From positions 327,645 to 391,644 of the forward strand of contig CALVMC010000001.1 of NCBI GenBank assembly GCA_944342015.1: 64,000 bases of DNA, in the 5' to 3' direction. The DNA is from an uncultured Clostridia bacterium (lineage in GTDB: Bacteria > Bacillota > Clostridia > Christensenellales > CALVMC01). The notes under the pieces are model-generated. The model was not told where the DNA came from. It was given only the letters and a program-made list of their open reading frames with translations, and did no database searches. Both the position numbers and the translations under genes were made by a program. Positions 1 through 64,000 of this stretch are shown here, one piece after another; the stretch's first letter is position 1, and every line of letters starts with the position of its first letter.

Positions 1-1
1 T

Positions 2-1198
2 TCAGCTTTTAATGTTTTTTATCATAGCTTGTCCTGCAGGTCTGTCGCACATTAAATCTGCGTATTTTACAAGAGTTGCGGTATAAGTAGGCGTATTGCC
101 GTTTTGTCTTATAATTTTTCCGTTTTCCCCTTCAATCCATCTCCAATCGCAAAGCTGATGAAGTTTAAAATCGGAACTGTTTAAAAGATACATTACACCG
201 TCGTCTATAAACCTGTCGGCAATCACAGGAACTCCGTTATAAGATATTGCCTTAAAACCGCCGTCAAGGTTCATATAATCGATATTTCTTCTATTTGTAT
301 TAAGATAATTAAGATAAAATCTTCTTACATCATAAGAACATGTTATAAAATCGATTTCTCCGCCTACATTCTGTTCGATATTGTCTATCGCACTCTGAAT
401 AAGAGTTATAGACATTGTATTGTTCGCTTCCGAATTCACATAAGGATTTAACCAGAAATTATTACTTCTCATAACTCCGTAAAGGCTTTCGCTGTCCGAA
501 AATATTTTTTTAAGACCCGTGATTTCCTTATCTTTCGAATTTTGTATGTAAAGCTCATAAAAATCCACCAGCATAGAAACGTCGACATCGAATTTCACGC
601 CTTTTTTAGCTCTGTCTACTGCCGTGATTCTTTTAGTGAATTTATAAGTAGAACTCGAACCTCCGCTGTAAAAATCCACAGTCATTCCTTCCATAAGATT
701 TTTAACAGAATCAAAATAAACAGTGTCGTAAAGGATTTCCGTGCCCTCTTCGTCCGCAGCACCAAGGGACGGCGAAGCTGCGGTCGCAAGCAATCCTGAA
801 CCGTCGCCGTAAAGCATACGACTGAAATTGAATTTGGAAGCTTTTAAAAGTCCTTCCATTTCGGAATTTAAAAGATTAATAAAAGCACCTGCACTGTTAT
901 CGGACGCAAGCATGGCTTTATCACTGATTTCGATAGTTCCGTAAAGGTTCTTTAAATCAAGTTTGAACTGAGCGTAATTATTACCGTTTGCTTTCGGTAA
1001 ATTTCCCGTTTCATCTCCTGCACCTACGCCGCCGTTAACTCCGTAAGGAGCAAGTTTTACGACTTCTTTACCCCATACATCGTTAGAAGTTTGTTCGATT
1101 TTAGCAAGAAGTGGATTTGCGTTAATATTAAGCTGTTCGCTGACCACTCCGAGATATAAAGTTTTTAGTGCGCTTTCCGCTGTTTCCAAAGATACCAT
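2..1198 (-). CDS. Phage major capsid protein (HK97-fold type, inferred)
   Basis: 398-aa ORF directly after scaffold-like and portal genes. SD AGGAGA lies upstream of the ATG at 1198 and the stop TGA is at 2-4. Size and position are typical of major capsid genes. Confidence 0.7.
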   Translation of the reverse strand: MVSLETAESALKTLYLGVVSEQLNINANPLLAKIEQTSNDVWGKEVVKLAPYGVNGGVGAGDETGNLPKANGNNYAQFKLDLKNLYGTIEISDKAMLASDNSAGAFINLLNSEMEGLLKASKFNFSRMLYGDGSGLLATAASPSLGAADEEGTEILYDTVYFDSVKNLMEGMTVDFYSGGSSSTYKFTKRITAVDRAKKGVKFDVDVSMLVDFYELYIQNSKDKEITGLKKIFSDSESLYGVMRSNNFWLNPYVNSEANNTMSITLIQSAIDNIEQNVGGEIDFITCSYDVRRFYLNYLNTNRRNIDYMNLDGGFKAISYNGVPVIADRFIDDGVMYLLNSSDFKLHQLCDWRWIEGENGKIIRQNGNTPTYTATLVKYADLMCDRPAGQAMIKNIKS

Positions 1199-1200
1199 AA

Positions 1201-1881
1201 TTAAATTCTCCTGTTATTAAAAAGTTTTTTTGCAAGAACACCCGCTTCAAAAAGATTTTTCGGTTTCTTAGCCGGAGATAAAGGAGTTTCACCACCGGCT
1301 CCGATAGTTGCCGGCATCCGCTCGCTTTCAAGTTTTTCCAGATAGCCGTTTATTATTTTATTTTTGATATCGTCGTTTCCGGCTATGTAAACTTCGTAAA
1401 AATCGTCGCTCCCTATGATTTCGTCAACTGTTGCAAAGTTATCGATAAGCACATTCAACAAAGCCCTTTCAAGACAATTCGGGCTTACTGCAAGTTCTGC
1501 GTCGTTTGTTATGATATAACCGATTTCTTTGCCGAATCTCTCTGCTATGGGAAATTCCGTGCGAAATTTTTCCAGTTCCTCTCTCCAATTATCTCTTTTG
1601 TACAAAGGTACGGGCGAAATTTTCAAACTTTCGTTCTCCTTAAGCGCTTGAATTTCTTTTTCAAGTTCTTTAATAAGCTGACATCGTTTTGTAAACTCTG
1701 CTTCTAACTTATTGTAAGCCTCGATAAGCGCTTCCTTCGTTTTAAACTTACCGAAAGAGTCCTCTTCTTCTCTGATAATTTCGTTTACCTTGTTTTCGGC
1801 AGGCGAAATACTTGTCTGCACCGTTTCATTTGTAATTTCTTCGGATTGTTCTTTTGGTTTTTTGTTTTTGCTCTTTTCCAT
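1201..1881 (-). CDS. Phage scaffolding protein (inferred)
   Basis: 226-aa, charged and helical/coiled-coil-looking sequence (EALIEAYNKLEAEFTKRCQLIKELEKEIQALKE). It sits between the portal and capsid genes and has a strong SD AGGAGG. Confidence 0.55.
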   Translation of the reverse strand: MEKSKNKKPKEQSEEITNETVQTSISPAENKVNEIIREEEDSFGKFKTKEALIEAYNKLEAEFTKRCQLIKELEKEIQALKENESLKISPVPLYKRDNWREELEKFRTEFPIAERFGKEIGYIITNDAELAVSPNCLERALLNVLIDNFATVDEIIGSDDFYEVYIAGNDDIKNKIINGYLEKLESERMPATIGAGGETPLSPAKKPKNLFEAGVLAKKLFNNRRI

Positions 1882-1929
1882 AATTCCTCCTGTTCGGGTA
1901 TATATTCAACGGGAACCCGTCAAATACCG

Positions 1930-3810
1930 TTATTTGTTATTTGCGGCGTTGTCGATTTCGAGTTGTTTTTCCATCTTTTCGAATTTTTTGTGAGTTTTGA
2001 TATGCTCTTTAATTTTCTTTCTTGTCTGCTCTCCTATATCGTATTCGCCGCTGATTAAAAATTTAGTATGTTCGATAATATGTATTTCGTGATTGTCTAT
2101 ATCTTCGACATCAACGTTTTTTTCGTAGAATTTTTCATTTTCAAGACAAGCTTTCTTTTGGTGCAATTCATCTATGTCTTTACTTGCTTCCCAATTGCCC
2201 AGTCCGAAAATTTCAAGTACTTTCAATTTGCTCCGAGCCGATATTACACCGTTTTCATCGGCAAACATTCCCATTTTCAAAAGTTCGAGAACAAGATTTC
2301 TTCGGCTTGCAGGTGTGTCGGAAATATCGTTTTCGGTATCGAAAATAATATCGTCACTGCTTAATTCGTTTTTGTAAAATGATTTAAGTTCATTCTTACC
2401 GTTCCCGCCCGCAAGTCTTTTGAGTCTTCTCGAAACGGTAAATTGCTTGTATAATTTCAGAACCTTTTCCGATATGCATTTTATTGCTCCCCTTATATTT
2501 GCCGCCGAAATGGAAAGTCTTGAATCGTCCTGCTCTATCAACAAAGACAAAGCCGTTCCGCTCGTTACATTTGCAGGAGTCTGAGTATATTTCATAAAAT
2601 CACTAACTCCGCTGACCATAACCATTTCATTTAAAAGCCTTTCTTCTTCCAATGTGAAATCGGTCGGAACATGAGGAACTTCGAGAAGTTTCGGAGGCGT
2701 TGATCCCTGTCGGTAAACTATTATTTTCCCCGGAGAAATTCCCTCCTCCTCTATATCGTCGGTATCTATCGAACCGTCTTCGACTGCAAGAACACCCATT
2801 GATATTCTGTTTAAAAGTTCGTGTTTTTTATTTCTCAAAGTGTTGTAAGAACGCTGGATAGGTATTACTCTTTCAATAACGGAAGAACCGAACAAGCAAC
2901 CCGTATTCACTATTGCAGTCTGTCTTATGAAAGGAAAATCGTAATTGTTATCCTGTCCGAACCGATACGGCAATTCTCCGTAGTGTAAAAGTTTATCTCC
3001 TGCGACGATTATATGTCTGCCGTTAGGAAAGGAAACGGAAGGCATTTCATACTTTTCCAATACAACCGCCGAGTTATCTTTGGATTTAAAAATTACCTGC
3101 GGAGCGCTTCCGCCATAGCCCAGCCCACCCAAAGTATTTTGAGAATCGAAACTGAAAACATTCACCTGTTCGGGAGCGACATCGACTCCCCACAGTTGTT
3201 TGATTTTTTCGACGGAATAAACTTTTGCGTGTATTATACTGTCGCAGTCGCTAAGAGAATTAGCCGCTATGTTGTCGGGAAAAATTTCGAAAGGCGGACA
3301 CACAACGATATCGACATCTCCTTCATAAATATTTTTTCCTCTAATTTTACCTATAATTTTTCCTTTAAGCGGATTCCATACTACCTTGTAGAAAACCGTA
3401 CCGCATACCTCGCTCCAATGATTTCCGAGCGAAATTATTTCTTCCAATTTATTTTCCTGATTTACCGATGAAAGCAATTTGGACGCAAATTTAGAAGCGT
3501 TGATATCTGCGTCATCGGTAGTGAGCGGTCTTACGCTGACATTAGCCTGTATGCGCGCAAGTTTTGCAAGTCGGGTTTCCACAATTGCAGCAATCTGATT
3601 ATAGACTTCTCTCTCCTGCCAGAAATACTGCTTTCCGTAATCGATAACTTCTCCCGTTTCGGTAATTTCGGCATTCTGATTTCCCATAAGATAATTCATA
3701 TTAAGACGCCACTGTATCTCTAACGAATTTCTCTCTTCTCTTCTTTTTTTAAAATCGGCTTTAAGTTCTGCAACAATTTCTTCTTCAAATCTGTCGTCTT
3801 TTTTATTCAT
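1930..3810 (-). CDS. Phage portal protein
   Basis: 626-aa ORF downstream of terL. The N-terminal QWRLNMNYLMGNQ-type segment and the size are typical of portal proteins. Its start overlaps the upstream small ORF by 8 nt. Confidence 0.75.
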   Translation of the reverse strand: MNKKDDRFEEEIVAELKADFKKRREERNSLEIQWRLNMNYLMGNQNAEITETGEVIDYGKQYFWQEREVYNQIAAIVETRLAKLARIQANVSVRPLTTDDADINASKFASKLLSSVNQENKLEEIISLGNHWSEVCGTVFYKVVWNPLKGKIIGKIRGKNIYEGDVDIVVCPPFEIFPDNIAANSLSDCDSIIHAKVYSVEKIKQLWGVDVAPEQVNVFSFDSQNTLGGLGYGGSAPQVIFKSKDNSAVVLEKYEMPSVSFPNGRHIIVAGDKLLHYGELPYRFGQDNNYDFPFIRQTAIVNTGCLFGSSVIERVIPIQRSYNTLRNKKHELLNRISMGVLAVEDGSIDTDDIEEEGISPGKIIVYRQGSTPPKLLEVPHVPTDFTLEEERLLNEMVMVSGVSDFMKYTQTPANVTSGTALSLLIEQDDSRLSISAANIRGAIKCISEKVLKLYKQFTVSRRLKRLAGGNGKNELKSFYKNELSSDDIIFDTENDISDTPASRRNLVLELLKMGMFADENGVISARSKLKVLEIFGLGNWEASKDIDELHQKKACLENEKFYEKNVDVEDIDNHEIHIIEHTKFLISGEYDIGEQTRKKIKEHIKTHKKFEKMEKQLEIDNAANNK

Positions 3811-4048
3811 ATCGGTTCTCCCTTATAGTTGCGGCCTCTTTCTTTTTACAGGCTTTTTTGATAAAGTTTTCAGGACTTTTAGGGACAACGGTTACCGATA
3901 AAATATCGTGAAGTTTCATTGCACATTCAGCGCATAAATTAAATTGATTTCTTTCATCTATACCGTCATCGGTAATTATGTAATTTGCAGTATTCCGGCA
4001 ATTTGGGATATCACATTTCACCACAGTGGTGCTATTTACGATTTTCAT
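3803..4048 (-). CDS. Small phage protein with CxxC...CxxC zinc-ribbon-like motif
   Basis: 81-aa ORF with CDIPNC and CAEC pairs. It is translationally coupled (overlaps) with both neighbours inside the phage module. Confidence 0.4.
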   Translation of the reverse strand: MKIVNSTTVVKCDIPNCRNTANYIITDDGIDERNQFNLCAECAMKLHDILSVTVVPKSPENFIKKACKKKEAATIRENRYE

Positions 4049-4313
4049 TAGTTTCCTCCTCTTCTTTTAACAATTTAAGCAATCTCGTTTTTTCGGCTTC
4101 GAGTTCATCGTCTGTCATATCTTTGAGGGAATTATTTTCGGTAATTTCCAGATAAATTTTTGCCGCCGAAATATCGGGCGGCACATGCTTTGTGGAAATC
4201 TTTCGCTTAACAAGTTCGAGTTTTCCCTCGTCATTTACAAACTCTTCCTGAACTTCTTCCGTCTTATAACCGAGTGCTTTTTTATATAAAATATTCAGCA
4301 ATTTCTCATCCAT
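4032..4313 (-). CDS. Small phage protein, function unknown (segment reminiscent of small-terminase C-terminal regions)
   Basis: 93-aa ORF. The segment KKALGYKTEEV...KHVPPDISAAKIYLE resembles a pattern I associate with some terminase small subunits. It lies downstream of terL, not upstream, so the call stays open. Confidence 0.35.
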   Translation of the reverse strand: MDEKLLNILYKKALGYKTEEVQEEFVNDEGKLELVKRKISTKHVPPDISAAKIYLEITENNSLKDMTDDELEAEKTRLLKLLKEEEETNENRK

Positions 4314-4331
4314 AAAAAGCTCCTGAACCTT

Positions 4332-5768
4332 TTAATGTTTTTTAAATTTTTCCTTGCCCAATCTCTTTATCAGTTTTTCCTTATCGAGTTCGATAAATGT
4401 CTTTTCCCTTTTCGGATATTGCGTTGGCTCGGGTTTTGTCATAATATAGTATCTTAAAGCGTCAAGAGCGTGGTCGTCTTTTTTCTTGGGAACATCGCCT
4501 TTTCCCCACCAATAACTCTTAATTTCTCTTATTAAATTTATACAGTTTTTAAAAATGTATAATTTAGGAGGATCACTGCCGAGATAGGTTTTTACTCTGT
4601 TAATTCCCGAAAAAAGTTCCTTATTGACTTTCGGATTGACATAAATACCTTTCTCTAAAAAAAGTTCTGTTACGCTTCTTTGAGAAGCGAGAGTTTTCTG
4701 ACTTGCCGCACTGTCGATAATTGCACAAAGCCTGCCTTTGGAATCCCTATGCCAATTTAAACTGTCGGCTAATTTAAAAATCTTTTCAGAATGGTAATTT
4801 ATATCCTTTCCCTCTTCATAGTGTTCTGCTACGACAAAAACATTGCCGTCGTAATCGACAGCAAAAAACAGACAGGCAAGCGGATTGTTAAGACCGGGGT
4901 CTATGGAAATTCCGTCCTGCCAATCGTAAGGAATATCGAAAGGTTCTATAACATGCAATCTTTCATCGAATTCTTTATATACCAATCCTTCCGCTTCATT
5001 GAATCTTCCGTATCTTCTCGATTCCAGACTGTCTTTCGACAAAGCGGAAGAAAGCCTTTTTATTTCTTTTTCGCTGAGATACGGATTATCGAGCCATTCC
5101 ATATTGATATGCCATACTTCGCTGTCGCACGAAGAATTCAAATAAATTTCATCATAAACCCAAGTCAGCCCTTTAAGCGGAGTCATAGTACCCCATATTT
5201 CCCCGCATCTGTCCAGAACTCTCATACGACATTCTTCATAGATATCCTTGGGCGGCTCTTCATCGAACCATACAAAATCCAAAGAAGCACCCTGAAATTT
5301 TTCTCTGCCCTGTTCGCAGTTTTTAAAACTTATTTTGGATAATCCCCCGTACACATTTTTTATAAGTATATAATCGATGATTCCGTAAGAGGGCGAGCCT
5401 TTTTTCCCTTCGCTCATAACGACATCCTGTATCCAGGACTCGGAAAGATATGAAAGAAGTTTTTGCTGCGCCACTTCCCTTTGAACCTGTGCCGATAATG
5501 AAACTACCCAACCGCATACATCGGGCTTGTTTTCTTTATAAGGATGATTCCCCCTTGCCTTCCATACCGCCTCGACTGCTCCGCATTCTGTTTTTCCCGA
5601 ACGGTTACCACCGAAAACCCATCTGTTTCTTTTGGTGCATTTATGAAACTCCATCTGTTTAACATGAACTTTTTCACCGCTGTTATAGTTTTTCAGCTTT
5701 TCGCATCCTTTTCTTTTCTCTATTTCCTTTTCGACGGCAATCAATCTGAGTAAGTTTACTTTATCCAT
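4332..5768 (-). CDS. terL: Phage terminase large subunit
   Basis: 478 aa with Walker A GGNRSGKT, Walker B-like LDFVWFDEE and a C-terminal nuclease-type region. First gene of the packaging/head operon, with SD AAGGATGGTG. Confidence 0.85.
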   Translation of the reverse strand: MDKVNLLRLIAVEKEIEKRKGCEKLKNYNSGEKVHVKQMEFHKCTKRNRWVFGGNRSGKTECGAVEAVWKARGNHPYKENKPDVCGWVVSLSAQVQREVAQQKLLSYLSESWIQDVVMSEGKKGSPSYGIIDYILIKNVYGGLSKISFKNCEQGREKFQGASLDFVWFDEEPPKDIYEECRMRVLDRCGEIWGTMTPLKGLTWVYDEIYLNSSCDSEVWHINMEWLDNPYLSEKEIKRLSSALSKDSLESRRYGRFNEAEGLVYKEFDERLHVIEPFDIPYDWQDGISIDPGLNNPLACLFFAVDYDGNVFVVAEHYEEGKDINYHSEKIFKLADSLNWHRDSKGRLCAIIDSAASQKTLASQRSVTELFLEKGIYVNPKVNKELFSGINRVKTYLGSDPPKLYIFKNCINLIREIKSYWWGKGDVPKKKDDHALDALRYYIMTKPEPTQYPKREKTFIELDKEKLIKRLGKEKFKKH

Positions 5769-5897
5769 CTATTGACACCATCCTTTAAAATATTTCTTTT
5801 TTTTTCTTTATTTTTAAATTAGAATGTAGTATAATTTTAATGCTGAATTTATTGCTTAATATTCAGTCATAACAAAACCATTTATGAGGAATAAAGT

Positions 5898-6863
5898 ATG
5901 CACGGCAAAACAGTATTTAAAAAAATATCAATTTTTATATTTTGTATAACTCTTTTTATGAGTCTTGCAATGGTTTATCTTTTTGCTTCTCATTCGCCGA
6001 ATTTTGATAATACATTAAGCGGTAATTCCGTTATCGGTAAAACCGACAGTAAATATATAAGTAACAGCGTAAATTACACAAACAAAAATGTCGCCTATGC
6101 AGACGAAGGCAAATTTATAAAAATCGAAAATGACGGAGTCTACTTTAATGTTGACTACAATTTGGTTCAACCAAACAGCATAAAATTCGAAATACCTAAA
6201 AATTTTTATATTCTCTATAAAGGTACTATGACTAACGGAGATTATGAAGTGTCTTATATGGGAATAACAGGTTGGATTTCCAAAGACGCAATTACAAGTA
6301 TTCCCGAAACTTCCATAACCGTAGAAAACCCTTATTTTATATACAACGATACTGTACAAGGCAAAAAAACCCCTCTTAAAGTCAATAAAGATATATCACT
6401 TCGCACCTTACCGAGTTACGATACCGGCTCCAATACCGGAAATTTACTTACAAGCGGCACTGCCATAGAATTTTTAGGAATGTGCACCAAAGACGCAAGC
6501 TCTTACAACAATACAAACTATTGGTACTGCGTAAAAGCGGGAGATACAATAGGATATATTCATTCAAGCAATACTAACGCAGAAAACTTTTGCACAAGCA
6601 GCGATATTGCAAGAATTTATAACGAAACCGATTCCGCTACCACAAACGGAGACGGCACTTACACCCCCGACCCTGAAACCGAACCTGAAAACAATCTCGT
6701 GAGAATACTTTTAATAATCGGAATAACCATTCCTGCAATCATTATAGTAATACTGCTTTTCAAACCTTCCAAGAACAAAAACAATGACAGTTACACCTGG
6801 GACAGAAACATATATGACAGCAACGGCAAAGAAAAAGACGATGATTACGATCCCCGCCTTTAA
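5898..6863 (+). CDS. Membrane protein with two SH3b-like segments (possible phage moron)
   Basis: 321 aa with an N-terminal TM helix, two SH3b-like segments (ITGWISKDAI, DTIGYIHSSN) and a C-terminal TM helix (LVRILLIIGITIPAIIIVILLF). SD GAGGA. Opposite strand to the surrounding phage genes. Confidence 0.5.
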   Translation: MHGKTVFKKISIFIFCITLFMSLAMVYLFASHSPNFDNTLSGNSVIGKTDSKYISNSVNYTNKNVAYADEGKFIKIENDGVYFNVDYNLVQPNSIKFEIPKNFYILYKGTMTNGDYEVSYMGITGWISKDAITSIPETSITVENPYFIYNDTVQGKKTPLKVNKDISLRTLPSYDTGSNTGNLLTSGTAIEFLGMCTKDASSYNNTNYWYCVKAGDTIGYIHSSNTNAENFCTSSDIARIYNETDSATTNGDGTYTPDPETEPENNLVRILLIIGITIPAIIIVILLFKPSKNKNNDSYTWDRNIYDSNGKEKDDDYDPRL

Positions 6864-7471
6864 TTAAACGCTATATAATTTCTGTTGTTTTCCTGTAATA
6901 TTTTAATTGCACTGCTTTTAAGATTCTCATAACTTTCGTGCGTTTTCTTTTCCAATGTACCTTTTTTCTTTTTTCTGAGTTCGAATATTTTTTTGTTTTC
7001 TATAATCCCTGCTTCTATGGAGTTTTTTTGCCCTAAAAAGAAATCGTCGTTCCCGAACACATTTTGAAAATATTCTTCATTATAACCGCATTTGTCAAGT
7101 ATGTAACAGAATTTATTCAAAGCCTTTTCGACGCACCTGAAACAACTTGAAACAGGTACTCCTGTTTTTTGCGATATTCTGTTATAGCTTACTCCTTTAA
7201 TATATCTTAATTTTAAAAACTTAATTTCTTCTTTTTCAAGATAAGAAAATGCTTCGTCAATTATTAATTTGATTACAATAAAACTTTTTTTCTTTTCCAC
7301 AAGTTCGCTTAATTTAACAAGGGAATTATATGTCCCTTCCTGAGGATTCTGCGTTATAAATTCAAAACTGCACCTTCTGTCTATTTCTTTATCGCAAGCT
7401 TTGTAATATTGCGAAAGTTTATCCGCTAACGACAAAATAACTTTTGACCAAACCATTAAATTTTTTACCAT
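6860..7471 (-). CDS. Sigma-70 region-4-like HTH protein, putative phage late-gene activator
   Basis: LKLRYIKGVSYNRISQKTGVPVSSCFRCVEKALNKF resembles a sigma region 4 / ArpU-RinA-type HTH. The ATG at 7471 is preceded by GGAGGG, whereas the ORF-track start at 7483 lacks an SD. Confidence 0.5.
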   Translation of the reverse strand: MVKNLMVWSKVILSLADKLSQYYKACDKEIDRRCSFEFITQNPQEGTYNSLVKLSELVEKKKSFIVIKLIIDEAFSYLEKEEIKFLKLRYIKGVSYNRISQKTGVPVSSCFRCVEKALNKFCYILDKCGYNEEYFQNVFGNDDFFLGQKNSIEAGIIENKKIFELRKKKKGTLEKKTHESYENLKSSAIKILQENNRNYIAFN

Positions 7472-7509
7472 TGTACCCTCCATGCAAAATTACAAAGTTC
7501 GATAAAATG

Positions 7510-7576
7510 TGAACAAATGTTTTTATTTTCAATTTCATTATAAACACGGAAATCTTAAAAGTCAAACATTTGTTCA
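7510..7576 (-). promoter_or_regulatory. Perfect 13-bp inverted repeat pair upstream of the sigma-like gene
   Basis: TGAACAAATGTTT (7510-7522) and AAACATTTGTTCA (7564-7576) are exact reverse complements separated by 41 nt. Confidence 0.4.
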
Positions 7577-7620
7577 TATTTTAAAGTGCTAAAAATTTTC
7601 TTTTTTTGTAGAAATTTGTA

Positions 7621-7658
7621 GATAAAAATAAAGGAACCGCTCTATTCAAAGCGGTTCA
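7621..7658 (-). terminator. Rho-independent terminator of the RluA-family gene
   Basis: Stem GAACCGCT (7635-7642) / AGCGGTTC (7651-7658), followed on the minus strand by CTTTATTTTTAT. Confidence 0.7.
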
Positions 7659-7700
7659 AATTTAAATAAAATATTAAGTAATAATTATTTATAATAATAA

Positions 7701-8420
7701 CTAATCGTCATTTGAAAATTTGATAAGCAAATATTTTTCTATATTGAATTTTTTCCAAGGTTCTGTTTCCGGCGGATAGGAAATAAAAACCATTTTGGAT
7801 TTAGTTACCGGATGTTCGAAAGACAGTTTATAAGCCCATAAAGCAAGATTTGTCCCCTTTACCTTATCCCCGCCGTATTTTATATCTCCCAAAAGAGGCA
7901 GCCCCTGACCTGCAAGCTGCACTCTTATCTGATGACTTCTGCCTGTATATAAATCGATATCGAGAAGAGAACAATCGCCTGAACTTTCAAGAAGATTATA
8001 AGCAAGTCTTGCTTCTTTGGCGCCCTCGGTAAGACGAGGCACAATATGCACGGTATTTGTATCGGTATTTTTAAGTAAATAATTAGTTAAAATCTGTTTT
8101 TTTACCTTAGGAATACCTTTTGTAACGGCTAAATATTTTTTTTCGAAATCTCCTTTTTTTATCGCTTCACTTAACCTTTCTGCGGCTTTCGATGTTTTGG
8201 CAAAAACAATTACCCCTCCCGTAGGTCTGTCAAGCCTGTGAACGATTCCCAAATAAGCGTCGCCCGGCTTATTATATTTTTCTATAAGATAACTCTTCAT
8301 TAAATTTTGAAGGTCGGTATCCTTTGATTCGTCGGCCTGAGTCGGAATATTTTGCGGTTTAGAAACAACCAACAGATGATTGTCTTCAAAAAGTATGTTT
8401 ACTCCTTTATAATTTTCCAT
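7701..8420 (-). CDS. RluA-family pseudouridine synthase
   Basis: 239 aa with the catalytic motif HRLDRPTGG and typical RluA-family length and organisation. Confidence 0.85.
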   Translation of the reverse strand: MENYKGVNILFEDNHLLVVSKPQNIPTQADESKDTDLQNLMKSYLIEKYNKPGDAYLGIVHRLDRPTGGVIVFAKTSKAAERLSEAIKKGDFEKKYLAVTKGIPKVKKQILTNYLLKNTDTNTVHIVPRLTEGAKEARLAYNLLESSGDCSLLDIDLYTGRSHQIRVQLAGQGLPLLGDIKYGGDKVKGTNLALWAYKLSFEHPVTKSKMVFISYPPETEPWKKFNIEKYLLIKFSNDD

Positions 8421-8426
8421 AATTAA

Positions 8427-9284
8427 TCATACCCTCCAAATACCGCTTGTTCCGCACGGCAGTACTATATTTTCACATGTCGGCAAAGCCACTTCGTAAC
8501 TTTCGTAAATACCTTTACACTTTACGGTTAATTTTAAAATATTTTCCAAAGCAGCACTTTGAAGTCCTGTCGTATAAGAATTAATAAGAAAAAAAAGCGG
8601 ATTATCCGAAAGCAACTGAGAAGTTAACTTGCATAAATCATAGAGATTATCTTCTATTTTCCAGATTTCACCTTTCGGTCCTCTCCCGTACGAAGGCGGA
8701 TCCATAATGACAGCGTCATAAACCTTTCCTCTTTTTATTTCTCTTTCAACGAATTTAACGCAATCATCGACAATAAATCGAACAGGTTTATCCTGAAACC
8801 CTGAAAGTATAACATTTTGTTTTGCTCTGTCCGTCATCGCTTTTGCTGCGTCCACATGACAAACGGCAGCGCCTGCTTTAAGACAAGCAAGAGTAGCACC
8901 GCCCGTATAGGCAAACAAATTCAGAACATTGATTTTTCTTTTACTGTCTTTAATAATTTTGCCGAAAGCGTCCCAATTTACCGCTTGCTCGGGAAAAAGC
9001 CCTGTATGCTTAAAGCCCATAAGTTTTAAAGAAAATTTAAGCCCGTCTCTTTCGATAATAAAATCTTCTATGCGTTTTCCTTTGTAAACCCATTCTCCGC
9101 CGCCTTTTGAACTTCTTACATAGACAGCATTAAGTTTATCGTATTTTTCAAGATTGAAAGAGCTTTTCCAGATTACCTGAGGGTCGGGACGAAGAAGATA
9201 AAATTTTCCCCAACGCTCGAGTTTTTTCCCGTCACCGGTAGCTATAATTTCATAATCTTTCCAGCCGGAGGCAACTTTAATCAT
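8427..9284 (-). CDS. Class I SAM-dependent methyltransferase (RlmI/RlmK-like, COG1092-type)
   Basis: 285 aa with SAM motif AYTGGATLACLKAGA and IMDPPSYG. Overlaps the ileS stop by 4 nt. Confidence 0.75.
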   Translation of the reverse strand: MIKVASGWKDYEIIATGDGKKLERWGKFYLLRPDPQVIWKSSFNLEKYDKLNAVYVRSSKGGGEWVYKGKRIEDFIIERDGLKFSLKLMGFKHTGLFPEQAVNWDAFGKIIKDSKRKINVLNLFAYTGGATLACLKAGAAVCHVDAAKAMTDRAKQNVILSGFQDKPVRFIVDDCVKFVEREIKRGKVYDAVIMDPPSYGRGPKGEIWKIEDNLYDLCKLTSQLLSDNPLFFLINSYTTGLQSAALENILKLTVKCKGIYESYEVALPTCENIVLPCGTSGIWRV

Positions 9285-12200
9285 ATTTTTTTAACGCCGA
9301 TAACGACTTTTCCGTCAATATCCCATTCTGCGACAAAGCCTTCGGGTTTATCGCAAAAGACGATATTGTCGCAAAGCACGTCTTTTTTTACCGAAGGATT
9401 GTTTTTTATAACTTCTTTTATTGTATCGCCTGCGTTGATATAAAGTTCGATATGGTCTGTAACATAAAACCCTGCGTCCTTTCTCATATTCTGAATTTTA
9501 GAAACAAGTTCCCTTGCTCTTCCTTCTTCAATGAGTTTATCGGTAAGTTCAGTATCGATAATAACGGTAATTTCTCCTTCACTCGAAGCAGAAAATCCTT
9601 CTGCGCTTTTCGGATAAATAAGTAAATCTTCCTTAGCGAATTCCACATTAACGCCGTCAATTACAGCATTATAAAATTTTCCGCTATTGACGGTATCTAC
9701 GATTTCCTTATTGAATTTTCCCGAAGACAGAAATTCTCTTATTTTTCCTAAGAGTTTACCGTATTTAGGACCTAAGGTTTTAAGCTGAGGTTTTATATCG
9801 TACCCTATAAAATCGGAATCATCCTTAATTTTTTCGCAATTTTTAACATTGAGTTCACCTTTGATTATTTCATAAGTTTCCGCGCTTGCAGGATAAAAAT
9901 TGCTTTTTATCATAACTTTTGAAAGAGGTTGTCTGTTTTTAATATTAGCCTGAGAGCGACATGTTCTTCCTAATGCGCAAACTTTGATAGCAAATTCCAT
10001 ATCTTTTTCAAGCTCTGCATTAATCATAGATTTATCGGTTTTAGGGAAAGAACAAAGATGGACGCTTTTTTGTTCGTTTTTATTGATTCCGTAAACCAGA
10101 TTGAGATAAATAGCCTCAGAAACGAAGGGAATGAACGGTGCGCAGATTTTAGCAAGATTGACTAAAACATAATGCAAAGTTTTAAAAGCGGCAATTTTAT
10201 CTTCGTTCATATCGCTTGCCCAGTAACGCTCACGGCAACGCCTTACATACCAATTGGAAAGACCGTCTGTAAAATCCTGAATCTTTCTTGCAGCTTCTGT
10301 AATTTTATAATCCGAAAGAGCCTCGTCCACAAAAGAAATAAGAGTGTTAATTTCCGAAAGTATCCATTTATCCATAAGCGAAAGCTTGCATTTTTTAATA
10401 TCGTAATCATACGGATTAAACTTATCGATTTCTGCGTAAAGCACATAAAAAGCATAGGTATTCCAAAGGGTTCCGATAAATTTTCTTTGAACTTCCGAAA
10501 CGGTTTCTTCGCTGAACCTCGATGGCAACCAAGGAGAAGAAGTGGAATAGAAATACCATCTTACCGCATCTGCGCCCTGCTTATCGAGAACCGTCCAAGG
10601 GTCGACGACATTACCTTTGTGCTTGCTCATTTTAATTCCGTCCTTGTCGTTGACATGGCCTAAAACAATACAGTTTTTAAAAGCAGGTTTATCGAAAAGC
10701 AAAGTGGAAATAGCAAGCAAAGTATAAAACCAACCTCTTGTCTGATCAACGGCTTCGCAAATAAAGTCGGCGGGGAAATTCTTTTCGAAAAGTTCTTTAT
10801 TTTCAAACGGATAATGAAGCTGAGCAAAAGGCATAGAACCGCTGTCAAACCAACAATCCATAACTTCGCTTGTACGCTTAAAGTTTCCACCGCAATCGCA
10901 TTTAAAAGTAAGCGCATCGATATAAGGTTTATGAAGTTCGATATTATCATCGGCGCCGGTAAGAGAACACAATTCTTTTTTAGAGCCGATAACATGAATT
11001 TTTCCGCATTTATCGCAAACCCAAACAGGAAGAGGGGTTCCCCAATATCTTTCTCTCGAAACTCCCCAATCTATTACATTTTCCAAGAAGTTACCCATTC
11101 GTCCGCTACCTATCGAAGGCGGTATCCAGTTTACTTTGGAATTGTTTTTTATAAGTTTATCTTTAACTTTCGTCATTGCGATAAACCAGGAAGAGCGTGC
11201 ATAATAAAGAAGAGGAGTATCGCATCTCCAACAGTGCGGATAACTGTGCGTATACATCTGTTCTTTAAAAAGGAGTCCTCTTTTTGCGAGATTTTCTATA
11301 ATAAACTTATCGGCGTCTTTTGCAAAAAGACCTTTGAAATCGGTTGCTTCCTCTTTAAAAATACCCCTTTCGTCAACCATTTGCAAAAAAGGAAGGTTGT
11401 ATTTTTTACCCACGTTGGCGTCGTCTTCGCCGAAAGCCGGTGCGATATGGACTATACCGCTACCGTCGGTAAGAGTTACATAGCCGTCACAGGTTACGAA
11501 GTAAGCGTCGTCGCCTTTGTAATAATCGAATAAAGGCAGATATTTTACGCCTTCGTATTCTTTACCTTTTTTAATGCTGACTATTTTATAATCTTCGAAA
11601 AGTTTAGAAACAAGTTCTTTTGCCAATATATAATGAACCGAGTCCGATTCGATTTCAACATAATCTTCAACAGGGTTAACGCAAAGAGCAAGATTAGACG
11701 GCAAAGTCCAAGGAGTGGTTGTCCAAGCGAGAAAATAAGTATTTACCTTATCTTTCAGAGGGAATTTGACAAAAACCGATTTTTCGGTAACATCTTTATA
11801 GCCCTGGGCAACTTCGTGAGAAGAAAGAGCGGTACCGCATCTCGGGCAGTACGGAACGATTTTAAATCCTTTATACAAAAGACCTTTATCGTGAATTTGT
11901 TTTACAGCCCACCATACCGACTCAATGTAATTATTGTCATAGGTAATATAAGGATTTTCCATATCCACCCAATAACCTACTCTGTCGGACATAACCTCCC
12001 ATTCGCCTTTATATTTCCAGACGCTTTCTTTACATTTACGAATGAAATCCTCTACGCCGTATTTTTCAATTTCCTGTTTACCGTCAATGCCGAGAAGTTT
12101 CTCAACTTCGAGTTCGACGGGAAGTCCGTGAGTGTCCCAACCGGCTTTTCTCGGCACATTAAAACCTTTCATATTTTTAAAGCGAGGAATTAAATCCTTC

Positions 12201-12391
12201 ATTACACGGGTGAGAATATGCCCTATATGAGGTTTACCGTTAGCCGTAGGCGGTCCGTCGTAAAAAATATAATCTTTGTTTTCTTTATTTTTTTCTAACG
12301 ACTTTTTGAAAATATTTTCTTTTTTCCAATATTCGAGTATTTCTTTTTCTCTGTTCACAAAATCAAAATCGGGATTAACCTTATCGTACAT
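9281..12391 (-). CDS. ileS: Isoleucine--tRNA ligase (long, type-2-like form)
   Basis: 1036 aa with HIGH motif (PHIGH), KMSKS motif (KMSKHKGN) and an editing-domain region (TTTPWTLPSN). Confidence 0.95.
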   Translation of the reverse strand: MYDKVNPDFDFVNREKEILEYWKKENIFKKSLEKNKENKDYIFYDGPPTANGKPHIGHILTRVMKDLIPRFKNMKGFNVPRKAGWDTHGLPVELEVEKLLGIDGKQEIEKYGVEDFIRKCKESVWKYKGEWEVMSDRVGYWVDMENPYITYDNNYIESVWWAVKQIHDKGLLYKGFKIVPYCPRCGTALSSHEVAQGYKDVTEKSVFVKFPLKDKVNTYFLAWTTTPWTLPSNLALCVNPVEDYVEIESDSVHYILAKELVSKLFEDYKIVSIKKGKEYEGVKYLPLFDYYKGDDAYFVTCDGYVTLTDGSGIVHIAPAFGEDDANVGKKYNLPFLQMVDERGIFKEEATDFKGLFAKDADKFIIENLAKRGLLFKEQMYTHSYPHCWRCDTPLLYYARSSWFIAMTKVKDKLIKNNSKVNWIPPSIGSGRMGNFLENVIDWGVSRERYWGTPLPVWVCDKCGKIHVIGSKKELCSLTGADDNIELHKPYIDALTFKCDCGGNFKRTSEVMDCWFDSGSMPFAQLHYPFENKELFEKNFPADFICEAVDQTRGWFYTLLAISTLLFDKPAFKNCIVLGHVNDKDGIKMSKHKGNVVDPWTVLDKQGADAVRWYFYSTSSPWLPSRFSEETVSEVQRKFIGTLWNTYAFYVLYAEIDKFNPYDYDIKKCKLSLMDKWILSEINTLISFVDEALSDYKITEAARKIQDFTDGLSNWYVRRCRERYWASDMNEDKIAAFKTLHYVLVNLAKICAPFIPFVSEAIYLNLVYGINKNEQKSVHLCSFPKTDKSMINAELEKDMEFAIKVCALGRTCRSQANIKNRQPLSKVMIKSNFYPASAETYEIIKGELNVKNCEKIKDDSDFIGYDIKPQLKTLGPKYGKLLGKIREFLSSGKFNKEIVDTVNSGKFYNAVIDGVNVEFAKEDLLIYPKSAEGFSASSEGEITVIIDTELTDKLIEEGRARELVSKIQNMRKDAGFYVTDHIELYINAGDTIKEVIKNNPSVKKDVLCDNIVFCDKPEGFVAEWDIDGKVVIGVKKI

Positions 12392-12460
12392 ATCAACACT
12401 CCGTAAAATTTATAGCATGGTTTTTAAGCGAAAACCGCTTAAAGGAAAACCGCTTATAAA

Positions 12461-12489
12461 ATTATATTATAAGCATATAAAAAAGTCAA
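12461..12489 (-). promoter_or_regulatory. Putative sigma-A promoter of ileS
   Basis: Minus strand reads TTGACT (12489-12484), a 17-nt spacer, then TATAAT (12466-12461). Confidence 0.45.
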
Positions 12490-12643
12490 CGACTTGGACT
12501 CTTAATAGAATAAGAAGATAAATAAAATAGGTAAATAAAATATAACTTCATACAAATAACCTTAAGTAAAAAAATTATAATAATAAAAATTAATCGTTAA
12601 AAGCCGATGATATTTATAAAAAAAGCTTTAAATTATAATAATT

Positions 12644-13771
12644 TTACCCATTGTGCCCGGTAAGTTCAAATAAAATTTTATCGGTTGCAGATATAAAGGA
12701 TTTAATATCGGACAAAGAGTTATTATACCCCACACTTGCTCTTATAAGACCGCTTTTAAGAGTTTGAAGTTTTTTGTGTATCAACGGCGCACAATGAAGC
12801 CCCGGTCTTACGCAAATCGAATAACGCTGACTTAATATATCACTTAAAAGACCTAAATCGCAATCAGCGTAAAAGCTTACTATTCCCGCATTGCCGTGCG
12901 AAAATATTTTAATGCCTTTTATATCGTTTAAACCGTTATATAGAATGTCCGCAAGTCCGTTTATATGTTTGTTTATTTTATCAAAATTAGAATAAGTCCA
13001 TTTAACTCCTTCATATAATCCAGCAATGGCAGGCGTATTAAGGGTTCCGCTCTCCAAACTTTCCGGCAGTTCTTCCGGCTGAAAAATACTGTCGCTAACC
13101 GTTCCCGTTCCTCCGAATATTATCGGTTTTACTTTTACGCCGTCTGAAATAATAAGAAATCCCACTCCCTGAGGAGAATGAAGTCCTTTGTGCCCCGCTC
13201 CTGCAATTAAGTCTATACCGCATTTTTTTATATCGATTTTCCTGTGTCCCAAAGACTGTGCGCCGTCAACCAAAAAAAGTGCGTCACTGTTTTCTTTTAC
13301 AACCTTTCCTATTTCCTCTATATTTTGCTCTTCTCCGGTAACATTTGAAATATGATTGACAACCACAAGTCGAGTATTATTATTTAACATATTTTTTATA
13401 ATAATCGGAGTTTCACAAGTCTTGCAATCGACATATTTTATTTTAATTAATCCCTTTCTTTCAAGATATGCAAGCGGTCGAAGCACTGAATTATGCTCGT
13501 TTACCGTAGTTATAACCTCGCCTTCTCTTACCGTACCCAAAATGGCGCAATTTAGTGCTTCCGTACAATTTTTTGTAAAAACCGCATTACAGTTATTACC
13601 GAACATATCTTCAAGAAAAATTCTGGTTTTAAGTATTTTTTCCGACGCTCTTTGCGACGCTATATGTCCGCCACGACCGGAGTTTGCAGGATTTTTTAAT
13701 TCTTTTTCAACCGCATCGAATACAGTTTCAGGCTTATATTTACTTGTTGCCGCATTGTCAAGATAAATCAT
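12644..13771 (-). CDS. Class V aminotransferase-fold cysteine desulfurase family protein
   Basis: 375 aa starting IYLDNAATS, with PLP-lysine context GAGHKGLHSPQGVGFL and a C-terminal CVRPGLHCAP segment. Confidence 0.8.
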   Translation of the reverse strand: MIYLDNAATSKYKPETVFDAVEKELKNPANSGRGGHIASQRASEKILKTRIFLEDMFGNNCNAVFTKNCTEALNCAILGTVREGEVITTVNEHNSVLRPLAYLERKGLIKIKYVDCKTCETPIIIKNMLNNNTRLVVVNHISNVTGEEQNIEEIGKVVKENSDALFLVDGAQSLGHRKIDIKKCGIDLIAGAGHKGLHSPQGVGFLIISDGVKVKPIIFGGTGTVSDSIFQPEELPESLESGTLNTPAIAGLYEGVKWTYSNFDKINKHINGLADILYNGLNDIKGIKIFSHGNAGIVSFYADCDLGLLSDILSQRYSICVRPGLHCAPLIHKKLQTLKSGLIRASVGYNNSLSDIKSFISATDKILFELTGHNG

Positions 13772-13907
13772 ACCCTCTCCTTATGTAACATTAAACTGAA
13801 TAAATTAATATTGTATAGTGTTACGGATATATCCGTATATTTCACAATATTTACTTAAAGATTAAAATGTTCCGAAATTTTTTATTCGGAAACATCAGGA
13901 GGGTTTT

Positions 13908-14168
13908 ATGTACTTTATAATCGCTTCCTTCCGTTCAAGAACGCAGGCTGCTAAATTTGAAAACTTATTGAAACGAAACAGAATAGACTGCGCATTGATT
14001 AATACCCCGAGAGAAATATCCGTAGGTTGCGGAGTTTCCGTAAAATTCTCAGAGAGTAAATTCAATGCAGTAAAAAGACTGATGCAATCGGCCGATTTAA
14101 CATCTTTTTCAGGATTTTTCAGAGTACTTAATTTCGATTACGGAAGATATAATTTAGAAAGAATTTAA
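13908..14168 (+). CDS. DUF3343-type putative Se/S carrier-like protein
   Basis: 86 aa. The pattern FRSRTQAAKFENLLKRNRIDCALINTPREISVGCGVSVKF matches the DUF3343 signature (TPREIS..CG) as I recall it. Confidence 0.6.
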   Translation: MYFIIASFRSRTQAAKFENLLKRNRIDCALINTPREISVGCGVSVKFSESKFNAVKRLMQSADLTSFSGFFRVLNFDYGRYNLERI

Positions 14169-14195
14169 ACCGGCTGAAAGCCGGTTTTTCTTTTT
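14168..14195. terminator. Rho-independent terminator between convergent genes
   Basis: AACCGGC-TGAAA-GCCGGTT followed by TTTTTCTTTTT on the plus strand. Confidence 0.75.
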
Positions 14196-14220
14196 AATTT
14201 TCATCTATTCAATGGCTTTC

Positions 14221-15351
14221 TTAAAATTTCAACGCATCGTTATCCAAAACAAATACATTCGGTTTTATTTTTTTAGAGATACCGTAGAGTGCTCTTTTCA
14301 TTGAAACAGCTTTCAAAGAAGGATTAGCCTGACACAAACAAGCGCAAATTCCCGCAACATACGGCGCAGCTACGCTTGTTCCGCTCATTGAAGTATAAAC
14401 CCTGTCTCCTAATCCTTTTATATCTTCTCCCGGGGCGTAAAAATCAGGTCTAATAAAGCCGCCGAATACCTTTCTTGACGTAAAATCCGAAATATTATAA
14501 TTATTTCCCACTGATCCTACGCTTATCACTCTGGGACCTGCTGCGGGAGATTTAATAGTACCTTCGCCGCTGTTTCCCGATGCACACACGACATTTATAT
14601 TGTTTCTGACAAGTGTTTCACTTCCTATAATAAGCGGGTCGTTCGGGTAAATTATATCGCTGCCGAAACTCATACAACAAACTTTGATATTATATTTTAA
14701 AGCATTATCGAGAACCCACTGCATTCCTTCTAAAACTTTAAAAGCTCCGCCTTCCCCTTCGCTGTTCATTACTTTAACGCTTATAACAGTAGACTTCGGA
14801 GCACTTCCGCAAATTTCTCCTCTGCTGCAAAGTCCGCTTCCGGCGCATACGCCTGCAACAAAAGTTCCGTGCCCGTTATCGTCATAAGGAATTGTTTTTC
14901 CGTCTTCGAAATCAACGAAAGCGGCAACTCTGTTCGGTAAAGACACATCGAGATGAGGATTTATTCCCGTATCTATAAAAGCGACGCCTATGCCTTCACC
15001 GTTATATTTTCTTTTCCTCTCTTTTAAAATTTCCGTTTTTTGAAAAATTTCATTATCCGGCTTCTTGTCAAATGGTAAAGCGCCGACTTTCGAAAACATT
15101 GAATTACTATTTTCCAAAGCCGTAACAGTACTTTGCGACGATATGTATTTAACTTCTTTAAGTTTTGTAAGATAAGGTAAAAGCTGTTTGTTTGCCATAA
15201 TTCCCACAGCTTTGATAAAAGGAAATTCACAAACTATCCTTATGTTTAAGCTGTTGGTTTTTTTTATAAACCTATTTACATCATCGACAAAAACTATCAA
15301 CGCACCTTCATTAGAGGAATTTATTTTTCTTATATTACTGTCAAAAAGCAT
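14221..15351 (-). CDS. Subtilisin-like serine protease (peptidase S8)
   Basis: Catalytic triad contexts AFIDTGI (Asp), HGTFVAG (His) and SGTSVAAPYVAG (Ser). 376 aa with no obvious signal peptide. Confidence 0.85.
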   Translation of the reverse strand: MLFDSNIRKINSSNEGALIVFVDDVNRFIKKTNSLNIRIVCEFPFIKAVGIMANKQLLPYLTKLKEVKYISSQSTVTALENSNSMFSKVGALPFDKKPDNEIFQKTEILKERKRKYNGEGIGVAFIDTGINPHLDVSLPNRVAAFVDFEDGKTIPYDDNGHGTFVAGVCAGSGLCSRGEICGSAPKSTVISVKVMNSEGEGGAFKVLEGMQWVLDNALKYNIKVCCMSFGSDIIYPNDPLIIGSETLVRNNINVVCASGNSGEGTIKSPAAGPRVISVGSVGNNYNISDFTSRKVFGGFIRPDFYAPGEDIKGLGDRVYTSMSGTSVAAPYVAGICACLCQANPSLKAVSMKRALYGISKKIKPNVFVLDNDALKF

Positions 15352-15353
15352 AA

Positions 15354-15653
15354 TTATTTTATCTTATTAATAATTGAATCGAGTTTTTTTCTTTGTTCCC
15401 TGTTTAACATGGGGCTGACTTTCTTATAGAACTCATCGATATCGGAATTTTTCAGCTCTCCGCTGCTTTTCCCTGCCGCTACCTGTTTCAATATTTCCCC
15501 CATTAATTCGTCTTCGGATTTTCCTTCGTATTTTTTTGCAGTGTTTTTCAGTTTCTCTTCACACTGTTTCTTTTCCGACTCGGATATAACGCAATTACTT
15601 TCAGCACCGTTATTTTCAGAATTATTTTTTATGTAACTTTTAAAATCACTCAT
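15354..15653 (-). CDS. Small charged hypothetical protein
   Basis: ORF with ATG at 15653 preceded by GAGGTG. The ORF-track GTG start at 15665 is less likely. No family recognised. Confidence 0.4.
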   Translation of the reverse strand: MSDFKSYIKNNSENNGAESNCVISESEKKQCEEKLKNTAKKYEGKSEDELMGEILKQVAAGKSSGELKNSDIDEFYKKVSPMLNREQRKKLDSIINKIK

Positions 15654-15783
15654 ATAACACCTCACATACCATATCGGCCTTATATATTAATATGACGAAA
15701 TATTTAATTAAGTTCTGAATAAATAAAATAAAAAATGTCACCAAATCATTTTATTTGCATATATATAATTTAAGGTGACTAAT

Positions 15784-16320
15784 ATGGATTTTACAAGTAT
15801 GCTCCCTATGCTTATGCAAGCCATGGGAAAAGGTTCGATAAATAACGATAATCTTTTAAATATTATGCAAAAAGGCGGAAATTTCGATATCGGAAGCCTT
15901 ATCGGTTTGTTAAACAAAAATTCAAATTCAGATAGCGAAAAACAGACTGACAACATGAATATGTTACAAACCCTGCTTCCATTGATGCTTTCAAAAAACA
16001 ACGAAAAAATCAATAATGCAAGTTGTTCTTTAAACTCTGAAAACAAAGATTTAAAGTGCGATAAAAATAATACCGAATACAATGTCGAAGAAAATATTGC
16101 CTCTTCTCATCTTTTTCCGTCAGATAACGAAATAAAATCCGGAAAAACTTTCAGCGTAGAAGACGCCGACAGATACTATCGTGAATGTATGGAAAAATTT
16201 TCAAAAGATACAGAAAATAATGATATGGAAATTAAAACGGTCAATGCAAATACTGTAAACGAAGCCGATATAAATAAAGAATTATTTAATCTTATTAAAA
16301 AAAGAAAGGAAGTCAACTGA
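15784..16320 (+). CDS. Hypothetical protein
   Basis: ATG at 15784 preceded by AAGGTG. N/S/K-rich sequence with no family recognised. Confidence 0.4.
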   Translation: MDFTSMLPMLMQAMGKGSINNDNLLNIMQKGGNFDIGSLIGLLNKNSNSDSEKQTDNMNMLQTLLPLMLSKNNEKINNASCSLNSENKDLKCDKNNTEYNVEENIASSHLFPSDNEIKSGKTFSVEDADRYYRECMEKFSKDTENNDMEIKTVNANTVNEADINKELFNLIKKRKEVN

Positions 16321-16332
16321 CTTCCTTTCTTA
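16304..16332. terminator. Hairpin between convergent genes (possible bidirectional terminator)
   Basis: AAAGGAAGT-CAACTG-ACTTCCTTT overlapping the stop at 16318-16320. Only modest T-rich tails. Confidence 0.45.
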
Positions 16333-16340
16333 ATACAGTA

Positions 16341-18311
16341 TTAATTTATAATCCCTTCTTTCGGTTTTTCTTTTTCCTTTTTTATTTTTTTAAATTTCGA
16401 ATTAACTCTCATAGCGTTCAATATTGCAATAAAAGCCACGCCTACATCTCCGAAAACGGCAACCCACATATTTGCAAGACCTATCGCAGATAATATTAAA
16501 ATTGCCACTTTTACCGTTATTGAAAACCATATATTTTCAAATACGATTTTCATTGTTTTTCTTGCGATTTTTTTTGCAACCGATATTCCTTTCAGATTAT
16601 CGTTCATAAGCACTATATCGGCAGCTTCGATTGCCGCATCGCTTCCAACCCCTCCCATTGCAATACCTATATCCGAACGCATTAATACGGGCGCATCGTT
16701 AATTCCGTCTCCTACAAAACAAACAACATCTTCTTTATCTTTATTTGCAATAATTTTTTCCAGCTCTTCTACTTTGTTATCGGGAAGCAGAGAAGACTTA
16801 TATTCGTCGATACCGATTTGCAAAGCAACTTTCTTTGCGACATTTTCATTGTCGCCCGTGAGCATTATGCTTTTGCATCCCATATTCTTTATTTCTGAAA
16901 TTACATCTTTCGTCTCGCTTTTAAGCTCGTCACTAATTAAAACAGAACCGATAAAATCATTGTCTTTTGCAACATAAACGACAGTTCCCGCTCCCTTATG
17001 TTCAGTATAATTAATATTTTTTTCCTTCATTAGTTTTTCGTTTCCGCAATATATAACGGATTTTCCATCGGTTGCGCATATTCCTAATCCTGAAATTTCA
17101 GTTACCGAATAATTATTATCTGTTTTTTTACCGTAACTGCCAATAATGGATTTAGCTATGGGATGATTTGAATTCTTTTCAGCAATGGACGCAAACTTTA
17201 AAATTTCTTCTCGCCTGTTTTCAGGACAAACTTGACTGACCTTAAAATTTCCTTTTGTTAAAGTTCCGGTTTTATCGAAAACAAAAATTTTAGCCTTATT
17301 AAGTTTCTCTAAATAATTTGACCCTTTAACAAGTATTCCGTATCCCGAGGCGGCTCCGATACCCGCAAAAAAGGAAAGAGGAATCGATATAACCAAAGCA
17401 CAAGGACAAGAAACGACCAGAAAACTCAATGCCCTGTATATCCAAACCGACCATTGTTTGGTAATTAACGACGGAACGATTGCAAGAGCAAGTGCCACGA
17501 AAACGACAACGGGGGTATAAAATTTTGCAAATTTAGTAATAAAATTTTCAGCTTTTGCTTTTTTTGCGGAAGCATTTTCCACAAGATTGAGTATTTTATT
17601 TACGGTGGAATTATAAAATTCTTTTTTTACTTCGACTTCTAATTGCGAAGTCAAATTTATGTATCCGCTGATAACCTCCTCTCCCTCAAATACATCCTTT
17701 GGAAGAGATTCGCCTGTTAAATTTTTGGTATCGAGCACGGAATTACCTTTAACTATCACACCGTCGAGAGGTATCTTTTCTCCCGGATATACGAGAACAA
17801 TATCGCCTTCTTTGACTTCGGTAGGCTCAACTTTTTCAATCTTGCCGTCTTTCATTAAATTAGCATAATCCGGACGGATATTCATAAGCGACGATATCGA
17901 CTTGCGAGATTTATCCGTAGCATAATCCTGAAAGAATTCTCCTATCTGATAAAACAGCAAAACAGCGCAAGCCTCGTCGAACCCTTCTGTCCCTTTTCCG
18001 CTTACTCCGCCGTAAATTGCAAGTCCGAACGCACCGAGCGTTGCGATGCACATTAAAAAATTTTCATCGAAAATCTGTCCGTGAAAAATATTTCTGAGCG
18101 CTCTGTAAAGCACATCGTAACCGATCAGAATATAAATTATCAAATAAAGTAAAAAGGGTAAAATCCAACCGTAATTTACATTTAATACAGTTTCTAAATT
18201 TACTACTTTATCGACCGTAAAAACGGCAATAAATAATATTAATGATATTACAATTCTTATTAAATTAATAAATTGTTCTTTATTTAAATTAGGCTTTTTC
18301 ATAATCGTCAA
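16341..18311 (-). CDS. Heavy-metal translocating P1B-type ATPase (Cd/Zn/Co-type likely)
   Basis: 656 aa with the CPC motif (VSCPCALV), DKTGTLT, TGES and GDGINDAP. No fused N-terminal HMA domain. Confidence 0.9.
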   Translation of the reverse strand: MTIMKKPNLNKEQFINLIRIVISLILFIAVFTVDKVVNLETVLNVNYGWILPFLLYLIIYILIGYDVLYRALRNIFHGQIFDENFLMCIATLGAFGLAIYGGVSGKGTEGFDEACAVLLFYQIGEFFQDYATDKSRKSISSLMNIRPDYANLMKDGKIEKVEPTEVKEGDIVLVYPGEKIPLDGVIVKGNSVLDTKNLTGESLPKDVFEGEEVISGYINLTSQLEVEVKKEFYNSTVNKILNLVENASAKKAKAENFITKFAKFYTPVVVFVALALAIVPSLITKQWSVWIYRALSFLVVSCPCALVISIPLSFFAGIGAASGYGILVKGSNYLEKLNKAKIFVFDKTGTLTKGNFKVSQVCPENRREEILKFASIAEKNSNHPIAKSIIGSYGKKTDNNYSVTEISGLGICATDGKSVIYCGNEKLMKEKNINYTEHKGAGTVVYVAKDNDFIGSVLISDELKSETKDVISEIKNMGCKSIMLTGDNENVAKKVALQIGIDEYKSSLLPDNKVEELEKIIANKDKEDVVCFVGDGINDAPVLMRSDIGIAMGGVGSDAAIEAADIVLMNDNLKGISVAKKIARKTMKIVFENIWFSITVKVAILILSAIGLANMWVAVFGDVGVAFIAILNAMRVNSKFKKIKKEKEKPKEGIIN

Positions 18312-18529
18312 ATTAAATTAATTTCAGAGCGAGGTTCTATTTTTTTACAGACCTTCCCTATTTTTTCAAAATTTTCCAAAAACCAGTTTTCTTCCGCATC
18401 GATCGTTATTTTTTCTCCGAAAAAATCAACGCTTGCCGAGTTTACTCCGTTTAATTTAGATAAATTTCTCTCGATTTTTGCAGCGCAGTTTGCACAATGT
18501 AAATTTTTTATTTTGTATTGCTTTATCAT
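18308..18529 (-). CDS. Heavy-metal-associated (HMA) domain metallochaperone
   Basis: 73 aa with the metal-binding CANCAAKIE (CxxC) motif. Overlaps the ATPase start by 4 nt. Confidence 0.8.
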   Translation of the reverse strand: MIKQYKIKNLHCANCAAKIERNLSKLNGVNSASVDFFGEKITIDAEENWFLENFEKIGKVCKKIEPRSEINLI

Positions 18530-18602
18530 ATCTTCTCCTCCTCTTTTGAACTTTTAATTTTATTGCGATACTTACAAGGTGCCTCATTAATTGAATATTC
18601 AG

Positions 18603-18626
18603 ATTATTGAACAATTATTCAATAAT
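18603..18626 (-). promoter_or_regulatory. Putative ArsR/SmtB operator upstream of the HMA-ATPase operon
   Basis: Inverted repeat ATTATTGAA-CAATTA-TTCAATAAT in the intergenic region. It shares the ATTGAACA/TTCAAT core with the site upstream of the ArsR gene. Confidence 0.5.
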
Positions 18627-18679
18627 AGATTTTTTAAAAACAGGTATTAAACCTGTAAATAAATCAATATTAGGATTTA

Positions 18680-19018
18680 TTATCTGTCCTCATTCACATG
18701 CATTAAGCCGCATTCCATAATTTTAGTTACATGGTCATCATCGAGAGAATACTTAACTTCCTTACCTTCCTTTTTTCCTTTCACAAGTTTTGCTCCCCTT
18801 AAAACTCTTAATTGATGAGAAACAGCTGAAAGGCTCATATTTAAAATTTCGGCAATCTCCCAGACATATAAGTCCTTGATTTGCAGACAGCTTAAAATTT
18901 TAGTACGGGTAGAATCTCCGAACATTTTAAATAATTCCGCCAAATCGTAAATAATTTCATCCTTTGGAAGTAGTTTTTTTATTTCATTAGATGAACTTTT
19001 ATTTTTACTATCACTCAT
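18680..19018 (-). CDS. ArsR/SmtB-family metalloregulator
   Basis: 112 aa with DSTRTKILSCL and the wHTH segment WEIAEILNMSLSAVSHQLRVLRGAKLV. Confidence 0.85.
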   Translation of the reverse strand: MSDSKNKSSSNEIKKLLPKDEIIYDLAELFKMFGDSTRTKILSCLQIKDLYVWEIAEILNMSLSAVSHQLRVLRGAKLVKGKKEGKEVKYSLDDDHVTKIMECGLMHVNEDR

Positions 19019-19034
19019 AACTCACCTTGTAATA

Positions 19035-19092
19035 ATTGAACAGTTCTTTAATTGTTCAATAATAGTATATACCTTTTATTCCATATTGTCAA
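19035..19092 (-). promoter_or_regulatory. Putative promoter plus operator of the ArsR gene
   Basis: Minus strand reads TTGACA (19092-19087), a 17-nt spacer, then TATACT (19069-19064). This is followed by the inverted repeat ATTGAACA (19035-19042) / TGTTCAAT (19053-19060). Confidence 0.5.
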
Positions 19093-19096
19093 CCGT

Positions 19097-19125
19097 TAAA
19101 AAAAGAAAAATCCGAAGATTTTTCT
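19097..19125 (-). terminator. Rho-independent terminator of thiT
   Basis: AGAAAAATC (19104-19112) / GATTTTTCT (19117-19125) with loop CGAA. A T-run follows on the minus strand. Confidence 0.7.
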
Positions 19126-19256
19126 TTTTATCTTAATTTTAAGTTTTATAAGATTATTAAGCTTTTATATCGATTGAATAAAATTAAGCATTTTAATTAA
19201 ACAATAATTTATATTATTATTTGTTTCTTGCCCTTTATTTTATTTACTTGCAATTT

Positions 19257-20255
19257 TTATTCACTCAGAGTTTTTTCGGCATTTTCGGTTTTTTCATTGA
19301 ATTTGTCTATCAAATCGGGATTTACACTGTTATCGCAAGTTTTGATTGCGCCTTCTGCAACGCCTTCGTTTTTTTCTTTTTCCTTAGAGATATTATTATT
19401 TTTAAGACAATCTTTTTTTAATTTATCCAAAGTAAGTCTGAACTGTTTATTTTTGAGCAAGAAAAATCCACCCACGGCACAAAGTGCGGCATCGACGAAA
19501 ACGAACAAATTATATAAAAATCCCCAAGCAACTGCGCTTGTTATTCCGTAATCCTGACCGTAGCTGCCAAAATATACGGCGCCTGAAATAACATGAGGAA
19601 TGTATCTTGCAACTGCCGCTACTCCTACGCCTAATATAAATTTCAGAGAACTTAATTTTTCATTAGCAAATAACCCTGTAAGTCCTATCATGGCAAACGC
19701 TATCGGATAGTCAAGGAAATACTGTATGGGATGGACAATCCACGGATCCTGAATAGATTGCAACAGACCGTAAATAAAACCAATAAGAAGTCCTTTTTTA
19801 ACTCCGAAGACATAAGAAAAGAGCATTAAAGGAAGCATACTGAAAAACGTAATCGAACCGCCCTGAGGCAATCTGAAAAATGTTATGTAAGATAAAGCGA
19901 AACTCAACGCAATAAATACGCCTGAATATACTAAAAATTTAGTGTTACCGCCTTGTGCATTTTTACCGTGCTTAACATTGTATTTATCAGCAAAAACAAG
20001 CAAGGCAATAATTACGGCAATGGCTGCAAAAACACCTAAGGTAAGCCATACCTGATAACCCTGTTCGAAAGCATCGAAATTGAGTGAAATAACCGTAATA
20101 GCATAAACTGCAACAATTGCAGCCATAACATAATAATAGTATTTCATCCAATCTTTTTTTAACGCATTGATTGTTAAGCCTGCAATGACTGCAAGCAATG
20201 CAATTGCACCTGTTACCGAAAGATAGATAATTTCTTCGGTTGTTAAAACTTCCAT
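19257..20255 (-). CDS. thiT: ECF-transporter thiamine-specific S component (ThiT-like) with N- and C-terminal extensions
   Basis: Polytopic membrane ORF. The core FFRLPQGGSITFFSMLPLMLF...GLLQSIQDP resembles ThiT. SD AAGGAGG, and it is directly preceded by a TPP riboswitch. Confidence 0.7.
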   Translation of the reverse strand: MEVLTTEEIIYLSVTGAIALLAVIAGLTINALKKDWMKYYYYVMAAIVAVYAITVISLNFDAFEQGYQVWLTLGVFAAIAVIIALLVFADKYNVKHGKNAQGGNTKFLVYSGVFIALSFALSYITFFRLPQGGSITFFSMLPLMLFSYVFGVKKGLLIGFIYGLLQSIQDPWIVHPIQYFLDYPIAFAMIGLTGLFANEKLSSLKFILGVGVAAVARYIPHVISGAVYFGSYGQDYGITSAVAWGFLYNLFVFVDAALCAVGGFFLLKNKQFRLTLDKLKKDCLKNNNISKEKEKNEGVAEGAIKTCDNSVNPDLIDKFNEKTENAEKTLSE

Positions 20256-20302
20256 AAAAAAAAGCCTCCTTTTTATCGGAAACTTGCAAGAAATGGTATA
20301 AA

Positions 20303-20382
20303 GAACAAATTCCTTACGCTAGCATTACCTAACAAGTTCTATGGGTATAATCTCAGACCTTTCGGCCACCCCCGATTTATTC
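20303..20382 (-). promoter_or_regulatory. TPP (THI-box) riboswitch aptamer
   Basis: Minus strand reads GAAUAAAUCGGGGGUGGCCGAAAGGUCUGAGAUUAUACCCAUAGAACUUGUUAGGUAAUGCUAGCGUAAGGAAUUUGUUC. It has the conserved GGGGUG, CUGAGA, ACCC and GCUAGCGUAAGGAA blocks. P1 pairs 20375-20382 with 20303-20310. Confidence 0.88.
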
Positions 20383-20430
20383 GTTTTTTTAAGTTTAACA
20401 GATGATACAAATTTTGTCAAACCAATAGCA

Positions 20431-20470
20431 TAAAAAAAGCAAATATAACTTAAAAAGCGTTATATTTGCT
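20431..20470 (-). terminator. Rho-independent terminator of pgi operon
   Basis: 12-bp stem AGCAAATATAAC (20438-20449) / GTTATATTTGCT (20459-20470), followed by a T7 run on the minus strand. Confidence 0.8.
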
Positions 20471-20581
20471 TTAAAACGCATTGTAATTGCAAATTTTAAC
20501 ATAATTACGAAAAACCCGATAGCAGGTCAATCGTTTTTAATTGTACATTTTTTTATTAATTAAAATATTTTATTAATTAAA

Positions 20582-22000
20582 CTATTTGCCAATTATAAAT
20601 TCATCGTCTCTGCTTATGCCCTTACTAATTTCAGCTTTCAGATTTTCATAACCCGGACGGTTGAACATAGCGTAAGTGGCATTTTTACCCTGCTCTACTC
20701 CCGGCTGATCGAAAGTGTTAATATTAAGCATAGCTCCGCAATAAGCAGTTTCCAACATAAAAAACATAAGAAGCTGCCCGAAAGAATTTTCGTCAACCTC
20801 ATCGAGCATAATCATGGAACTTGGTTTATTGTTCGTCATTAACGCATAAGCGGTAGCGTCTCTTTCAGTGTTAATCAACTCAGACATATAATGACCGCAT
20901 AAGAAGTTTACATTTTCATATTTTTCCAATCCTTGGGGGATAAGGCAATCGCTTCTGAATTTTTTTACTCCTATAAAAGTAATAACTTTATCGTCAGGTC
21001 CTTCGTTGAAAAGCTGAATTTGCGAATGTTGATCGGTAACTCCCAAAGCCTTTACGGGAGTCTGCCCGCAATTTACAATCCTGCCTTTCAAATCGAATTT
21101 TTTCCCTAAACTTTCTCCCCAAAGCTGCGCATACCAATCTGCTACATATTTAAGGCTGTCCGCATAAGGCATCATAACCGAAATATTTTTGCCGTTTTTC
21201 ATAGAAAGATATTTTAAAAGCGCCGACATTAAAGGAGCATTTTGATAAATATTTGATTTATCCGAAGCCTTATCCATTATAGCCGCTCCTTCGAGCATTG
21301 CGTTTATATCTATTCCGAGCACTGCCGCAGGAAGAAGACCGACAGGACAAAGTTCGCTGAATCTGCCTCCTACTCCGTCGGGAATGTAGAATGTTTTAAG
21401 ATTTTCTTCCTTAGCAATTTTAATCAAATTACCGCTGTTTTCGCTTGTGGTCGCAATAATGTGGTCTTTGAGTTTTGCCGTACCGTCGAGACATTTTTTT
21501 ATAATATCGGAAATAATCAGGTACTGACTCATAGTTTCGCTGGTTGACCCGCTTTTGGTAATGACATTAAACATTGTAGTGTTCACATCTATAACATCTA
21601 AAAGAGCATTCATTCTTTCGGGATCGACATTGTCTTCAACATAAAACTTAGGGCCGTTTCTCACGCTGTCTTTAAGTTCATTGTAATGAAGGTGTTTTAA
21701 AGCCTGAAAAGCAGCAAGCGGTCCCAATGCGCTGCCGCCAATTCCCAAAACTACGAAATACTTATACTTCGAACGAATTTCTTTTGCGGTTTTTAAAATA
21801 TCTTCGATAATATCTTTTTGATTATAAGGAAGTTCGCTCCATCCCGTCATTCCTTTACCTCTATCCTTTTGAAAGCTGTCAAAAGCTTTTTTAGCAACAG
21901 CTTCGGCATTTTCGATATCAGAACGGCTGAATCCGTTTTTTCCTATTCTGATATTCATCATGTTACCATAATCAAAAGACAATTTAAGTTTGTTTTCCAT
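20582..22000 (-). CDS. pgi: Glucose-6-phosphate isomerase
   Basis: 472 aa with GIGGSALGP and VGGRFSELCPVGLLPAA motifs typical of Firmicutes-type PGI. Confidence 0.9.
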   Translation of the reverse strand: MENKLKLSFDYGNMMNIRIGKNGFSRSDIENAEAVAKKAFDSFQKDRGKGMTGWSELPYNQKDIIEDILKTAKEIRSKYKYFVVLGIGGSALGPLAAFQALKHLHYNELKDSVRNGPKFYVEDNVDPERMNALLDVIDVNTTMFNVITKSGSTSETMSQYLIISDIIKKCLDGTAKLKDHIIATTSENSGNLIKIAKEENLKTFYIPDGVGGRFSELCPVGLLPAAVLGIDINAMLEGAAIMDKASDKSNIYQNAPLMSALLKYLSMKNGKNISVMMPYADSLKYVADWYAQLWGESLGKKFDLKGRIVNCGQTPVKALGVTDQHSQIQLFNEGPDDKVITFIGVKKFRSDCLIPQGLEKYENVNFLCGHYMSELINTERDATAYALMTNNKPSSMIMLDEVDENSFGQLLMFFMLETAYCGAMLNINTFDQPGVEQGKNATYAMFNRPGYENLKAEISKGISRDDEFIIGK

Positions 22001-22009
22001 AACTCCTCC

Positions 22010-22807
22010 CTAATTTATATTAAGTTTATATTTTATCTCGTTTAAATACTCGATACCGTCTTTTAAATCGAAAATATTTTTGTAATCGTTTCCGTAAAGT
22101 TCAATTAAGACGCAGCCTTGAAAATTCATATCGGAAAGAATTTTAAACAATTCTACAAAATCGAACTTTCCTTTTCCGGGAACGCACATTTTCCCGTTCT
22201 CGTCGAAATCGGATACATGAACGGTTTTAAGACGACCGTTCATCACTTTGAGAAATTCTTTATAATCTATACCCGACTGCCTTGCCTGCTTATTATCGAA
22301 ACAACAACCTATGTTCGGCGCATAAGGTTTCAACTTTTCGAAAAATTCAGGTTCGGAAAAATAAGCCCAGTGAACATTTTCATAACACAAAGTAATACCG
22401 TAATCGTTCATAATGGAATTAATACCTTCGACTTTTTTTCCTAATACAGGATAATCGAAATTATAGTCCCGTTTTTTTAATCGTGTAGCGCCGTGAAAAG
22501 TATAAAATTTAGCTCCGAGTTTTTTCCCTGTTCTTAAAACTTTTTTAAGAATCTGAACGGAATCCAGTCTTGTTCTGTCAACATCGTTAAAAAGTTCAGG
22601 TTCAAAACTGTTAGTGTGAGCGTGCATGGAATGTACTTTAATGTTTTCCTTGCGTTCGGCAAGCATATTACCGAAAGAAGGCTTATATTCAAAAAAAGTA
22701 TTTAAAAAGACTTCGGTGACTTTTACATTGAGAGCACGCAAATTATCAAATGCGTTTTCAGTGACATCTTTGCCGAAAAATGTAGCCGTACTTATACCTA
22801 TTTCCAT
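22010..22807 (-). CDS. Sugar phosphate isomerase/epimerase (xylose-isomerase-like TIM barrel)
   Basis: 265 aa with the overall pattern of AP-endonuclease-2/TIM-barrel proteins (ENVHW, HVSD). 9 nt upstream of pgi. Confidence 0.65.
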   Translation of the reverse strand: MEIGISTATFFGKDVTENAFDNLRALNVKVTEVFLNTFFEYKPSFGNMLAERKENIKVHSMHAHTNSFEPELFNDVDRTRLDSVQILKKVLRTGKKLGAKFYTFHGATRLKKRDYNFDYPVLGKKVEGINSIMNDYGITLCYENVHWAYFSEPEFFEKLKPYAPNIGCCFDNKQARQSGIDYKEFLKVMNGRLKTVHVSDFDENGKMCVPGKGKFDFVELFKILSDMNFQGCVLIELYGNDYKNIFDLKDGIEYLNEIKYKLNIN

Positions 22808-22836
22808 AACCGCCTCAAAATTATATTAATTATTTA

Positions 22837-23280
22837 TTAATACTTTTCTAATTTTACTCCGGCTTCTTCGAACATTTGAAGAGAAAATTCATCCGGATAC
22901 CCTTGACTGTAAACAACACGGGTAATACCGCTGTTAATAATCATTTTTGCGCAAATTACGCAAGGCTGATGAGTACAGTACAAAGTAGCGTTTTCAACGC
23001 TGATACCCATTCTTGCAGCCTGAATGATGGCATTTTGCTCAGCGTGGACGGCAAAGCAAAGTTCCTGTCTTGTTCCCGACTCGATATTGAGCTTTTTTCT
23101 CATACATTCGCCACGGTCTTTGCAATTTTTAATTCCGGAGCCTGCGCCGTTATAACCGGTAGTTAAAATTCTTTTGTCACGGGCAATTACCGCACCAACC
23201 TGTCTGTTTTCCTGATAGCACGAAGACCATTTAGCCACGGTATTTGCAATATCCATAAATCTGTCATCCCATTTATCCAT
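22837..23280 (-). CDS. Deoxycytidylate (dCMP) deaminase, ComEB-type
   Basis: 147 aa with zinc motifs HAEQNAI and PCVICAKMI. Confidence 0.85.
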   Translation of the reverse strand: MDKWDDRFMDIANTVAKWSSCYQENRQVGAVIARDKRILTTGYNGAGSGIKNCKDRGECMRKKLNIESGTRQELCFAVHAEQNAIIQAARMGISVENATLYCTHQPCVICAKMIINSGITRVVYSQGYPDEFSLQMFEEAGVKLEKY

Positions 23281-23528
23281 AATATACCTCTGAATTAAAA
23301 ATATTCGTTTTAAGTGAAAATTAAATAAAATGATTAATAATTAATTATATTATAACATTTTAATTATATTTTTGAAAGCATATACCGATTGTTTTTAATA
23401 AATATTTAATATTGAAAACACAGAATTTTTTATATAAAAAATTAAATAAATAAAAAATAGTTTACAATTTAAAGCAAAAATCGACTTAAAATAATTTAAC
23501 GCTTATTTAAAAAAATGGTATAAATGAC

Positions 23529-23556
23529 TTTACAAAATACATTTATATGCTATAAT
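23529..23556 (+). promoter_or_regulatory. Sigma-A promoter of groES-groEL
   Basis: TTTACA (23529-23534), a 16-nt spacer, then TGcTATAAT with the -10 at 23551-23556. Confidence 0.6.
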
Positions 23557-23564
23557 TATAACGA

Positions 23565-23591
23565 TTAGCAGTCAAACATAAAGACTGCCAA
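23565..23591 (+). promoter_or_regulatory. CIRCE-like HrcA operator (variant)
   Basis: TTAGCAGTC-N9-GACTGCCAA lies between the promoter and the groES SD. The canonical form is TTAGCACTC-N9-GAGTGCTAA. Confidence 0.75.
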
Positions 23592-23613
23592 AAAAACATA
23601 AGGAGGGTTTAAA

Positions 23614-23901
23614 ATGACAATTAAACCATTGTTTGATAAAATAGTAATCGAAGAAGTAGAAAAAGTCGAAAAAACCGCAGGCGGAATAGTCCTTCCGGGA
23701 ACAGCTCAGGAAAAACCGCAGCTTGCAAAAGTTATAGCAGTAGGTCCCGGCGGAGTCATCGACGGTAAAGAAGTTGTAATGCAAATTAAAGTCGGAGATA
23801 TAATTTTATTCAACAAGTATGCCGGAAGTCAGTTTAAATTAGAAAATAAAGAAGTAACGATATTAAGGCAAAGCGACGTGCTTGCAATAGTAGAACAATA
23901 A
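23614..23901 (+). CDS. groES: Co-chaperonin GroES
   Basis: 95 aa starting MTIKPLFDKIVIEEVE, with GGIVLPGTAQEKP. SD AAGGAGG. Confidence 0.95.
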   Translation: MTIKPLFDKIVIEEVEKVEKTAGGIVLPGTAQEKPQLAKVIAVGPGGVIDGKEVVMQIKVGDIILFNKYAGSQFKLENKEVTILRQSDVLAIVEQ

Positions 23902-25542
<1,641 letters not shown>

Positions 25543-25564
25543 AATTAAAAAATTAAAAATAAAC

Positions 25565-25590
25565 AAAAAACCGCATAAAGCGGTTTTTTG
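25565..25590. terminator. Bidirectional rho-independent terminator (groEL / dnaB)
   Basis: AAAAAACCGC-ATAAA-GCGGTTTTTT, with A and T runs on both sides, between convergent genes. Confidence 0.8.
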
Positions 25591-25622
25591 TTTTAATATG
25601 CAATACATTAACTTACATTCAA

Positions 25623-27191
25623 TTATTCTTCGAATTTTTTTTGATACTCAGCTAAATAATCCATATGCTCCGAATCTTCTTTATACTGACTTTCAAACGC
25701 TTCGGCCTCTATTTCGTTTATTTCTTCTTCGATAATAATATCGCCCGAACCTTTCGGGGAATTTTCGGTAAAATCTTTACTTTTGGCATATTCCGTTGCA
25801 ACCGTTCCCGAACCGTCGTTGGCAAAATCGGTAGCGAGTTCTTCAAATTTAAGGAATGGTCTTATAAAGTTAAATCTGAGTTTATCGCTGACTTCACCGT
25901 TTCTGTGTTTTGCAACTATAAGCTGAATTTTTTCTACCGTTTCCATAGAAAGAGCGGCATTGGCGTCATCTTTATGAATAAACATAACAATATCCGCATC
26001 CTGCTCGATTGCGCCCGATTCCCTGAGGTCTGAAAGCTTCGGTCTTTTATCGTCTTTTCTCTGATCTATCGCACGAGATAACTGAGAAATTAAAAGGAGC
26101 GGAACATTAAGCTCTTTTGCTATTATTTTCATCATACGGGAAATTTCGGAAACTTCCTGTTGTCTGCTATCCTTTTTTTCGGGAGAATTCATAAGTTGCA
26201 GATAGTCCACAACGACCAAGTCCAGCCTTCCCTTTTCCCTGAAAAGCCTTCTGCATTTAGAAAGAATTTCACCCGGTGAAGTTACCGAAGTATCGTCGAT
26301 GAAAATATCGGAATTATTGAGAATAACCGAAGCTTTATGAAGTCTTTTAAAATCTTCGTCATCGAGATCGCCTTTTTTGGCGTCGCTCATAGATGTTTTC
26401 GATATACAGCAAAGAAGCCTTTGAACCAGTTGAACGGCAGGCATTTCGAGAGAAAATATTGCGCACACTTTTTTATCGCCTTCCGATGCGCTTCTTGCCG
26501 CCATATTCGCAACAATATTCAATGCAAAGGTAGTTTTACCGAATCCCGGCCTTGCAGCGATAAGAATAAGATCCGATTTTTGAAGTCCGTTGGTCAACAT
26601 GTCGAGATTTCCGTATCCCGAAGAAAGCCCGCTTAATTTGGATTTATCCTTGAAAGCGATTTCAATTCTTTCTATGGCCTCGTTCAAAGCTGTTCCGATA
26701 TGTAAAAGCGAGGACTTGTCTCTGTCTTTGGAGATATCAAAAACATATTTTTCCGCAAGAGCAAGAGAGTTATTTGCGTCTTTACTTTCGTAAGCATTTT
26801 CAATAATCTTTTCTGCGCTGTTGATAAGTTTTCTTAATATGGAATCCCTTATAACTATATCTCTGTAATATTTATAGCTTGCGCTACTCGGAAGCATTAC
26901 GGAAAGAGAAGAGATATACTCTATTCCGCCTATCTTTTTAAGATTGCCTTCTCTTTCCAAAGTATCGGAAACAGTAACCAAATCAACAGGTTTGTTCTGC
27001 ATATAAATTTCGAACATAGCCTGAAAAATAAGCTGGTGAGCCTGTCCGTAAAAATCTTCTTTTTTCAATCCCGGAACAACATCGTTTGCGACATCGTCAT
27101 TGATAAGAATACAAGCAAGCAAAGATTGTTCCGCTTCGAGATTATTAGGCATCAGTCTTTGTTGAGCCGTTTTAGTCTGTCCGCCCGCCAT
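25623..27191 (-). CDS. dnaB: Replicative DNA helicase DnaB with acidic C-terminal extension
   Basis: N-terminal PNNLEAEQSLLACIL, Walker A ARPGFGKTTFALN and VVDYLQLM. About 70 extra acidic residues follow the usual C-terminus. Confidence 0.9.
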   Translation of the reverse strand: MAGGQTKTAQQRLMPNNLEAEQSLLACILINDDVANDVVPGLKKEDFYGQAHQLIFQAMFEIYMQNKPVDLVTVSDTLEREGNLKKIGGIEYISSLSVMLPSSASYKYYRDIVIRDSILRKLINSAEKIIENAYESKDANNSLALAEKYVFDISKDRDKSSLLHIGTALNEAIERIEIAFKDKSKLSGLSSGYGNLDMLTNGLQKSDLILIAARPGFGKTTFALNIVANMAARSASEGDKKVCAIFSLEMPAVQLVQRLLCCISKTSMSDAKKGDLDDEDFKRLHKASVILNNSDIFIDDTSVTSPGEILSKCRRLFREKGRLDLVVVDYLQLMNSPEKKDSRQQEVSEISRMMKIIAKELNVPLLLISQLSRAIDQRKDDKRPKLSDLRESGAIEQDADIVMFIHKDDANAALSMETVEKIQLIVAKHRNGEVSDKLRFNFIRPFLKFEELATDFANDGSGTVATEYAKSKDFTENSPKGSGDIIIEEEINEIEAEAFESQYKEDSEHMDYLAEYQKKFEE

Positions 27192-27912
27192 TTAATTTCT
27201 CCTTAGTATTTTTCTTTTTTAGAAGTACTTTTGTGATTATTACAAAAATTAGAATCAAAACAATACTTCCCACTATCGCTATAGTATACCACACTGCGCT
27301 GTTAGGCGCAATCTGAACAAGGGTTATATTTTTTGTAATGTTATCGTAATCGAGATACCATGTATAAAGATAAACTCCATTATTTTCAGATGTAAAATCT
27401 GCGTCTTCGCCGTAAACCGTAGCATATTTGGTTCCGTAAGTATAAATGAATTCCACATCTCTTATTCTGTTAAAATCATAATTTTTGAAATAAATATCGT
27501 AATAAGGTTTAACGAAATTTTCATCTGCAAGGTCAGCAAAAACAGTACTCGTGACCGTAACATATTTGTCGAACCAAAAACCTTTTACAATATCCCCTTC
27601 GTTTTCGTTTTCCTCATCGCCTGTTATACCGTAAAAAATATAATAATCGGTATAACTCGAAAAATATCTGCTCGCTTTTAATATATTGGGAGTATCGACA
27701 TTTCTCTCTACGCTGTAATTCATTTGTCTGAACATTATTTCAACGGAATCCAGAATATCCAGATCCGACTCGGAATCAACCTCGATAACGAATTGCTGAG
27801 TGATGCTGCCGTCTGTCGAAAGAATATTATTAAAAGTAACCGACCCGCAACCGCAAAGGACAATCAACAAAAAAGAGAACAGAAGAAATACTAAAACAAG
27901 TTTCCTTTTCAC
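27172..27912 (-). CDS. Lipoprotein / membrane protein, function unknown
   Basis: 246 aa with a signal peptide and lipobox-like LCGCGS and a C-terminal TM helix. Overlaps pepF (4 nt) and dnaB (20 nt). Confidence 0.5.
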   Translation of the reverse strand: MKRKLVLVFLLFSFLLIVLCGCGSVTFNNILSTDGSITQQFVIEVDSESDLDILDSVEIMFRQMNYSVERNVDTPNILKASRYFSSYTDYYIFYGITGDEENENEGDIVKGFWFDKYVTVTSTVFADLADENFVKPYYDIYFKNYDFNRIRDVEFIYTYGTKYATVYGEDADFTSENNGVYLYTWYLDYDNITKNITLVQIAPNSAVWYTIAIVGSIVLILIFVIITKVLLKKKNTKEKLNGGRTD

Positions 27913-29684
27913 TCTGATTTCAACTCCTTTAAAGTTTCTTTAAAAACTTTCATCGCCTTATCGAAAGGTTCTTTTGTCGTTAAATCAACTCCCGCAATTT
28001 TCAGAATATCGACCGGAGACGCACTGCCGCCCGCTTTAAGAAATTCTATATAATTTTTAGCGGAATCTGTTGTTTTATTTATAATATTTTCACTGATTGC
28101 AATTGCCGATATAATTCCCGTAGAATACTTATATACATAAAAACTGTTGTAAAAATGCGGTATACGGGCCCATTCGTACTTTATTTTGTCAAAATCGATA
28201 TTTTTACCGTAATATTTTTTATTCAGATCGAGATACATTTCGTTAAGAGTTTCTGCGTTCAAAGATTTATTTTCTTCGACTAATTTATGAGCATTGAATT
28301 CGAATTCTGCAAATTGAGTTTGACGGAACAAAGTAGTTCTTATCATATCGATAAGATAAGATAAGAGAAATTTTTTCATATTCGAATCTTTGCTTTGCGA
28401 TAAAAGATATCTTAGTAAAAGCATTTCGTTTACGGTAGACGCAACCTCTGCCACAAATATTTCGTAACCTGCTTTTGCATAAGGCTGATTTTTATTACTG
28501 TAATATGAATGAATTGCGTGTCCCATTTCATGGGCAATGGTAAAAACATCGTGAGTGGTTTTATGGTAATTAAGAAGAACATAAGGATGTGAATTATATG
28601 TCCCCCAGGAATAAGCGCCGCTTCTTTTGTTTTTGGTTTCAAACACATCGATCCATCTCTCGTTTTTAGCAGACCTGTATACTGAAATATATTCTTCGCC
28701 CAAAACGCTTAAAGCTTTTTCTACAAGAGAGTATGCGTCATCGTATTCCAGTGAAAGTTCCGCATTTTCAAAAAGAGGCACATGCAAGTCGCAGAAAGCG
28801 ATTTTATCGAGATTGAGTTTTTTTCTTCTGAACTCAATATAATCCGAAAGATATTTACAGTTTTCGCCAACCGACTCCAATAAATTAAAGTATACCTTTT
28901 CATCGGCGTCCTCAACATTCATGGCATGTTCAAGACAACTTTTATAACCTCGTGTCTTTGCATAAAACCAATCTTGCTTAACATTGCCTGCATAAATTTC
29001 GCTTACAGTATTAATCATCTGAGCATATGCGTCGAACATACTGTCGTAAGCTTGCTTTCTTACTTCTCTTGACGGATTTTGCAAAAGCAGCCCGTAAACG
29101 CCGTGAGACATTTCAACCTTGGTTCCGTCAGGCATAACAACATCTTTAAAACAAACATCGGCGTTATCAAACATTGTAAAAATATTTTGGAAACTCTCTG
29201 AAAAACTACCTACTTCCGCAAGTATTTTTTCCGCTTCCGAAGATAAAATATGTTTTTTATTCTTTATAAATTTTTCTAATTTATACGAATAATCGGAAAA
29301 CTCCTTATCCCTTGCACATTCTTTAAGATAATCCTCGTCCAACGAAACAAGTTCGGGAGAGACAAAAGAAGAAAGCGAGGATATTTTAACCGAAAGGTTA
29401 TCGGCTCGTTCCGTAAAATCCACATATTTGGTTTCGGCAACATTTTCATCTTTTTTCATTCGTGCGTAAACATAAATATCTGTAATTTTTTTTGAAATAC
29501 TGTCCGAAAACTTAAAATATGAAAGTAAAGTCTTTTTATCTGAAAGTTTTCCTTTGAATTTCAAAATTTCATCTTTTTCTCTGTCGAGCTCTTTAAAGAC
29601 CCTTTCCCACTCGTCGTCCGAAGAAAAAATATCTTCCAATCTCCATTTATACTTATCTTGTATTTCCTCTCTCTTTAACGGCAT
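27909..29684 (-). CDS. pepF: Oligoendopeptidase F (M3B)
   Basis: 591 aa with the zinc motif HEMGH and typical PepF length and N-terminal region. Confidence 0.88.
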   Translation of the reverse strand: MPLKREEIQDKYKWRLEDIFSSDDEWERVFKELDREKDEILKFKGKLSDKKTLLSYFKFSDSISKKITDIYVYARMKKDENVAETKYVDFTERADNLSVKISSLSSFVSPELVSLDEDYLKECARDKEFSDYSYKLEKFIKNKKHILSSEAEKILAEVGSFSESFQNIFTMFDNADVCFKDVVMPDGTKVEMSHGVYGLLLQNPSREVRKQAYDSMFDAYAQMINTVSEIYAGNVKQDWFYAKTRGYKSCLEHAMNVEDADEKVYFNLLESVGENCKYLSDYIEFRRKKLNLDKIAFCDLHVPLFENAELSLEYDDAYSLVEKALSVLGEEYISVYRSAKNERWIDVFETKNKRSGAYSWGTYNSHPYVLLNYHKTTHDVFTIAHEMGHAIHSYYSNKNQPYAKAGYEIFVAEVASTVNEMLLLRYLLSQSKDSNMKKFLLSYLIDMIRTTLFRQTQFAEFEFNAHKLVEENKSLNAETLNEMYLDLNKKYYGKNIDFDKIKYEWARIPHFYNSFYVYKYSTGIISAIAISENIINKTTDSAKNYIEFLKAGGSASPVDILKIAGVDLTTKEPFDKAMKVFKETLKELKSE

Positions 29685-29953
29685 ATTGACCTCTTACAAA
29701 AAAACAAGTTTTTAATAAAATATTAGAATCGCAGATTAATATTAATAGCAGTCAATTAAATATATCGGCTATATTTTATTAATAATTATAACAATATATT
29801 AATCCTTTTAAAATTATTTGGCAAATAAATATTTTATTTCCTTATAAAATATTTATAAAAATATATACATTTTTCGATAAATATGCTATAATAATTTTGT
29901 AAAATTATATTTATATAAATTCCGAATAAATAACGGAAATTACGGAGTATATT

Positions 29954-30952
29954 TTGAATAACGATAATAATTTTAATTATCTTAATTTAAGCGAACTGAT
30001 TAACCTGTGCGACTTTCAAAAATTACAGGACGAACTTGCCCGCCCTTTAAAAATGTCTTTAATCGCAGTCGATTATACCGGTAAGCCTTTGACAGAGCAT
30101 AGCTGTTGCAGCGAATTCTGTAAATTGGTTCGCTCTATACCAAAATACAAAAAATTATGTGAAAAATGCGATTCATACGGCGGTTTGGAAGCTGCACGCT
30201 CGAAACATACATACATTTATGCGTGCCATATGGGAATTATTGATTTTGCCGTTCCCATTTTCTACAAAGACTATTATTTAGGAGCGATAATGTGCGGACA
30301 GGTACTTCTCGATAAACCGTATGAAAATTATAATATCAAAACCGTCGTTACCGAAAACAGTAAAGACGAAATTCCCCTTTTCGATACAAAAAACTTTTAC
30401 GGAAAATTGAGCAAGGTAAATTTCGAACAACTTAAAGATTATTCCGATTTAATTTATTACATATCCAACTATGCATTTTCTTCGGTTATGAATTTGAAAA
30501 AACCAATTCCCGCAGTTTCCGAAGAAAATTTAATCCCTGAACAAATTTCGGAAGATAAAGCAACCGATAATTCGGAAAACGAGCAATCTAACGATATAAA
30601 ATACATTCCCTCTGCAATAGATCCGGCAATACGCTATGTAAATTCAAATTACAGTAAAACCATAAACACAGAACTTCTTGCAAGTCTTTGTAATATAAGT
30701 TCGAGTTATTTCAGCAAACTGTTTAGAAAGGTTATGCGTCAGGGCATTACAGAATATGTTAATAAAGTCAGAGTAGAAGCCGCTAAAAACCTACTTGTGA
30801 CCACCCGACTTACCATAATTTCGATAGCGTTTGAATGCGGGTTCGAAGACAGCGGCTACTTTATAAAAGTATTTAAAAAATTTACGGGATTAACTCCTAA
30901 CCAATACAGAATAACAAACAGTAAAATAGAACTTTTCAATTCTTCCCTTTAA
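29954..30952 (+). CDS. PocR-sensor / AraC-family transcriptional regulator
   Basis: The N-terminal Cys-rich PocR-like domain spans LIAVDYTGKPLTEHSCCSEFC...ACHMGIIDFAVPI. The C-terminal AraC HTH includes GFEDSGYFIKVFKKFTGLTPNQYR. TTG start with a weak SD. Confidence 0.8.
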   Translation: MNNDNNFNYLNLSELINLCDFQKLQDELARPLKMSLIAVDYTGKPLTEHSCCSEFCKLVRSIPKYKKLCEKCDSYGGLEAARSKHTYIYACHMGIIDFAVPIFYKDYYLGAIMCGQVLLDKPYENYNIKTVVTENSKDEIPLFDTKNFYGKLSKVNFEQLKDYSDLIYYISNYAFSSVMNLKKPIPAVSEENLIPEQISEDKATDNSENEQSNDIKYIPSAIDPAIRYVNSNYSKTINTELLASLCNISSSYFSKLFRKVMRQGITEYVNKVRVEAAKNLLVTTRLTIISIAFECGFEDSGYFIKVFKKFTGLTPNQYRITNSKIELFNSSL

Positions 30953-31155
30953 TAATAAATCATACTGAATTATAATTTAAAAACTATAAGGTAATAAAGC
31001 TGATAAAATTGTCTGAGGACAATTTTTCTGCGCCGAATAGTGCTAAAAATTACTATAAAATTTTACTATATAATGTCCGTTTTTTTTAATGCTACTTTTA
31101 AAGAAATGTTCTATAATATAAATAATAACTCTATGTTAAAAAAAGGAGAAAAATT

Positions 31156-32307
31156 ATGAGAAAAGCATTTATTTGTCCAACAAAATTTGTACAAGGCGAA
31201 GACGAGCTTTTAAACCTCGGCTACTTCGTATCAACCTTCGGAAAGAAGGCGTTATTGATAGCACATAAAGACGATGTCGCTCGTGTTGCTTCAAAACTCG
31301 ACGCTACCGAAAAGAAATTCGGAATAAGCCTCGTTAAAGCACCTTTCAAAGGCGAATGTTCAAGATCGGAAGTCGCAGAATTGCAGAAAATAGCAAAAGA
31401 AAATAAATGCGACTGTATCATAGGTCTTGGCGGCGGTAAAGCCATCGATACATCTAAGTGCGTTGCAGAAGGCGGTGCACTTATTATTTGTCCTACAATA
31501 GCAGCAACCGATGCTCCGACAAGCCACTCAGCCGTTCTTTACCACGAAGACGGAGCTTTCGATGATTATGCATATTTCAAACAAAGCCCCAGCGTAGTAC
31601 TTATCGACACAACGGTTATAGCAAATGCACCGGTAAGATTTCTTGTATCGGGAATGGGCGACGCACTTTCAACTTATTTTGAAGCCCGTGCAACACATAA
31701 CAGTTTCAGCAACGTAAACGCAGGACTTCCCTGCGGAGCAAGAGAAGGCAAATGTCCTCCTGCAAAAGGAACTGAAACAGCTCTTAACCTTGCAAGACTT
31801 TGCTATGAATCTCTTATTTCAGACGGACTCAAAGCAAAACAGGCTTGTGAATGTAAAGTAGTTACACAGTCTCTTGAAAAAATCATTGAAACAAACATAC
31901 TTCTTTCGGGACTCGGATTTGAAAGCGGCGGTCTTGCAGCAGCACACGCAGTAGCAAACGGCCTTACCATACTCGAAGGAACTCATAAATATTTCCACGG
32001 TGAAAAAGTTGCATTCGGAACACTTACTCAGCTTATACTTGAAAATTCCCCAATGGAAGAAATTGAAGAAGTACTTTCATTCTGTCTCAGCGTTGGACTT
32101 CCCGTATGCTTAAAAGATATCGGAAGCAGCGCAGAAGAACTTACCAAAAACAACAATGCATTATTAAAACAAGTAGCTGAAAAAGCTTGCATACCCGACG
32201 AATCTATACATTCAATGCCCTTCCCTGTAACAGCGGACATGGTTGCAGCAGCAATAATTGCAGCAGACAAACTCGGAAGCACAGCCAAAGAAGAATGCTG
32301 CTGCTAA
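31156..32307 (+). CDS. gldA: Glycerol dehydrogenase (iron-containing ADH family)
   Basis: 383 aa with GLGGGKAIDT and metal-binding His contexts (AAAHAVANG, HGEKVAFG). Followed by dhaKL. Confidence 0.88.
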   Translation: MRKAFICPTKFVQGEDELLNLGYFVSTFGKKALLIAHKDDVARVASKLDATEKKFGISLVKAPFKGECSRSEVAELQKIAKENKCDCIIGLGGGKAIDTSKCVAEGGALIICPTIAATDAPTSHSAVLYHEDGAFDDYAYFKQSPSVVLIDTTVIANAPVRFLVSGMGDALSTYFEARATHNSFSNVNAGLPCGAREGKCPPAKGTETALNLARLCYESLISDGLKAKQACECKVVTQSLEKIIETNILLSGLGFESGGLAAAHAVANGLTILEGTHKYFHGEKVAFGTLTQLILENSPMEEIEEVLSFCLSVGLPVCLKDIGSSAEELTKNNNALLKQVAEKACIPDESIHSMPFPVTADMVAAAIIAADKLGSTAKEECCC

Positions 32308-32327
32308 TTTGAACAGGAGAAATAACT

Positions 32328-33320
32328 ATGAAAAAGATAATTAATAAACCGGAAACTTTTGTTATAGAAATGTGCCAAGGTCTTGCAAAAGCACATCCCG
32401 AACTTGAATTTATTGAAAAACACAAAATAGTAAAAAAGAAAGATATAAATAAAGATAAAGTAACCTTGATAAGCGGCGGCGGTAGCGGTCACGAACCGGC
32501 ACACGCAGGTTTTGTAGGAAAAGGAATGCTCGATGTTGCAGTATGCGGCGATGTATTTGCGTCCCCTACAACTATTCAGGTATATAATGCAATATGCAAA
32601 TCTGCTTCTAAAAAAGGAACCCTTCTTATCATAAAAAATTACAGCGGTGACTGTATGAACTTCGACGGTGCAGCTGAGATGGCAAAAGAAGACGACGATA
32701 TCAATGTAGAACAGGTTTATGTAAACGACGATATCGCAGTTAAAGATTCCCTTTACACTGTCGGAAGAAGAGGCGTCGCAGGCACAGTATTTGTACACAA
32801 AATTGCAGGTGCAGCTGCTGAAAAAGGCAAGAGTCTTAAAGAAGTAAAAGAAGTTGCAAACAAGGCAATCGCAAATGTTAGAAGTTTAGGTTTTGCGCTT
32901 ACCTCCTGTACCGTTCCCGCAAAAGGCACTCCTACTTTTGACATCGGCGATAACGAAATGGAATTCGGCGTAGGAATTCACGGTGAACCAGGAATAGCAA
33001 GAGAAAAGATTCAATCGAGCGATGAACTTGCAAACAGAATAGTCAATGCAATCATAACCGATTTAAAACTTAAACAAGGCGATGAAATTGCACTTTTAAT
33101 TAACGGCTTCGGAGCAACTCCGCTTCAAGAACTTTATCTTTTCAATAATTCGGTAAGCAATGTACTTGAAGAAAAGAAGATAAACATTTACAAAACTTTA
33201 GTAGGCAACTATATGACTGCTATCGATATGGCAGGTGCGTCGGTATCCATTCTTAAACTTGACGCAGAACTTAAAGAACTGTTAGATTGTGAGGTTAACA
33301 CCCCTGCACTCAAATTATAA
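32328..33320 (+). CDS. dhaK: Dihydroxyacetone kinase subunit DhaK
   Basis: 330 aa with the SGGGSGHEPAHAGFVG motif. Confidence 0.9.
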   Translation: MKKIINKPETFVIEMCQGLAKAHPELEFIEKHKIVKKKDINKDKVTLISGGGSGHEPAHAGFVGKGMLDVAVCGDVFASPTTIQVYNAICKSASKKGTLLIIKNYSGDCMNFDGAAEMAKEDDDINVEQVYVNDDIAVKDSLYTVGRRGVAGTVFVHKIAGAAAEKGKSLKEVKEVANKAIANVRSLGFALTSCTVPAKGTPTFDIGDNEMEFGVGIHGEPGIAREKIQSSDELANRIVNAIITDLKLKQGDEIALLINGFGATPLQELYLFNNSVSNVLEEKKINIYKTLVGNYMTAIDMAGASVSILKLDAELKELLDCEVNTPALKL

Positions 33321-33332
33321 TCGGAGGACAAA

Positions 33333-33989
33333 ATGAATAAACTTACCACACAAGATTTTATATTTATGGTTGACACAATGGCAAATATTATCATTGAAAA
33401 CGAAGTTCCGTTCTGCGAACTCGATTCAGCCGCAGGCGACGGAGATTTCGGAATGTCGGTTGCTAAAGGCTTCAAGCAGCTAAAAAAAGACTGGAACGAT
33501 GTAGATAAAGACGATATCGGTTCATTCCTTAAAGGTTGCGGTATGATAATATTAGAATACTGTGGCGGCGCTTCCGGTCCTATCTGGGGCTCAGCTTTCC
33601 GTGGCGCAGCAAAATGTATAGGAGACGCAAAAGAAACCGATCTTCAAGGACTTGCAGATATAATGCAAGCAGCAGCCGAAGCTGTATATAAAACCGGTGA
33701 AAAGTCTTTCGGAAAAGGAGCAGTTGTCGGAGATAAAACTCTTATCGACGCATTGGTTCCCTGCGCCGATTCACTTACAGCAAGCGCAAAAGCCGGCGAA
33801 GAACTTATACCCGCAATGAAAAAAGCTGCTCAGGCAGCCGTTGACGGTGCAGAAAAGACAAAATATATTTCAGCTAAAATGGGAAGAGCTGCAAATGTAG
33901 GCGACAGAAGCCTTAACTACCCTGACGCAGGAGCTTATGCTCTCGGTGTAATATTTACCGGCATAAGCGAAGCTATGGCAAAAAAGTAA
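33333..33989 (+). CDS. dhaL: Dihydroxyacetone kinase subunit DhaL
   Basis: 218 aa with the DSAAGDGDFG nucleotide/Mg-binding motif. Confidence 0.9.
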   Translation: MNKLTTQDFIFMVDTMANIIIENEVPFCELDSAAGDGDFGMSVAKGFKQLKKDWNDVDKDDIGSFLKGCGMIILEYCGGASGPIWGSAFRGAAKCIGDAKETDLQGLADIMQAAAEAVYKTGEKSFGKGAVVGDKTLIDALVPCADSLTASAKAGEELIPAMKKAAQAAVDGAEKTKYISAKMGRAANVGDRSLNYPDAGAYALGVIFTGISEAMAKK

Positions 33990-34006
33990 TACAATAAATA
34001 GTCAAT

Positions 34007-34038
34007 AAAAGAACCGCTTAAACAGCGGTTTTTTTATT
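34007..34038 (+). terminator. Rho-independent terminator of the dha operon
   Basis: AAAAGAACCGCT-TAAAC-AGCGGTTTTTTT. Confidence 0.8.
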
Positions 34039-34229
34039 TTGTTTTAATATAAATTAAATAAATAAAAAATTAAAATTAAACGAAAAATGACGAATAAATT
34101 TAATATTTTTTTATAATGATATTTTTATATTTTAAAAATGTCTTTTATTCGCTATCTTTTTTTATTTTTTTATGTTATACTCTTACTGTAAAAGATATTT
34201 CTTTTATAATAACTTTTAGGAGGTACAAA

Positions 34230-34457
34230 ATGCAAAAAACTGTTAAAGGTAAAGTCTACGATACGGAAAAAATGACCATCGTTAAAAATAAGACTCAAGG
34301 CACATACGGCGATCCTGCGGGATACGAAGAAATATTATTTATGGCAGATGACGGTGCATATTTCCTTTATACGAACGGCGGTGAAGCTTCCCCTTACAAT
34401 AAAGAGAAATTAACTTCTATGTGCAAAGCAAAAGCAGAAGCTTATAAAAACAGCTAA
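34230..34457 (+). CDS. Small hypothetical protein (75 aa)
   Basis: The ATG at 34230 is preceded by TAGGAGGT. The upstream part of the ORF-track ORF (34116-34229) is AT-rich sequence translated as hydrophobic residues and is unlikely to be coding. Confidence 0.45.
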   Translation: MQKTVKGKVYDTEKMTIVKNKTQGTYGDPAGYEEILFMADDGAYFLYTNGGEASPYNKEKLTSMCKAKAEAYKNS

Positions 34458-34492
34458 TAGTTTATTAATGTTTAATATTAACTTATTAGATT

Positions 34493-34519
34493 AAAAGAAC
34501 GGTTTACCGTTCTTTTTTA
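34493..34519 (+). terminator. Rho-independent terminator
   Basis: AAAAGAACGG-TTTA-CCGTTCTTTTTT. Confidence 0.75.
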
Positions 34520-34628
34520 ATAAAACTTTAATTAAATTAAAGAATAATTCAATGTATTTCAATATATAAAAAATTAATCTAATTAAACATATATACCATA
34601 TTTTCTATAATTGATTAATTTATTATAT

Positions 34629-34709
34629 TAATTTGTATCGATTATTTTTTTAAATTAATTTTTATCGATTTATTTTTTATACTAATTTTTATCGAATCAG
34701 TTAATTAAA
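34629..34709. repeat. Three tandem 27-bp direct repeats with conserved TAATTT(G/T)TATCGA(T/A)T core
   Basis: Units start at 34629, 34656 and 34683 (exact 27-bp period). The first 15 nt are conserved and the third unit degenerates into the adjacent terminator. Confidence 0.7.
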
Positions 34710-34734
34710 AAAGACCGATAATATCGGTCTTTTA
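34706..34734 (-). terminator. Rho-independent terminator of the actin-like operon (bidirectional shape)
   Basis: AGACCGA (34712-34718) / TCGGTCT (34724-34730) with loop TAATA. T5 follows on the minus strand and TTT on the plus strand. Confidence 0.7.
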
Positions 34735-34764
34735 AATACATTGATAATAATGAATTTAAGCAAC

Positions 34765-36063
34765 TTATTTTTTCAACAAACTGAGAAGAAAATCTCTTCC
34801 TGCCGCCTCACCGTCAGGCGGAGTATCTTCACCCATAAGAGACGAAGCAAACGGATTACTTGCTTTGCCCCCTTTACTACCTGAGGAAGACTTTGCAGGT
34901 TCTCTTCTTTCAATAACCTCTTGCTGTTTAGGAGGCTTATAGTTCGGATTAGCTGTTTTAGAAGACGAAGCTGGTTGCTGCTGAGGAGCAGGAGCGGCTT
35001 CTGCGACAATAGGTTCAGGTGCGGGAGCTGCTGCAACAGGTTCAACAGTCTGAACAGGTTGCGGAGCCGGAGTCGGAGCCGGAGCCGGCGCAGGAGCAGC
35101 AGGAGGTGCAGCCTGGATAACAGGCGGCGCTTGCTGAACTATCGGCTCAGATTGCTGTTGAACAGGTTGTTGCGGTACTTGTTGCACTTGTTGAACTTGT
35201 GGTTGATATTGCTGTTGAGTAGGAGGCGCAACATTTACATACTGAGGCTGAGCAGGCATTGAGGGTTGCATTTGAGTTGCCATAACAGGTTGCTGTTGTT
35301 GCATAGGAATTTGCTGGTTAGTCATACCCTGTTGAATCGGTTGCTGAGCCGGCATATTAGAAATTCTCGGACCTGCAACACCGTTTTGCATTTGCTGTTG
35401 CAAAAGTCTTTGTTGCTGATCAACCATTTGTTGCTGCATCATCATTTGCTGCTGCATAAACTGCCTTTGCTGATCGGCCATTTGTTGCATTTGTGCTTGA
35501 ATTTTTTGCTCGGCTACTTGTTGTTGTAAAGCCTGTCTCTGTTGTTCAACTAACTGTCTTTGCTGTTCTATATATTGATTTTGAAGTCTTTGCTGACCTA
35601 AAAATCCGCTATATGTACCCGTCTGCGGAGCTTGCTGGTCGTAACCGTTAGAATTAAAAGCAGAACCGAACCTGGAAACATTATTTAAAAATCTCGGAAC
35701 ATTTTCATTACTAAGTCTCATATAGTCTCTTGAACGCAAGTAATCGCTACCGGGTTGTTCAAAATTGTTATTTGCAGTATTAAGATTAATACCTTGCGCA
35801 TGAGCTACATTGACAAGTTGATTTTCCATTTTTGCGAAGCAACGGAGTACTTCTTGGACTTTATTATGAATACGCCCGATAATTACTCCGTTGATATCGC
35901 TTACTCTACTGTTGTTAAGTTTGGCAATTATGTTAAGAGCAATTTTCAAATACTGCATATCAAGATACTGAGAAGTAACGATTTCTTCCAAAGCGAAATC
36001 AGCATCGTTTCTCATACCGTTTCTACCGTATTTATCGTTGAAACTGCCGTTATTATTATACAT
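34765..36063 (-). CDS. Q/P/A-rich low-complexity protein (432 aa): folded N-terminal region, long disordered region, short amphipathic C-terminal peptide
   Basis: The ATG at 36063 is preceded by GAGGTGG. The sequence has runs such as QQQMMMQQQMVDQQQRLLQQQMQ and APAPAPAPTPAP and ends GRDFLLSLLKK. It lies immediately downstream of the ParM-like gene. Confidence 0.7.
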   Translation of the reverse strand: MYNNNGSFNDKYGRNGMRNDADFALEEIVTSQYLDMQYLKIALNIIAKLNNSRVSDINGVIIGRIHNKVQEVLRCFAKMENQLVNVAHAQGINLNTANNNFEQPGSDYLRSRDYMRLSNENVPRFLNNVSRFGSAFNSNGYDQQAPQTGTYSGFLGQQRLQNQYIEQQRQLVEQQRQALQQQVAEQKIQAQMQQMADQQRQFMQQQMMMQQQMVDQQQRLLQQQMQNGVAGPRISNMPAQQPIQQGMTNQQIPMQQQQPVMATQMQPSMPAQPQYVNVAPPTQQQYQPQVQQVQQVPQQPVQQQSEPIVQQAPPVIQAAPPAAPAPAPAPTPAPQPVQTVEPVAAAPAPEPIVAEAAPAPQQQPASSSKTANPNYKPPKQQEVIERREPAKSSSGSKGGKASNPFASSLMGEDTPPDGEAAGRDFLLSLLKK

Positions 36064-36122
36064 AATTACCACCTCATTCCGCATCTGCGGAAAACTTCTG
36101 TTAAACTACTCAGAAAACCGAA

Positions 36123-37166
36123 TTAGAATTTACCTAAAAGATAGAAACCTCTGCAGTTAGAAATCTGAGCATTTTCTTTAATTACAAGACGGCTGTCCTG
36201 GAACTGATCTCTAAGTTCTTTTTCAAATAACATAGCGCCACCGCCGGTAAGAATAATTCTGTAAAACTGAGAGAATTCGAGACCTAATGACATAACCTTC
36301 TGATAAATAGTTCTTGCGCTATCCATCTTATGTTCAGCAACAATACTGCTTAAATCGAATTCACCGAAAGGAGTTTCAATTGTAGTAGATTGTAAAAGCT
36401 GATTATCCAATTCGTGAGCGTTAAGACCGTAAATATTAGCTTCAGGCATTCTGTTGTTGACATCTTCCTGAATACTTGCTATATAGTCCGAAACACCGAT
36501 TTCGAAACCGAATGTCGAACGGACTTTACTTGATTCAAGAATAGCCAAGTCAAGAGTACCCCAACCTATATCGATAACGATTACCTTTTTCTTTAAGAGA
36601 CCCGGGTTGATATATTCGCCGTTATCGTCAACCATATAGTCATACATAGTACCGAGAGGCTGAGCTACGACTAGAACGTCAACTACATCGAAAGTAATTT
36701 CGTCAACTTTTGCCCAAGTAACTTCTTTAACGGTATGAACACCGAGAAGAGTTTCTTTAAGTTTGTTGATGACTTCGGTATTTTTAGCATAGTTACTGGG
36801 AACACCGGTAACAACTCTGATTTTTTCGACTTTACCGGGAGTTAAAAGTTTTGAAAGACCGATAACCGATTCAACCTGGAAGTCATCTGAACGGTATCTC
36901 TGTTGTCCACGACCGCCGGAACCCATAACCGAGAGGTCGCCGACTTCGTAAACTTCGTTGTTGTAAACATACATTTTGTAATCAGTGTTAAATGAGAAAA
37001 TAACACCTGCGTCGTTAATCTTCTTCAAAGTATTCCTGTAAACGATACTAGCGTCGTCAGTGTAAGCCTTTAAAGTCGAGTTAGCAACGTCGATACCGAT
37101 AACTTTGGTATAAGCTAAATCTTCTCCTGATTGCATTTCCATTGCTTCTTCATTGTTCTTTTTCAT
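36123..37166 (-). CDS. ParM/StbA-family actin-like ATPase
   Basis: 347 aa with the actin-fold motifs VIGIDVANSTLK, VIVIDIGWGTLDLAI and IILTGGGAMLFE. The C-terminal NAQISNCRGFYLLGKF resembles the ParM ending. SD AAAGGAG. Confidence 0.85.
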   Translation of the reverse strand: MKKNNEEAMEMQSGEDLAYTKVIGIDVANSTLKAYTDDASIVYRNTLKKINDAGVIFSFNTDYKMYVYNNEVYEVGDLSVMGSGGRGQQRYRSDDFQVESVIGLSKLLTPGKVEKIRVVTGVPSNYAKNTEVINKLKETLLGVHTVKEVTWAKVDEITFDVVDVLVVAQPLGTMYDYMVDDNGEYINPGLLKKKVIVIDIGWGTLDLAILESSKVRSTFGFEIGVSDYIASIQEDVNNRMPEANIYGLNAHELDNQLLQSTTIETPFGEFDLSSIVAEHKMDSARTIYQKVMSLGLEFSQFYRIILTGGGAMLFEKELRDQFQDSRLVIKENAQISNCRGFYLLGKF

Positions 37167-37195
37167 AATCCGTCTCCTTTCATATCAATGTTGCT

Positions 37196-37507
37196 TTATT
37201 TTCTACCTATATGTTGTAGGTTTTTAATTTTATCTTCGATATCTTTACTTTTAAGTTCTTTAACTTCTTCTTTGACAACTTTTGTTTCTTGTAAAGCTAT
37301 TTCATTTTCGATCTGATTTTTATTCATATCGTAATTCAAAGCATCGGGTCCTTTTGGCTCTTCTTTAACTTCTTTTACTTTTTTAGGTCTGTTTTTAAGC
37401 TTAGGAAGCCAGAAAACGAAGAACAGAGTAATTAAAACTATAACGACAACTATAGCTATAATTATTGCTACTAAAACTCCGATATTATTTAAAAGATATT
37501 CCCACAT
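37196..37507 (-). CDS. Small bitopic membrane protein with K/E-rich coiled tail
   Basis: 103 aa with an N-terminal TM helix (IGVLVAIIIAIVVVIVLITLFFVFWL) followed by a charged helical region. SD AAGGGGTGAG. First gene of the operon. Confidence 0.6.
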   Translation of the reverse strand: MWEYLLNNIGVLVAIIIAIVVVIVLITLFFVFWLPKLKNRPKKVKEVKEEPKGPDALNYDMNKNQIENEIALQETKVVKEEVKELKSKDIEDKIKNLQHIGRK

Positions 37508-37545
37508 TGATGCTCACCCCTTGATAATACTTTTATAGTAAATAT

Positions 37546-37578
37546 ATTATATATCCTTAAGTGTTCCAAAAGTGTTCT
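37546..37578 (-). promoter_or_regulatory. Putative activator-dependent promoter of the actin-like operon
   Basis: Minus strand reads AGAACAC-tttt-GGAACAC (37578-37561), two heptamers 11 nt apart, then 9 nt, then TATAAT (37551-37546). There is no canonical -35. Confidence 0.55.
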
Positions 37579-37598
37579 TATTAATATCTGCCGATATA

Positions 37599-38366
37599 TT
37601 ACGACAATTTTTTCAAAAACTTTTCTATTTTTAATAAAGTTGCGTCAGCCCAGCTGTAATCGAACATATACTCTCCGTTAAAATTAATTTTATTTTTATT
37701 GACTCCCTTAAACAAACTGTAATAGTCGCAGGAAAGCAATTTAGTATTCAAACTAAGTGCACCCCTTTGAACATTTACAAGTTCCGAACAACCATAAAGC
37801 TTTAAAGTTTTTCTTAAATTCATTACTGCTTTACGGTAAAGAGTTTTTACGTTTTTATCATATTCTTTAAAAGGCCAGAGTATATCGATAGCTTGTTCCA
37901 TAGTAACAAGACCGCCCCTTCTGTCAACAAGAAGAGCAAATAGTTCTTTTGCCTTAGCGCTTACGAACTTCATAATTTCCCCGTCCACGAAGACGTCGAG
38001 TCTTCCGAAAGTTCTTACGAAAATCCTTTTTCTGCTTTCGGGAAAATTTCCTAAAAGAGAAAAAATTTCTTTTAACGCATTTTCTTCTATCGGATAAAGA
38101 AGATAAGCGGATACCATTTTGTTAGTTATCAAGAAACCCGAATCCGAAGAAACGATGCAAACTATTTTTGTATTCATAAAATCCTTATAGATAGATTTTA
38201 TTAAATTTACATCATAATCGATTACAACAAAATCGATATCGTTCAGGTTCAGATACTCCATAAATTCGGTATTGTCATAGAACCCGCAAACACATTCCAC
38301 ATCGTGTAGATTTTTACATAAAGCTTTAATTTCATTATCGTATTGACAGTTAGAAACAAATTTCAT
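37599..38366 (-). CDS. SARP/OmpR-type winged-helix regulator with degenerate receiver-like N-terminal domain (COG3947-like)
   Basis: FGRLDVFVDGEIMKFVSAKAKELFALLVDRRGGLVTMEQAIDILWP is typical of SARP/BTAD-family DNA-binding domains. The N-terminal half is REC-like but lacks the acidic pair and the conserved Lys. The ATG at 38366 is preceded by AAGGATG. Confidence 0.7.
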   Translation of the reverse strand: MKFVSNCQYDNEIKALCKNLHDVECVCGFYDNTEFMEYLNLNDIDFVVIDYDVNLIKSIYKDFMNTKIVCIVSSDSGFLITNKMVSAYLLYPIEENALKEIFSLLGNFPESRKRIFVRTFGRLDVFVDGEIMKFVSAKAKELFALLVDRRGGLVTMEQAIDILWPFKEYDKNVKTLYRKAVMNLRKTLKLYGCSELVNVQRGALSLNTKLLSCDYYSLFKGVNKNKINFNGEYMFDYSWADATLLKIEKFLKKLS

Positions 38367-38534
38367 ATTTTCATCCTTTAAACAAGACAATATTAAAGCC
38401 CAATTTTAATATATGTCAATTAATATATTTTATGCGCTTATGCAGCGAGCGTAAGGCATAAGCATTTCGACATTTTAGGAAAAAAACGAACACAAAATAG
38501 AATTCTGATAATTTAATTATTAATCTAAAAATTA

Positions 38535-38608
38535 GCGTTCCTGTTGCGTTCCGAAAAAAATCGGTTTTTTTGTAATTTTTTAGATTTTTCGTGTTCCATT
38601 TCCGTTCC
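38535..38608 (-). promoter_or_regulatory. Two pairs of 11-bp-phased heptamer direct repeats upstream of the regulator gene
   Basis: The first pair on the plus strand is GCGTTCC at 38535-38541 and 38546-38552. The second pair is GTGTTCC at 38591-38597 and CCGTTCC at 38602-38608. On the minus strand these read GGAACGG-N4-GGAACAC ... GGAACGC-N4-GGAACGC. A TAGATT -10-like hexamer lies at 38527-38522. Confidence 0.55.
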
Positions 38609-38677
38609 TTTATTAAGGTATATGATAACCGGCATTATAATTTATGAATAAATATATATAACCATAAAATATAATAT

Positions 38678-41600
38678 TTAATTTTCAGATATTTCAGGAT
38701 AAATGAATTTTTCTGAAAAAACCTTCCAATTATCGTTTTGTAAATATAAAGACGCTGTTGCATTATCTATAAATTCTATTTTTTCTATATTTTGAGGTAT
38801 CAGCCCTGTGGGAAAGTCCATAACTTCCTCAGGCAAAGTAATTATAGAATTAATTTTAAGATTTTTAAGATTAATCAATGTTTGGTAATCAACGCCGCTT
38901 GAAAATTCCACTTTATCCCCGAGTTCGATACCGGTTAAAGAATCAAGACCGCAAAATACATCGTTTTCCAAAATCAAACCGTTTTCTGAAATAATGGATA
39001 AGAATTGTAAATTAATTTGATTTGTATCTGAATTTTCACCAAAGAAATAATATATATCCCTTAATATAGAATCGGCACTTGCCTCCGATTTAATTTCAAA
39101 AGGAATTGTTAATGAAATAAGGTCATCGCAATTATAGAATATTCTATTTCCCGCTACGGAAAGAAGTTCAGAAAATACCAAAGTTTCAACAGCAGTGTTT
39201 GAAAAAGCCTGATCCCCTATCGATATCACGTTTTCCAATCCCGTTATAGAAGTGAGCTTCGAGCAATCACTGAAAGCATTTCCCCCTATTTCAGATACAA
39301 ATCCTTCCAAAGCAATTGTAGTTAAATTAACAAAAGAAGAAAAAGCATTTTCGGATAAACTGATTTTCTGCGATTCTGTTCCGTTATTTACCAATGTAAA
39401 CGAAGTCAATGAAACGCTGTTTACTCCGCCGAAATAATAATTAAGCCGTCTTGAAATTTTAGTATCGTTTCCCGCTTCTCTCAAATTTAACGGCGCCGCT
39501 AATGTCGTTACGGAACTGCAACCTTGAAATACCGATGTCCCTAATATTTGCAGCGAAGAAGGCAATACCAGAGATGTAACTCTTGTACAATTTTTAAAGG
39601 CTTGGTTCCCTATTGCCGTAAGTCTTTCTCCGAATGCAAGTGTTGTTATTGCATTACAACCTGAAAAAGCATTTTCATTTATATTTACCGCATCTATATA
39701 AAGCGTATTTAAGGAAGAATATTTTACTCCGTTTTTATCATTTAAAAAGTTAGAAGTTATTGTATCGGCAGAATATATTTCAAGACTTGTTAAATTCAAT
39801 TCCGATACTCCAAATTCCCCAAACCAACTTAAAAGTGTAGGCATATTGTTCCCTGTTCCGAACGCAAAAGGCGCTTTGAATGCGGTAATATTAAAGCAAC
39901 CGTTAAACGGACTTGCCCCGACAGTAAGTGCCGAAAAATCAGTATTGCTTGCAAATGCTACCGATGTAAGTCCCAAACAACCCTTGAAGGCATTATCTCC
40001 TATATCGGTAATATTACTTGAAAAGACGATATTATCGCTCAATGGACAGTTTTCAAAAGCATTGTTACCTATTGAAGTAACAGCCGCAAGTCCTCCGATA
40101 TGATAAAGATTGACGCATCCTTTAAATGCTGAATTACCTATTGATGTAACATAAGACAAATCCACTTCTTCGAGTCCTACACAGTTTTGGAAAGCATTTT
40201 CAGAAATAGTCACCCCGCTCGATGTCAATCCGTTATCAAGGATTGTCAAATCGGTGATATTACTGAAATCAGTAGTCCCGAACAAATGCGTAAGTCCCTT
40301 GAAGGAAGCCGCTGAATTTTGGCTTTCATCTTTAACAACAAAAGGAATAGTCAAGGAATTTATTGTAGTCAGTTTTGAAAGAGCTTTATTATATATTATA
40401 GTTATAGTATCAGGCAAAATTAAAGTTTCCACATTTGTTGCGCCTTTAAAAGTATAATCTGCATTAGAAGTTTCGGAATAAGTAACAGTAGTCAATCCCG
40501 ATAAGACTTCAAGATAAAAAAGTAACGGTAATAAAGTGGCTCCGAAATAATAGCTGAGATTAATATCCGAATAACTTTTTGCAAAAGTACCGCTTGACTC
40601 TGAATATTTTCTGATATTTAAAGGCAAAATCAATTCCGTAACAGAAGCATCTCTGCTTTCGCAAGCAAAAACGCTGTTGCCGAAAAGCACACTACTGCTT
40701 TTAATTTCGATACGACTTAAAGAATAACAGTTATAAAAAGCCTTACTTTTTACGCTATTAATATTTGCCCCTATTTCAAGACCGCTTAGGGAATAACAAT
40801 TCTGAAAAGCTCTTTCGTTTATAATTACATCACTTGCCTTAAATTGTACCGAACCTAATAAATTACAATTTAAAAATGAAGAACTGCCGAAATTTTGAAC
40901 ATTGTCTACATTAAGATTTCGCAAGCTTATACAGTTTTCAAAAGCCGATTCGCCTATTTGAGCTACTCCCACAGCAGAAGATTTGGACAAATTGACATTG
41001 TTTATAGACGCACAATCTTTAAAAGCATATTTACCGATTTTTGTTACAGTATAAGGTAAAATTACATATGAGTCTGAACCTGGAACAGTACCCTGTCCGT
41101 CATAAACTCTTTTAAGTTTTTCACAGCCCTCAAAAAGGCTTTCGGAAATCTCCGTTAAATTATTGTCGCTATAAATATCATAAAGCAAGTCGACTTCGAC
41201 AAGAGCGGTGCAATTTTTAAAAGCCGAACTGCCTATAACCGACACGGAAGCAGGAACGGAAAGACTTTCTATCGATGAGCAATTCAAGAATGCTTCTTTT
41301 CCTATTGAAGAGAGCTGATTTCCGAACACGATATCTGATAACGATACGCAATTTGAAAAAACTCCGTTTTTAATAGTGACTATATTATTGAGATTTACCG
41401 TTTCGAGCAAACTGCAATTAGAAAATAAATTATTTTCAAGTGTGGTAATCTGACTCGGAATATTAATTTGAGTAATAGGTAAATTTTCAAAGGTACCTTC
41501 TTTAATTTCAGTAAGACTCGAAGGCAAAATTATTTCGGCAATAGTATTTATTTTTATGTAGTTATTTTCGTTTCCCACCGATAAACTGCTTTTTTCTAAA

Positions 41601-43381
41601 ACTTGCAGATTGAATACCGTTAACGACAGCAGCGAAGGAACGGTATCGCCGAAAAAGTAATACAAACCTGTTTCCGATAAATTAGCGTCATAAGAGATTT
41701 GATGGTTTAAAAGAGCGACTGCTGACGATTGAGCCGGCGATGAGCCTGCATCATTTACGACTTTAAACGAAAGGGCTAAATTTTCAATACCCGCACAATT
41801 TTTAAAGACATTTTGTTTTATATTGACCAGAGTTTCAGGCAACAATATTTCGGTAAGCGATATTGCGTCCCAAAATGCTCCTTCGCCTAAATATGATAAT
41901 TTATCGAGACGGTTAATGTTTCCGATTCCTGTAAGATATTTTAAATTGATACAATTCTGAAAAGCATAATCGCCTATAATCTCAATATCGGACAGATTTA
42001 TGCTGTCGACAAGTGTAAAATCCTTAAAGGTTTCATTTTCAATAGAATTAACGCTTTCAGAAAAAGTTATGCTTTTCACCGAAGTAAATTTAACATTATT
42101 ATTATCTGTGTCGGTATATGAAAAGAATAACGGTGAAATGTAATTTAAATCGGTATTAACATTCAGATTAATAGAAAATAAATCACTTGCACTGTCGCCG
42201 AAATAGTTTTCGAAAGTTACAGCATTATTAAGATATAAAGAAATATTTTTTAAAGAAACACAATTATAAAGAATTTTATCTCCAATATCCGTTGCGTTTC
42301 CGACATCGAAACTTGTAAGAGAAATACAATCTTTAAATGCGCCGTCTCCTATTATTGCCACGCTGTCGGGAACGGTAAACGATCGAAGATTGCTAAATCC
42401 TTCGAATGTATATTGATCAATTTGAGTCACGGTTTCGGGCAAGGTAACGGCTCTTACATTCTGCCCTAACTTATACTGATTATTTTCCCCGTAATAAAAA
42501 ATATCCTGATTGATTGAATCTATTTTTCCGTTGATAACCAAGGTATTTATTGCCGTCAATTTCATTGAATTTTTAAATATATTTGCAGGAGTTTGGGAAT
42601 TTGTGAAATCGGCTTCGAGATAGGTTAATTTATTGCAATTTGAAAAGGCTCCCTCTCCTACTGTGGTATCGGAAGGTAAAGTCAATTGAGTTAAAGCGCT
42701 GTACTGAAAAGCGTATGCGCCAATATTATCAACAGAATCGCCGAATTCAAAAGAAGTTAATTTTACACAGTTATAAAATGCTTGATCGCCTATTGAAACA
42801 AGGGAGGCCGGCGTATTTACGGAAATAAGGACGCTGCAATTCATAAAAGCGCTGTTTCCGATACGGGTGACCGAATCCGGAAGCGTGACCGAATATAAAT
42901 ATTTATTTTTAAAAGCTCCTTCTCCTATTTCGGTAACGGGAAATCCTTGTATTGTATTCGGTATTGTCAGTGTTTGAGAAGTATAAAAATTATTTAAGCC
43001 GGTAACAGTTACGCAATTATCCTGAACGGTATAAATAAGACTGTTATAGACGGCAGGGTCAACCACACTGTATTTTATGTCCAATGTAATACCCTCATAG
43101 GTAATTGTCATTGTTTTTGAGCCTTCCGTCAGAGTATTGAATCCCGTTATCATTTTTTCGTCGAGATAAACAAATCCGATACTTCCGTCTTCATAGAATA
43201 AATTTAGCTTAATCCCGTCAAGATTTAACTCTTCGCCCAAAACAAAATCCGTCTTAAAGTCATCGCCCACACTGATAGAGGAAATAAAAACATTTTTTTT
43301 CTCCACATTACAAGCGCATAAACTTAATAAGGATAAGACAAATGCAACTGCTACTATTATTATTTTTTTAAAGCTTTTCAT
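38678..43381 (-). CDS. Giant BspA-type leucine-rich-repeat (LRR_5-like) surface lipoprotein, 1567 aa
   Basis: Signal peptide with lipobox (LLSLCAC), an N-terminal Ig-like domain (ITGFNTLTEGSKTMTITYEGITLDIKYSV), then dozens of IGxxAFxxCxxLxS(I/V) repeats. Confidence 0.85.
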   Translation of the reverse strand: MKSFKKIIIVAVAFVLSLLSLCACNVEKKNVFISSISVGDDFKTDFVLGEELNLDGIKLNLFYEDGSIGFVYLDEKMITGFNTLTEGSKTMTITYEGITLDIKYSVVDPAVYNSLIYTVQDNCVTVTGLNNFYTSQTLTIPNTIQGFPVTEIGEGAFKNKYLYSVTLPDSVTRIGNSAFMNCSVLISVNTPASLVSIGDQAFYNCVKLTSFEFGDSVDNIGAYAFQYSALTQLTLPSDTTVGEGAFSNCNKLTYLEADFTNSQTPANIFKNSMKLTAINTLVINGKIDSINQDIFYYGENNQYKLGQNVRAVTLPETVTQIDQYTFEGFSNLRSFTVPDSVAIIGDGAFKDCISLTSFDVGNATDIGDKILYNCVSLKNISLYLNNAVTFENYFGDSASDLFSINLNVNTDLNYISPLFFSYTDTDNNNVKFTSVKSITFSESVNSIENETFKDFTLVDSINLSDIEIIGDYAFQNCINLKYLTGIGNINRLDKLSYLGEGAFWDAISLTEILLPETLVNIKQNVFKNCAGIENLALSFKVVNDAGSSPAQSSAVALLNHQISYDANLSETGLYYFFGDTVPSLLSLTVFNLQVLEKSSLSVGNENNYIKINTIAEIILPSSLTEIKEGTFENLPITQINIPSQITTLENNLFSNCSLLETVNLNNIVTIKNGVFSNCVSLSDIVFGNQLSSIGKEAFLNCSSIESLSVPASVSVIGSSAFKNCTALVEVDLLYDIYSDNNLTEISESLFEGCEKLKRVYDGQGTVPGSDSYVILPYTVTKIGKYAFKDCASINNVNLSKSSAVGVAQIGESAFENCISLRNLNVDNVQNFGSSSFLNCNLLGSVQFKASDVIINERAFQNCYSLSGLEIGANINSVKSKAFYNCYSLSRIEIKSSSVLFGNSVFACESRDASVTELILPLNIRKYSESSGTFAKSYSDINLSYYFGATLLPLLFYLEVLSGLTTVTYSETSNADYTFKGATNVETLILPDTITIIYNKALSKLTTINSLTIPFVVKDESQNSAASFKGLTHLFGTTDFSNITDLTILDNGLTSSGVTISENAFQNCVGLEEVDLSYVTSIGNSAFKGCVNLYHIGGLAAVTSIGNNAFENCPLSDNIVFSSNITDIGDNAFKGCLGLTSVAFASNTDFSALTVGASPFNGCFNITAFKAPFAFGTGNNMPTLLSWFGEFGVSELNLTSLEIYSADTITSNFLNDKNGVKYSSLNTLYIDAVNINENAFSGCNAITTLAFGERLTAIGNQAFKNCTRVTSLVLPSSLQILGTSVFQGCSSVTTLAAPLNLREAGNDTKISRRLNYYFGGVNSVSLTSFTLVNNGTESQKISLSENAFSSFVNLTTIALEGFVSEIGGNAFSDCSKLTSITGLENVISIGDQAFSNTAVETLVFSELLSVAGNRIFYNCDDLISLTIPFEIKSEASADSILRDIYYFFGENSDTNQINLQFLSIISENGLILENDVFCGLDSLTGIELGDKVEFSSGVDYQTLINLKNLKINSIITLPEEVMDFPTGLIPQNIEKIEFIDNATASLYLQNDNWKVFSEKFIYPEISEN

Positions 43382-43404
43382 ATGTTCGTCCTATTTATTT
43401 TTAT

Positions 43405-46400
43405 TTATACATTTTCAATAGAATTTGAACTGTTTGTGACTGTATAATTTCTTTTATATTTGTCGCCAAATACCGCCAATTCGCTTTTTAATTGTGCATT
43501 CGGCGAAAGATTGATAATATACAATAAAGGCAATTTTTCACCATACTTAGCCAATTCGCCGATATAATCGGAAGGATACTTAGTCAAGCAAGGCAAATAA
43601 ATAGTACACTTATAACTTAACTCATTAAAAGGAACATCTGTAAGAGTCAAATCGGCATTTACATTAATTTTAATTTGAGTAAAACTATGAACGCCTTCAA
43701 ATACTCCCGTTCCCAATGTAAGGGCAGAATTAAATGTAAGATCCGATAAAGAGGTACAACCCTTAAAAGCATTGTTTTTAATTTCCGTAATGCTGCTTGG
43801 TAAATTAATCGAAGTAAGAGAAGTACAACCTTCGAAGGAATTGTACCCTATAATCTGAATAGAACCATTTAAGGTAACGGAAGCAAGTGCTGTACAATTT
43901 AAAAATGCAAAATCTCCCAAATAATTAAGAGTGGTTTGAGTCAAATTAAAAACTACTGTTGTAATCAAATTATTGTTTGAAAAGGCGTCCTTGCCCAAAG
44001 AAGTAATACTGTTAAACTGCAATGTGAAATTTGAAGACTCGTTGGTTGTCGCAGTTTCATTACCGTTTTCAGTAGAATTAAATGCATTCTTAAAAGCATA
44101 ATCTCCTATGGACACGATATTATCGAAATTAATTGCACTTTGAAGTTTTGTGTTTCCGAACGCATTCTCTCCAATATTTTTAACAGATGACGGCAAACCG
44201 AATTTATCCTTTTGATCAACTGAATCATAGTATAACACTTTTGAAAGTTTTACTGCGTTGTAAAATGCATTTGACGAAATACTTGTCAAAGCGCTATTTC
44301 CACCGAAATTAACAGAAGTCAGACTGTCACAATTTTCAAATACATTTGTTCCCAACGAACTTACCGAACTTAAATTTATCGAAGTTATATTCGAGCCGTT
44401 GAAAGCATTGTTACCGATAGATTGAACGGTATTTTTCAAAGTAACGGTTCCCAATAAATCAATATCCTTAAAAGCGTCGTTTATTACGGAAGCACCTACA
44501 ATAGTAATATTAATTAAATTTGGATTGCTCTCTTCTCCACTCGCTGAAACGGCAGAACTTAAAGTTAAATAATCCGATAATTTATATACTGAAAAATCGG
44601 CGGTAAAATCGGTAATCGCGCTGCATCCGTCAAAAATCTGAGCATTTGTGCCGGGTGTTGCAGCTACTATTGTAGTATTTTGCGAATTAAGAACAACGGT
44701 TTTTAAATCGGTGCAGTTTCTGAATGAATAATCCCCTATATTTAAATCAGAACCGCTGATATTAATTGACTCGATAGAAGAACCTTCAAAAGACCAATGG
44801 TTAAGATTGACATTCCCTATTAATTTCAAATCAAGTATTGCGCTCCCTGCAAAAGCCGACCAACCTATTGTGGAATTATCTTGAAAGACCACAGTAAACT
44901 TTGTTCCATACAAACTGAAACCCGACGGCTGATACTGATAGAATGCCTGATTTTTCACATTTGTCGAAGTTATTTCGAATTCGGTAAAATGAGCGACGCT
45001 TGTAAAGTATGCGGAAGATGAACCTTGAAGATTTTTCGTATCGAAAGGCGCAATTAACTTTATAAGGTTAGTGCAATTTTTGAAAATGTAATTTTCGTCA
45101 GAACTTGACCCGAAATTTATTGAATTAGTTGAACCTGTAACGGCAATTTCAAGTTGAGTAATAGCGGTGCACTCAGCAAAAGCAAGACTTCCAAAAGTCG
45201 CTAATGAAAGAGCTGCGGGAATTATAAGTCGTATAGAATAAGCGGAATTTTGCTCGCCTCTTACAAAAGACTTATAGAAAGCTTGATTTCCAAGTGATGT
45301 TAAAGAAGTGAGATTGAGATAGATTATTGCGTTTTGATTAGGTTCAGAATTTCCGCCGTCCCCCGTGCCATTATCGCTTGTTGCTTCCGCCGAATTAACG
45401 GTTAGTTGTATAGCGGTTTCATAGAAGGCTTTTTCGCCTAAATTTTTAATATTTTGCAAACAGGTATTAGATATGCTGAGACTGTCGATATTTGCAAACG
45501 CACTTGCCCCGACGGTTTCGACATTTGTTAAATCTACCGAAGTTAAAGCCGTTCCTTTAAATGCGTTTGCACCTATTTCTGTAACGCTTCCTAAATTGAC
45601 AGTAGTTAAACTGCTGCAACCTTCAAATGCGCTTGCTTTAACCGAATTTCCTATAAGTATTATTTCAATCAAACTATTTGGTATGGAAGAAGTATCTCCT
45701 GAAATAAAGTAATTCGTGAGTATTTTATCTGAAAAATCAGCAGTCAATTTTTGAAGAGAAGAGCAACCTGAAAGCACACCTGTGCCTAATGTGATATTTG
45801 ATTTACTGAAAATGATTTCAGTAATTCCGTCGCAGTTTTTAAAAGCATTATCTCCTATATTTGTAGCACTGGTAAGCGTTAACTTATAACCGGAAGGATT
45901 TCCTGTCAATTTAATTGCGCTTTCAAACGCACCTGCTCCGATAGTCACGACATTTGTCAAATCAAACGAAGTCAAAGCCGTTCCCTTAAATGTGTTTGCG
46001 CCTATTTCGGTAACGCCGCCTAAATAAACGGTAGTTAAACTGCTGCAACCTTCAAATGCGCTTTGACCGATAAAAGTATAAGCAAAATTATAATCCCCCT
46101 GTTTTTCCAGAGAAGTTATTTCGTCACAGCCGTAGAAAGCGAACTGCCCTATTGAAGTAATGCTGTAAGGCAAAGTGATTCCATTTAAACTTTGACAGTT
46201 ATAAAAAGCATATTCTCCCACCGATTCAACGGCTAAATTCATACCTTGCGGGAAAATAATATTTTCAAGATTTACACAATTGTAAAACATATACGGCGAA
46301 TATGCATTTATATTGGTTTCCAAAGTAAGTTTCTTAATGGAAGAGCCTGCGAAAATAAAGTTGTTTAAAGTAACCTTGGAATTACTGCCGCCTATTGTAA

Positions 46401-49400
46401 CTTCGGCTTCGTCAGCGTCCAAACCTATGAAGGCAGCGGCACAAACAACATTTCCCAAAGTAGTGATTTTTTGGACATTGAAAGTCTTGTCGTTTAAAGT
46501 AGTAATTATATCTGAAATATTTTGAGAGGAAATCTCTTCGACCTCTTCTCCGTAATACTCGGCAAGCGTCATAGTGTTAAAAGGTGCCGTAAGTTCGGTA
46601 AGAGAATTTGCGCCGTTAATTAACCCTGTTCCGAACCCTGCGGAAGACACGGCGTTTATAACAATCTTAGAAAGCAAAGTACAGCCTTTGAATACATTGT
46701 TTCCCAATTGATCTGTGTTCTGAGAAAGATTGAACTCAATAGCGGCATTATCGGCGACGCAAACTGCATTTTCGAATGCGCTGTCGCCTATCGAAACAAG
46801 ATTATCGGGAAATTTTAAAACTTCGCTGACGGTGTCCGTCCCTGTTAATGTAACGACTTTTTTAAGATTATTGATATTAGAAAAAGCATTTGTTCCGATT
46901 GAAAATCCCGAAGCGCCCTCTCCTTTGAATTCAATTTTTTCTACTCCCTTTATATTTGCGAAAGCAAAATTACCTATGGAAAGTATTTCTGAATGGAAGG
47001 TAATTTTTTTAATATTCTCGAAATTATTCGTACCCTTATCATTGTCCGCATCGAGATTGAAAGCATTTGCGCCGATACTGCTTATAGCATACCCTGAAAC
47101 GGTAGCCGATAAATCTATAAAGCCTTCGGTGGAAACGCCTATCTGTGAACTTGCAGGAGCGAAATATTTAAGGTTATAGCAATTTTTGAAAGCGTTGTAA
47201 TCTATTGTTCTGAGTTTCGAATCTGCCTGTGAGGTTCCGCCGTATAAAACTTTTTCAAGAGAAATACAATTTTCAAAAGCGCCGTAATTGATGACTTCTA
47301 TATCGGAATCTATGGTTACGGTAGTAACGGTAGTATTTCCCTTTAAAGCTTCGAATTTAATGAACTTGGAATTACCGAAAGGAATAATATTAACGGTGGT
47401 AATTTTGGTAGACATACTTCCCGATTTAAAATAAGATTTGTTAACGTTACTTCCGCTAGTTGCATTATTTTCGGAGAGCAAACTCAATTCGGCAAAAGGA
47501 GCCGTTAATTCCTCGATATTGGTGCAACCGTTAATAATCTTATCGCCGATACTTGTAATGCCGTGAGAAAGTTCGAATGAAGTCAAGCTCAAATTATCGG
47601 AAAATACAAAGTTGCCTATCGAAGTAACATTAGAAAGATTTACGGTAGAAAAAGCATTTTTTGCAAGAGAGTAATCGAAAAGCGTGGTAAGCTTCGAAGG
47701 AAGTTCTGCGCTATAAGAGGTAGCAATACCTGAAATAATAGAAAATTTAGTTAACGAAGAACAACCGTAAAAAGCATAACCGTAAAAAGCGGAAACATTG
47801 CTGTCCTGACCGAATTTGATCTCGGTCAGAGAAGAACATTTATAGAAAGCATATTCGGGAATGGAAGTTAAAACATCGGGAACCGAAAAATAATTCGAAC
47901 CTGAATCCTGTTGTGTATTCCCTATCAAAGAAGAACAGTTGGCAAAAGCATAAGCTCCGATACCGTTATTTGCGGTAACTGCTGAAATATCTATAAACCG
48001 AACAGAGCTGCAACCTGCAAAAGCCTTTGAAGTTACGGAAGAACTTTTAACGACAATATCGGTAAGTTTATTATATTGCGAATATAAATCCGTTGCGCTT
48101 AAAAGCTGAGAGGAAGAGGAAGGAACGGTTACATTAAAGTAATCTCCCAAGGTTTTTGAATTGAACGGAGCCGTAAAACTTTCAATATTGTAACACCCTG
48201 CAAAAGCGTTTGAAGAGATACCCGAATCGGAAGAAACATTCAAAATTATTTCTTTAACATTAGAGCAATTATTAAAAGCATTTGCGCCGATAGTCAAAGC
48301 GTCAGATTTTAAATCTATAACAAACTGAGCGTTTTCTAAATTACTCGGTTTTACGAAGGCACCTGAAAAAGCATTTGTTTCGATAGAAGTAACCTGAGTT
48401 CCGAAAACGAAACTGTTAAGACTGCCCGTATTTTTAAATGCGCTGTCTTTTATCGTACTGACTCGTGACGGGAAATTATTATCTTGCACTTGCGCATTCG
48501 GTAACAATTCTGCAAATACCGATAACTGACTGCAATTCAAAAAGGCATTTTTGGGAATTTCCGTTAACATTATTTGCGAGTTGAAATAAACGGAAGTAAG
48601 CAAACTTGAATTTTCGAATGCGCCTTCGCCTAACGAAGAAAGGGAATCGGGAAGTAAAAAGTTAATTAAAGCTGTATTATAAAAAGCCTGAGCCCCTATT
48701 TGAGATACGGAAGAAGGAACCGAATTGAGAGAATTTTGACCTTCGTCCTGGGTATCCGAAAGGCTCGAAAGCGTGCCGTTGTTTGTTGTTTCGTATACAG
48801 AAGCAAGTTTCAAATCGTTATAAAAAGCTTTATCCCCTATGGAAGTAATATTAAAGTTGCTACTTGCCCCCGAAGAAAATTTATCGAAGACAACAGTTGT
48901 CAGATTCTGACAATTTTGAAAAGCAGCCGAACAAATTGTAGTAACCGAAGAAGGAATATTGACATTTACGAGATTGGAGCAATTTTTAAAAACTCCGATA
49001 CCGATAGTTTTAATTCCGTGAGAAAGTTCTATATTCTGCAAATTATTCATGGCACTGAAAATATTCTGTTCTTCGGTGGCACTTCCTATTATTTCCAAGG
49101 AACCCGGAAGAACGACTTCTTGCAATTTATTTTGCAAAGCTATGTACAATTGAGAGCCGGTATCGGAAGGGTCGTTGAAAATATCGATAGTAAATTCAGT
49201 CAACCCCTCACGAATAATAAGTGTTTCCAAGGCGATAGTCTGAGTTGAAGTAACAATATTCTCAAAGTAATCGTAAAGAGTAAAGTTAACGCTTTCGCTG
49301 TAAATTGTTCCTGTAAAAGGAGCTTCCAAAGTTTTAAGCGAGGTAAGATTTTTAAGGGCGCCGGGAACGAGATTAAAATCTGAATCCGATCCGATTTCTT

Positions 49401-52400
49401 TTTCATGCAAAATATAAAGACTTTCAAGCGGATAACTTCCGTATATTTCACCCGAACTGTTATAGTAGAAGAAATTCTTTTGCAGCGAAGTAAGTCCGTT
49501 AAGAACCGTCAAAGAAGTAAGATTTACCTTATTTGCGGAAACCGAAGAATTATCTCCGAAATAATAAGACAACGGAATATCGGTAAAAGTATCGGAAGTA
49601 CCTGTGTCGGTTATTTTTTTGACATTGAAAGGAGCCGTCATTGTCTTTAAGGAAACCGTACCTTTAAGAATATCGCTTCCCACGGAAGTTACATTTGAAC
49701 TTAAATAAATTTCCGTAATACCGCTGTTTACAAAAGCCTCGTCAAAGATTTCGGATACAGAATTCATATTAAGATAAATTCCGGAATTAACATTGTCAGC
49801 GTTTAAAATATTCTGAATCAACTGACCGTCAATCTGCCCTGCATAACGCAAAGAACCTATATCTTTAAAGGCTCCTTGGGAAATTGCAGAACCAACCGTA
49901 GTGACATAAAGTTTATTTTCGAAAGAATAAGCGTCGAATTCGCCGTCGAAAGCAAACACCTGATTGAAAGTATAATCTGACATATTAATTCTGAGGTCGG
50001 ACAAAGAAAGGCAACCGTAAAGAACGGCATTGCCGAAATCGGTAACTTTTTCAAAATTTGCGCCTGTGAGATTAGAACAGTTTTTAAAAGCGTTATTTCC
50101 TAAACTCGTAACATTGTTAAGATTAATTTCGATAGAAACAGTACCCGAAAGAGCGGAGGATAAATTCTGAACCCCCGAGCTATTATCCACTGCTATAACT
50201 GAGGTAACATAGGTATTATTTTCAAAGGCGCTTTCGCAAACGCTGCTGCCGGATACCTTGATTTCCATATCGGCGGAAGGATGAAAATCCGTCCCGAAGT
50301 AGTGATTGAAAGTATAGCCTCCCGTATTGCTGCTATTGAAATAAGCCTCGAAATAAGTTATGTTAACGGCGCCTTTAAAAGCCGATGTCATAAATAAATT
50401 TTGCGGATTTTTACTTGCAAAATCGTTAAGAGTAATGGAAGTAAGATTTAAGCAATTTTCAAAAATTCCCACTCCTGAATCCGTTATATTGGTTAAACTG
50501 TTATTTATCTCGGAAATAAGCGTATTTTTGAAAGCATAATCGCCGATAAAAACAACGGTTTCGGGAAGAGTGGAAATATCGTTGATTTCGGTATTTTCGA
50601 AAGCCGAAGCATTAATAGAAATAACGGTATCTTTTAATCTTACGATTATTTCATTCGCAGAATTTTGAACCGTTTCAGAATCGCTGAAAGAAGCAAGAGA
50701 AACGACGTTTAAATCTTTGAAACAGTTTTCGGAAACCGCATTGCCTGAAACTATAACAGTAAGTCCGTTTGCAAAATTCTGTGTTTCGCCGAAGAAACTC
50801 AACAGCGTTCTTGAAGACAAATCCGCCGAAAAAGTGTTAATGTTAGTGCAACCGGAAAAGGCATTTTGCCAGATATCGGAAGTCAGACTGCCCATGTCAA
50901 CGGTAGTCAACAACGAACAGTTTCTGAAAATATCCGTACCCGTATTTATTCCGTCAACAAGTTCCAAAGAAAGGAATTTCGTGTTTTCGAAAGCAAAGTC
51001 GCCGATAGTTTCGATATTACTGAAATCGAACGAAGAAAGGCTTGTATTTCTGAAAGCCTTTGCTCCTATGGAAATCAAAGAAGCAAAGGAAACGCTGCTT
51101 AATTGATTTGAATTTTCAAAAACCCCTTCGCCCAAAGAAGTAACGGTATCGCTTACAAAACTCAGAATATTGGTATCGGAAAAAGCATAGTCATGAATAG
51201 CGGTAAGAGAGTTCGGAAAAGAAAATGTATCGCTTGAAGAAAAAGTAGTTATCGATTTAAACGCACTCTCACCTATAATTTCGAGAGAAGTTAGATTGGA
51301 TAAATCAACTCTGTTCAAAACGGTACCCGTAAAAACTTCCTTTCCGATTCGGGCGATATTGCTGCCGCCTTCGAAATTGAATTGAGAAAGCGACGAGCAG
51401 TCTTTCAGATAAAAATCTCCTATTTCAGTCACGGTATCGGCGAATTGAGCGCTGAAAGATGTCAGAGAAGAACAACCGTTAAAAACTCCTTCATTTGCAG
51501 AACTCAAAATAATTTGAGACGGAAACTCGATATTGTTAAGATTATTACAATTTTTAAAAGCATAGCTGCCAAAATCTATATTACCTGAAATATTTCTGAT
51601 ATAAACTTTAACTTTTCCCGACAAAGTTCCGTTTGTCGTATCGCTGAAAATAACATTTTCAAGATTAGGCATATCGGCAAAAGCGGAATCGGAAACAGAA
51701 CTACCGCTTGCGTAAATGTTGATATTGTCAATTAAACGGGTACCGAAATAGTCGGAAACGGTATAATCAACAAAGGAAGCGCCGAAATGACGCAAGTTTT
51801 CTAAACCGTAAAGAAAACTGTCCGTTTCGGCACCGGTTATGATAACGCAGTCATCCGGAAGTATTAACGACGATAAAGACGAGCAACCTTGAAAAGGAGC
51901 CTTTAAATTGGAAAAGTCGTGATTGTCATCGCTGAAAGTTACATTTTGCAAGGCAGAAATATAAGAAAAGGAACCGATTGCAAAGCCGTCGTCGGAAGTT
52001 CCCCTGAGTCCGCCTTTAAGTTCGATATCGGAAAGAGCGGTATTTTTGAAAGCATAATTTCCGATAACCGATAAAGAAGACGGGAATTTGAAAGAAGTTA
52101 AGGACGAACAATTTTCAAAAGCGCTGTTTCCGATCGAAGCGACAGTTTCGGGAAGATTCAATCCCGTCTCGGTTGCGGTAAGTTTGTTGTACAGTTTAAT
52201 TGTTTTTAACTTTGAACAGCCATAAAACATTTCATCGGGAACAGATGAAAAAAGTTCGTTATCGTTATCGATAGAAAAAATAACTTCGTTAAGATTAATA
52301 CAATCTTTGAATCCTCCGCCGTTAAAAACGGTACTTGCGCTTAATTCGACAGAGTCCAATTTCTGACAACCCGAAAAAGCATTTGCTCCGATTTCCTCGA

Positions 52401-52935
52401 CATAGTAAGGAACGGACAGAATTACGATGACGGAATTATTTTCAAAAGCATTATCGCCGATGGCTTTTACGGGATAGCCGCCCACACTCTCGGGCACCGT
52501 GAAACGGTTAGAATTGAAATTTTTGTTGTAACCTACTATTACCGCTTTATTATCGTCTATCAGATAAAGCAGATTATGAGTATTATCGGTAAAAACCGCT
52601 TCGACGATAATATGGTACTCGAAATTGAATCCTTGATAACTTACGGTAAGTATATAGTCGCCGGGATTTTGACTATTGAACCCTGATACCATATCGGCAG
52701 TAATATCAACTTTTTCGAAACTGCCGTCGTTATAAGCGACTTGCAGATAGGCGTCTCCGAAGCTTAATTCCTCCCCGACATAATAACTGGTTTTCAGAGT
52801 TCCCTTCATTTCCACATTTACTATTTTTAAAGTCGGTTCATTTGGAGATTTAGGCAAACATGAAGTTGCCGTAAAAACAAAAGTTAAAACAAGAGTTAAA
52901 ACAAGGAAAATACCTATTAATCTTTTTTTACTCAT
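43405..52935 (-). CDS. Giant BspA-type leucine-rich-repeat (LRR_5-like) surface protein, 3176 aa
   Basis: Signal peptide with a weak lipobox (FTATSC), an N-terminal Ig-like domain (VSGFNSQNPGDYILTVSYQGFNFEYHIIV), then more than 100 IGxxAFxxCxxL-type units. No LPXTG motif or C-terminal TM helix. Confidence 0.85.
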   Translation of the reverse strand: MSKKRLIGIFLVLTLVLTFVFTATSCLPKSPNEPTLKIVNVEMKGTLKTSYYVGEELSFGDAYLQVAYNDGSFEKVDITADMVSGFNSQNPGDYILTVSYQGFNFEYHIIVEAVFTDNTHNLLYLIDDNKAVIVGYNKNFNSNRFTVPESVGGYPVKAIGDNAFENNSVIVILSVPYYVEEIGANAFSGCQKLDSVELSASTVFNGGGFKDCINLNEVIFSIDNDNELFSSVPDEMFYGCSKLKTIKLYNKLTATETGLNLPETVASIGNSAFENCSSLTSFKFPSSLSVIGNYAFKNTALSDIELKGGLRGTSDDGFAIGSFSYISALQNVTFSDDNHDFSNLKAPFQGCSSLSSLILPDDCVIITGAETDSFLYGLENLRHFGASFVDYTVSDYFGTRLIDNINIYASGSSVSDSAFADMPNLENVIFSDTTNGTLSGKVKVYIRNISGNIDFGSYAFKNCNNLNNIEFPSQIILSSANEGVFNGCSSLTSFSAQFADTVTEIGDFYLKDCSSLSQFNFEGGSNIARIGKEVFTGTVLNRVDLSNLTSLEIIGESAFKSITTFSSSDTFSFPNSLTAIHDYAFSDTNILSFVSDTVTSLGEGVFENSNQLSSVSFASLISIGAKAFRNTSLSSFDFSNIETIGDFAFENTKFLSLELVDGINTGTDIFRNCSLLTTVDMGSLTSDIWQNAFSGCTNINTFSADLSSRTLLSFFGETQNFANGLTVIVSGNAVSENCFKDLNVVSLASFSDSETVQNSANEIIVRLKDTVISINASAFENTEINDISTLPETVVFIGDYAFKNTLISEINNSLTNITDSGVGIFENCLNLTSITLNDFASKNPQNLFMTSAFKGAVNITYFEAYFNSSNTGGYTFNHYFGTDFHPSADMEIKVSGSSVCESAFENNTYVTSVIAVDNSSGVQNLSSALSGTVSIEINLNNVTSLGNNAFKNCSNLTGANFEKVTDFGNAVLYGCLSLSDLRINMSDYTFNQVFAFDGEFDAYSFENKLYVTTVGSAISQGAFKDIGSLRYAGQIDGQLIQNILNADNVNSGIYLNMNSVSEIFDEAFVNSGITEIYLSSNVTSVGSDILKGTVSLKTMTAPFNVKKITDTGTSDTFTDIPLSYYFGDNSSVSANKVNLTSLTVLNGLTSLQKNFFYYNSSGEIYGSYPLESLYILHEKEIGSDSDFNLVPGALKNLTSLKTLEAPFTGTIYSESVNFTLYDYFENIVTSTQTIALETLIIREGLTEFTIDIFNDPSDTGSQLYIALQNKLQEVVLPGSLEIIGSATEEQNIFSAMNNLQNIELSHGIKTIGIGVFKNCSNLVNVNIPSSVTTICSAAFQNCQNLTTVVFDKFSSGASSNFNITSIGDKAFYNDLKLASVYETTNNGTLSSLSDTQDEGQNSLNSVPSSVSQIGAQAFYNTALINFLLPDSLSSLGEGAFENSSLLTSVYFNSQIMLTEIPKNAFLNCSQLSVFAELLPNAQVQDNNFPSRVSTIKDSAFKNTGSLNSFVFGTQVTSIETNAFSGAFVKPSNLENAQFVIDLKSDALTIGANAFNNCSNVKEIILNVSSDSGISSNAFAGCYNIESFTAPFNSKTLGDYFNVTVPSSSSQLLSATDLYSQYNKLTDIVVKSSSVTSKAFAGCSSVRFIDISAVTANNGIGAYAFANCSSLIGNTQQDSGSNYFSVPDVLTSIPEYAFYKCSSLTEIKFGQDSNVSAFYGYAFYGCSSLTKFSIISGIATSYSAELPSKLTTLFDYSLAKNAFSTVNLSNVTSIGNFVFSDNLSLTSFELSHGITSIGDKIINGCTNIEELTAPFAELSLLSENNATSGSNVNKSYFKSGSMSTKITTVNIIPFGNSKFIKFEALKGNTTVTTVTIDSDIEVINYGAFENCISLEKVLYGGTSQADSKLRTIDYNAFKNCYNLKYFAPASSQIGVSTEGFIDLSATVSGYAISSIGANAFNLDADNDKGTNNFENIKKITFHSEILSIGNFAFANIKGVEKIEFKGEGASGFSIGTNAFSNINNLKKVVTLTGTDTVSEVLKFPDNLVSIGDSAFENAVCVADNAAIEFNLSQNTDQLGNNVFKGCTLLSKIVINAVSSAGFGTGLINGANSLTELTAPFNTMTLAEYYGEEVEEISSQNISDIITTLNDKTFNVQKITTLGNVVCAAAFIGLDADEAEVTIGGSNSKVTLNNFIFAGSSIKKLTLETNINAYSPYMFYNCVNLENIIFPQGMNLAVESVGEYAFYNCQSLNGITLPYSITSIGQFAFYGCDEITSLEKQGDYNFAYTFIGQSAFEGCSSLTTVYLGGVTEIGANTFKGTALTSFDLTNVVTIGAGAFESAIKLTGNPSGYKLTLTSATNIGDNAFKNCDGITEIIFSKSNITLGTGVLSGCSSLQKLTADFSDKILTNYFISGDTSSIPNSLIEIILIGNSVKASAFEGCSSLTTVNLGSVTEIGANAFKGTALTSVDLTNVETVGASAFANIDSLSISNTCLQNIKNLGEKAFYETAIQLTVNSAEATSDNGTGDGGNSEPNQNAIIYLNLTSLTSLGNQAFYKSFVRGEQNSAYSIRLIIPAALSLATFGSLAFAECTAITQLEIAVTGSTNSINFGSSSDENYIFKNCTNLIKLIAPFDTKNLQGSSSAYFTSVAHFTEFEITSTNVKNQAFYQYQPSGFSLYGTKFTVVFQDNSTIGWSAFAGSAILDLKLIGNVNLNHWSFEGSSIESINISGSDLNIGDYSFRNCTDLKTVVLNSQNTTIVAATPGTNAQIFDGCSAITDFTADFSVYKLSDYLTLSSAVSASGEESNPNLINITIVGASVINDAFKDIDLLGTVTLKNTVQSIGNNAFNGSNITSINLSSVSSLGTNVFENCDSLTSVNFGGNSALTSISSNAFYNAVKLSKVLYYDSVDQKDKFGLPSSVKNIGENAFGNTKLQSAINFDNIVSIGDYAFKNAFNSTENGNETATTNESSNFTLQFNSITSLGKDAFSNNNLITTVVFNLTQTTLNYLGDFAFLNCTALASVTLNGSIQIIGYNSFEGCTSLTSINLPSSITEIKNNAFKGCTSLSDLTFNSALTLGTGVFEGVHSFTQIKINVNADLTLTDVPFNELSYKCTIYLPCLTKYPSDYIGELAKYGEKLPLLYIINLSPNAQLKSELAVFGDKYKRNYTVTNSSNSIENV

Positions 52936-52968
52936 AACTTTGCCCTCTTTTTATGAGATTACTGACTA

Positions 52969-52997
52969 ATTATATCATATTAAAAGAAAAATAGCAA
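52969..52997 (-). promoter_or_regulatory. Putative sigma-A promoter of the giant LRR operon
   Basis: Minus strand reads TTGCTA (52997-52992), a 17-nt spacer, then TATAAT (52974-52969). SD AGAGGG lies before the ATG at 52935. Confidence 0.55.
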
Positions 52998-53052
52998 TAG
53001 ACACATAAATATATATATATGAAATAAGAAAATTTTAAATTCCAAATCAAAT

Positions 53053-53078
53053 GGGAATTATTTTTGGGAATTATTTTC
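53053..53078. repeat. Tandem 13-bp direct repeat GGGAATTATTTT(T/C) x2
   Basis: Copies at 53053-53065 and 53066-53078, between the stop of the reductase gene and the LRR operon promoter. Confidence 0.6.
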
Positions 53079-53091
53079 AAATCCGAACAAT

Positions 53092-54225
53092 TCAGCAGTC
53101 TTTAACGACTAAAATCAAATTGCTTAAAGGATACGAACAGCAAGGATGAATATAACCGTATTTGAAATCTGCAATTCGTCTGCCGTCGAAATCATCGGGA
53201 ATATATACCTGCCCTGCCACGATTTTAGTATGACATAAAGCGCATTTACCGCTTCTGCAACCGGAAGGCACATTGATACCGTTTTTTTCCAAAGCCGAAA
53301 GAATGGTTTGGTTTTTCATACATTGAATAACTTTAATACCGTTACGGCATTTAACTTGAATATTAAAAATTTCGGAAGAAACGAATTTCGGATAATTTTT
53401 CTGCGAAATAACATCGACGCTTTGTTTTAAATCGAAAGTTCTGTAAAGTTTAGGAGGATAATTAAAATACTGATTTTTCATATACTCATAAAACTTCTGA
53501 CTTCCCGAAAGAAAAATACTGTACCCTCCTTCCACATTTTCTTCTATCATATCTCTGCTGACTATACCTCTTTTACAACCTGACAGATTTTCGTTTTCAA
53601 GAATGTAAACAACTCTGACTTTATCGGTTCTTGAAGCAATCCAATCGAAAAACCTTTTAAAAACCAGATTTTTAGCCCTGTTACTTTCGTAAAACAAGGT
53701 AAGATTAAAGTTTTCGTCTCCCTCATAAATGGCTTTTGCCATAGACATAAAAGGAAAAACGCCCGAACCGAAAGCAACGGCAACGACATTTGAAAAGTCA
53801 CGAAGTTTTTCGTAATAAAAATTACCGGAAGGAGCGCCGATTGAAAATTTCTGCCCTTCTCTCCAATTTTTTAAAATAAAATTGCCGACTTTATCGCTTA
53901 TTTCTCTTTTCAGAATAATTTTATAAAAACCGCTTCTTGCGTCGAGCGGAGAAGAAACAAGCGGAAAACTTCTTGTAGTTTTCATATCTTTCATTTCTAT
54001 ATCGAAAGTAATAAACTGACCGGGCCTGAAAACGGCAAGTTTTTTTGTTCCTGCAAGAATATCGGGCTTGAAAAGAAATTCGATATACCCCGACTGCAAA
54101 TCGGTAATTTTGGACAAGACCAGATGTTGCACTTTCGGGTGCAATGAAGCTGCGAGATTGTCCACCGTGTTTTCATATTGAACAATTTCGGTGTGCTTTA
54201 TGCTTTTTTCCGTTTTTTTAAACAA
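53092..54225 (-). CDS. FNR-like FAD/NAD(P)-binding oxidoreductase with C-terminal plant-type 2Fe-2S ferredoxin domain
   Basis: FAD motif RSFPLVSSP, NAD motif AFGSGVFPFMS and Cys cluster CRSGKCALC...CC. Only a TTG start (54225) is available and it lacks a clear SD, so the start is uncertain. Confidence 0.7.
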   Translation of the reverse strand: MFKKTEKSIKHTEIVQYENTVDNLAASLHPKVQHLVLSKITDLQSGYIEFLFKPDILAGTKKLAVFRPGQFITFDIEMKDMKTTRSFPLVSSPLDARSGFYKIILKREISDKVGNFILKNWREGQKFSIGAPSGNFYYEKLRDFSNVVAVAFGSGVFPFMSMAKAIYEGDENFNLTLFYESNRAKNLVFKRFFDWIASRTDKVRVVYILENENLSGCKRGIVSRDMIEENVEGGYSIFLSGSQKFYEYMKNQYFNYPPKLYRTFDLKQSVDVISQKNYPKFVSSEIFNIQVKCRNGIKVIQCMKNQTILSALEKNGINVPSGCRSGKCALCHTKIVAGQVYIPDDFDGRRIADFKYGYIHPCCSYPLSNLILVVKDC

Positions 54226-54271
54226 TTTAACAGCTTTTAAAGTTTTGGCTATTTTTTTGTTTTCTTTATTG

Positions 54272-55897
54272 CTATTCGTCTTTCTCTCCTCCGATATTTA
54301 TTTCTATGTAACGGGGTTTTTTATAATAGTTTGCGTCTATTTCGTTCAAGGCAAGTCTGTCTTCTGCGCTGATATGGGAATTTTTCCCGTCCATACCGTC
54401 AAGCATGGAAAGCATAGCCGCCCTGTATCCCGAAAGATAAGCCTGACCGTAACCGAACTGTCTTACGGTATTTCCTCCGCAGAATCTCAGACCGTTTATC
54501 TCCGATTCGTGCAAAAAGGATAAATCATCCATAATACCGTGATATGTACCGTAAAGAAATCCGTAAATATTGCCGTCAGGACAGCCCAGATAATCGGAAT
54601 AAGTCACGGGAGTTGCGATTTCGATTTCCTCGATAAATTCTCTTATGGAAATATTCAATTTTTTTTCAAATGTTTCAATCATCTTTTCGGCATAATCGGA
54701 TTTTATTTTATAATAATCTTTTTCCTTCACTTCTTTCCAAGCATCTGCCGTGAAGAAAGTGTTAAAAACGAGAATGGTCGTACCTTCCGGCGAATAATCT
54801 CTTGATACGACATTCGGACAGGAAACCGTCATCATTCTGTTGGTTTTTAAAGAAGAAGCGTCTGCGAAACTTTTTTGAGTATCCAAAGTATCGTAAATTA
54901 TGTAGTTATAGTTTTTGATTTTCAAATCTTTAAAGGATTTATTAAGTCCCAAAAAAACAGTGAAACCGCATGAAGCGAACTCCCTTATCGAAGTTTTCTT
55001 CAAATCTCTTTCGACGGGATTATCGAGTAAATTTCTGTATACGGTATAAGGGGTAAGATTACTTATGATTTTATCCGCAAAAAATTTTTCGTTTTTATCG
55101 GTTAAAACGCCCTTTACCTTTCCGTTTTCGGTGATAATCTTTTCAACGGCAGTATTGTAAAGAATTTTTCCGCCAAGTTCTCTTATTTTTTTATCGAAAG
55201 ACAAACTTATCGCATAAGATCTTTCTTTCGGAATATAAGGATGTCTTTTCAGATAATTCAGAAAAAGAGAAGCGTAGTGAGAAAAGCGCAATTTTTCCGG
55301 AGGCACGCCGAGATAAATCCAATATGCGCTCAGAACATCCTTAATCTTTTTCGGCATATGTAAGAGTTTAAATACCTTATCAAGAGAATAGGAAGCAAAT
55401 TTAACATAATTGGGATACCTTTTTCTCAAAAGTTTGATATCGGGTTTTCCGTTTGTTTCGGCGATAAAGTTTTCAGCTTCGAGGCATTCGTGACCGAGCT
55501 TGAAAAAAGCGCTTAAAGCGAGATCCGCATCAGAATCCATTTCGAGCAATTTTCCCCTGAACTTCCACACATCGGAAGGGAATTCCATATCTATTTCGTT
55601 ATCGAGACTAATCAGTCTGAAAGCTTCGTCAATCTGCAACCATTGAAGATCGGGCGCAATTCTGTAATTTTCAAAAAATCTTCTGAGTTCACCCTGATTT
55701 TCGTATGCACCGAAAGAATTCAGCTCATGAAGGCTTACATCGAATTCAAATCTGCCTCTTACAAAACTTGTGGAAAAACCGCCGGGAACATTCCTTTTCT
55801 CGATAATCAAAACCCTTTTGTTTTTCTTTAAAGCTGTTACGGCTGCGGCAAGTCCGCCGCTCCCTGCGCCTATAACAATTATGTCGTAATCCTTCAT
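54272..55897 (-). CDS. CrtI/phytoene-desaturase-family NAD(P)/FAD-dependent oxidoreductase
   Basis: Dinucleotide fold DIIVIGAGSGGLAAAV...LIIEKRNVPGG, about 541 aa. The ATG at 55897 is preceded by GGAG, so the ORF-track TTG at 55921 is less likely. Confidence 0.75.
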   Translation of the reverse strand: MKDYDIIVIGAGSGGLAAAVTALKKNKRVLIIEKRNVPGGFSTSFVRGRFEFDVSLHELNSFGAYENQGELRRFFENYRIAPDLQWLQIDEAFRLISLDNEIDMEFPSDVWKFRGKLLEMDSDADLALSAFFKLGHECLEAENFIAETNGKPDIKLLRKRYPNYVKFASYSLDKVFKLLHMPKKIKDVLSAYWIYLGVPPEKLRFSHYASLFLNYLKRHPYIPKERSYAISLSFDKKIRELGGKILYNTAVEKIITENGKVKGVLTDKNEKFFADKIISNLTPYTVYRNLLDNPVERDLKKTSIREFASCGFTVFLGLNKSFKDLKIKNYNYIIYDTLDTQKSFADASSLKTNRMMTVSCPNVVSRDYSPEGTTILVFNTFFTADAWKEVKEKDYYKIKSDYAEKMIETFEKKLNISIREFIEEIEIATPVTYSDYLGCPDGNIYGFLYGTYHGIMDDLSFLHESEINGLRFCGGNTVRQFGYGQAYLSGYRAAMLSMLDGMDGKNSHISAEDRLALNEIDANYYKKPRYIEINIGGEKDE

Positions 55898-56042
55898 AAA
55901 ATCTCCGTAATATTGATGCAATTAAATATTACAACATATAATTTTTAATTGCAATTAAGCGAAAGGCGATAGGAAAAATTAATTTTTCGAGTATTATAAT
56001 ATTTTCGTTAATTTATAATACTTTCAGATTTAATGTAAAATT

Positions 56043-56672
56043 TTATTTTAATTGTTTTATTACTTTTGCAGGGACGCCTACCGCAACACAGTCATTAGGA
56101 ATACTTTTAGTGACCACCGCCCCCGAACCTATAACGCAATTATCCCCTATATTAACTCCGGGATTTATTATAGCGCCTGCGCCTATCCATACATTGTTTC
56201 CGATAGCAATCTCTCTTGCGCTCTCTTTTCCCTTGATTCTTTGTTCGACATTTAACGGATGTTCTGCCGCACAAATCTTTACGCACGGACCTATAAGACA
56301 ATTATCGCCTATAATAACTTTTGCGCAGTCTAAAACGGTCAGATTAAAATTAGCAAAAAAATTCTCCCCTATAAATATATTATAACCGTAATCGCAATTA
56401 AAACCTTTTTCTATAAGAAAATTATCGCCGGTTTTTCCTAAAAGTTTTTTAAACAAACTTTTTCTTTTTTCCCCTTTTTTGTAAGGAAGACTGTTAAGTT
56501 TTTCCAAAATTTTTCTTGCGTAATTTCTTTCTTCTACAAGCTGCTTGTCGAAAGCAAAATAATTCATTCCTTTTAGCATCTTTTCTTTTTCTGTTAAAAC
56601 AGAATTAGTTTTGTTGTTTGAATGAGTATTGTTCTTTTTATCGATAGGTTTTTCTGAATTTTTAATTTTCAT
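56043..56672 (-). CDS. Sugar (maltose/galactoside-type) O-acetyltransferase, left-handed beta-helix
   Basis: N-terminal Mac-like region (EKEKMLKGMNYFAFDKQL) and hexapeptide repeats (IGDNCLIGP, IGNNVWIGAGAIINPGVNIGDNCVIGSGAVV). Confidence 0.8.
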   Translation of the reverse strand: MKIKNSEKPIDKKNNTHSNNKTNSVLTEKEKMLKGMNYFAFDKQLVEERNYARKILEKLNSLPYKKGEKRKSLFKKLLGKTGDNFLIEKGFNCDYGYNIFIGENFFANFNLTVLDCAKVIIGDNCLIGPCVKICAAEHPLNVEQRIKGKESAREIAIGNNVWIGAGAIINPGVNIGDNCVIGSGAVVTKSIPNDCVAVGVPAKVIKQLK

Positions 56673-56790
56673 ATCTCTCCTCCATACATATAATTAAAAA
56701 AATAAACGCAAAAGCGTTTAATACAATTTTATTATAACCTGTCTGCGCTTATATGTTAATTTATAATCTTTGTTTTTAAAAAAATAGTAA

Positions 56791-57150
56791 TTATTCTTCA
56801 AATGCGTTCTCTATATGATTAATATTGTTACCGATAATTTCTATTATATCGAATCTGAAATTAAATCCCGATAATCTGTTTTTTACCATATACATTTTTG
56901 CCATGGAGATATACTTTTTCTGCTTATAATAATCAACGCTTTCAGAAGGTTTTCCGTAACTTTCGTCCTTTCTCCATTTTACTTCAACAAATACTATTGT
57001 ATCGTTTCGTCGAGCTATAATATCCACTTCGCCTATTTTAAAATCCACATTATGTTCCAATACAGCGTATTTTTTCTTTTTTAGATATTTAATGGCTTTA
57101 TTTTCGCCCGATATTCCTTTTACGATATTATTAATTTTTTTCATTATCAA
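56791..57150 (-). CDS. yraN: YraN-family (UPF0102) endonuclease-like protein
   Basis: GENKAIKYLKKKKYAVLEHN...GEVDIIA...VFVEVK matches the YraN pattern. The start is either TTG at 57150 or ATG at 57144, and neither has a strong SD. Confidence 0.75.
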   Translation of the reverse strand: MIMKKINNIVKGISGENKAIKYLKKKKYAVLEHNVDFKIGEVDIIARRNDTIVFVEVKWRKDESYGKPSESVDYYKQKKYISMAKMYMVKNRLSGFNFRFDIIEIIGNNINHIENAFEE

Positions 57151-57154
57151 TTAT

Positions 57155-57757
57155 CTAAAAATTTTTTATAAATGTTTTTCTGTGAATTTCACAAGGACCG
57201 ATTTCTCTTAACGCTTTTATATGTTCCGCCGTACCGTACCCTTTATTTTTATCGAATCCGTAATAAGGATACCTTTTTGCCATATCGAACATATATCTGT
57301 CCCTCGACACCTTTGCTATAATCGAAGCTGCCGCAATAGCATAACTTTTCATATCCCCTTTTACTATATCGTATTGCAAAATATCGCTTTCTATTTTAAG
57401 GGCATCGATTAAAAGAACATCGGGTTTTAACTGCAAGCTGTTGGCAGCTTGCGACATTGCTTTTTTTGTGGCATTCAGTATGTTTATTTCGTCGATTTCT
57501 TTTTCGTCGATAAATTTAACGGCATATATTCCTGTTTCAATAAGTTTTTGAAAGAGTTTTTCTCTTTTTTCCGCACTTAACTTTTTACTGTCATTTACCC
57601 CTTCGATAATATTTTCCGGATTAAAAATATAACAGGCGGCAACTACGGGACCTGCAAGCGGACCTCTTCCCGCCTCGTCAATACCGCATATTATTTTTTT
57701 ACCTTGCTTTAATAATTGCTTTTCATATTCGACAGGAGCAGTTATTATATTTCTCAT
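57155..57757 (-). CDS. rnhB: Ribonuclease HII
   Basis: 200 aa with the catalytic motif GIDEAGRGPLAGPVVAA. Confidence 0.9.
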   Translation of the reverse strand: MRNIITAPVEYEKQLLKQGKKIICGIDEAGRGPLAGPVVAACYIFNPENIIEGVNDSKKLSAEKREKLFQKLIETGIYAVKFIDEKEIDEINILNATKKAMSQAANSLQLKPDVLLIDALKIESDILQYDIVKGDMKSYAIAAASIIAKVSRDRYMFDMAKRYPYYGFDKNKGYGTAEHIKALREIGPCEIHRKTFIKNF

Positions 57758-57938
57758 TACTTCCTCTTTTTGAGCATTTAGTTTTAATCAAATTCAAATT
57801 TAATTAATCAATGCAAATAAAAACAACTGTTTATACGATAAATCAAACTACATTTTTTTAATAGACTTTAAAAATTCGAACAATCATATTAAACAAACCG
57901 TAAATAAAATTTAAATACAAAACCGATATTAAAATCAA

Positions 57939-58811
57939 TCAGCTATCGAATACATCATCGGCTTTTTCAAGCATAAGTTTACCTATTCTGCAATTTCTGA
58001 AATCGTCTATCAAAGCCTTTGAAATTCTTTCATAATCGCACTCTCCGCCTTTTTTTAGACAATTACGGTTTATACACGCTATTTTAATTAAATCGGCAGG
58101 AGTTTGACCGTGCTCAAAAATTTGCTCTTTCGTAATTTTATAATACTGACAAAACTTTTGCAAATATCTTTCCGAAAGAAAAGCCACAAGTTCAAACGCA
58201 AGTTCTTCACTGTCAAGAATTACATCGTTAATGCTTCCTATCAAAGCAGTATGACACGCCAGAGTTTTATTTTCAAATCTCGGAGAGAGAGTTCCGGGAG
58301 TATCCATAAGGTCAAGATTTTCGGAAATCCTAACCCATTGTCTACCTCTTGTCACTCCTGCTTTATTCCCCGTTTTTGTTTTTTTGCCACCGCATAGTGA
58401 ATTTATAACAGTAGACTTTCCTGAGTTAGGAATACCTATAACCATTCCTCTGACGGTTGCATTAACACCTTTGTTTTTAAATTTTTCGATTTTCGATTTG
58501 TTAAGTATTTTTAATTTTTCGATGATTTCTGCAACATCTTTTTTTGAATTTCCCTGAGAAATTACAACGGATTTTCCTTCATTTTCGAGTCGTGTTTTCC
58601 ATGCATCTATATCTTCTCTTTCAACCATATCGGCTTTGTTAAGAATATATAAAACCGGCTTATCTTTAACAAAAGACAAAAACTCCGGATTAAAACTTGC
58701 GGCAACAGCTCTTGAATCGAGAATATAAACAATGCAATCCACGCATTTTATATCCTCTTTCATCTGCCTTAAAGTTTTAGTCATATGACCGGGAAACCAC
58801 TGTATATTCAT
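57939..58811 (-). CDS. rbgA: Ribosome biogenesis GTPase A (YlqF/RbgA)
   Basis: Begins MNIQWFPGHMTKT and has circularly permuted GTPase motifs (NKADM, GIPNSGKST, DTPG). Confidence 0.9.
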   Translation of the reverse strand: MNIQWFPGHMTKTLRQMKEDIKCVDCIVYILDSRAVAASFNPEFLSFVKDKPVLYILNKADMVEREDIDAWKTRLENEGKSVVISQGNSKKDVAEIIEKLKILNKSKIEKFKNKGVNATVRGMVIGIPNSGKSTVINSLCGGKKTKTGNKAGVTRGRQWVRISENLDLMDTPGTLSPRFENKTLACHTALIGSINDVILDSEELAFELVAFLSERYLQKFCQYYKITKEQIFEHGQTPADLIKIACINRNCLKKGGECDYERISKALIDDFRNCRIGKLMLEKADDVFDS

Positions 58812-58877
58812 AATGCACCTTTTTCGTTATATTTTCAAAGAATTTTAACTGAAATGAAAGAATTTTAACTGTAATAT

Positions 58878-59573
58878 TTATATTTTATTGCGATTTTTAT
58901 AATATTTACGGTATAAATCCGGTCTTAATTTGCGAGTCAGTCTTACGCTTTGTTTAAGTCTCCATTGTTTTATCAGTTCGTGATTTCCGCTAAGAAGGAT
59001 ATCGGGAACCTCTATTCCGTTATACACCCTCGGCTTTGTATATTGAGGATATTCGAGAAGATAGTTTTCAAAACTTTCCTCTTCCGTAGTTTCGTTATTT
59101 CCCAAAACTCCGTCTTTCAATCTCGACACGGCGTTTACTATAATCATCGACGCCAGCTCCCCTCCCGTAAGTATATAATCTCCAACGGAAATTTCCTCGT
59201 CGATTTCTGCGTCTATAAACCGCTGATCGACTCCTTCATAACAACCGCAAACCAAAGTCAGCTCTTCATATTCGGCTAACTCTTTGACCTTATTCTGGTC
59301 AAGTCGTGTACCCTTTGGCGACAGGTAGATTCTTTTACTTTTCCTTTCCGAATCCACGGCATTTACGGCATCGGTCAAAGGTTGAGCGGTCATAACCATA
59401 CCCGCTCCTCCACCGTATGGCGCATCGTCGCATTTTTTATGTTTGTCCAAAGAATAGTCACGGATATTTACTATATTGAGAGCGATTATACCCTTCTTTA
59501 CAGCCCTTCCTATTACTCCTGACTGCAAAGGAAGATAGGCTTCGGGAAAAAGCGTAAGTATATTAAACTTCAT
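58878..59573 (-). CDS. trmD: tRNA (guanine37-N1)-methyltransferase
   Basis: Begins MKFNILTLFPE at the ATG at 59573 and contains YEGVDQRF and GDYILTGGELASM. The 43 upstream codons of the ORF-track ORF overlap rimM and are not coding. Confidence 0.9.
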   Translation of the reverse strand: MKFNILTLFPEAYLPLQSGVIGRAVKKGIIALNIVNIRDYSLDKHKKCDDAPYGGGAGMVMTAQPLTDAVNAVDSERKSKRIYLSPKGTRLDQNKVKELAEYEELTLVCGCYEGVDQRFIDAEIDEEISVGDYILTGGELASMIIVNAVSRLKDGVLGNNETTEEESFENYLLEYPQYTKPRVYNGIEVPDILLSGNHELIKQWRLKQSVRLTRKLRPDLYRKYYKNRNKI

Positions 59574-60066
59574 TAACCGATACCTCTTTGAAAATATTGT
59601 CGTCAACCTTAATAATTTTATTTTCGATATCGACAGAGACAACAAGAGAAGAAATAAAAGGAAACAGAATTTTTTTGCCGTTATTTTCAATAACATAAAC
59701 ATCTCTGTTTAATTTGTTTTTCATAATTTCAATTACCTTTCCGTAACAGCAATTTTCCCCTAGTACCGAGCAGCCTATCACATCGTCTATAAAATATCTG
59801 TCCGAACTTTTGACAGAATCCTTTCTATAAACAAATATGCTTTTACCTCTTAATTTTTCAGCTTCGTTCCTGTCGGAAATTCCTTCGATTAAAAGAAAAG
59901 CGGCACGGTCAATCGTGCGCACTTTGATAACCTTTTTTTCCGCTCCGTCTAAAATTATATACGAAAGTTTATTGAAACGAGAAATATCATCGGTTTTAGG
60001 TTGAATCTTAATCTCGCCTTTAATTCCCTGCGGTTTTAAAATTATCCCTATTTCAATTAAATTCAT
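59563..60066 (-). CDS. rimM: 16S rRNA processing protein RimM
   Basis: 167 aa with N-terminal IGIILKPQGIKGEIKI and a PRC-barrel C-terminal region. Conserved rpsP-KH-rimM-trmD order. Confidence 0.85.
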   Translation of the reverse strand: MNLIEIGIILKPQGIKGEIKIQPKTDDISRFNKLSYIILDGAEKKVIKVRTIDRAAFLLIEGISDRNEAEKLRGKSIFVYRKDSVKSSDRYFIDDVIGCSVLGENCCYGKVIEIMKNKLNRDVYVIENNGKKILFPFISSLVVSVDIENKIIKVDDNIFKEVSVNEV

Positions 60067-60070
60067 AATA

Positions 60071-60301
60071 TTAAGCCTGAGCTTCTTTTATTTCTACAAA
60101 ATATTTTTTTCCGTTTCTGCTTGCAGATTTAACTATTGTGCGGATTGCCTTGGCAATTCTGCCCTGTTTTCCGATTACCTTACCTATTTCGTCTTTGGTT
60201 ACGGTAACGGTAATTAGAGCGTTTTCGTCGTCAACTTCAACAGAACAGCCGTCATAATTATCTACTAATTCTTTAACTATATATTCAACTAATTCACGCA
60301 T
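60071..60301 (-). CDS. KH-domain RNA-binding protein (YlqC-like)
   Basis: 76 aa with the KH GXXG context GKVIGKQGRIAKAIRTIV. Confidence 0.8.
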   Translation of the reverse strand: MRELVEYIVKELVDNYDGCSVEVDDENALITVTVTKDEIGKVIGKQGRIAKAIRTIVKSASRNGKKYFVEIKEAQA

Positions 60302-60313
60302 ATTTTCACCGTA

Positions 60314-60562
60314 TTACTTTTCTATTATCCCGGCTTTTTTGAGCATAGCACGAACGGTATCAGTGGGTTGAGCTCCGTTATTAAGCCATTTTTTTGCAAG
60401 TTCTGCGTCGATTTTGACTTCTGCCGGATTTTTATTAGGATCATAAAAACCTACTTTTTCAAGATACTGACCGTCTCTTGCCTTTCTTTCATCGATAGCA
60501 ACTATACGATATGTAGGATGTTTTTTTGCTCCCATTCTTGTTAATCTTAATTTTACTGCCAT
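60314..60562 (-). CDS. rpsP: 30S ribosomal protein S16
   Basis: Begins [31 protein letters not shown]. Confidence 0.95.
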
Positions 60563-60587
60563 TTTTATATAACCTCCATATTTCCGT

Positions 60588-61916
60588 TTAAAACGGTAAT
60601 TTTCCGAATTTTTTTACACCGCCGTTAGCCATATGTTTCATCATAAGTTTGGTGTTGTCAAATTGTTTAAGCAACTGATTTATATCCTGAATAGTTGTTC
60701 CGCTTCCTGCGGCTATTCTTTTTTTCTGACTCGATTTAATGCGTTCGGGTTCGGTTTTTTCAAGAGGAGTCATGGATTGTATGATAGCCTTCATTTTTTT
60801 GATACGCCCTTCGTCTATTTCCATATTCGAAGCGTTTATTTTATTTCCGAGCCCCGGAACCATTGAAAGCATTTCCTGAATGTTTCCCATTTTTCCGATA
60901 TTATCGAATTGTTTTAAAAAGTCGTCTAATGTAAAAGTTTGCTGACGGATTTTCTTTTGTAATTCCTGCGCCTCTTTTTCCGAGATTATTGTCTGCGCTT
61001 TTTCAATTAAAGTAAGAACATCGCCCATACCTAAAATACGGGAAGCCATTCTGTCCGGATAGAAATTCTCTATATCTTCGGGTTTTTCGCCTATACCGCA
61101 AAGCTTTATAGGTTTACCGGTAACTTCTCTTATCGATAAAGCCGCACCGCCTCTTGTATCACCGTCGAGTTTGGTAAGTATAGAACCTGTAATACCGAGT
61201 CTTGAATTGAATGTTTCGGCAACATTAACAGCGTCCTGACCTGTCATCGAATCCACCACGAGGAGTATTTCGCATGGTTTAACGCTTTCTTTGATTTTTT
61301 CAAGTTCTTTCATTAACTCGTCGTCGATATGAAGTCTTCCCGCAGTATCGATAATGACGACATCGTGGGAATTTTTTTCTGCGTGCTTAACTGCGCTTTC
61401 TGCAATTTTTACGGGATTACCCTGTCCCATTTCGAAAACGGGAACCTTTACCTTTTCCCCCATAACTTGAAGCTGCTTAATTGCCGCAGGCCTGTAAACG
61501 TCGCAAGCTGCAAGAAGAGGATTTTTACCTTGCTTTTTTAGCATCAGCGCAAGCTTTGCGCACATTGTGGTTTTACCGCTGCCTTGAAGACCGCACATCA
61601 GATAAACCGAAACTTTTTTATCGGAAAAAGTGAGTTTGCTTTGAGTACTTCCCATAAGGGCTATGAGTTCATCGTTGACGATTTTTATAACCTGTTGGTC
61701 GGGCGTAAGACTTTCAAAAATTTTTTCGCCCACAGCCTTATCGCTGACACGCTGAACAAAATTTTTGACGACTGTAAAATTAACATCGGCTTCAAGAAGA
61801 GCAACACGGACTTCTCTTAAAGCTTGTTTGACTTCGAGTTCGGAAAGTTTTCCCTTATTTTTCAATTTAGAAAAAATATGACCGAGTTTTTCACTTAAAC
61901 TGCTGAATGCCGCCAT
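60588..61916 (-). CDS. ffh: Signal recognition particle protein Ffh
   Basis: [14 protein letters not shown] and [12 protein letters not shown] motifs, plus a Met-rich M domain. Confidence 0.95.
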
Positions 61917-62245
61917 CAGTTCACCTCCGTATAATCGTAAAGGTTTTTCAGAGCCGATACAGTTTTTTTATTATCGCACTCATTTATAATTTCGAGAATT
62001 TTCTTTTGCAGTTCTTCGTTCTTTTTCACAAGCGCAAGTTTTTTTTCATATTCGTTCATTAAAGCTGTGGAACGAACAATAATATCCCTTACAGCCTGTC
62101 TCGAAACATTTAATTCTTTGGAAATTTCAAATAAAGACATATCCATATCGAGATAGAATTTTAAAACTTCCCTCTGTTTATCCGTAAGGAGCTGCCCGTA
62201 ATAAGAAAGATATTTACCGTAAATAACTTTATCTATAAGTTCCAT
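61916..62245 (-). CDS. ylxM: YlxM-family (UPF0122) putative DNA-binding protein
   Basis: LTDKQREVLKFYLDMDMSLFEISKELNVSRQAVRDII. The stop overlaps the ffh start (TGATG). Confidence 0.8.
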   Translation of the reverse strand: MELIDKVIYGKYLSYYGQLLTDKQREVLKFYLDMDMSLFEISKELNVSRQAVRDIIVRSTALMNEYEKKLALVKKNEELQKKILEIINECDNKKTVSALKNLYDYTEVN

Positions 62246-62288
62246 TACTTAAAACTCCTTGCAAGGTGTAAAGGATAAATACTTTACA

Positions 62289-62317
62289 AGTATAATCGAT
62301 AAAACGATTAAAGTCAA
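62289..62317 (-). promoter_or_regulatory. Putative sigma-A promoter of ylxM-ffh operon
   Basis: Minus strand reads TTGACT (62317-62312), a 17-nt spacer, then TATACT (62294-62289). Confidence 0.5.
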
Positions 62318-62438
62318 GCATTTTAATAAAATAAATTTACACAAAAAAATAGTTTTTTAGTAAATAATAACATATTAGTCATAACCTAAAATAAATAAAT
62401 TATAAATAAAAATATAAATTATATATAACAAATTAAAT

Positions 62439-62467
62439 TTGACAAAAAATATTATAGTTGATATAAT
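62439..62467 (+). promoter_or_regulatory. Putative sigma-A promoter of the CNNM-family gene
   Basis: TTGACA (62439-62444), a 17-nt spacer, then TATAAT (62462-62467). SD AAGGAG lies before the ATG at 62498. Confidence 0.6.
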
Positions 62468-62497
62468 TTAACCTAAATTAAATTTAAGGAGAAAATA

Positions 62498-63871
62498 ATG
62501 ACAGACAGCTCCATATGGGCTTTAAGCATAACGTTTGTTATAATGGTTTTATTTTCGGCTTTCTTTTCGGCAACGGAAACAGCCTTTTCGGTAATGAACA
62601 AGCTGAAAATAAAAAATCTTGCCCAAAAAGGAAAACGCAGAGCCGAACTTGCGCTTAAACTTTATAACAAATACGATAAACTGATATCCACAATACTTAT
62701 CGGAAACAATATAGTAAACATAACGGCAGCAACTATTGCAACGGTATTGTTTTCTCACAGTCTGGGTGAAAATATAGGAGCAACCGTATCCACGGTAGTT
62801 ACGACAATAATAGTATTAATATTCGGCGAAATAACTCCTAAAAGCCTGGCAAAGGAAAATCCGGAAGCCATTGCCCTGTTTTCAAGCCCCCTTATTTATG
62901 TAATGTATATAATTTTATGGCCATTAAACTATCTGTTTACCGGTATAAAAATAATAGTTTCAAAGTTGTTTAAATCCAAAAAATACGATTCTGCCGCCGA
63001 AGAAGAGATAATAACTCTTGTCGAAGAAGCCGAAGAAGACGGCAGTCTTGAAAAGCACGAAGGCGAACTTATAAAGAGTGCGGTATCTTTCAGCGACCTT
63101 GAAGTCATAGAGATAATAACTCCGAGAGTTGATATTATCGGAATTAATGTCAATGACAAAGTGCAGAACTTAAAGAAAATATTCAACGAGAGCGGATATT
63201 CGAGAATACCCGTATTTAAAAATTCCATTGACAATATTATAGGAATGGTCTCTCTTAAAGATTTTTACAAAAGAGCGGACGAACAGAATTTAACGATATC
63301 CAAATTGATGCAAAATGTAGTTTATACTACCTCCACTACAAAAATCTACGATTTACTTAAAGAACTTCAAAAAGGGAAAAATCAGATGGCAATCGTAGTA
63401 GACGAATACGGAGGCACAAGAGGACTTGTCACGATAGAAGATATTCTGGAAGAACTTGTCGGAGAAATATGGGACGAAACCGACGAAGTAATCGAGGAAG
63501 TCAAGCAAATCGGCGAAGATAAGTATATAGTAAACTGTTCTATGTCTATTGAAGATTTTTATGAAAAATTCAATATGAATCCGGACGATATAGACGAAAA
63601 CGATTACGATTCGACCACTTTAAGCGGATGGGTAATAGAAGAACTCGGCAAACTTCCCGTTGAAGGAGATTCTTTCACATACGCAAATCTTAACATAAAA
63701 GTAACTAAGATAAACCGCAGAAGGGTATTGGAAATCGAAGTTACTAAATTAATTGAAAAAGAAGCCGAACAAAACGGCGACGAAGATTTGGCAAGCAAAC
63801 TGTCAAACTTTCTCGGAATAAATAAAGACAAGGAAAAAGATAAAGACAAAGAAGAAAAAGCGTCTGAATAA
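62498..63871 (+). CDS. CNNM/CorC/HlyC-family membrane protein (DUF21 + CBS pair + CorC_HlyC)
   Basis: 457 aa with an N-terminal 4-TM DUF21-like region, a CBS-pair region (SGYSRIPVF, MAIVVDEYGGTRGLVTIEDILEELVGEI) and a C-terminal transporter-associated domain. Confidence 0.85.
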   Translation: MTDSSIWALSITFVIMVLFSAFFSATETAFSVMNKLKIKNLAQKGKRRAELALKLYNKYDKLISTILIGNNIVNITAATIATVLFSHSLGENIGATVSTVVTTIIVLIFGEITPKSLAKENPEAIALFSSPLIYVMYIILWPLNYLFTGIKIIVSKLFKSKKYDSAAEEEIITLVEEAEEDGSLEKHEGELIKSAVSFSDLEVIEIITPRVDIIGINVNDKVQNLKKIFNESGYSRIPVFKNSIDNIIGMVSLKDFYKRADEQNLTISKLMQNVVYTTSTTKIYDLLKELQKGKNQMAIVVDEYGGTRGLVTIEDILEELVGEIWDETDEVIEEVKQIGEDKYIVNCSMSIEDFYEKFNMNPDDIDENDYDSTTLSGWVIEELGKLPVEGDSFTYANLNIKVTKINRRRVLEIEVTKLIEKEAEQNGDEDLASKLSNFLGINKDKEKDKDKEEKASE

Positions 63872-63892
63872 ATTATTATAAGTATATAAAAC

Positions 63893-63918
63893 AAAAGCCT
63901 CTTTAAGAGGCTTTTTTA
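63893..63918 (+). terminator. Rho-independent terminator
   Basis: GCCTC (63897-63901) - TTTAA - GAGGC (63907-63911), followed by TTTTTT. Confidence 0.8.
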
Positions 63919-63940
63919 ATTATCTATATAATCACTGCAA

Positions 63941-64000
63941 TTATTCCAAGTCAAGATTTTCCAAAGTTTTTTTAAGTAATTTTTTACCGTTTTTAACCAT
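63941..64000 (-). CDS. Possible 3-prime end of a minus-strand gene entering from the right edge
   Basis: Open frame from the window edge (…VKNGKKLLKKTLENLDLE) to TAA at 63943-63941. Too short to identify. Confidence 0.2.
   Translation of the reverse strand: MVKNGKKLLKKTLENLDLE

Follow-up and report, generated by a model that had tools for sequence, protein, structure and literature searches.

In the plasmid systems of R1, pSK41, and pB171, a ParM-family actin is encoded beside ParR, a protein of approximately 100–130 aa in which a flexible region joins a folded N-terminal domain to a short helix at the C-terminus; the folded domain is a DNA-binding domain of the ribbon-helix-helix (RHH) type, associated with the plasmid parC repeats. 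ParM receives the ParR tail in a hydrophobic pocket (PMC5016525), and PDB entry 4a62, which contains ParM with the ParR C-terminal peptide, is the structural precedent for this contact. Chromosomal systems of the same descent have also been described. CorMR/FcmBC of filamentous cyanobacteria is a chromosomal ParMR repurposed for cell shape, in which CorR links filaments to the membrane and not to DNA (PMC12645912). CorR itself keeps an RHH fold and contacts the membrane through an amphipathic helix at its N-terminus. In Firmicutes, the cParMR systems of Desulfitobacterium hafniense and Clostridium botulinum comprise chromosome-encoded actins of the ParM fold with adjacent small partner genes, which were chosen as "ParR-like sequences" adjoining the cParM genes (PMC12270681). 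CorMR/FcmBC and the cParMs were all reported in 2025, and non-segregation roles of chromosomal ParM-derived systems have been recognized only recently.

The window analyzed here, i.e., the whole stretch of 64,000 nucleotides of DNA from an uncultured Clostridia bacterium, contains a gene pair comparable to these systems. The downstream gene of the pair is considered, with a probability of roughly 0.55, to encode the cognate adaptor (hereafter, the partner) of a chromosomal, vertically conserved ParM-family actin-like protein and to carry a tethered actin-docking helix. The features of the locus were as follows:

34709..34733, minus strand: perfect 12-bp hairpin with a T-run, aaaagaccgatattatcggtctttttt (inverted repeat I17).
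34765..36063, minus strand: coding sequence of the partner, 432 aa, stop codon at 34765–34767 (open reading frame list and sequence).
34768..34800, minus strand: terminal peptide GRDFLLSLLKK (motif conservation).
34768..34863, minus strand: conserved C-terminal module, aa 401–432, composed of NPFASSLMG, a G/D/P-rich spacer, and AAGRDFLLSLLKK (orthologue alignment).
34864..35373, minus strand: P/Q/A-rich disordered tether, aa 231–400 (composition).
35062..35097, minus strand: hexanucleotide array encoding APAPAPAPTPAP (TRF: period 6, 6 copies, 83% matches).
35374..35613, minus strand: Q-rich stretch, aa 151–230, with 34 Q in 80 aa (composition).
35755..36063, minus strand: proline-free N-terminal region, aa 1–103.
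36123..37166, minus strand: ParM-family actin-like ATPase, 347 aa (Pfam ALP_N, ParM, and MreB-like_C).
37196..37507, minus strand: single-pass membrane protein with a charged tail, 103 aa, designated U2 (KD19 maximum 3.65).
37599..38390, minus strand: 255–263-aa protein whose C-terminal half is weakly similar to a winged helix (Pfam Trans_reg_C, E = 0.025, below the cut-off).

The upstream gene had been taken from the sequence alone for a ParM-family actin, and both its Pfam domains and its Foldseek matches confirmed this. The ALP_N (52 bits), MreB-like_C, and ParM models were all matched above their cut-offs, and the motifs DxANS, DIGWGT, and TGGG were present and invariant. The core of the AlphaFold2 (AF2) model had pLDDT > 90, and the top Foldseek matches were all ParMs, the best being pSK41 ParM, Dh-cParM1, and R1 ParM (E-values from 1e-20 to 1e-18). 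Dh-cParM1 (8x1i) was the second-best structural match, with 18% identity in the structural alignment, and CorM (9rmi) was also among the best. Meanwhile, the actin scored 32.6 bits against the FcmB equivalog NF052678, far from the cut-off of 300, and does not belong to that group.

Orthologues of the actin at 50–61% identity formed more than 100 clusters and occurred in 35 species genomes, and the actin–partner pair is present across Christensenellales-like gut Clostridia, in no fewer than 35 species. A gap of 59 nt separates the actin-like gene from the partner gene, which follows it on the same strand and has its own ribosome-binding site; among the complete loci, the partner gene was adjacent to and co-oriented with the actin-like gene in 33 of 34, and in the remaining one (L030), it was inverted yet adjacent. 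The pair is chromosomal: gene calls give the identical 432-aa product on chromosomal contigs as long as 475 kb, with DnaB and GroEL nearby. Phage and plasmid ParMs were at most 33% identical to the window actin, and for the plasmid ParMs, this makes a recent plasmid integration unlikely. It should be noted that all organisms carrying the pair are uncultured. Origin from a phage or prophage was rejected, since no relatives were found among IMG/VR viral contigs and phage matches were at most 29% identical; membership in a defence system was likewise rejected, PADLOC giving no meaningful matches. The pair resembles CorMR/FcmBC in that an adaptor gene follows the gene of a ParM-derived actin that is chromosomal and vertically conserved, although it occurs in a different phylum, and it resembles the cParMR systems in combining a chromosomal actin of the ParM fold with an adjacent partner gene.

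The wider operon always contained a single-pass membrane protein and, in most species, two further conserved proteins, U1 and U3. In the window, the membrane protein is U2, a conserved member of the operon located 29 nt upstream of the actin-like gene; its pattern (LLNN, transmembrane (TM) segment, and KKK) is common to the upstream genes of four other loci (L007 and L044–L046), and U2 is also present in the sister species. The Trans_reg_C-like protein at the head of the cluster is lineage-specific, being found in the sister species (L048) and absent from the other loci. Giant surface proteins are encoded just upstream of the window locus, and such proteins often flank the operon across loci. 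Judging from its sequence, the hairpin with the T-run downstream of the partner gene is likely the operon terminator; its loop, at less than 3 nt, is too short for the consensus scan, which did not list it. A small hairpin between the actin-like and partner genes (36077–36092) was not conserved in the sister species and was discarded.

The open reading frame proposed for the partner is real, as it is listed as such and all of the peptide stretches quoted for it occur in the translation. A longer frame extends to 36084, yet GAGGTGG is located 7 nt before the ATG at 36063, and public gene calls also give a product of 432 aa. Its composition is dominated by Q (18.8%), A (10.0%), P (9.7%), and N (7.4%), with no proline in residues 1–103 versus 42 in residues 104–432. 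The layout proposed earlier, namely, a folded N-terminal domain, a long disordered linker, and a short conserved terminal peptide, holds: a proline-free N-terminal region of ~100 aa is followed by ~300 aa of Q/P/A-rich low complexity and the end GRDFLLSLLKK. The partner had no match in Pfam, NCBIfam, PHROG, or PADLOC, and annotation of the family is absent from every library searched; PDB sequence searches with the window partner and with the family profile returned noise only.

According to the proposed explanation, the N-terminal helical domain, predicted in the wider family to be an acidic three-helix bundle, would anchor the protein to a cargo or oligomerize, and the cargo would probably not be DNA but possibly the co-encoded single-pass membrane protein. 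The disordered tether is conserved in presence alone and not in sequence, composition, or length; it would turn over by replication slippage and tandem duplication, and in the window lineage, it would have grown to ~300 residues and drifted to a Q/P/A-rich composition. The C-terminal module of ~30 residues, with the invariant helix GRD[YF]LΦxLL(KK) at its end, would dock on the actin-like protein in the manner of the C-terminal helices of ParR and CorR on ParM and CorM. Such docking may couple filament ends to the cargo or modulate polymerization.

The conservation of the terminal peptide was set beforehand as a refutation test, and the peptide passed it strongly. The motif GRD[YF][LI][LMIF]x[LIF][LI] was found once per locus, in the gene adjoining the actin-like gene and always 2–8 residues before the stop codon, in all 34 complete loci. 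In the alignment of partners, M1 and G-R-D..L were the only invariant columns; in the C-terminal modules of the orthologues, the invariant motif was preceded by PSPAEMLMG or F.LPGMGGG. The terminal peptide of family member P0162 was helical when modelled with AF2 (pLDDT 58–66). The peptide had also been described as amphipathic, which was weakly supported, since the hydrophobic moment of GRDFLLSLLKK (0.44) was reached by 30% of shuffled sequences.

It is possible, though rather unlikely, that the C-terminal helix makes no contact with the actin and instead targets the membrane or serves as a ligand of another operon product or of a cellular hub, the protein being a scaffold that merely shares the operon. 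Terminal amphipathic helices act as membrane anchors in MinD and FtsA, which provides a precedent, and the constant presence of a single-pass membrane protein in the operon, mostly along with U1 and U3, offers other candidate ligands. The contact between peptide and actin predicted from the sequence did not appear when the window actin was fused to the last 60 residues of the partner and modelled with AF2: the peptide remained undocked, with pLDDT of 31–40. This is a weak negative from a single test, as the actin had an MSA of 108 homologues (pLDDT > 90), whereas the peptide had none, and neither a paired MSA nor a positive control was included. However, the terminal peptide carries D and E, with a net charge of about +1 and a negative mean hydrophobicity (from −0.06 to −0.24), unlike typical membrane-targeting helices. 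Moreover, U1 and U3 are absent from the window lineage, yet its peptide is unchanged, and the actin and the TM protein are the only partners that co-occur with it universally.

With respect to the N-terminal region, the window partner and the wider family should be distinguished. The window partner probably has a helical domain at approximately aa 23–95, ending in AQGINL; its N-terminus, MYNNNGSFNDKYGRNG, is polar, and the N-terminal region is neutral in net charge. No match to this domain was found in Pfam or NCBIfam, a word-indexed search for homologues of the N-terminal 167 aa gave no match, and tblastn of the domain and adjacent genes against the orthologous loci gave no match for the domain. 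An exhaustive HMMER search with aa 1–150 recovered one relative only, a protein of the sister species (P0121, 71% identity). Comparison with the N-domain of the family by hhalign yielded a probability of 0.5%; a directed HMM search matched helix 3 only (E ~0.01), and this weak but position-consistent match corresponds to window aa 63–97. When the window protein was aligned with family members by MAFFT, the family N-domain was misplaced onto the Q-rich region, and the alignment was not used as an MSA. Even the closest relatives of the actin (60% identity) still have partners with the typical family N-domain. Since homology of the window N-domain to that of the family is not demonstrable at these values, the three-helix-bundle inference drawn for the family may not carry over to it.

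In the AF2 model of P0162, the family N-domain comprises three helices (pLDDT 87–97) without an N-terminal strand, and it is followed by disordered residues 95–133 and a terminal helix at 135–144. A Foldseek search with this model found no match to ParR or RHH proteins, the best matches being generic three-helix bundles (E ≥ 0.66), and family N-domains have net charges from −7 to −1. The family N-domain, as modelled, is thus an acidic three-helix bundle and not the ribbon-helix-helix of ParR.

These data bear on whether the partner is a canonical ParR-type centromere-binding adaptor whose N-domain binds DNA repeats, the locus being a type II (ParMRC) cassette for the chromosome or a remnant of an integrated plasmid. 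The gene occupies the position of ParR beside a ParM-family gene, and chromosomal ParMR cassettes are documented (PMC12270681). In addition, the plasmid homologue closest to the actin (33% identity) comes from a Mycoplasmatota plasmid, and the 174-aa protein encoded after it has an N-terminus that reads like an RHH and a helical C-terminus; a 27-nt direct repeat in three copies lies downstream of the partner gene (34613–34695). However, this repeat is absent from the sister species and was therefore rejected as a centromere, and no recurrent repeat array comparable to parC was found around the operon in the 35 orthologous loci. The modelled bundle of the family shows no RHH or HTH match, the window N-region is net neutral, and the partner has no sequence similarity to the ParR models of Pfam and NCBIfam. 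The partners are also larger than ParR (146–432 aa across the family), and the cassette is conserved across 35 or more species, where it sits on long chromosomal contigs together with other conserved genes unrelated to partition. A ParR-type adaptor is therefore improbable here.

CorR differs similarly from the partner, since the partner family shows no RHH and the window partner has a polar N-terminus with a separate TM protein co-encoded; any membrane contact of the system would then be made via that TM protein. For the cParM partners, the available part of the report makes no mention of a long disordered tether or of the GRDYLLELL motif (PMC12270681).

The middle of the partner varies across the family. 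Its length ranges from ~50 to 300 aa, its composition from acidic (18–19% D+E) to P/Q/M/A-rich depending on the lineage, and the tethers are encoded by tandem DNA repeats across the family. The window tether (aa 231–400) cannot be aligned between species and is polymorphic in length among strains. In the sister species, whose actin belongs to the same 90%-identity cluster, the N-domain is 71% identical, while the tether is rearranged. The AP, Q, and S tracts differ by indels among strain variants. The Ala-Pro tract, encoded at 35063–35086 by GGAGCCGGAGTCGGAGCCGGAGCC, had been regarded as prone to slippage, and it behaves accordingly: two strain variants (P0129 and P0131) lack APAP, which corresponds to two hexamer units. 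These repeats and indels indicate that tether turnover in the family probably proceeds by slippage and tandem duplication. As only the last ~11 residues are strictly conserved, the supposedly prion-like middle looks, from its sequence, like a freely evolving flexible tether.

The same design principle, in which a variable disordered linker presents a short, strictly conserved terminal peptide to partners, is known for the C-terminal linker and peptide of FtsZ and for the tail and tip of SSB. There is no homology between FtsZ and the partner, and the folded domain of the partner is not the polymer, because the polymer is encoded by the neighboring gene.

It is very improbable that the Q/N-rich region constitutes a functional prion-like or condensate domain with a heritable or switchable aggregated state like that of C. 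botulinum Rho. By the rule of thumb of 30 or more Q/N per 80 consecutive residues, the region does qualify, with a maximum of 37 in windows starting at aa 125–245, and the sister species has kept the Q-rich stretch. A PAPA-like score peaked at 0.07, just over the usual threshold of ~0.05, although only at aa 198–226, and it was negative from aa 231 onward; the score is therefore borderline and restricted to ~30 residues. R, E, D, and K residues break up the Q stretch, and the ~170 aa that follow it contain 36 prolines. Only 3 of the 55 family members had at least 30 Q/N per 80 aa, and several subfamilies have acidic linkers instead, which could not form such a domain. The prion-like Q/N domain is thus not supported as the feature of interest, since in other lineages the linker is acidic or P/M/A-rich and Q/N-richness is a lineage-specific composition. 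With the prion-forming domain of Rho, the region has in common the local Q/N-rich low complexity in a Clostridia protein; the region of the partner differs in being proline-flanked, charge-interrupted, and not conserved in its family. A prion-like headline would call for caution here, as Q/N-richness is most simply explained by compositional drift of the spacer and not by a conserved prion domain. The description of the Q-rich runs as coiled was also weakly supported, with a heptad occupancy of 0.52 versus a background of 0.34.

The reading of the partner as a secreted or cell-wall low-complexity protein unrelated to its actin-like neighbor, as might be suggested by the P/A/Q-rich spacers common in Gram-positive surface proteins and by the giant surface proteins just upstream, is effectively refuted by the lack of a signal peptide or TM segment (KD19 maximum 0.81) and of LPXTG, as well as by the strict co-occurrence with the actin-like gene.

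A broader interpretation of the adaptor is offered more tentatively. The locus may be part of a hitherto undescribed actin cytoskeleton that is chromosomally encoded and core to a large Christensenellales-like clade of uncultured gut Clostridia. Its components would be a filament derived from ParM, the single-pass membrane protein, and a three-helix-bundle adaptor that does not bind DNA and that reaches the filament through an entropic tether ending in an invariant helix. Such a system might organize a target other than DNA, e.g., the envelope or giant surface proteins, and the Q/P-rich tether of 300 residues might add multivalent, condensate-like behavior in the window lineage. The locus suggests another, independent non-segregation system derived from chromosomal ParM, in abundant and nearly all-uncultured gut Clostridia, whose adaptor would have lost, or never had, the DNA-binding fold of ParR, yet retains the design of a tethered terminal helix. 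The family could also serve as a clean natural experiment on disordered linkers, in which the end motif is invariant, while the linker ranges from acidic to P/Q-rich and the partner from 146 to 432 aa.

The coding stretch had also been described as more GC-rich than its flanks. The local excess was measurable, with GC of 0.54–0.55 in 300-nt windows at 34800–35249 versus 0.17–0.40 in the flanks, although it proved to be a trivial result of composition. GC3 of the partner gene was 0.30–0.34 throughout, like that of the adjacent genes, and the excess was restricted to the first two codon positions (codons for P, A, and Q), thus reflecting the amino acid composition of the product.

The partner gene of the actin-like gene was identified as an ORF at 34765–36063 on the minus strand, the same 432-aa product being called in public assemblies; the frame extends to a start at 36084, and GAGGTGG precedes the ATG at 36063. 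All peptide stretches quoted in the sequence-only reading were found in its translation, and that observation as a whole was confirmed. The features of the gene, of its surroundings and of one plasmid locus used for comparison were as follows:

34765–36063, minus strand: partner gene
35062–35097: AP tract (aa 323–334 of the partner), a hexanucleotide array
34613–34695: 27-nt direct repeat (core TCGATA; about 3 copies; TRF score 124) in a gap of 17% GC that separates the convergent partner gene and small ORF
3′ of the partner gene: perfect 12-bp hairpin with a T-run
36123–37166, minus strand, 59 nt upstream of the partner: actin-like protein, 347 aa, with Pfam ALP_N, MreB-like_C and ParM above cut-offs
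29 nt upstream of the actin gene: single-pass membrane protein, 103 aa, with a charged tail
37599–38390, minus strand, upstream of the membrane-protein gene: 255–263-aa protein with a weak winged-helix signal (also at L048 3–761, the sister-species locus)
38678–43381 and 43405–52935, minus strand: two giant LRR_5/Big_3 proteins (1567 and 3176 aa)
L047 (plasmid locus) 4015–4539: 174-aa protein 3′ of the plasmid actin, RHH-like at the N-terminus by sequence (HPISLRLNDHTDKELIKYLEE), with a helical-looking C-terminus

The AF2 model of the window actin had a core pLDDT >90, and its best structural matches were pSK41 ParM, Dh-cParM1, R1 ParM, Ta0583 and CorM. Its orthologues had 50–61% identity and formed >100 protein clusters; the small number that carried names were assigned to Christensenellaceae, Christensenellales, Clostridia or Firmicutes MAGs. 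The actin also occurred in 35 species genomes from termite, ruminant, mouse and human gut metagenomes. DnaB and GroEL are encoded about 8–10 kb from the gene cluster, whose contigs reach 475 kb; the cluster is therefore chromosomal. The usual gene order in relatives was U3, U2, U1, actin and partner (L044 6290–7973, L045 5953–7991, L046 5552–7960 and at least 30 further loci). Here U2 is the single-pass membrane protein (LLNNP, a TM segment and a charged tail), U1 has about 155 aa, and U3 (200–230 aa) was detected at no fewer than 30 loci; U1 and U3 had no Pfam, PHROG or PADLOC match. In the window and the sister species, the order was putative regulator, U2, actin and partner, and neither U1 nor U3 was found anywhere in the 64 kb of the window.

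At each locus uncut by a contig end, the gene next to the actin encoded a 146–316-aa protein of the same plan. The main test of the sequence-only reading, conservation of the terminal peptide GRDFLLSLLKK, was passed clearly: six-frame translation revealed GRD[YF][LI][LMIF]x[LIF][LI] exactly once per locus in 34 of 34 complete loci, always in the gene adjoining the actin and 2–8 residues before the stop (chance expectation about 4 × 10−4 per locus by the analyst's estimate). In L030, the partner gene is inverted yet still directly adjoins the actin gene, with the motif kept as GRDFLLGLLSK (~7240–7270, minus strand). Apart from Met1, an alignment of 29 partners had invariant columns only at the G, the R, the D and a single L of the motif. 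A second, looser motif 12–20 residues upstream, NPFASSLMG in the window and PSPAEMLMG or F.LPGMGGG in its relatives, brings the conserved C-terminal module to about 30 residues. Comparative evidence indicates that the actin and partner genes are functionally coupled.

The middle region, meanwhile, varied widely. Partner length across the family ranged from 146 to 432 aa (median 227), the window protein being the longest, and linker composition differed by lineage, being P/Q/M/A-rich in some and acidic in others (18–19% D+E, Q only 2–5%). Many linkers were encoded by tandem DNA repeats (57 nt × 2.3 copies with 90–96% matches, 18 nt × 6.9 and 30 nt × 5.3). The window partner contained 18.8% Q, 10.0% A, 9.7% P and 7.4% N, with no proline in residues 1–103 and 42 in residues 104–432. 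At the AP-tract site, Tandem Repeats Finder revealed a period-6 array of 6 copies (35063–35086 = GGAGCCGGAGTCGGAGCCGGAGCC), and the length variation expected of a slippage-prone tract was indeed seen among close variants: the window's own 90% cluster included 431- and 433-aa variants, one lineage of which was without APAP (two hexamer units), had an insertion in a Q tract (QQQQLQQQP in place of QQQQP) and carried one S fewer. The sister-species partner (410 aa), whose actin belongs to the same 90%-identity cluster as that of the window, had four QSQQPMM repeats in place of part of the Q/P region and a different AP region. The AP-tract variation is thus one case of general linker turnover. The GC-richness of the gene, to which the earlier reading had drawn attention, is a real local rise (0.54–0.55 over 34800–35249 versus 0.17–0.40 in the flanks) that carries no weight, since GC3 was flat (0.30–0.34, equal to that of neighbouring genes) and the excess was confined to codon positions 1 and 2, so that it follows from the use of P, A and Q codons rather than signalling foreign DNA.

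The window partner, with 37 Q/N per 80 aa, passes a simple Q/N rule. Its PAPA-like score peaked at 0.07 at aa 198–226, barely over the usual 0.05, and was strongly negative from aa 231 on because of proline. At least 30 Q/N per 80 aa occurred in only 3 of 55 family members, and the heptad regularity of the window protein's Q stretch was weak (0.52 versus 0.34 background). The Q/N-rich composition is therefore specific to the lineage, in a region whose conserved property is that of a tether. A condensate or amyloid role in the window's lineage is conceivable, but nothing points to it. The original interpretation is partly supported: the tethered conserved terminal peptide beside an actin holds, while the prion-like emphasis and the GC-richness are without weight. 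The linkers of one acidic-linker subfamily share another conserved motif, EKY[VLM]VVE, about 40–60 residues before the terminal helix (P0144, P0145, P0149, P0152–P0156, P0158, P0160 and P0161, all partner-family proteins outside the window), which may act as a further short linear motif.

The AF2 model of the family N-domain, built from a 30-sequence alignment, contained three helices (residues 3–16, 24–47 and 54–80; pLDDT 87–97), followed by disorder at residues 95–133 and the terminal helix at 135–144 (pLDDT 58–66). A Foldseek search of this domain against the PDB returned only generic three-helix bundles (best E 0.66), and PDB sequence searches with the window protein and the family profile returned nothing. 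The net charge of family N-domains was −7 to −1. As modelled, the domain is not the ribbon-helix-helix of ParR, nor does it resemble a DNA-binding domain. A search of 1.8 billion representatives detected a single relative of the N-region of the window partner, and this region had no significant similarity to the family domain; in a directed HMM search, aa 63–97 aligned to family helix 3 (E about 0.01), the alignment ending in a common GINL at an equal distance from the N-terminus. In family pairs with actins 55–60% identical, only 12% of N-domain pairs were BLAST-detectable, and plain divergence would therefore suffice to explain the window N-region, which may be homologous to the family domain. 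On the other side, the closest relatives of the window actin (60% identity) still carry a typical family N-domain.

In known systems, ParM has a hydrophobic pocket to which the tail of ParR binds (PDB 4a62; PMC5016525), and MinC uses this pocket too, through a short helix within a disordered region. The predicted complex of the terminal peptide with the ParM-like protein gave no such contact to build on: in an AF2 fusion of the window actin with the last 60 residues of the partner (108 homologues in the MSA for the actin part, none for the peptide), the actin had pLDDT >90 and the tail 31–40 with a 4-residue helix only, a negative of limited weight for a single-chain ptm model with the peptide without MSA, no nucleotide or filament state and no positive control. 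The peptide described as amphipathic has a hydrophobic moment of 0.44, which is reached by 30% of shuffles and is not exceptional; a negative mean hydrophobicity speaks against its insertion into membranes.

No relatives of any operon part were found in IMG/VR, and a defence-system search of the operon gave no matches. Among the operon genes, only the actin matched a phage partition PHROG, and plasmid and phage ParMs were at most 33% identical to it, the closest plasmid homologue (33%) being that of Mycoplasmatota plasmid CP074574.1 (L047). Its 174-aa neighbour fits a conventional-looking ParR by sequence, which is consistent with an origin of the actin in partition systems and a later change of adaptor. 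The 27-nt repeat was considered as a conserved centromere and rejected, being absent from the downstream region of the sister species; no conserved centromere-like repeats were found around the operon at the orthologous loci.

The most economical reading is that the partner is an adaptor of a chromosomal ParM-derived filament. Its folded N-domain would hold a non-DNA cargo or oligomerise, the tether, free in sequence, would set the reach, and the invariant terminal helix would engage the filament. In this scheme, the partner would work like ParR and CorR; however, it fails the defining ParR features open to test here, fold and centromere, and is therefore classed not as a ParR but as a variant adaptor design.

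A perfect 6-bp palindromic hairpin (TTCCGCAGATGCGGAA) was observed at 36077–36092 in the actin–partner intergenic region, just 5′ of the partner RBS, and is not kept in the sister species (L048 2240–2284). The 255–263-aa protein stands at the head of the cluster in no lineage other than that of the window and its sister species; its Trans_reg_C match was sub-threshold (E = 0.025), its PADLOC 'TPR' match was weak, and it may be a regulator of the operon or of the adjacent LRR genes. At roughly 13 of 36 loci, which belong to several subfamilies (the window, L007, L008, L011–L013, L030, L031, L036, L039, L044, L046 and L049), giant surface-type proteins were found ≤6 kb from the actin operon, an association that, from raw counts, is a lead and not a finding. 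Giant proteins at loci other than the window carried Flg_new, Flg_new_2 or Big_2 repeats, and in L011–L013 the giant gene begins directly after the stop of the partner.
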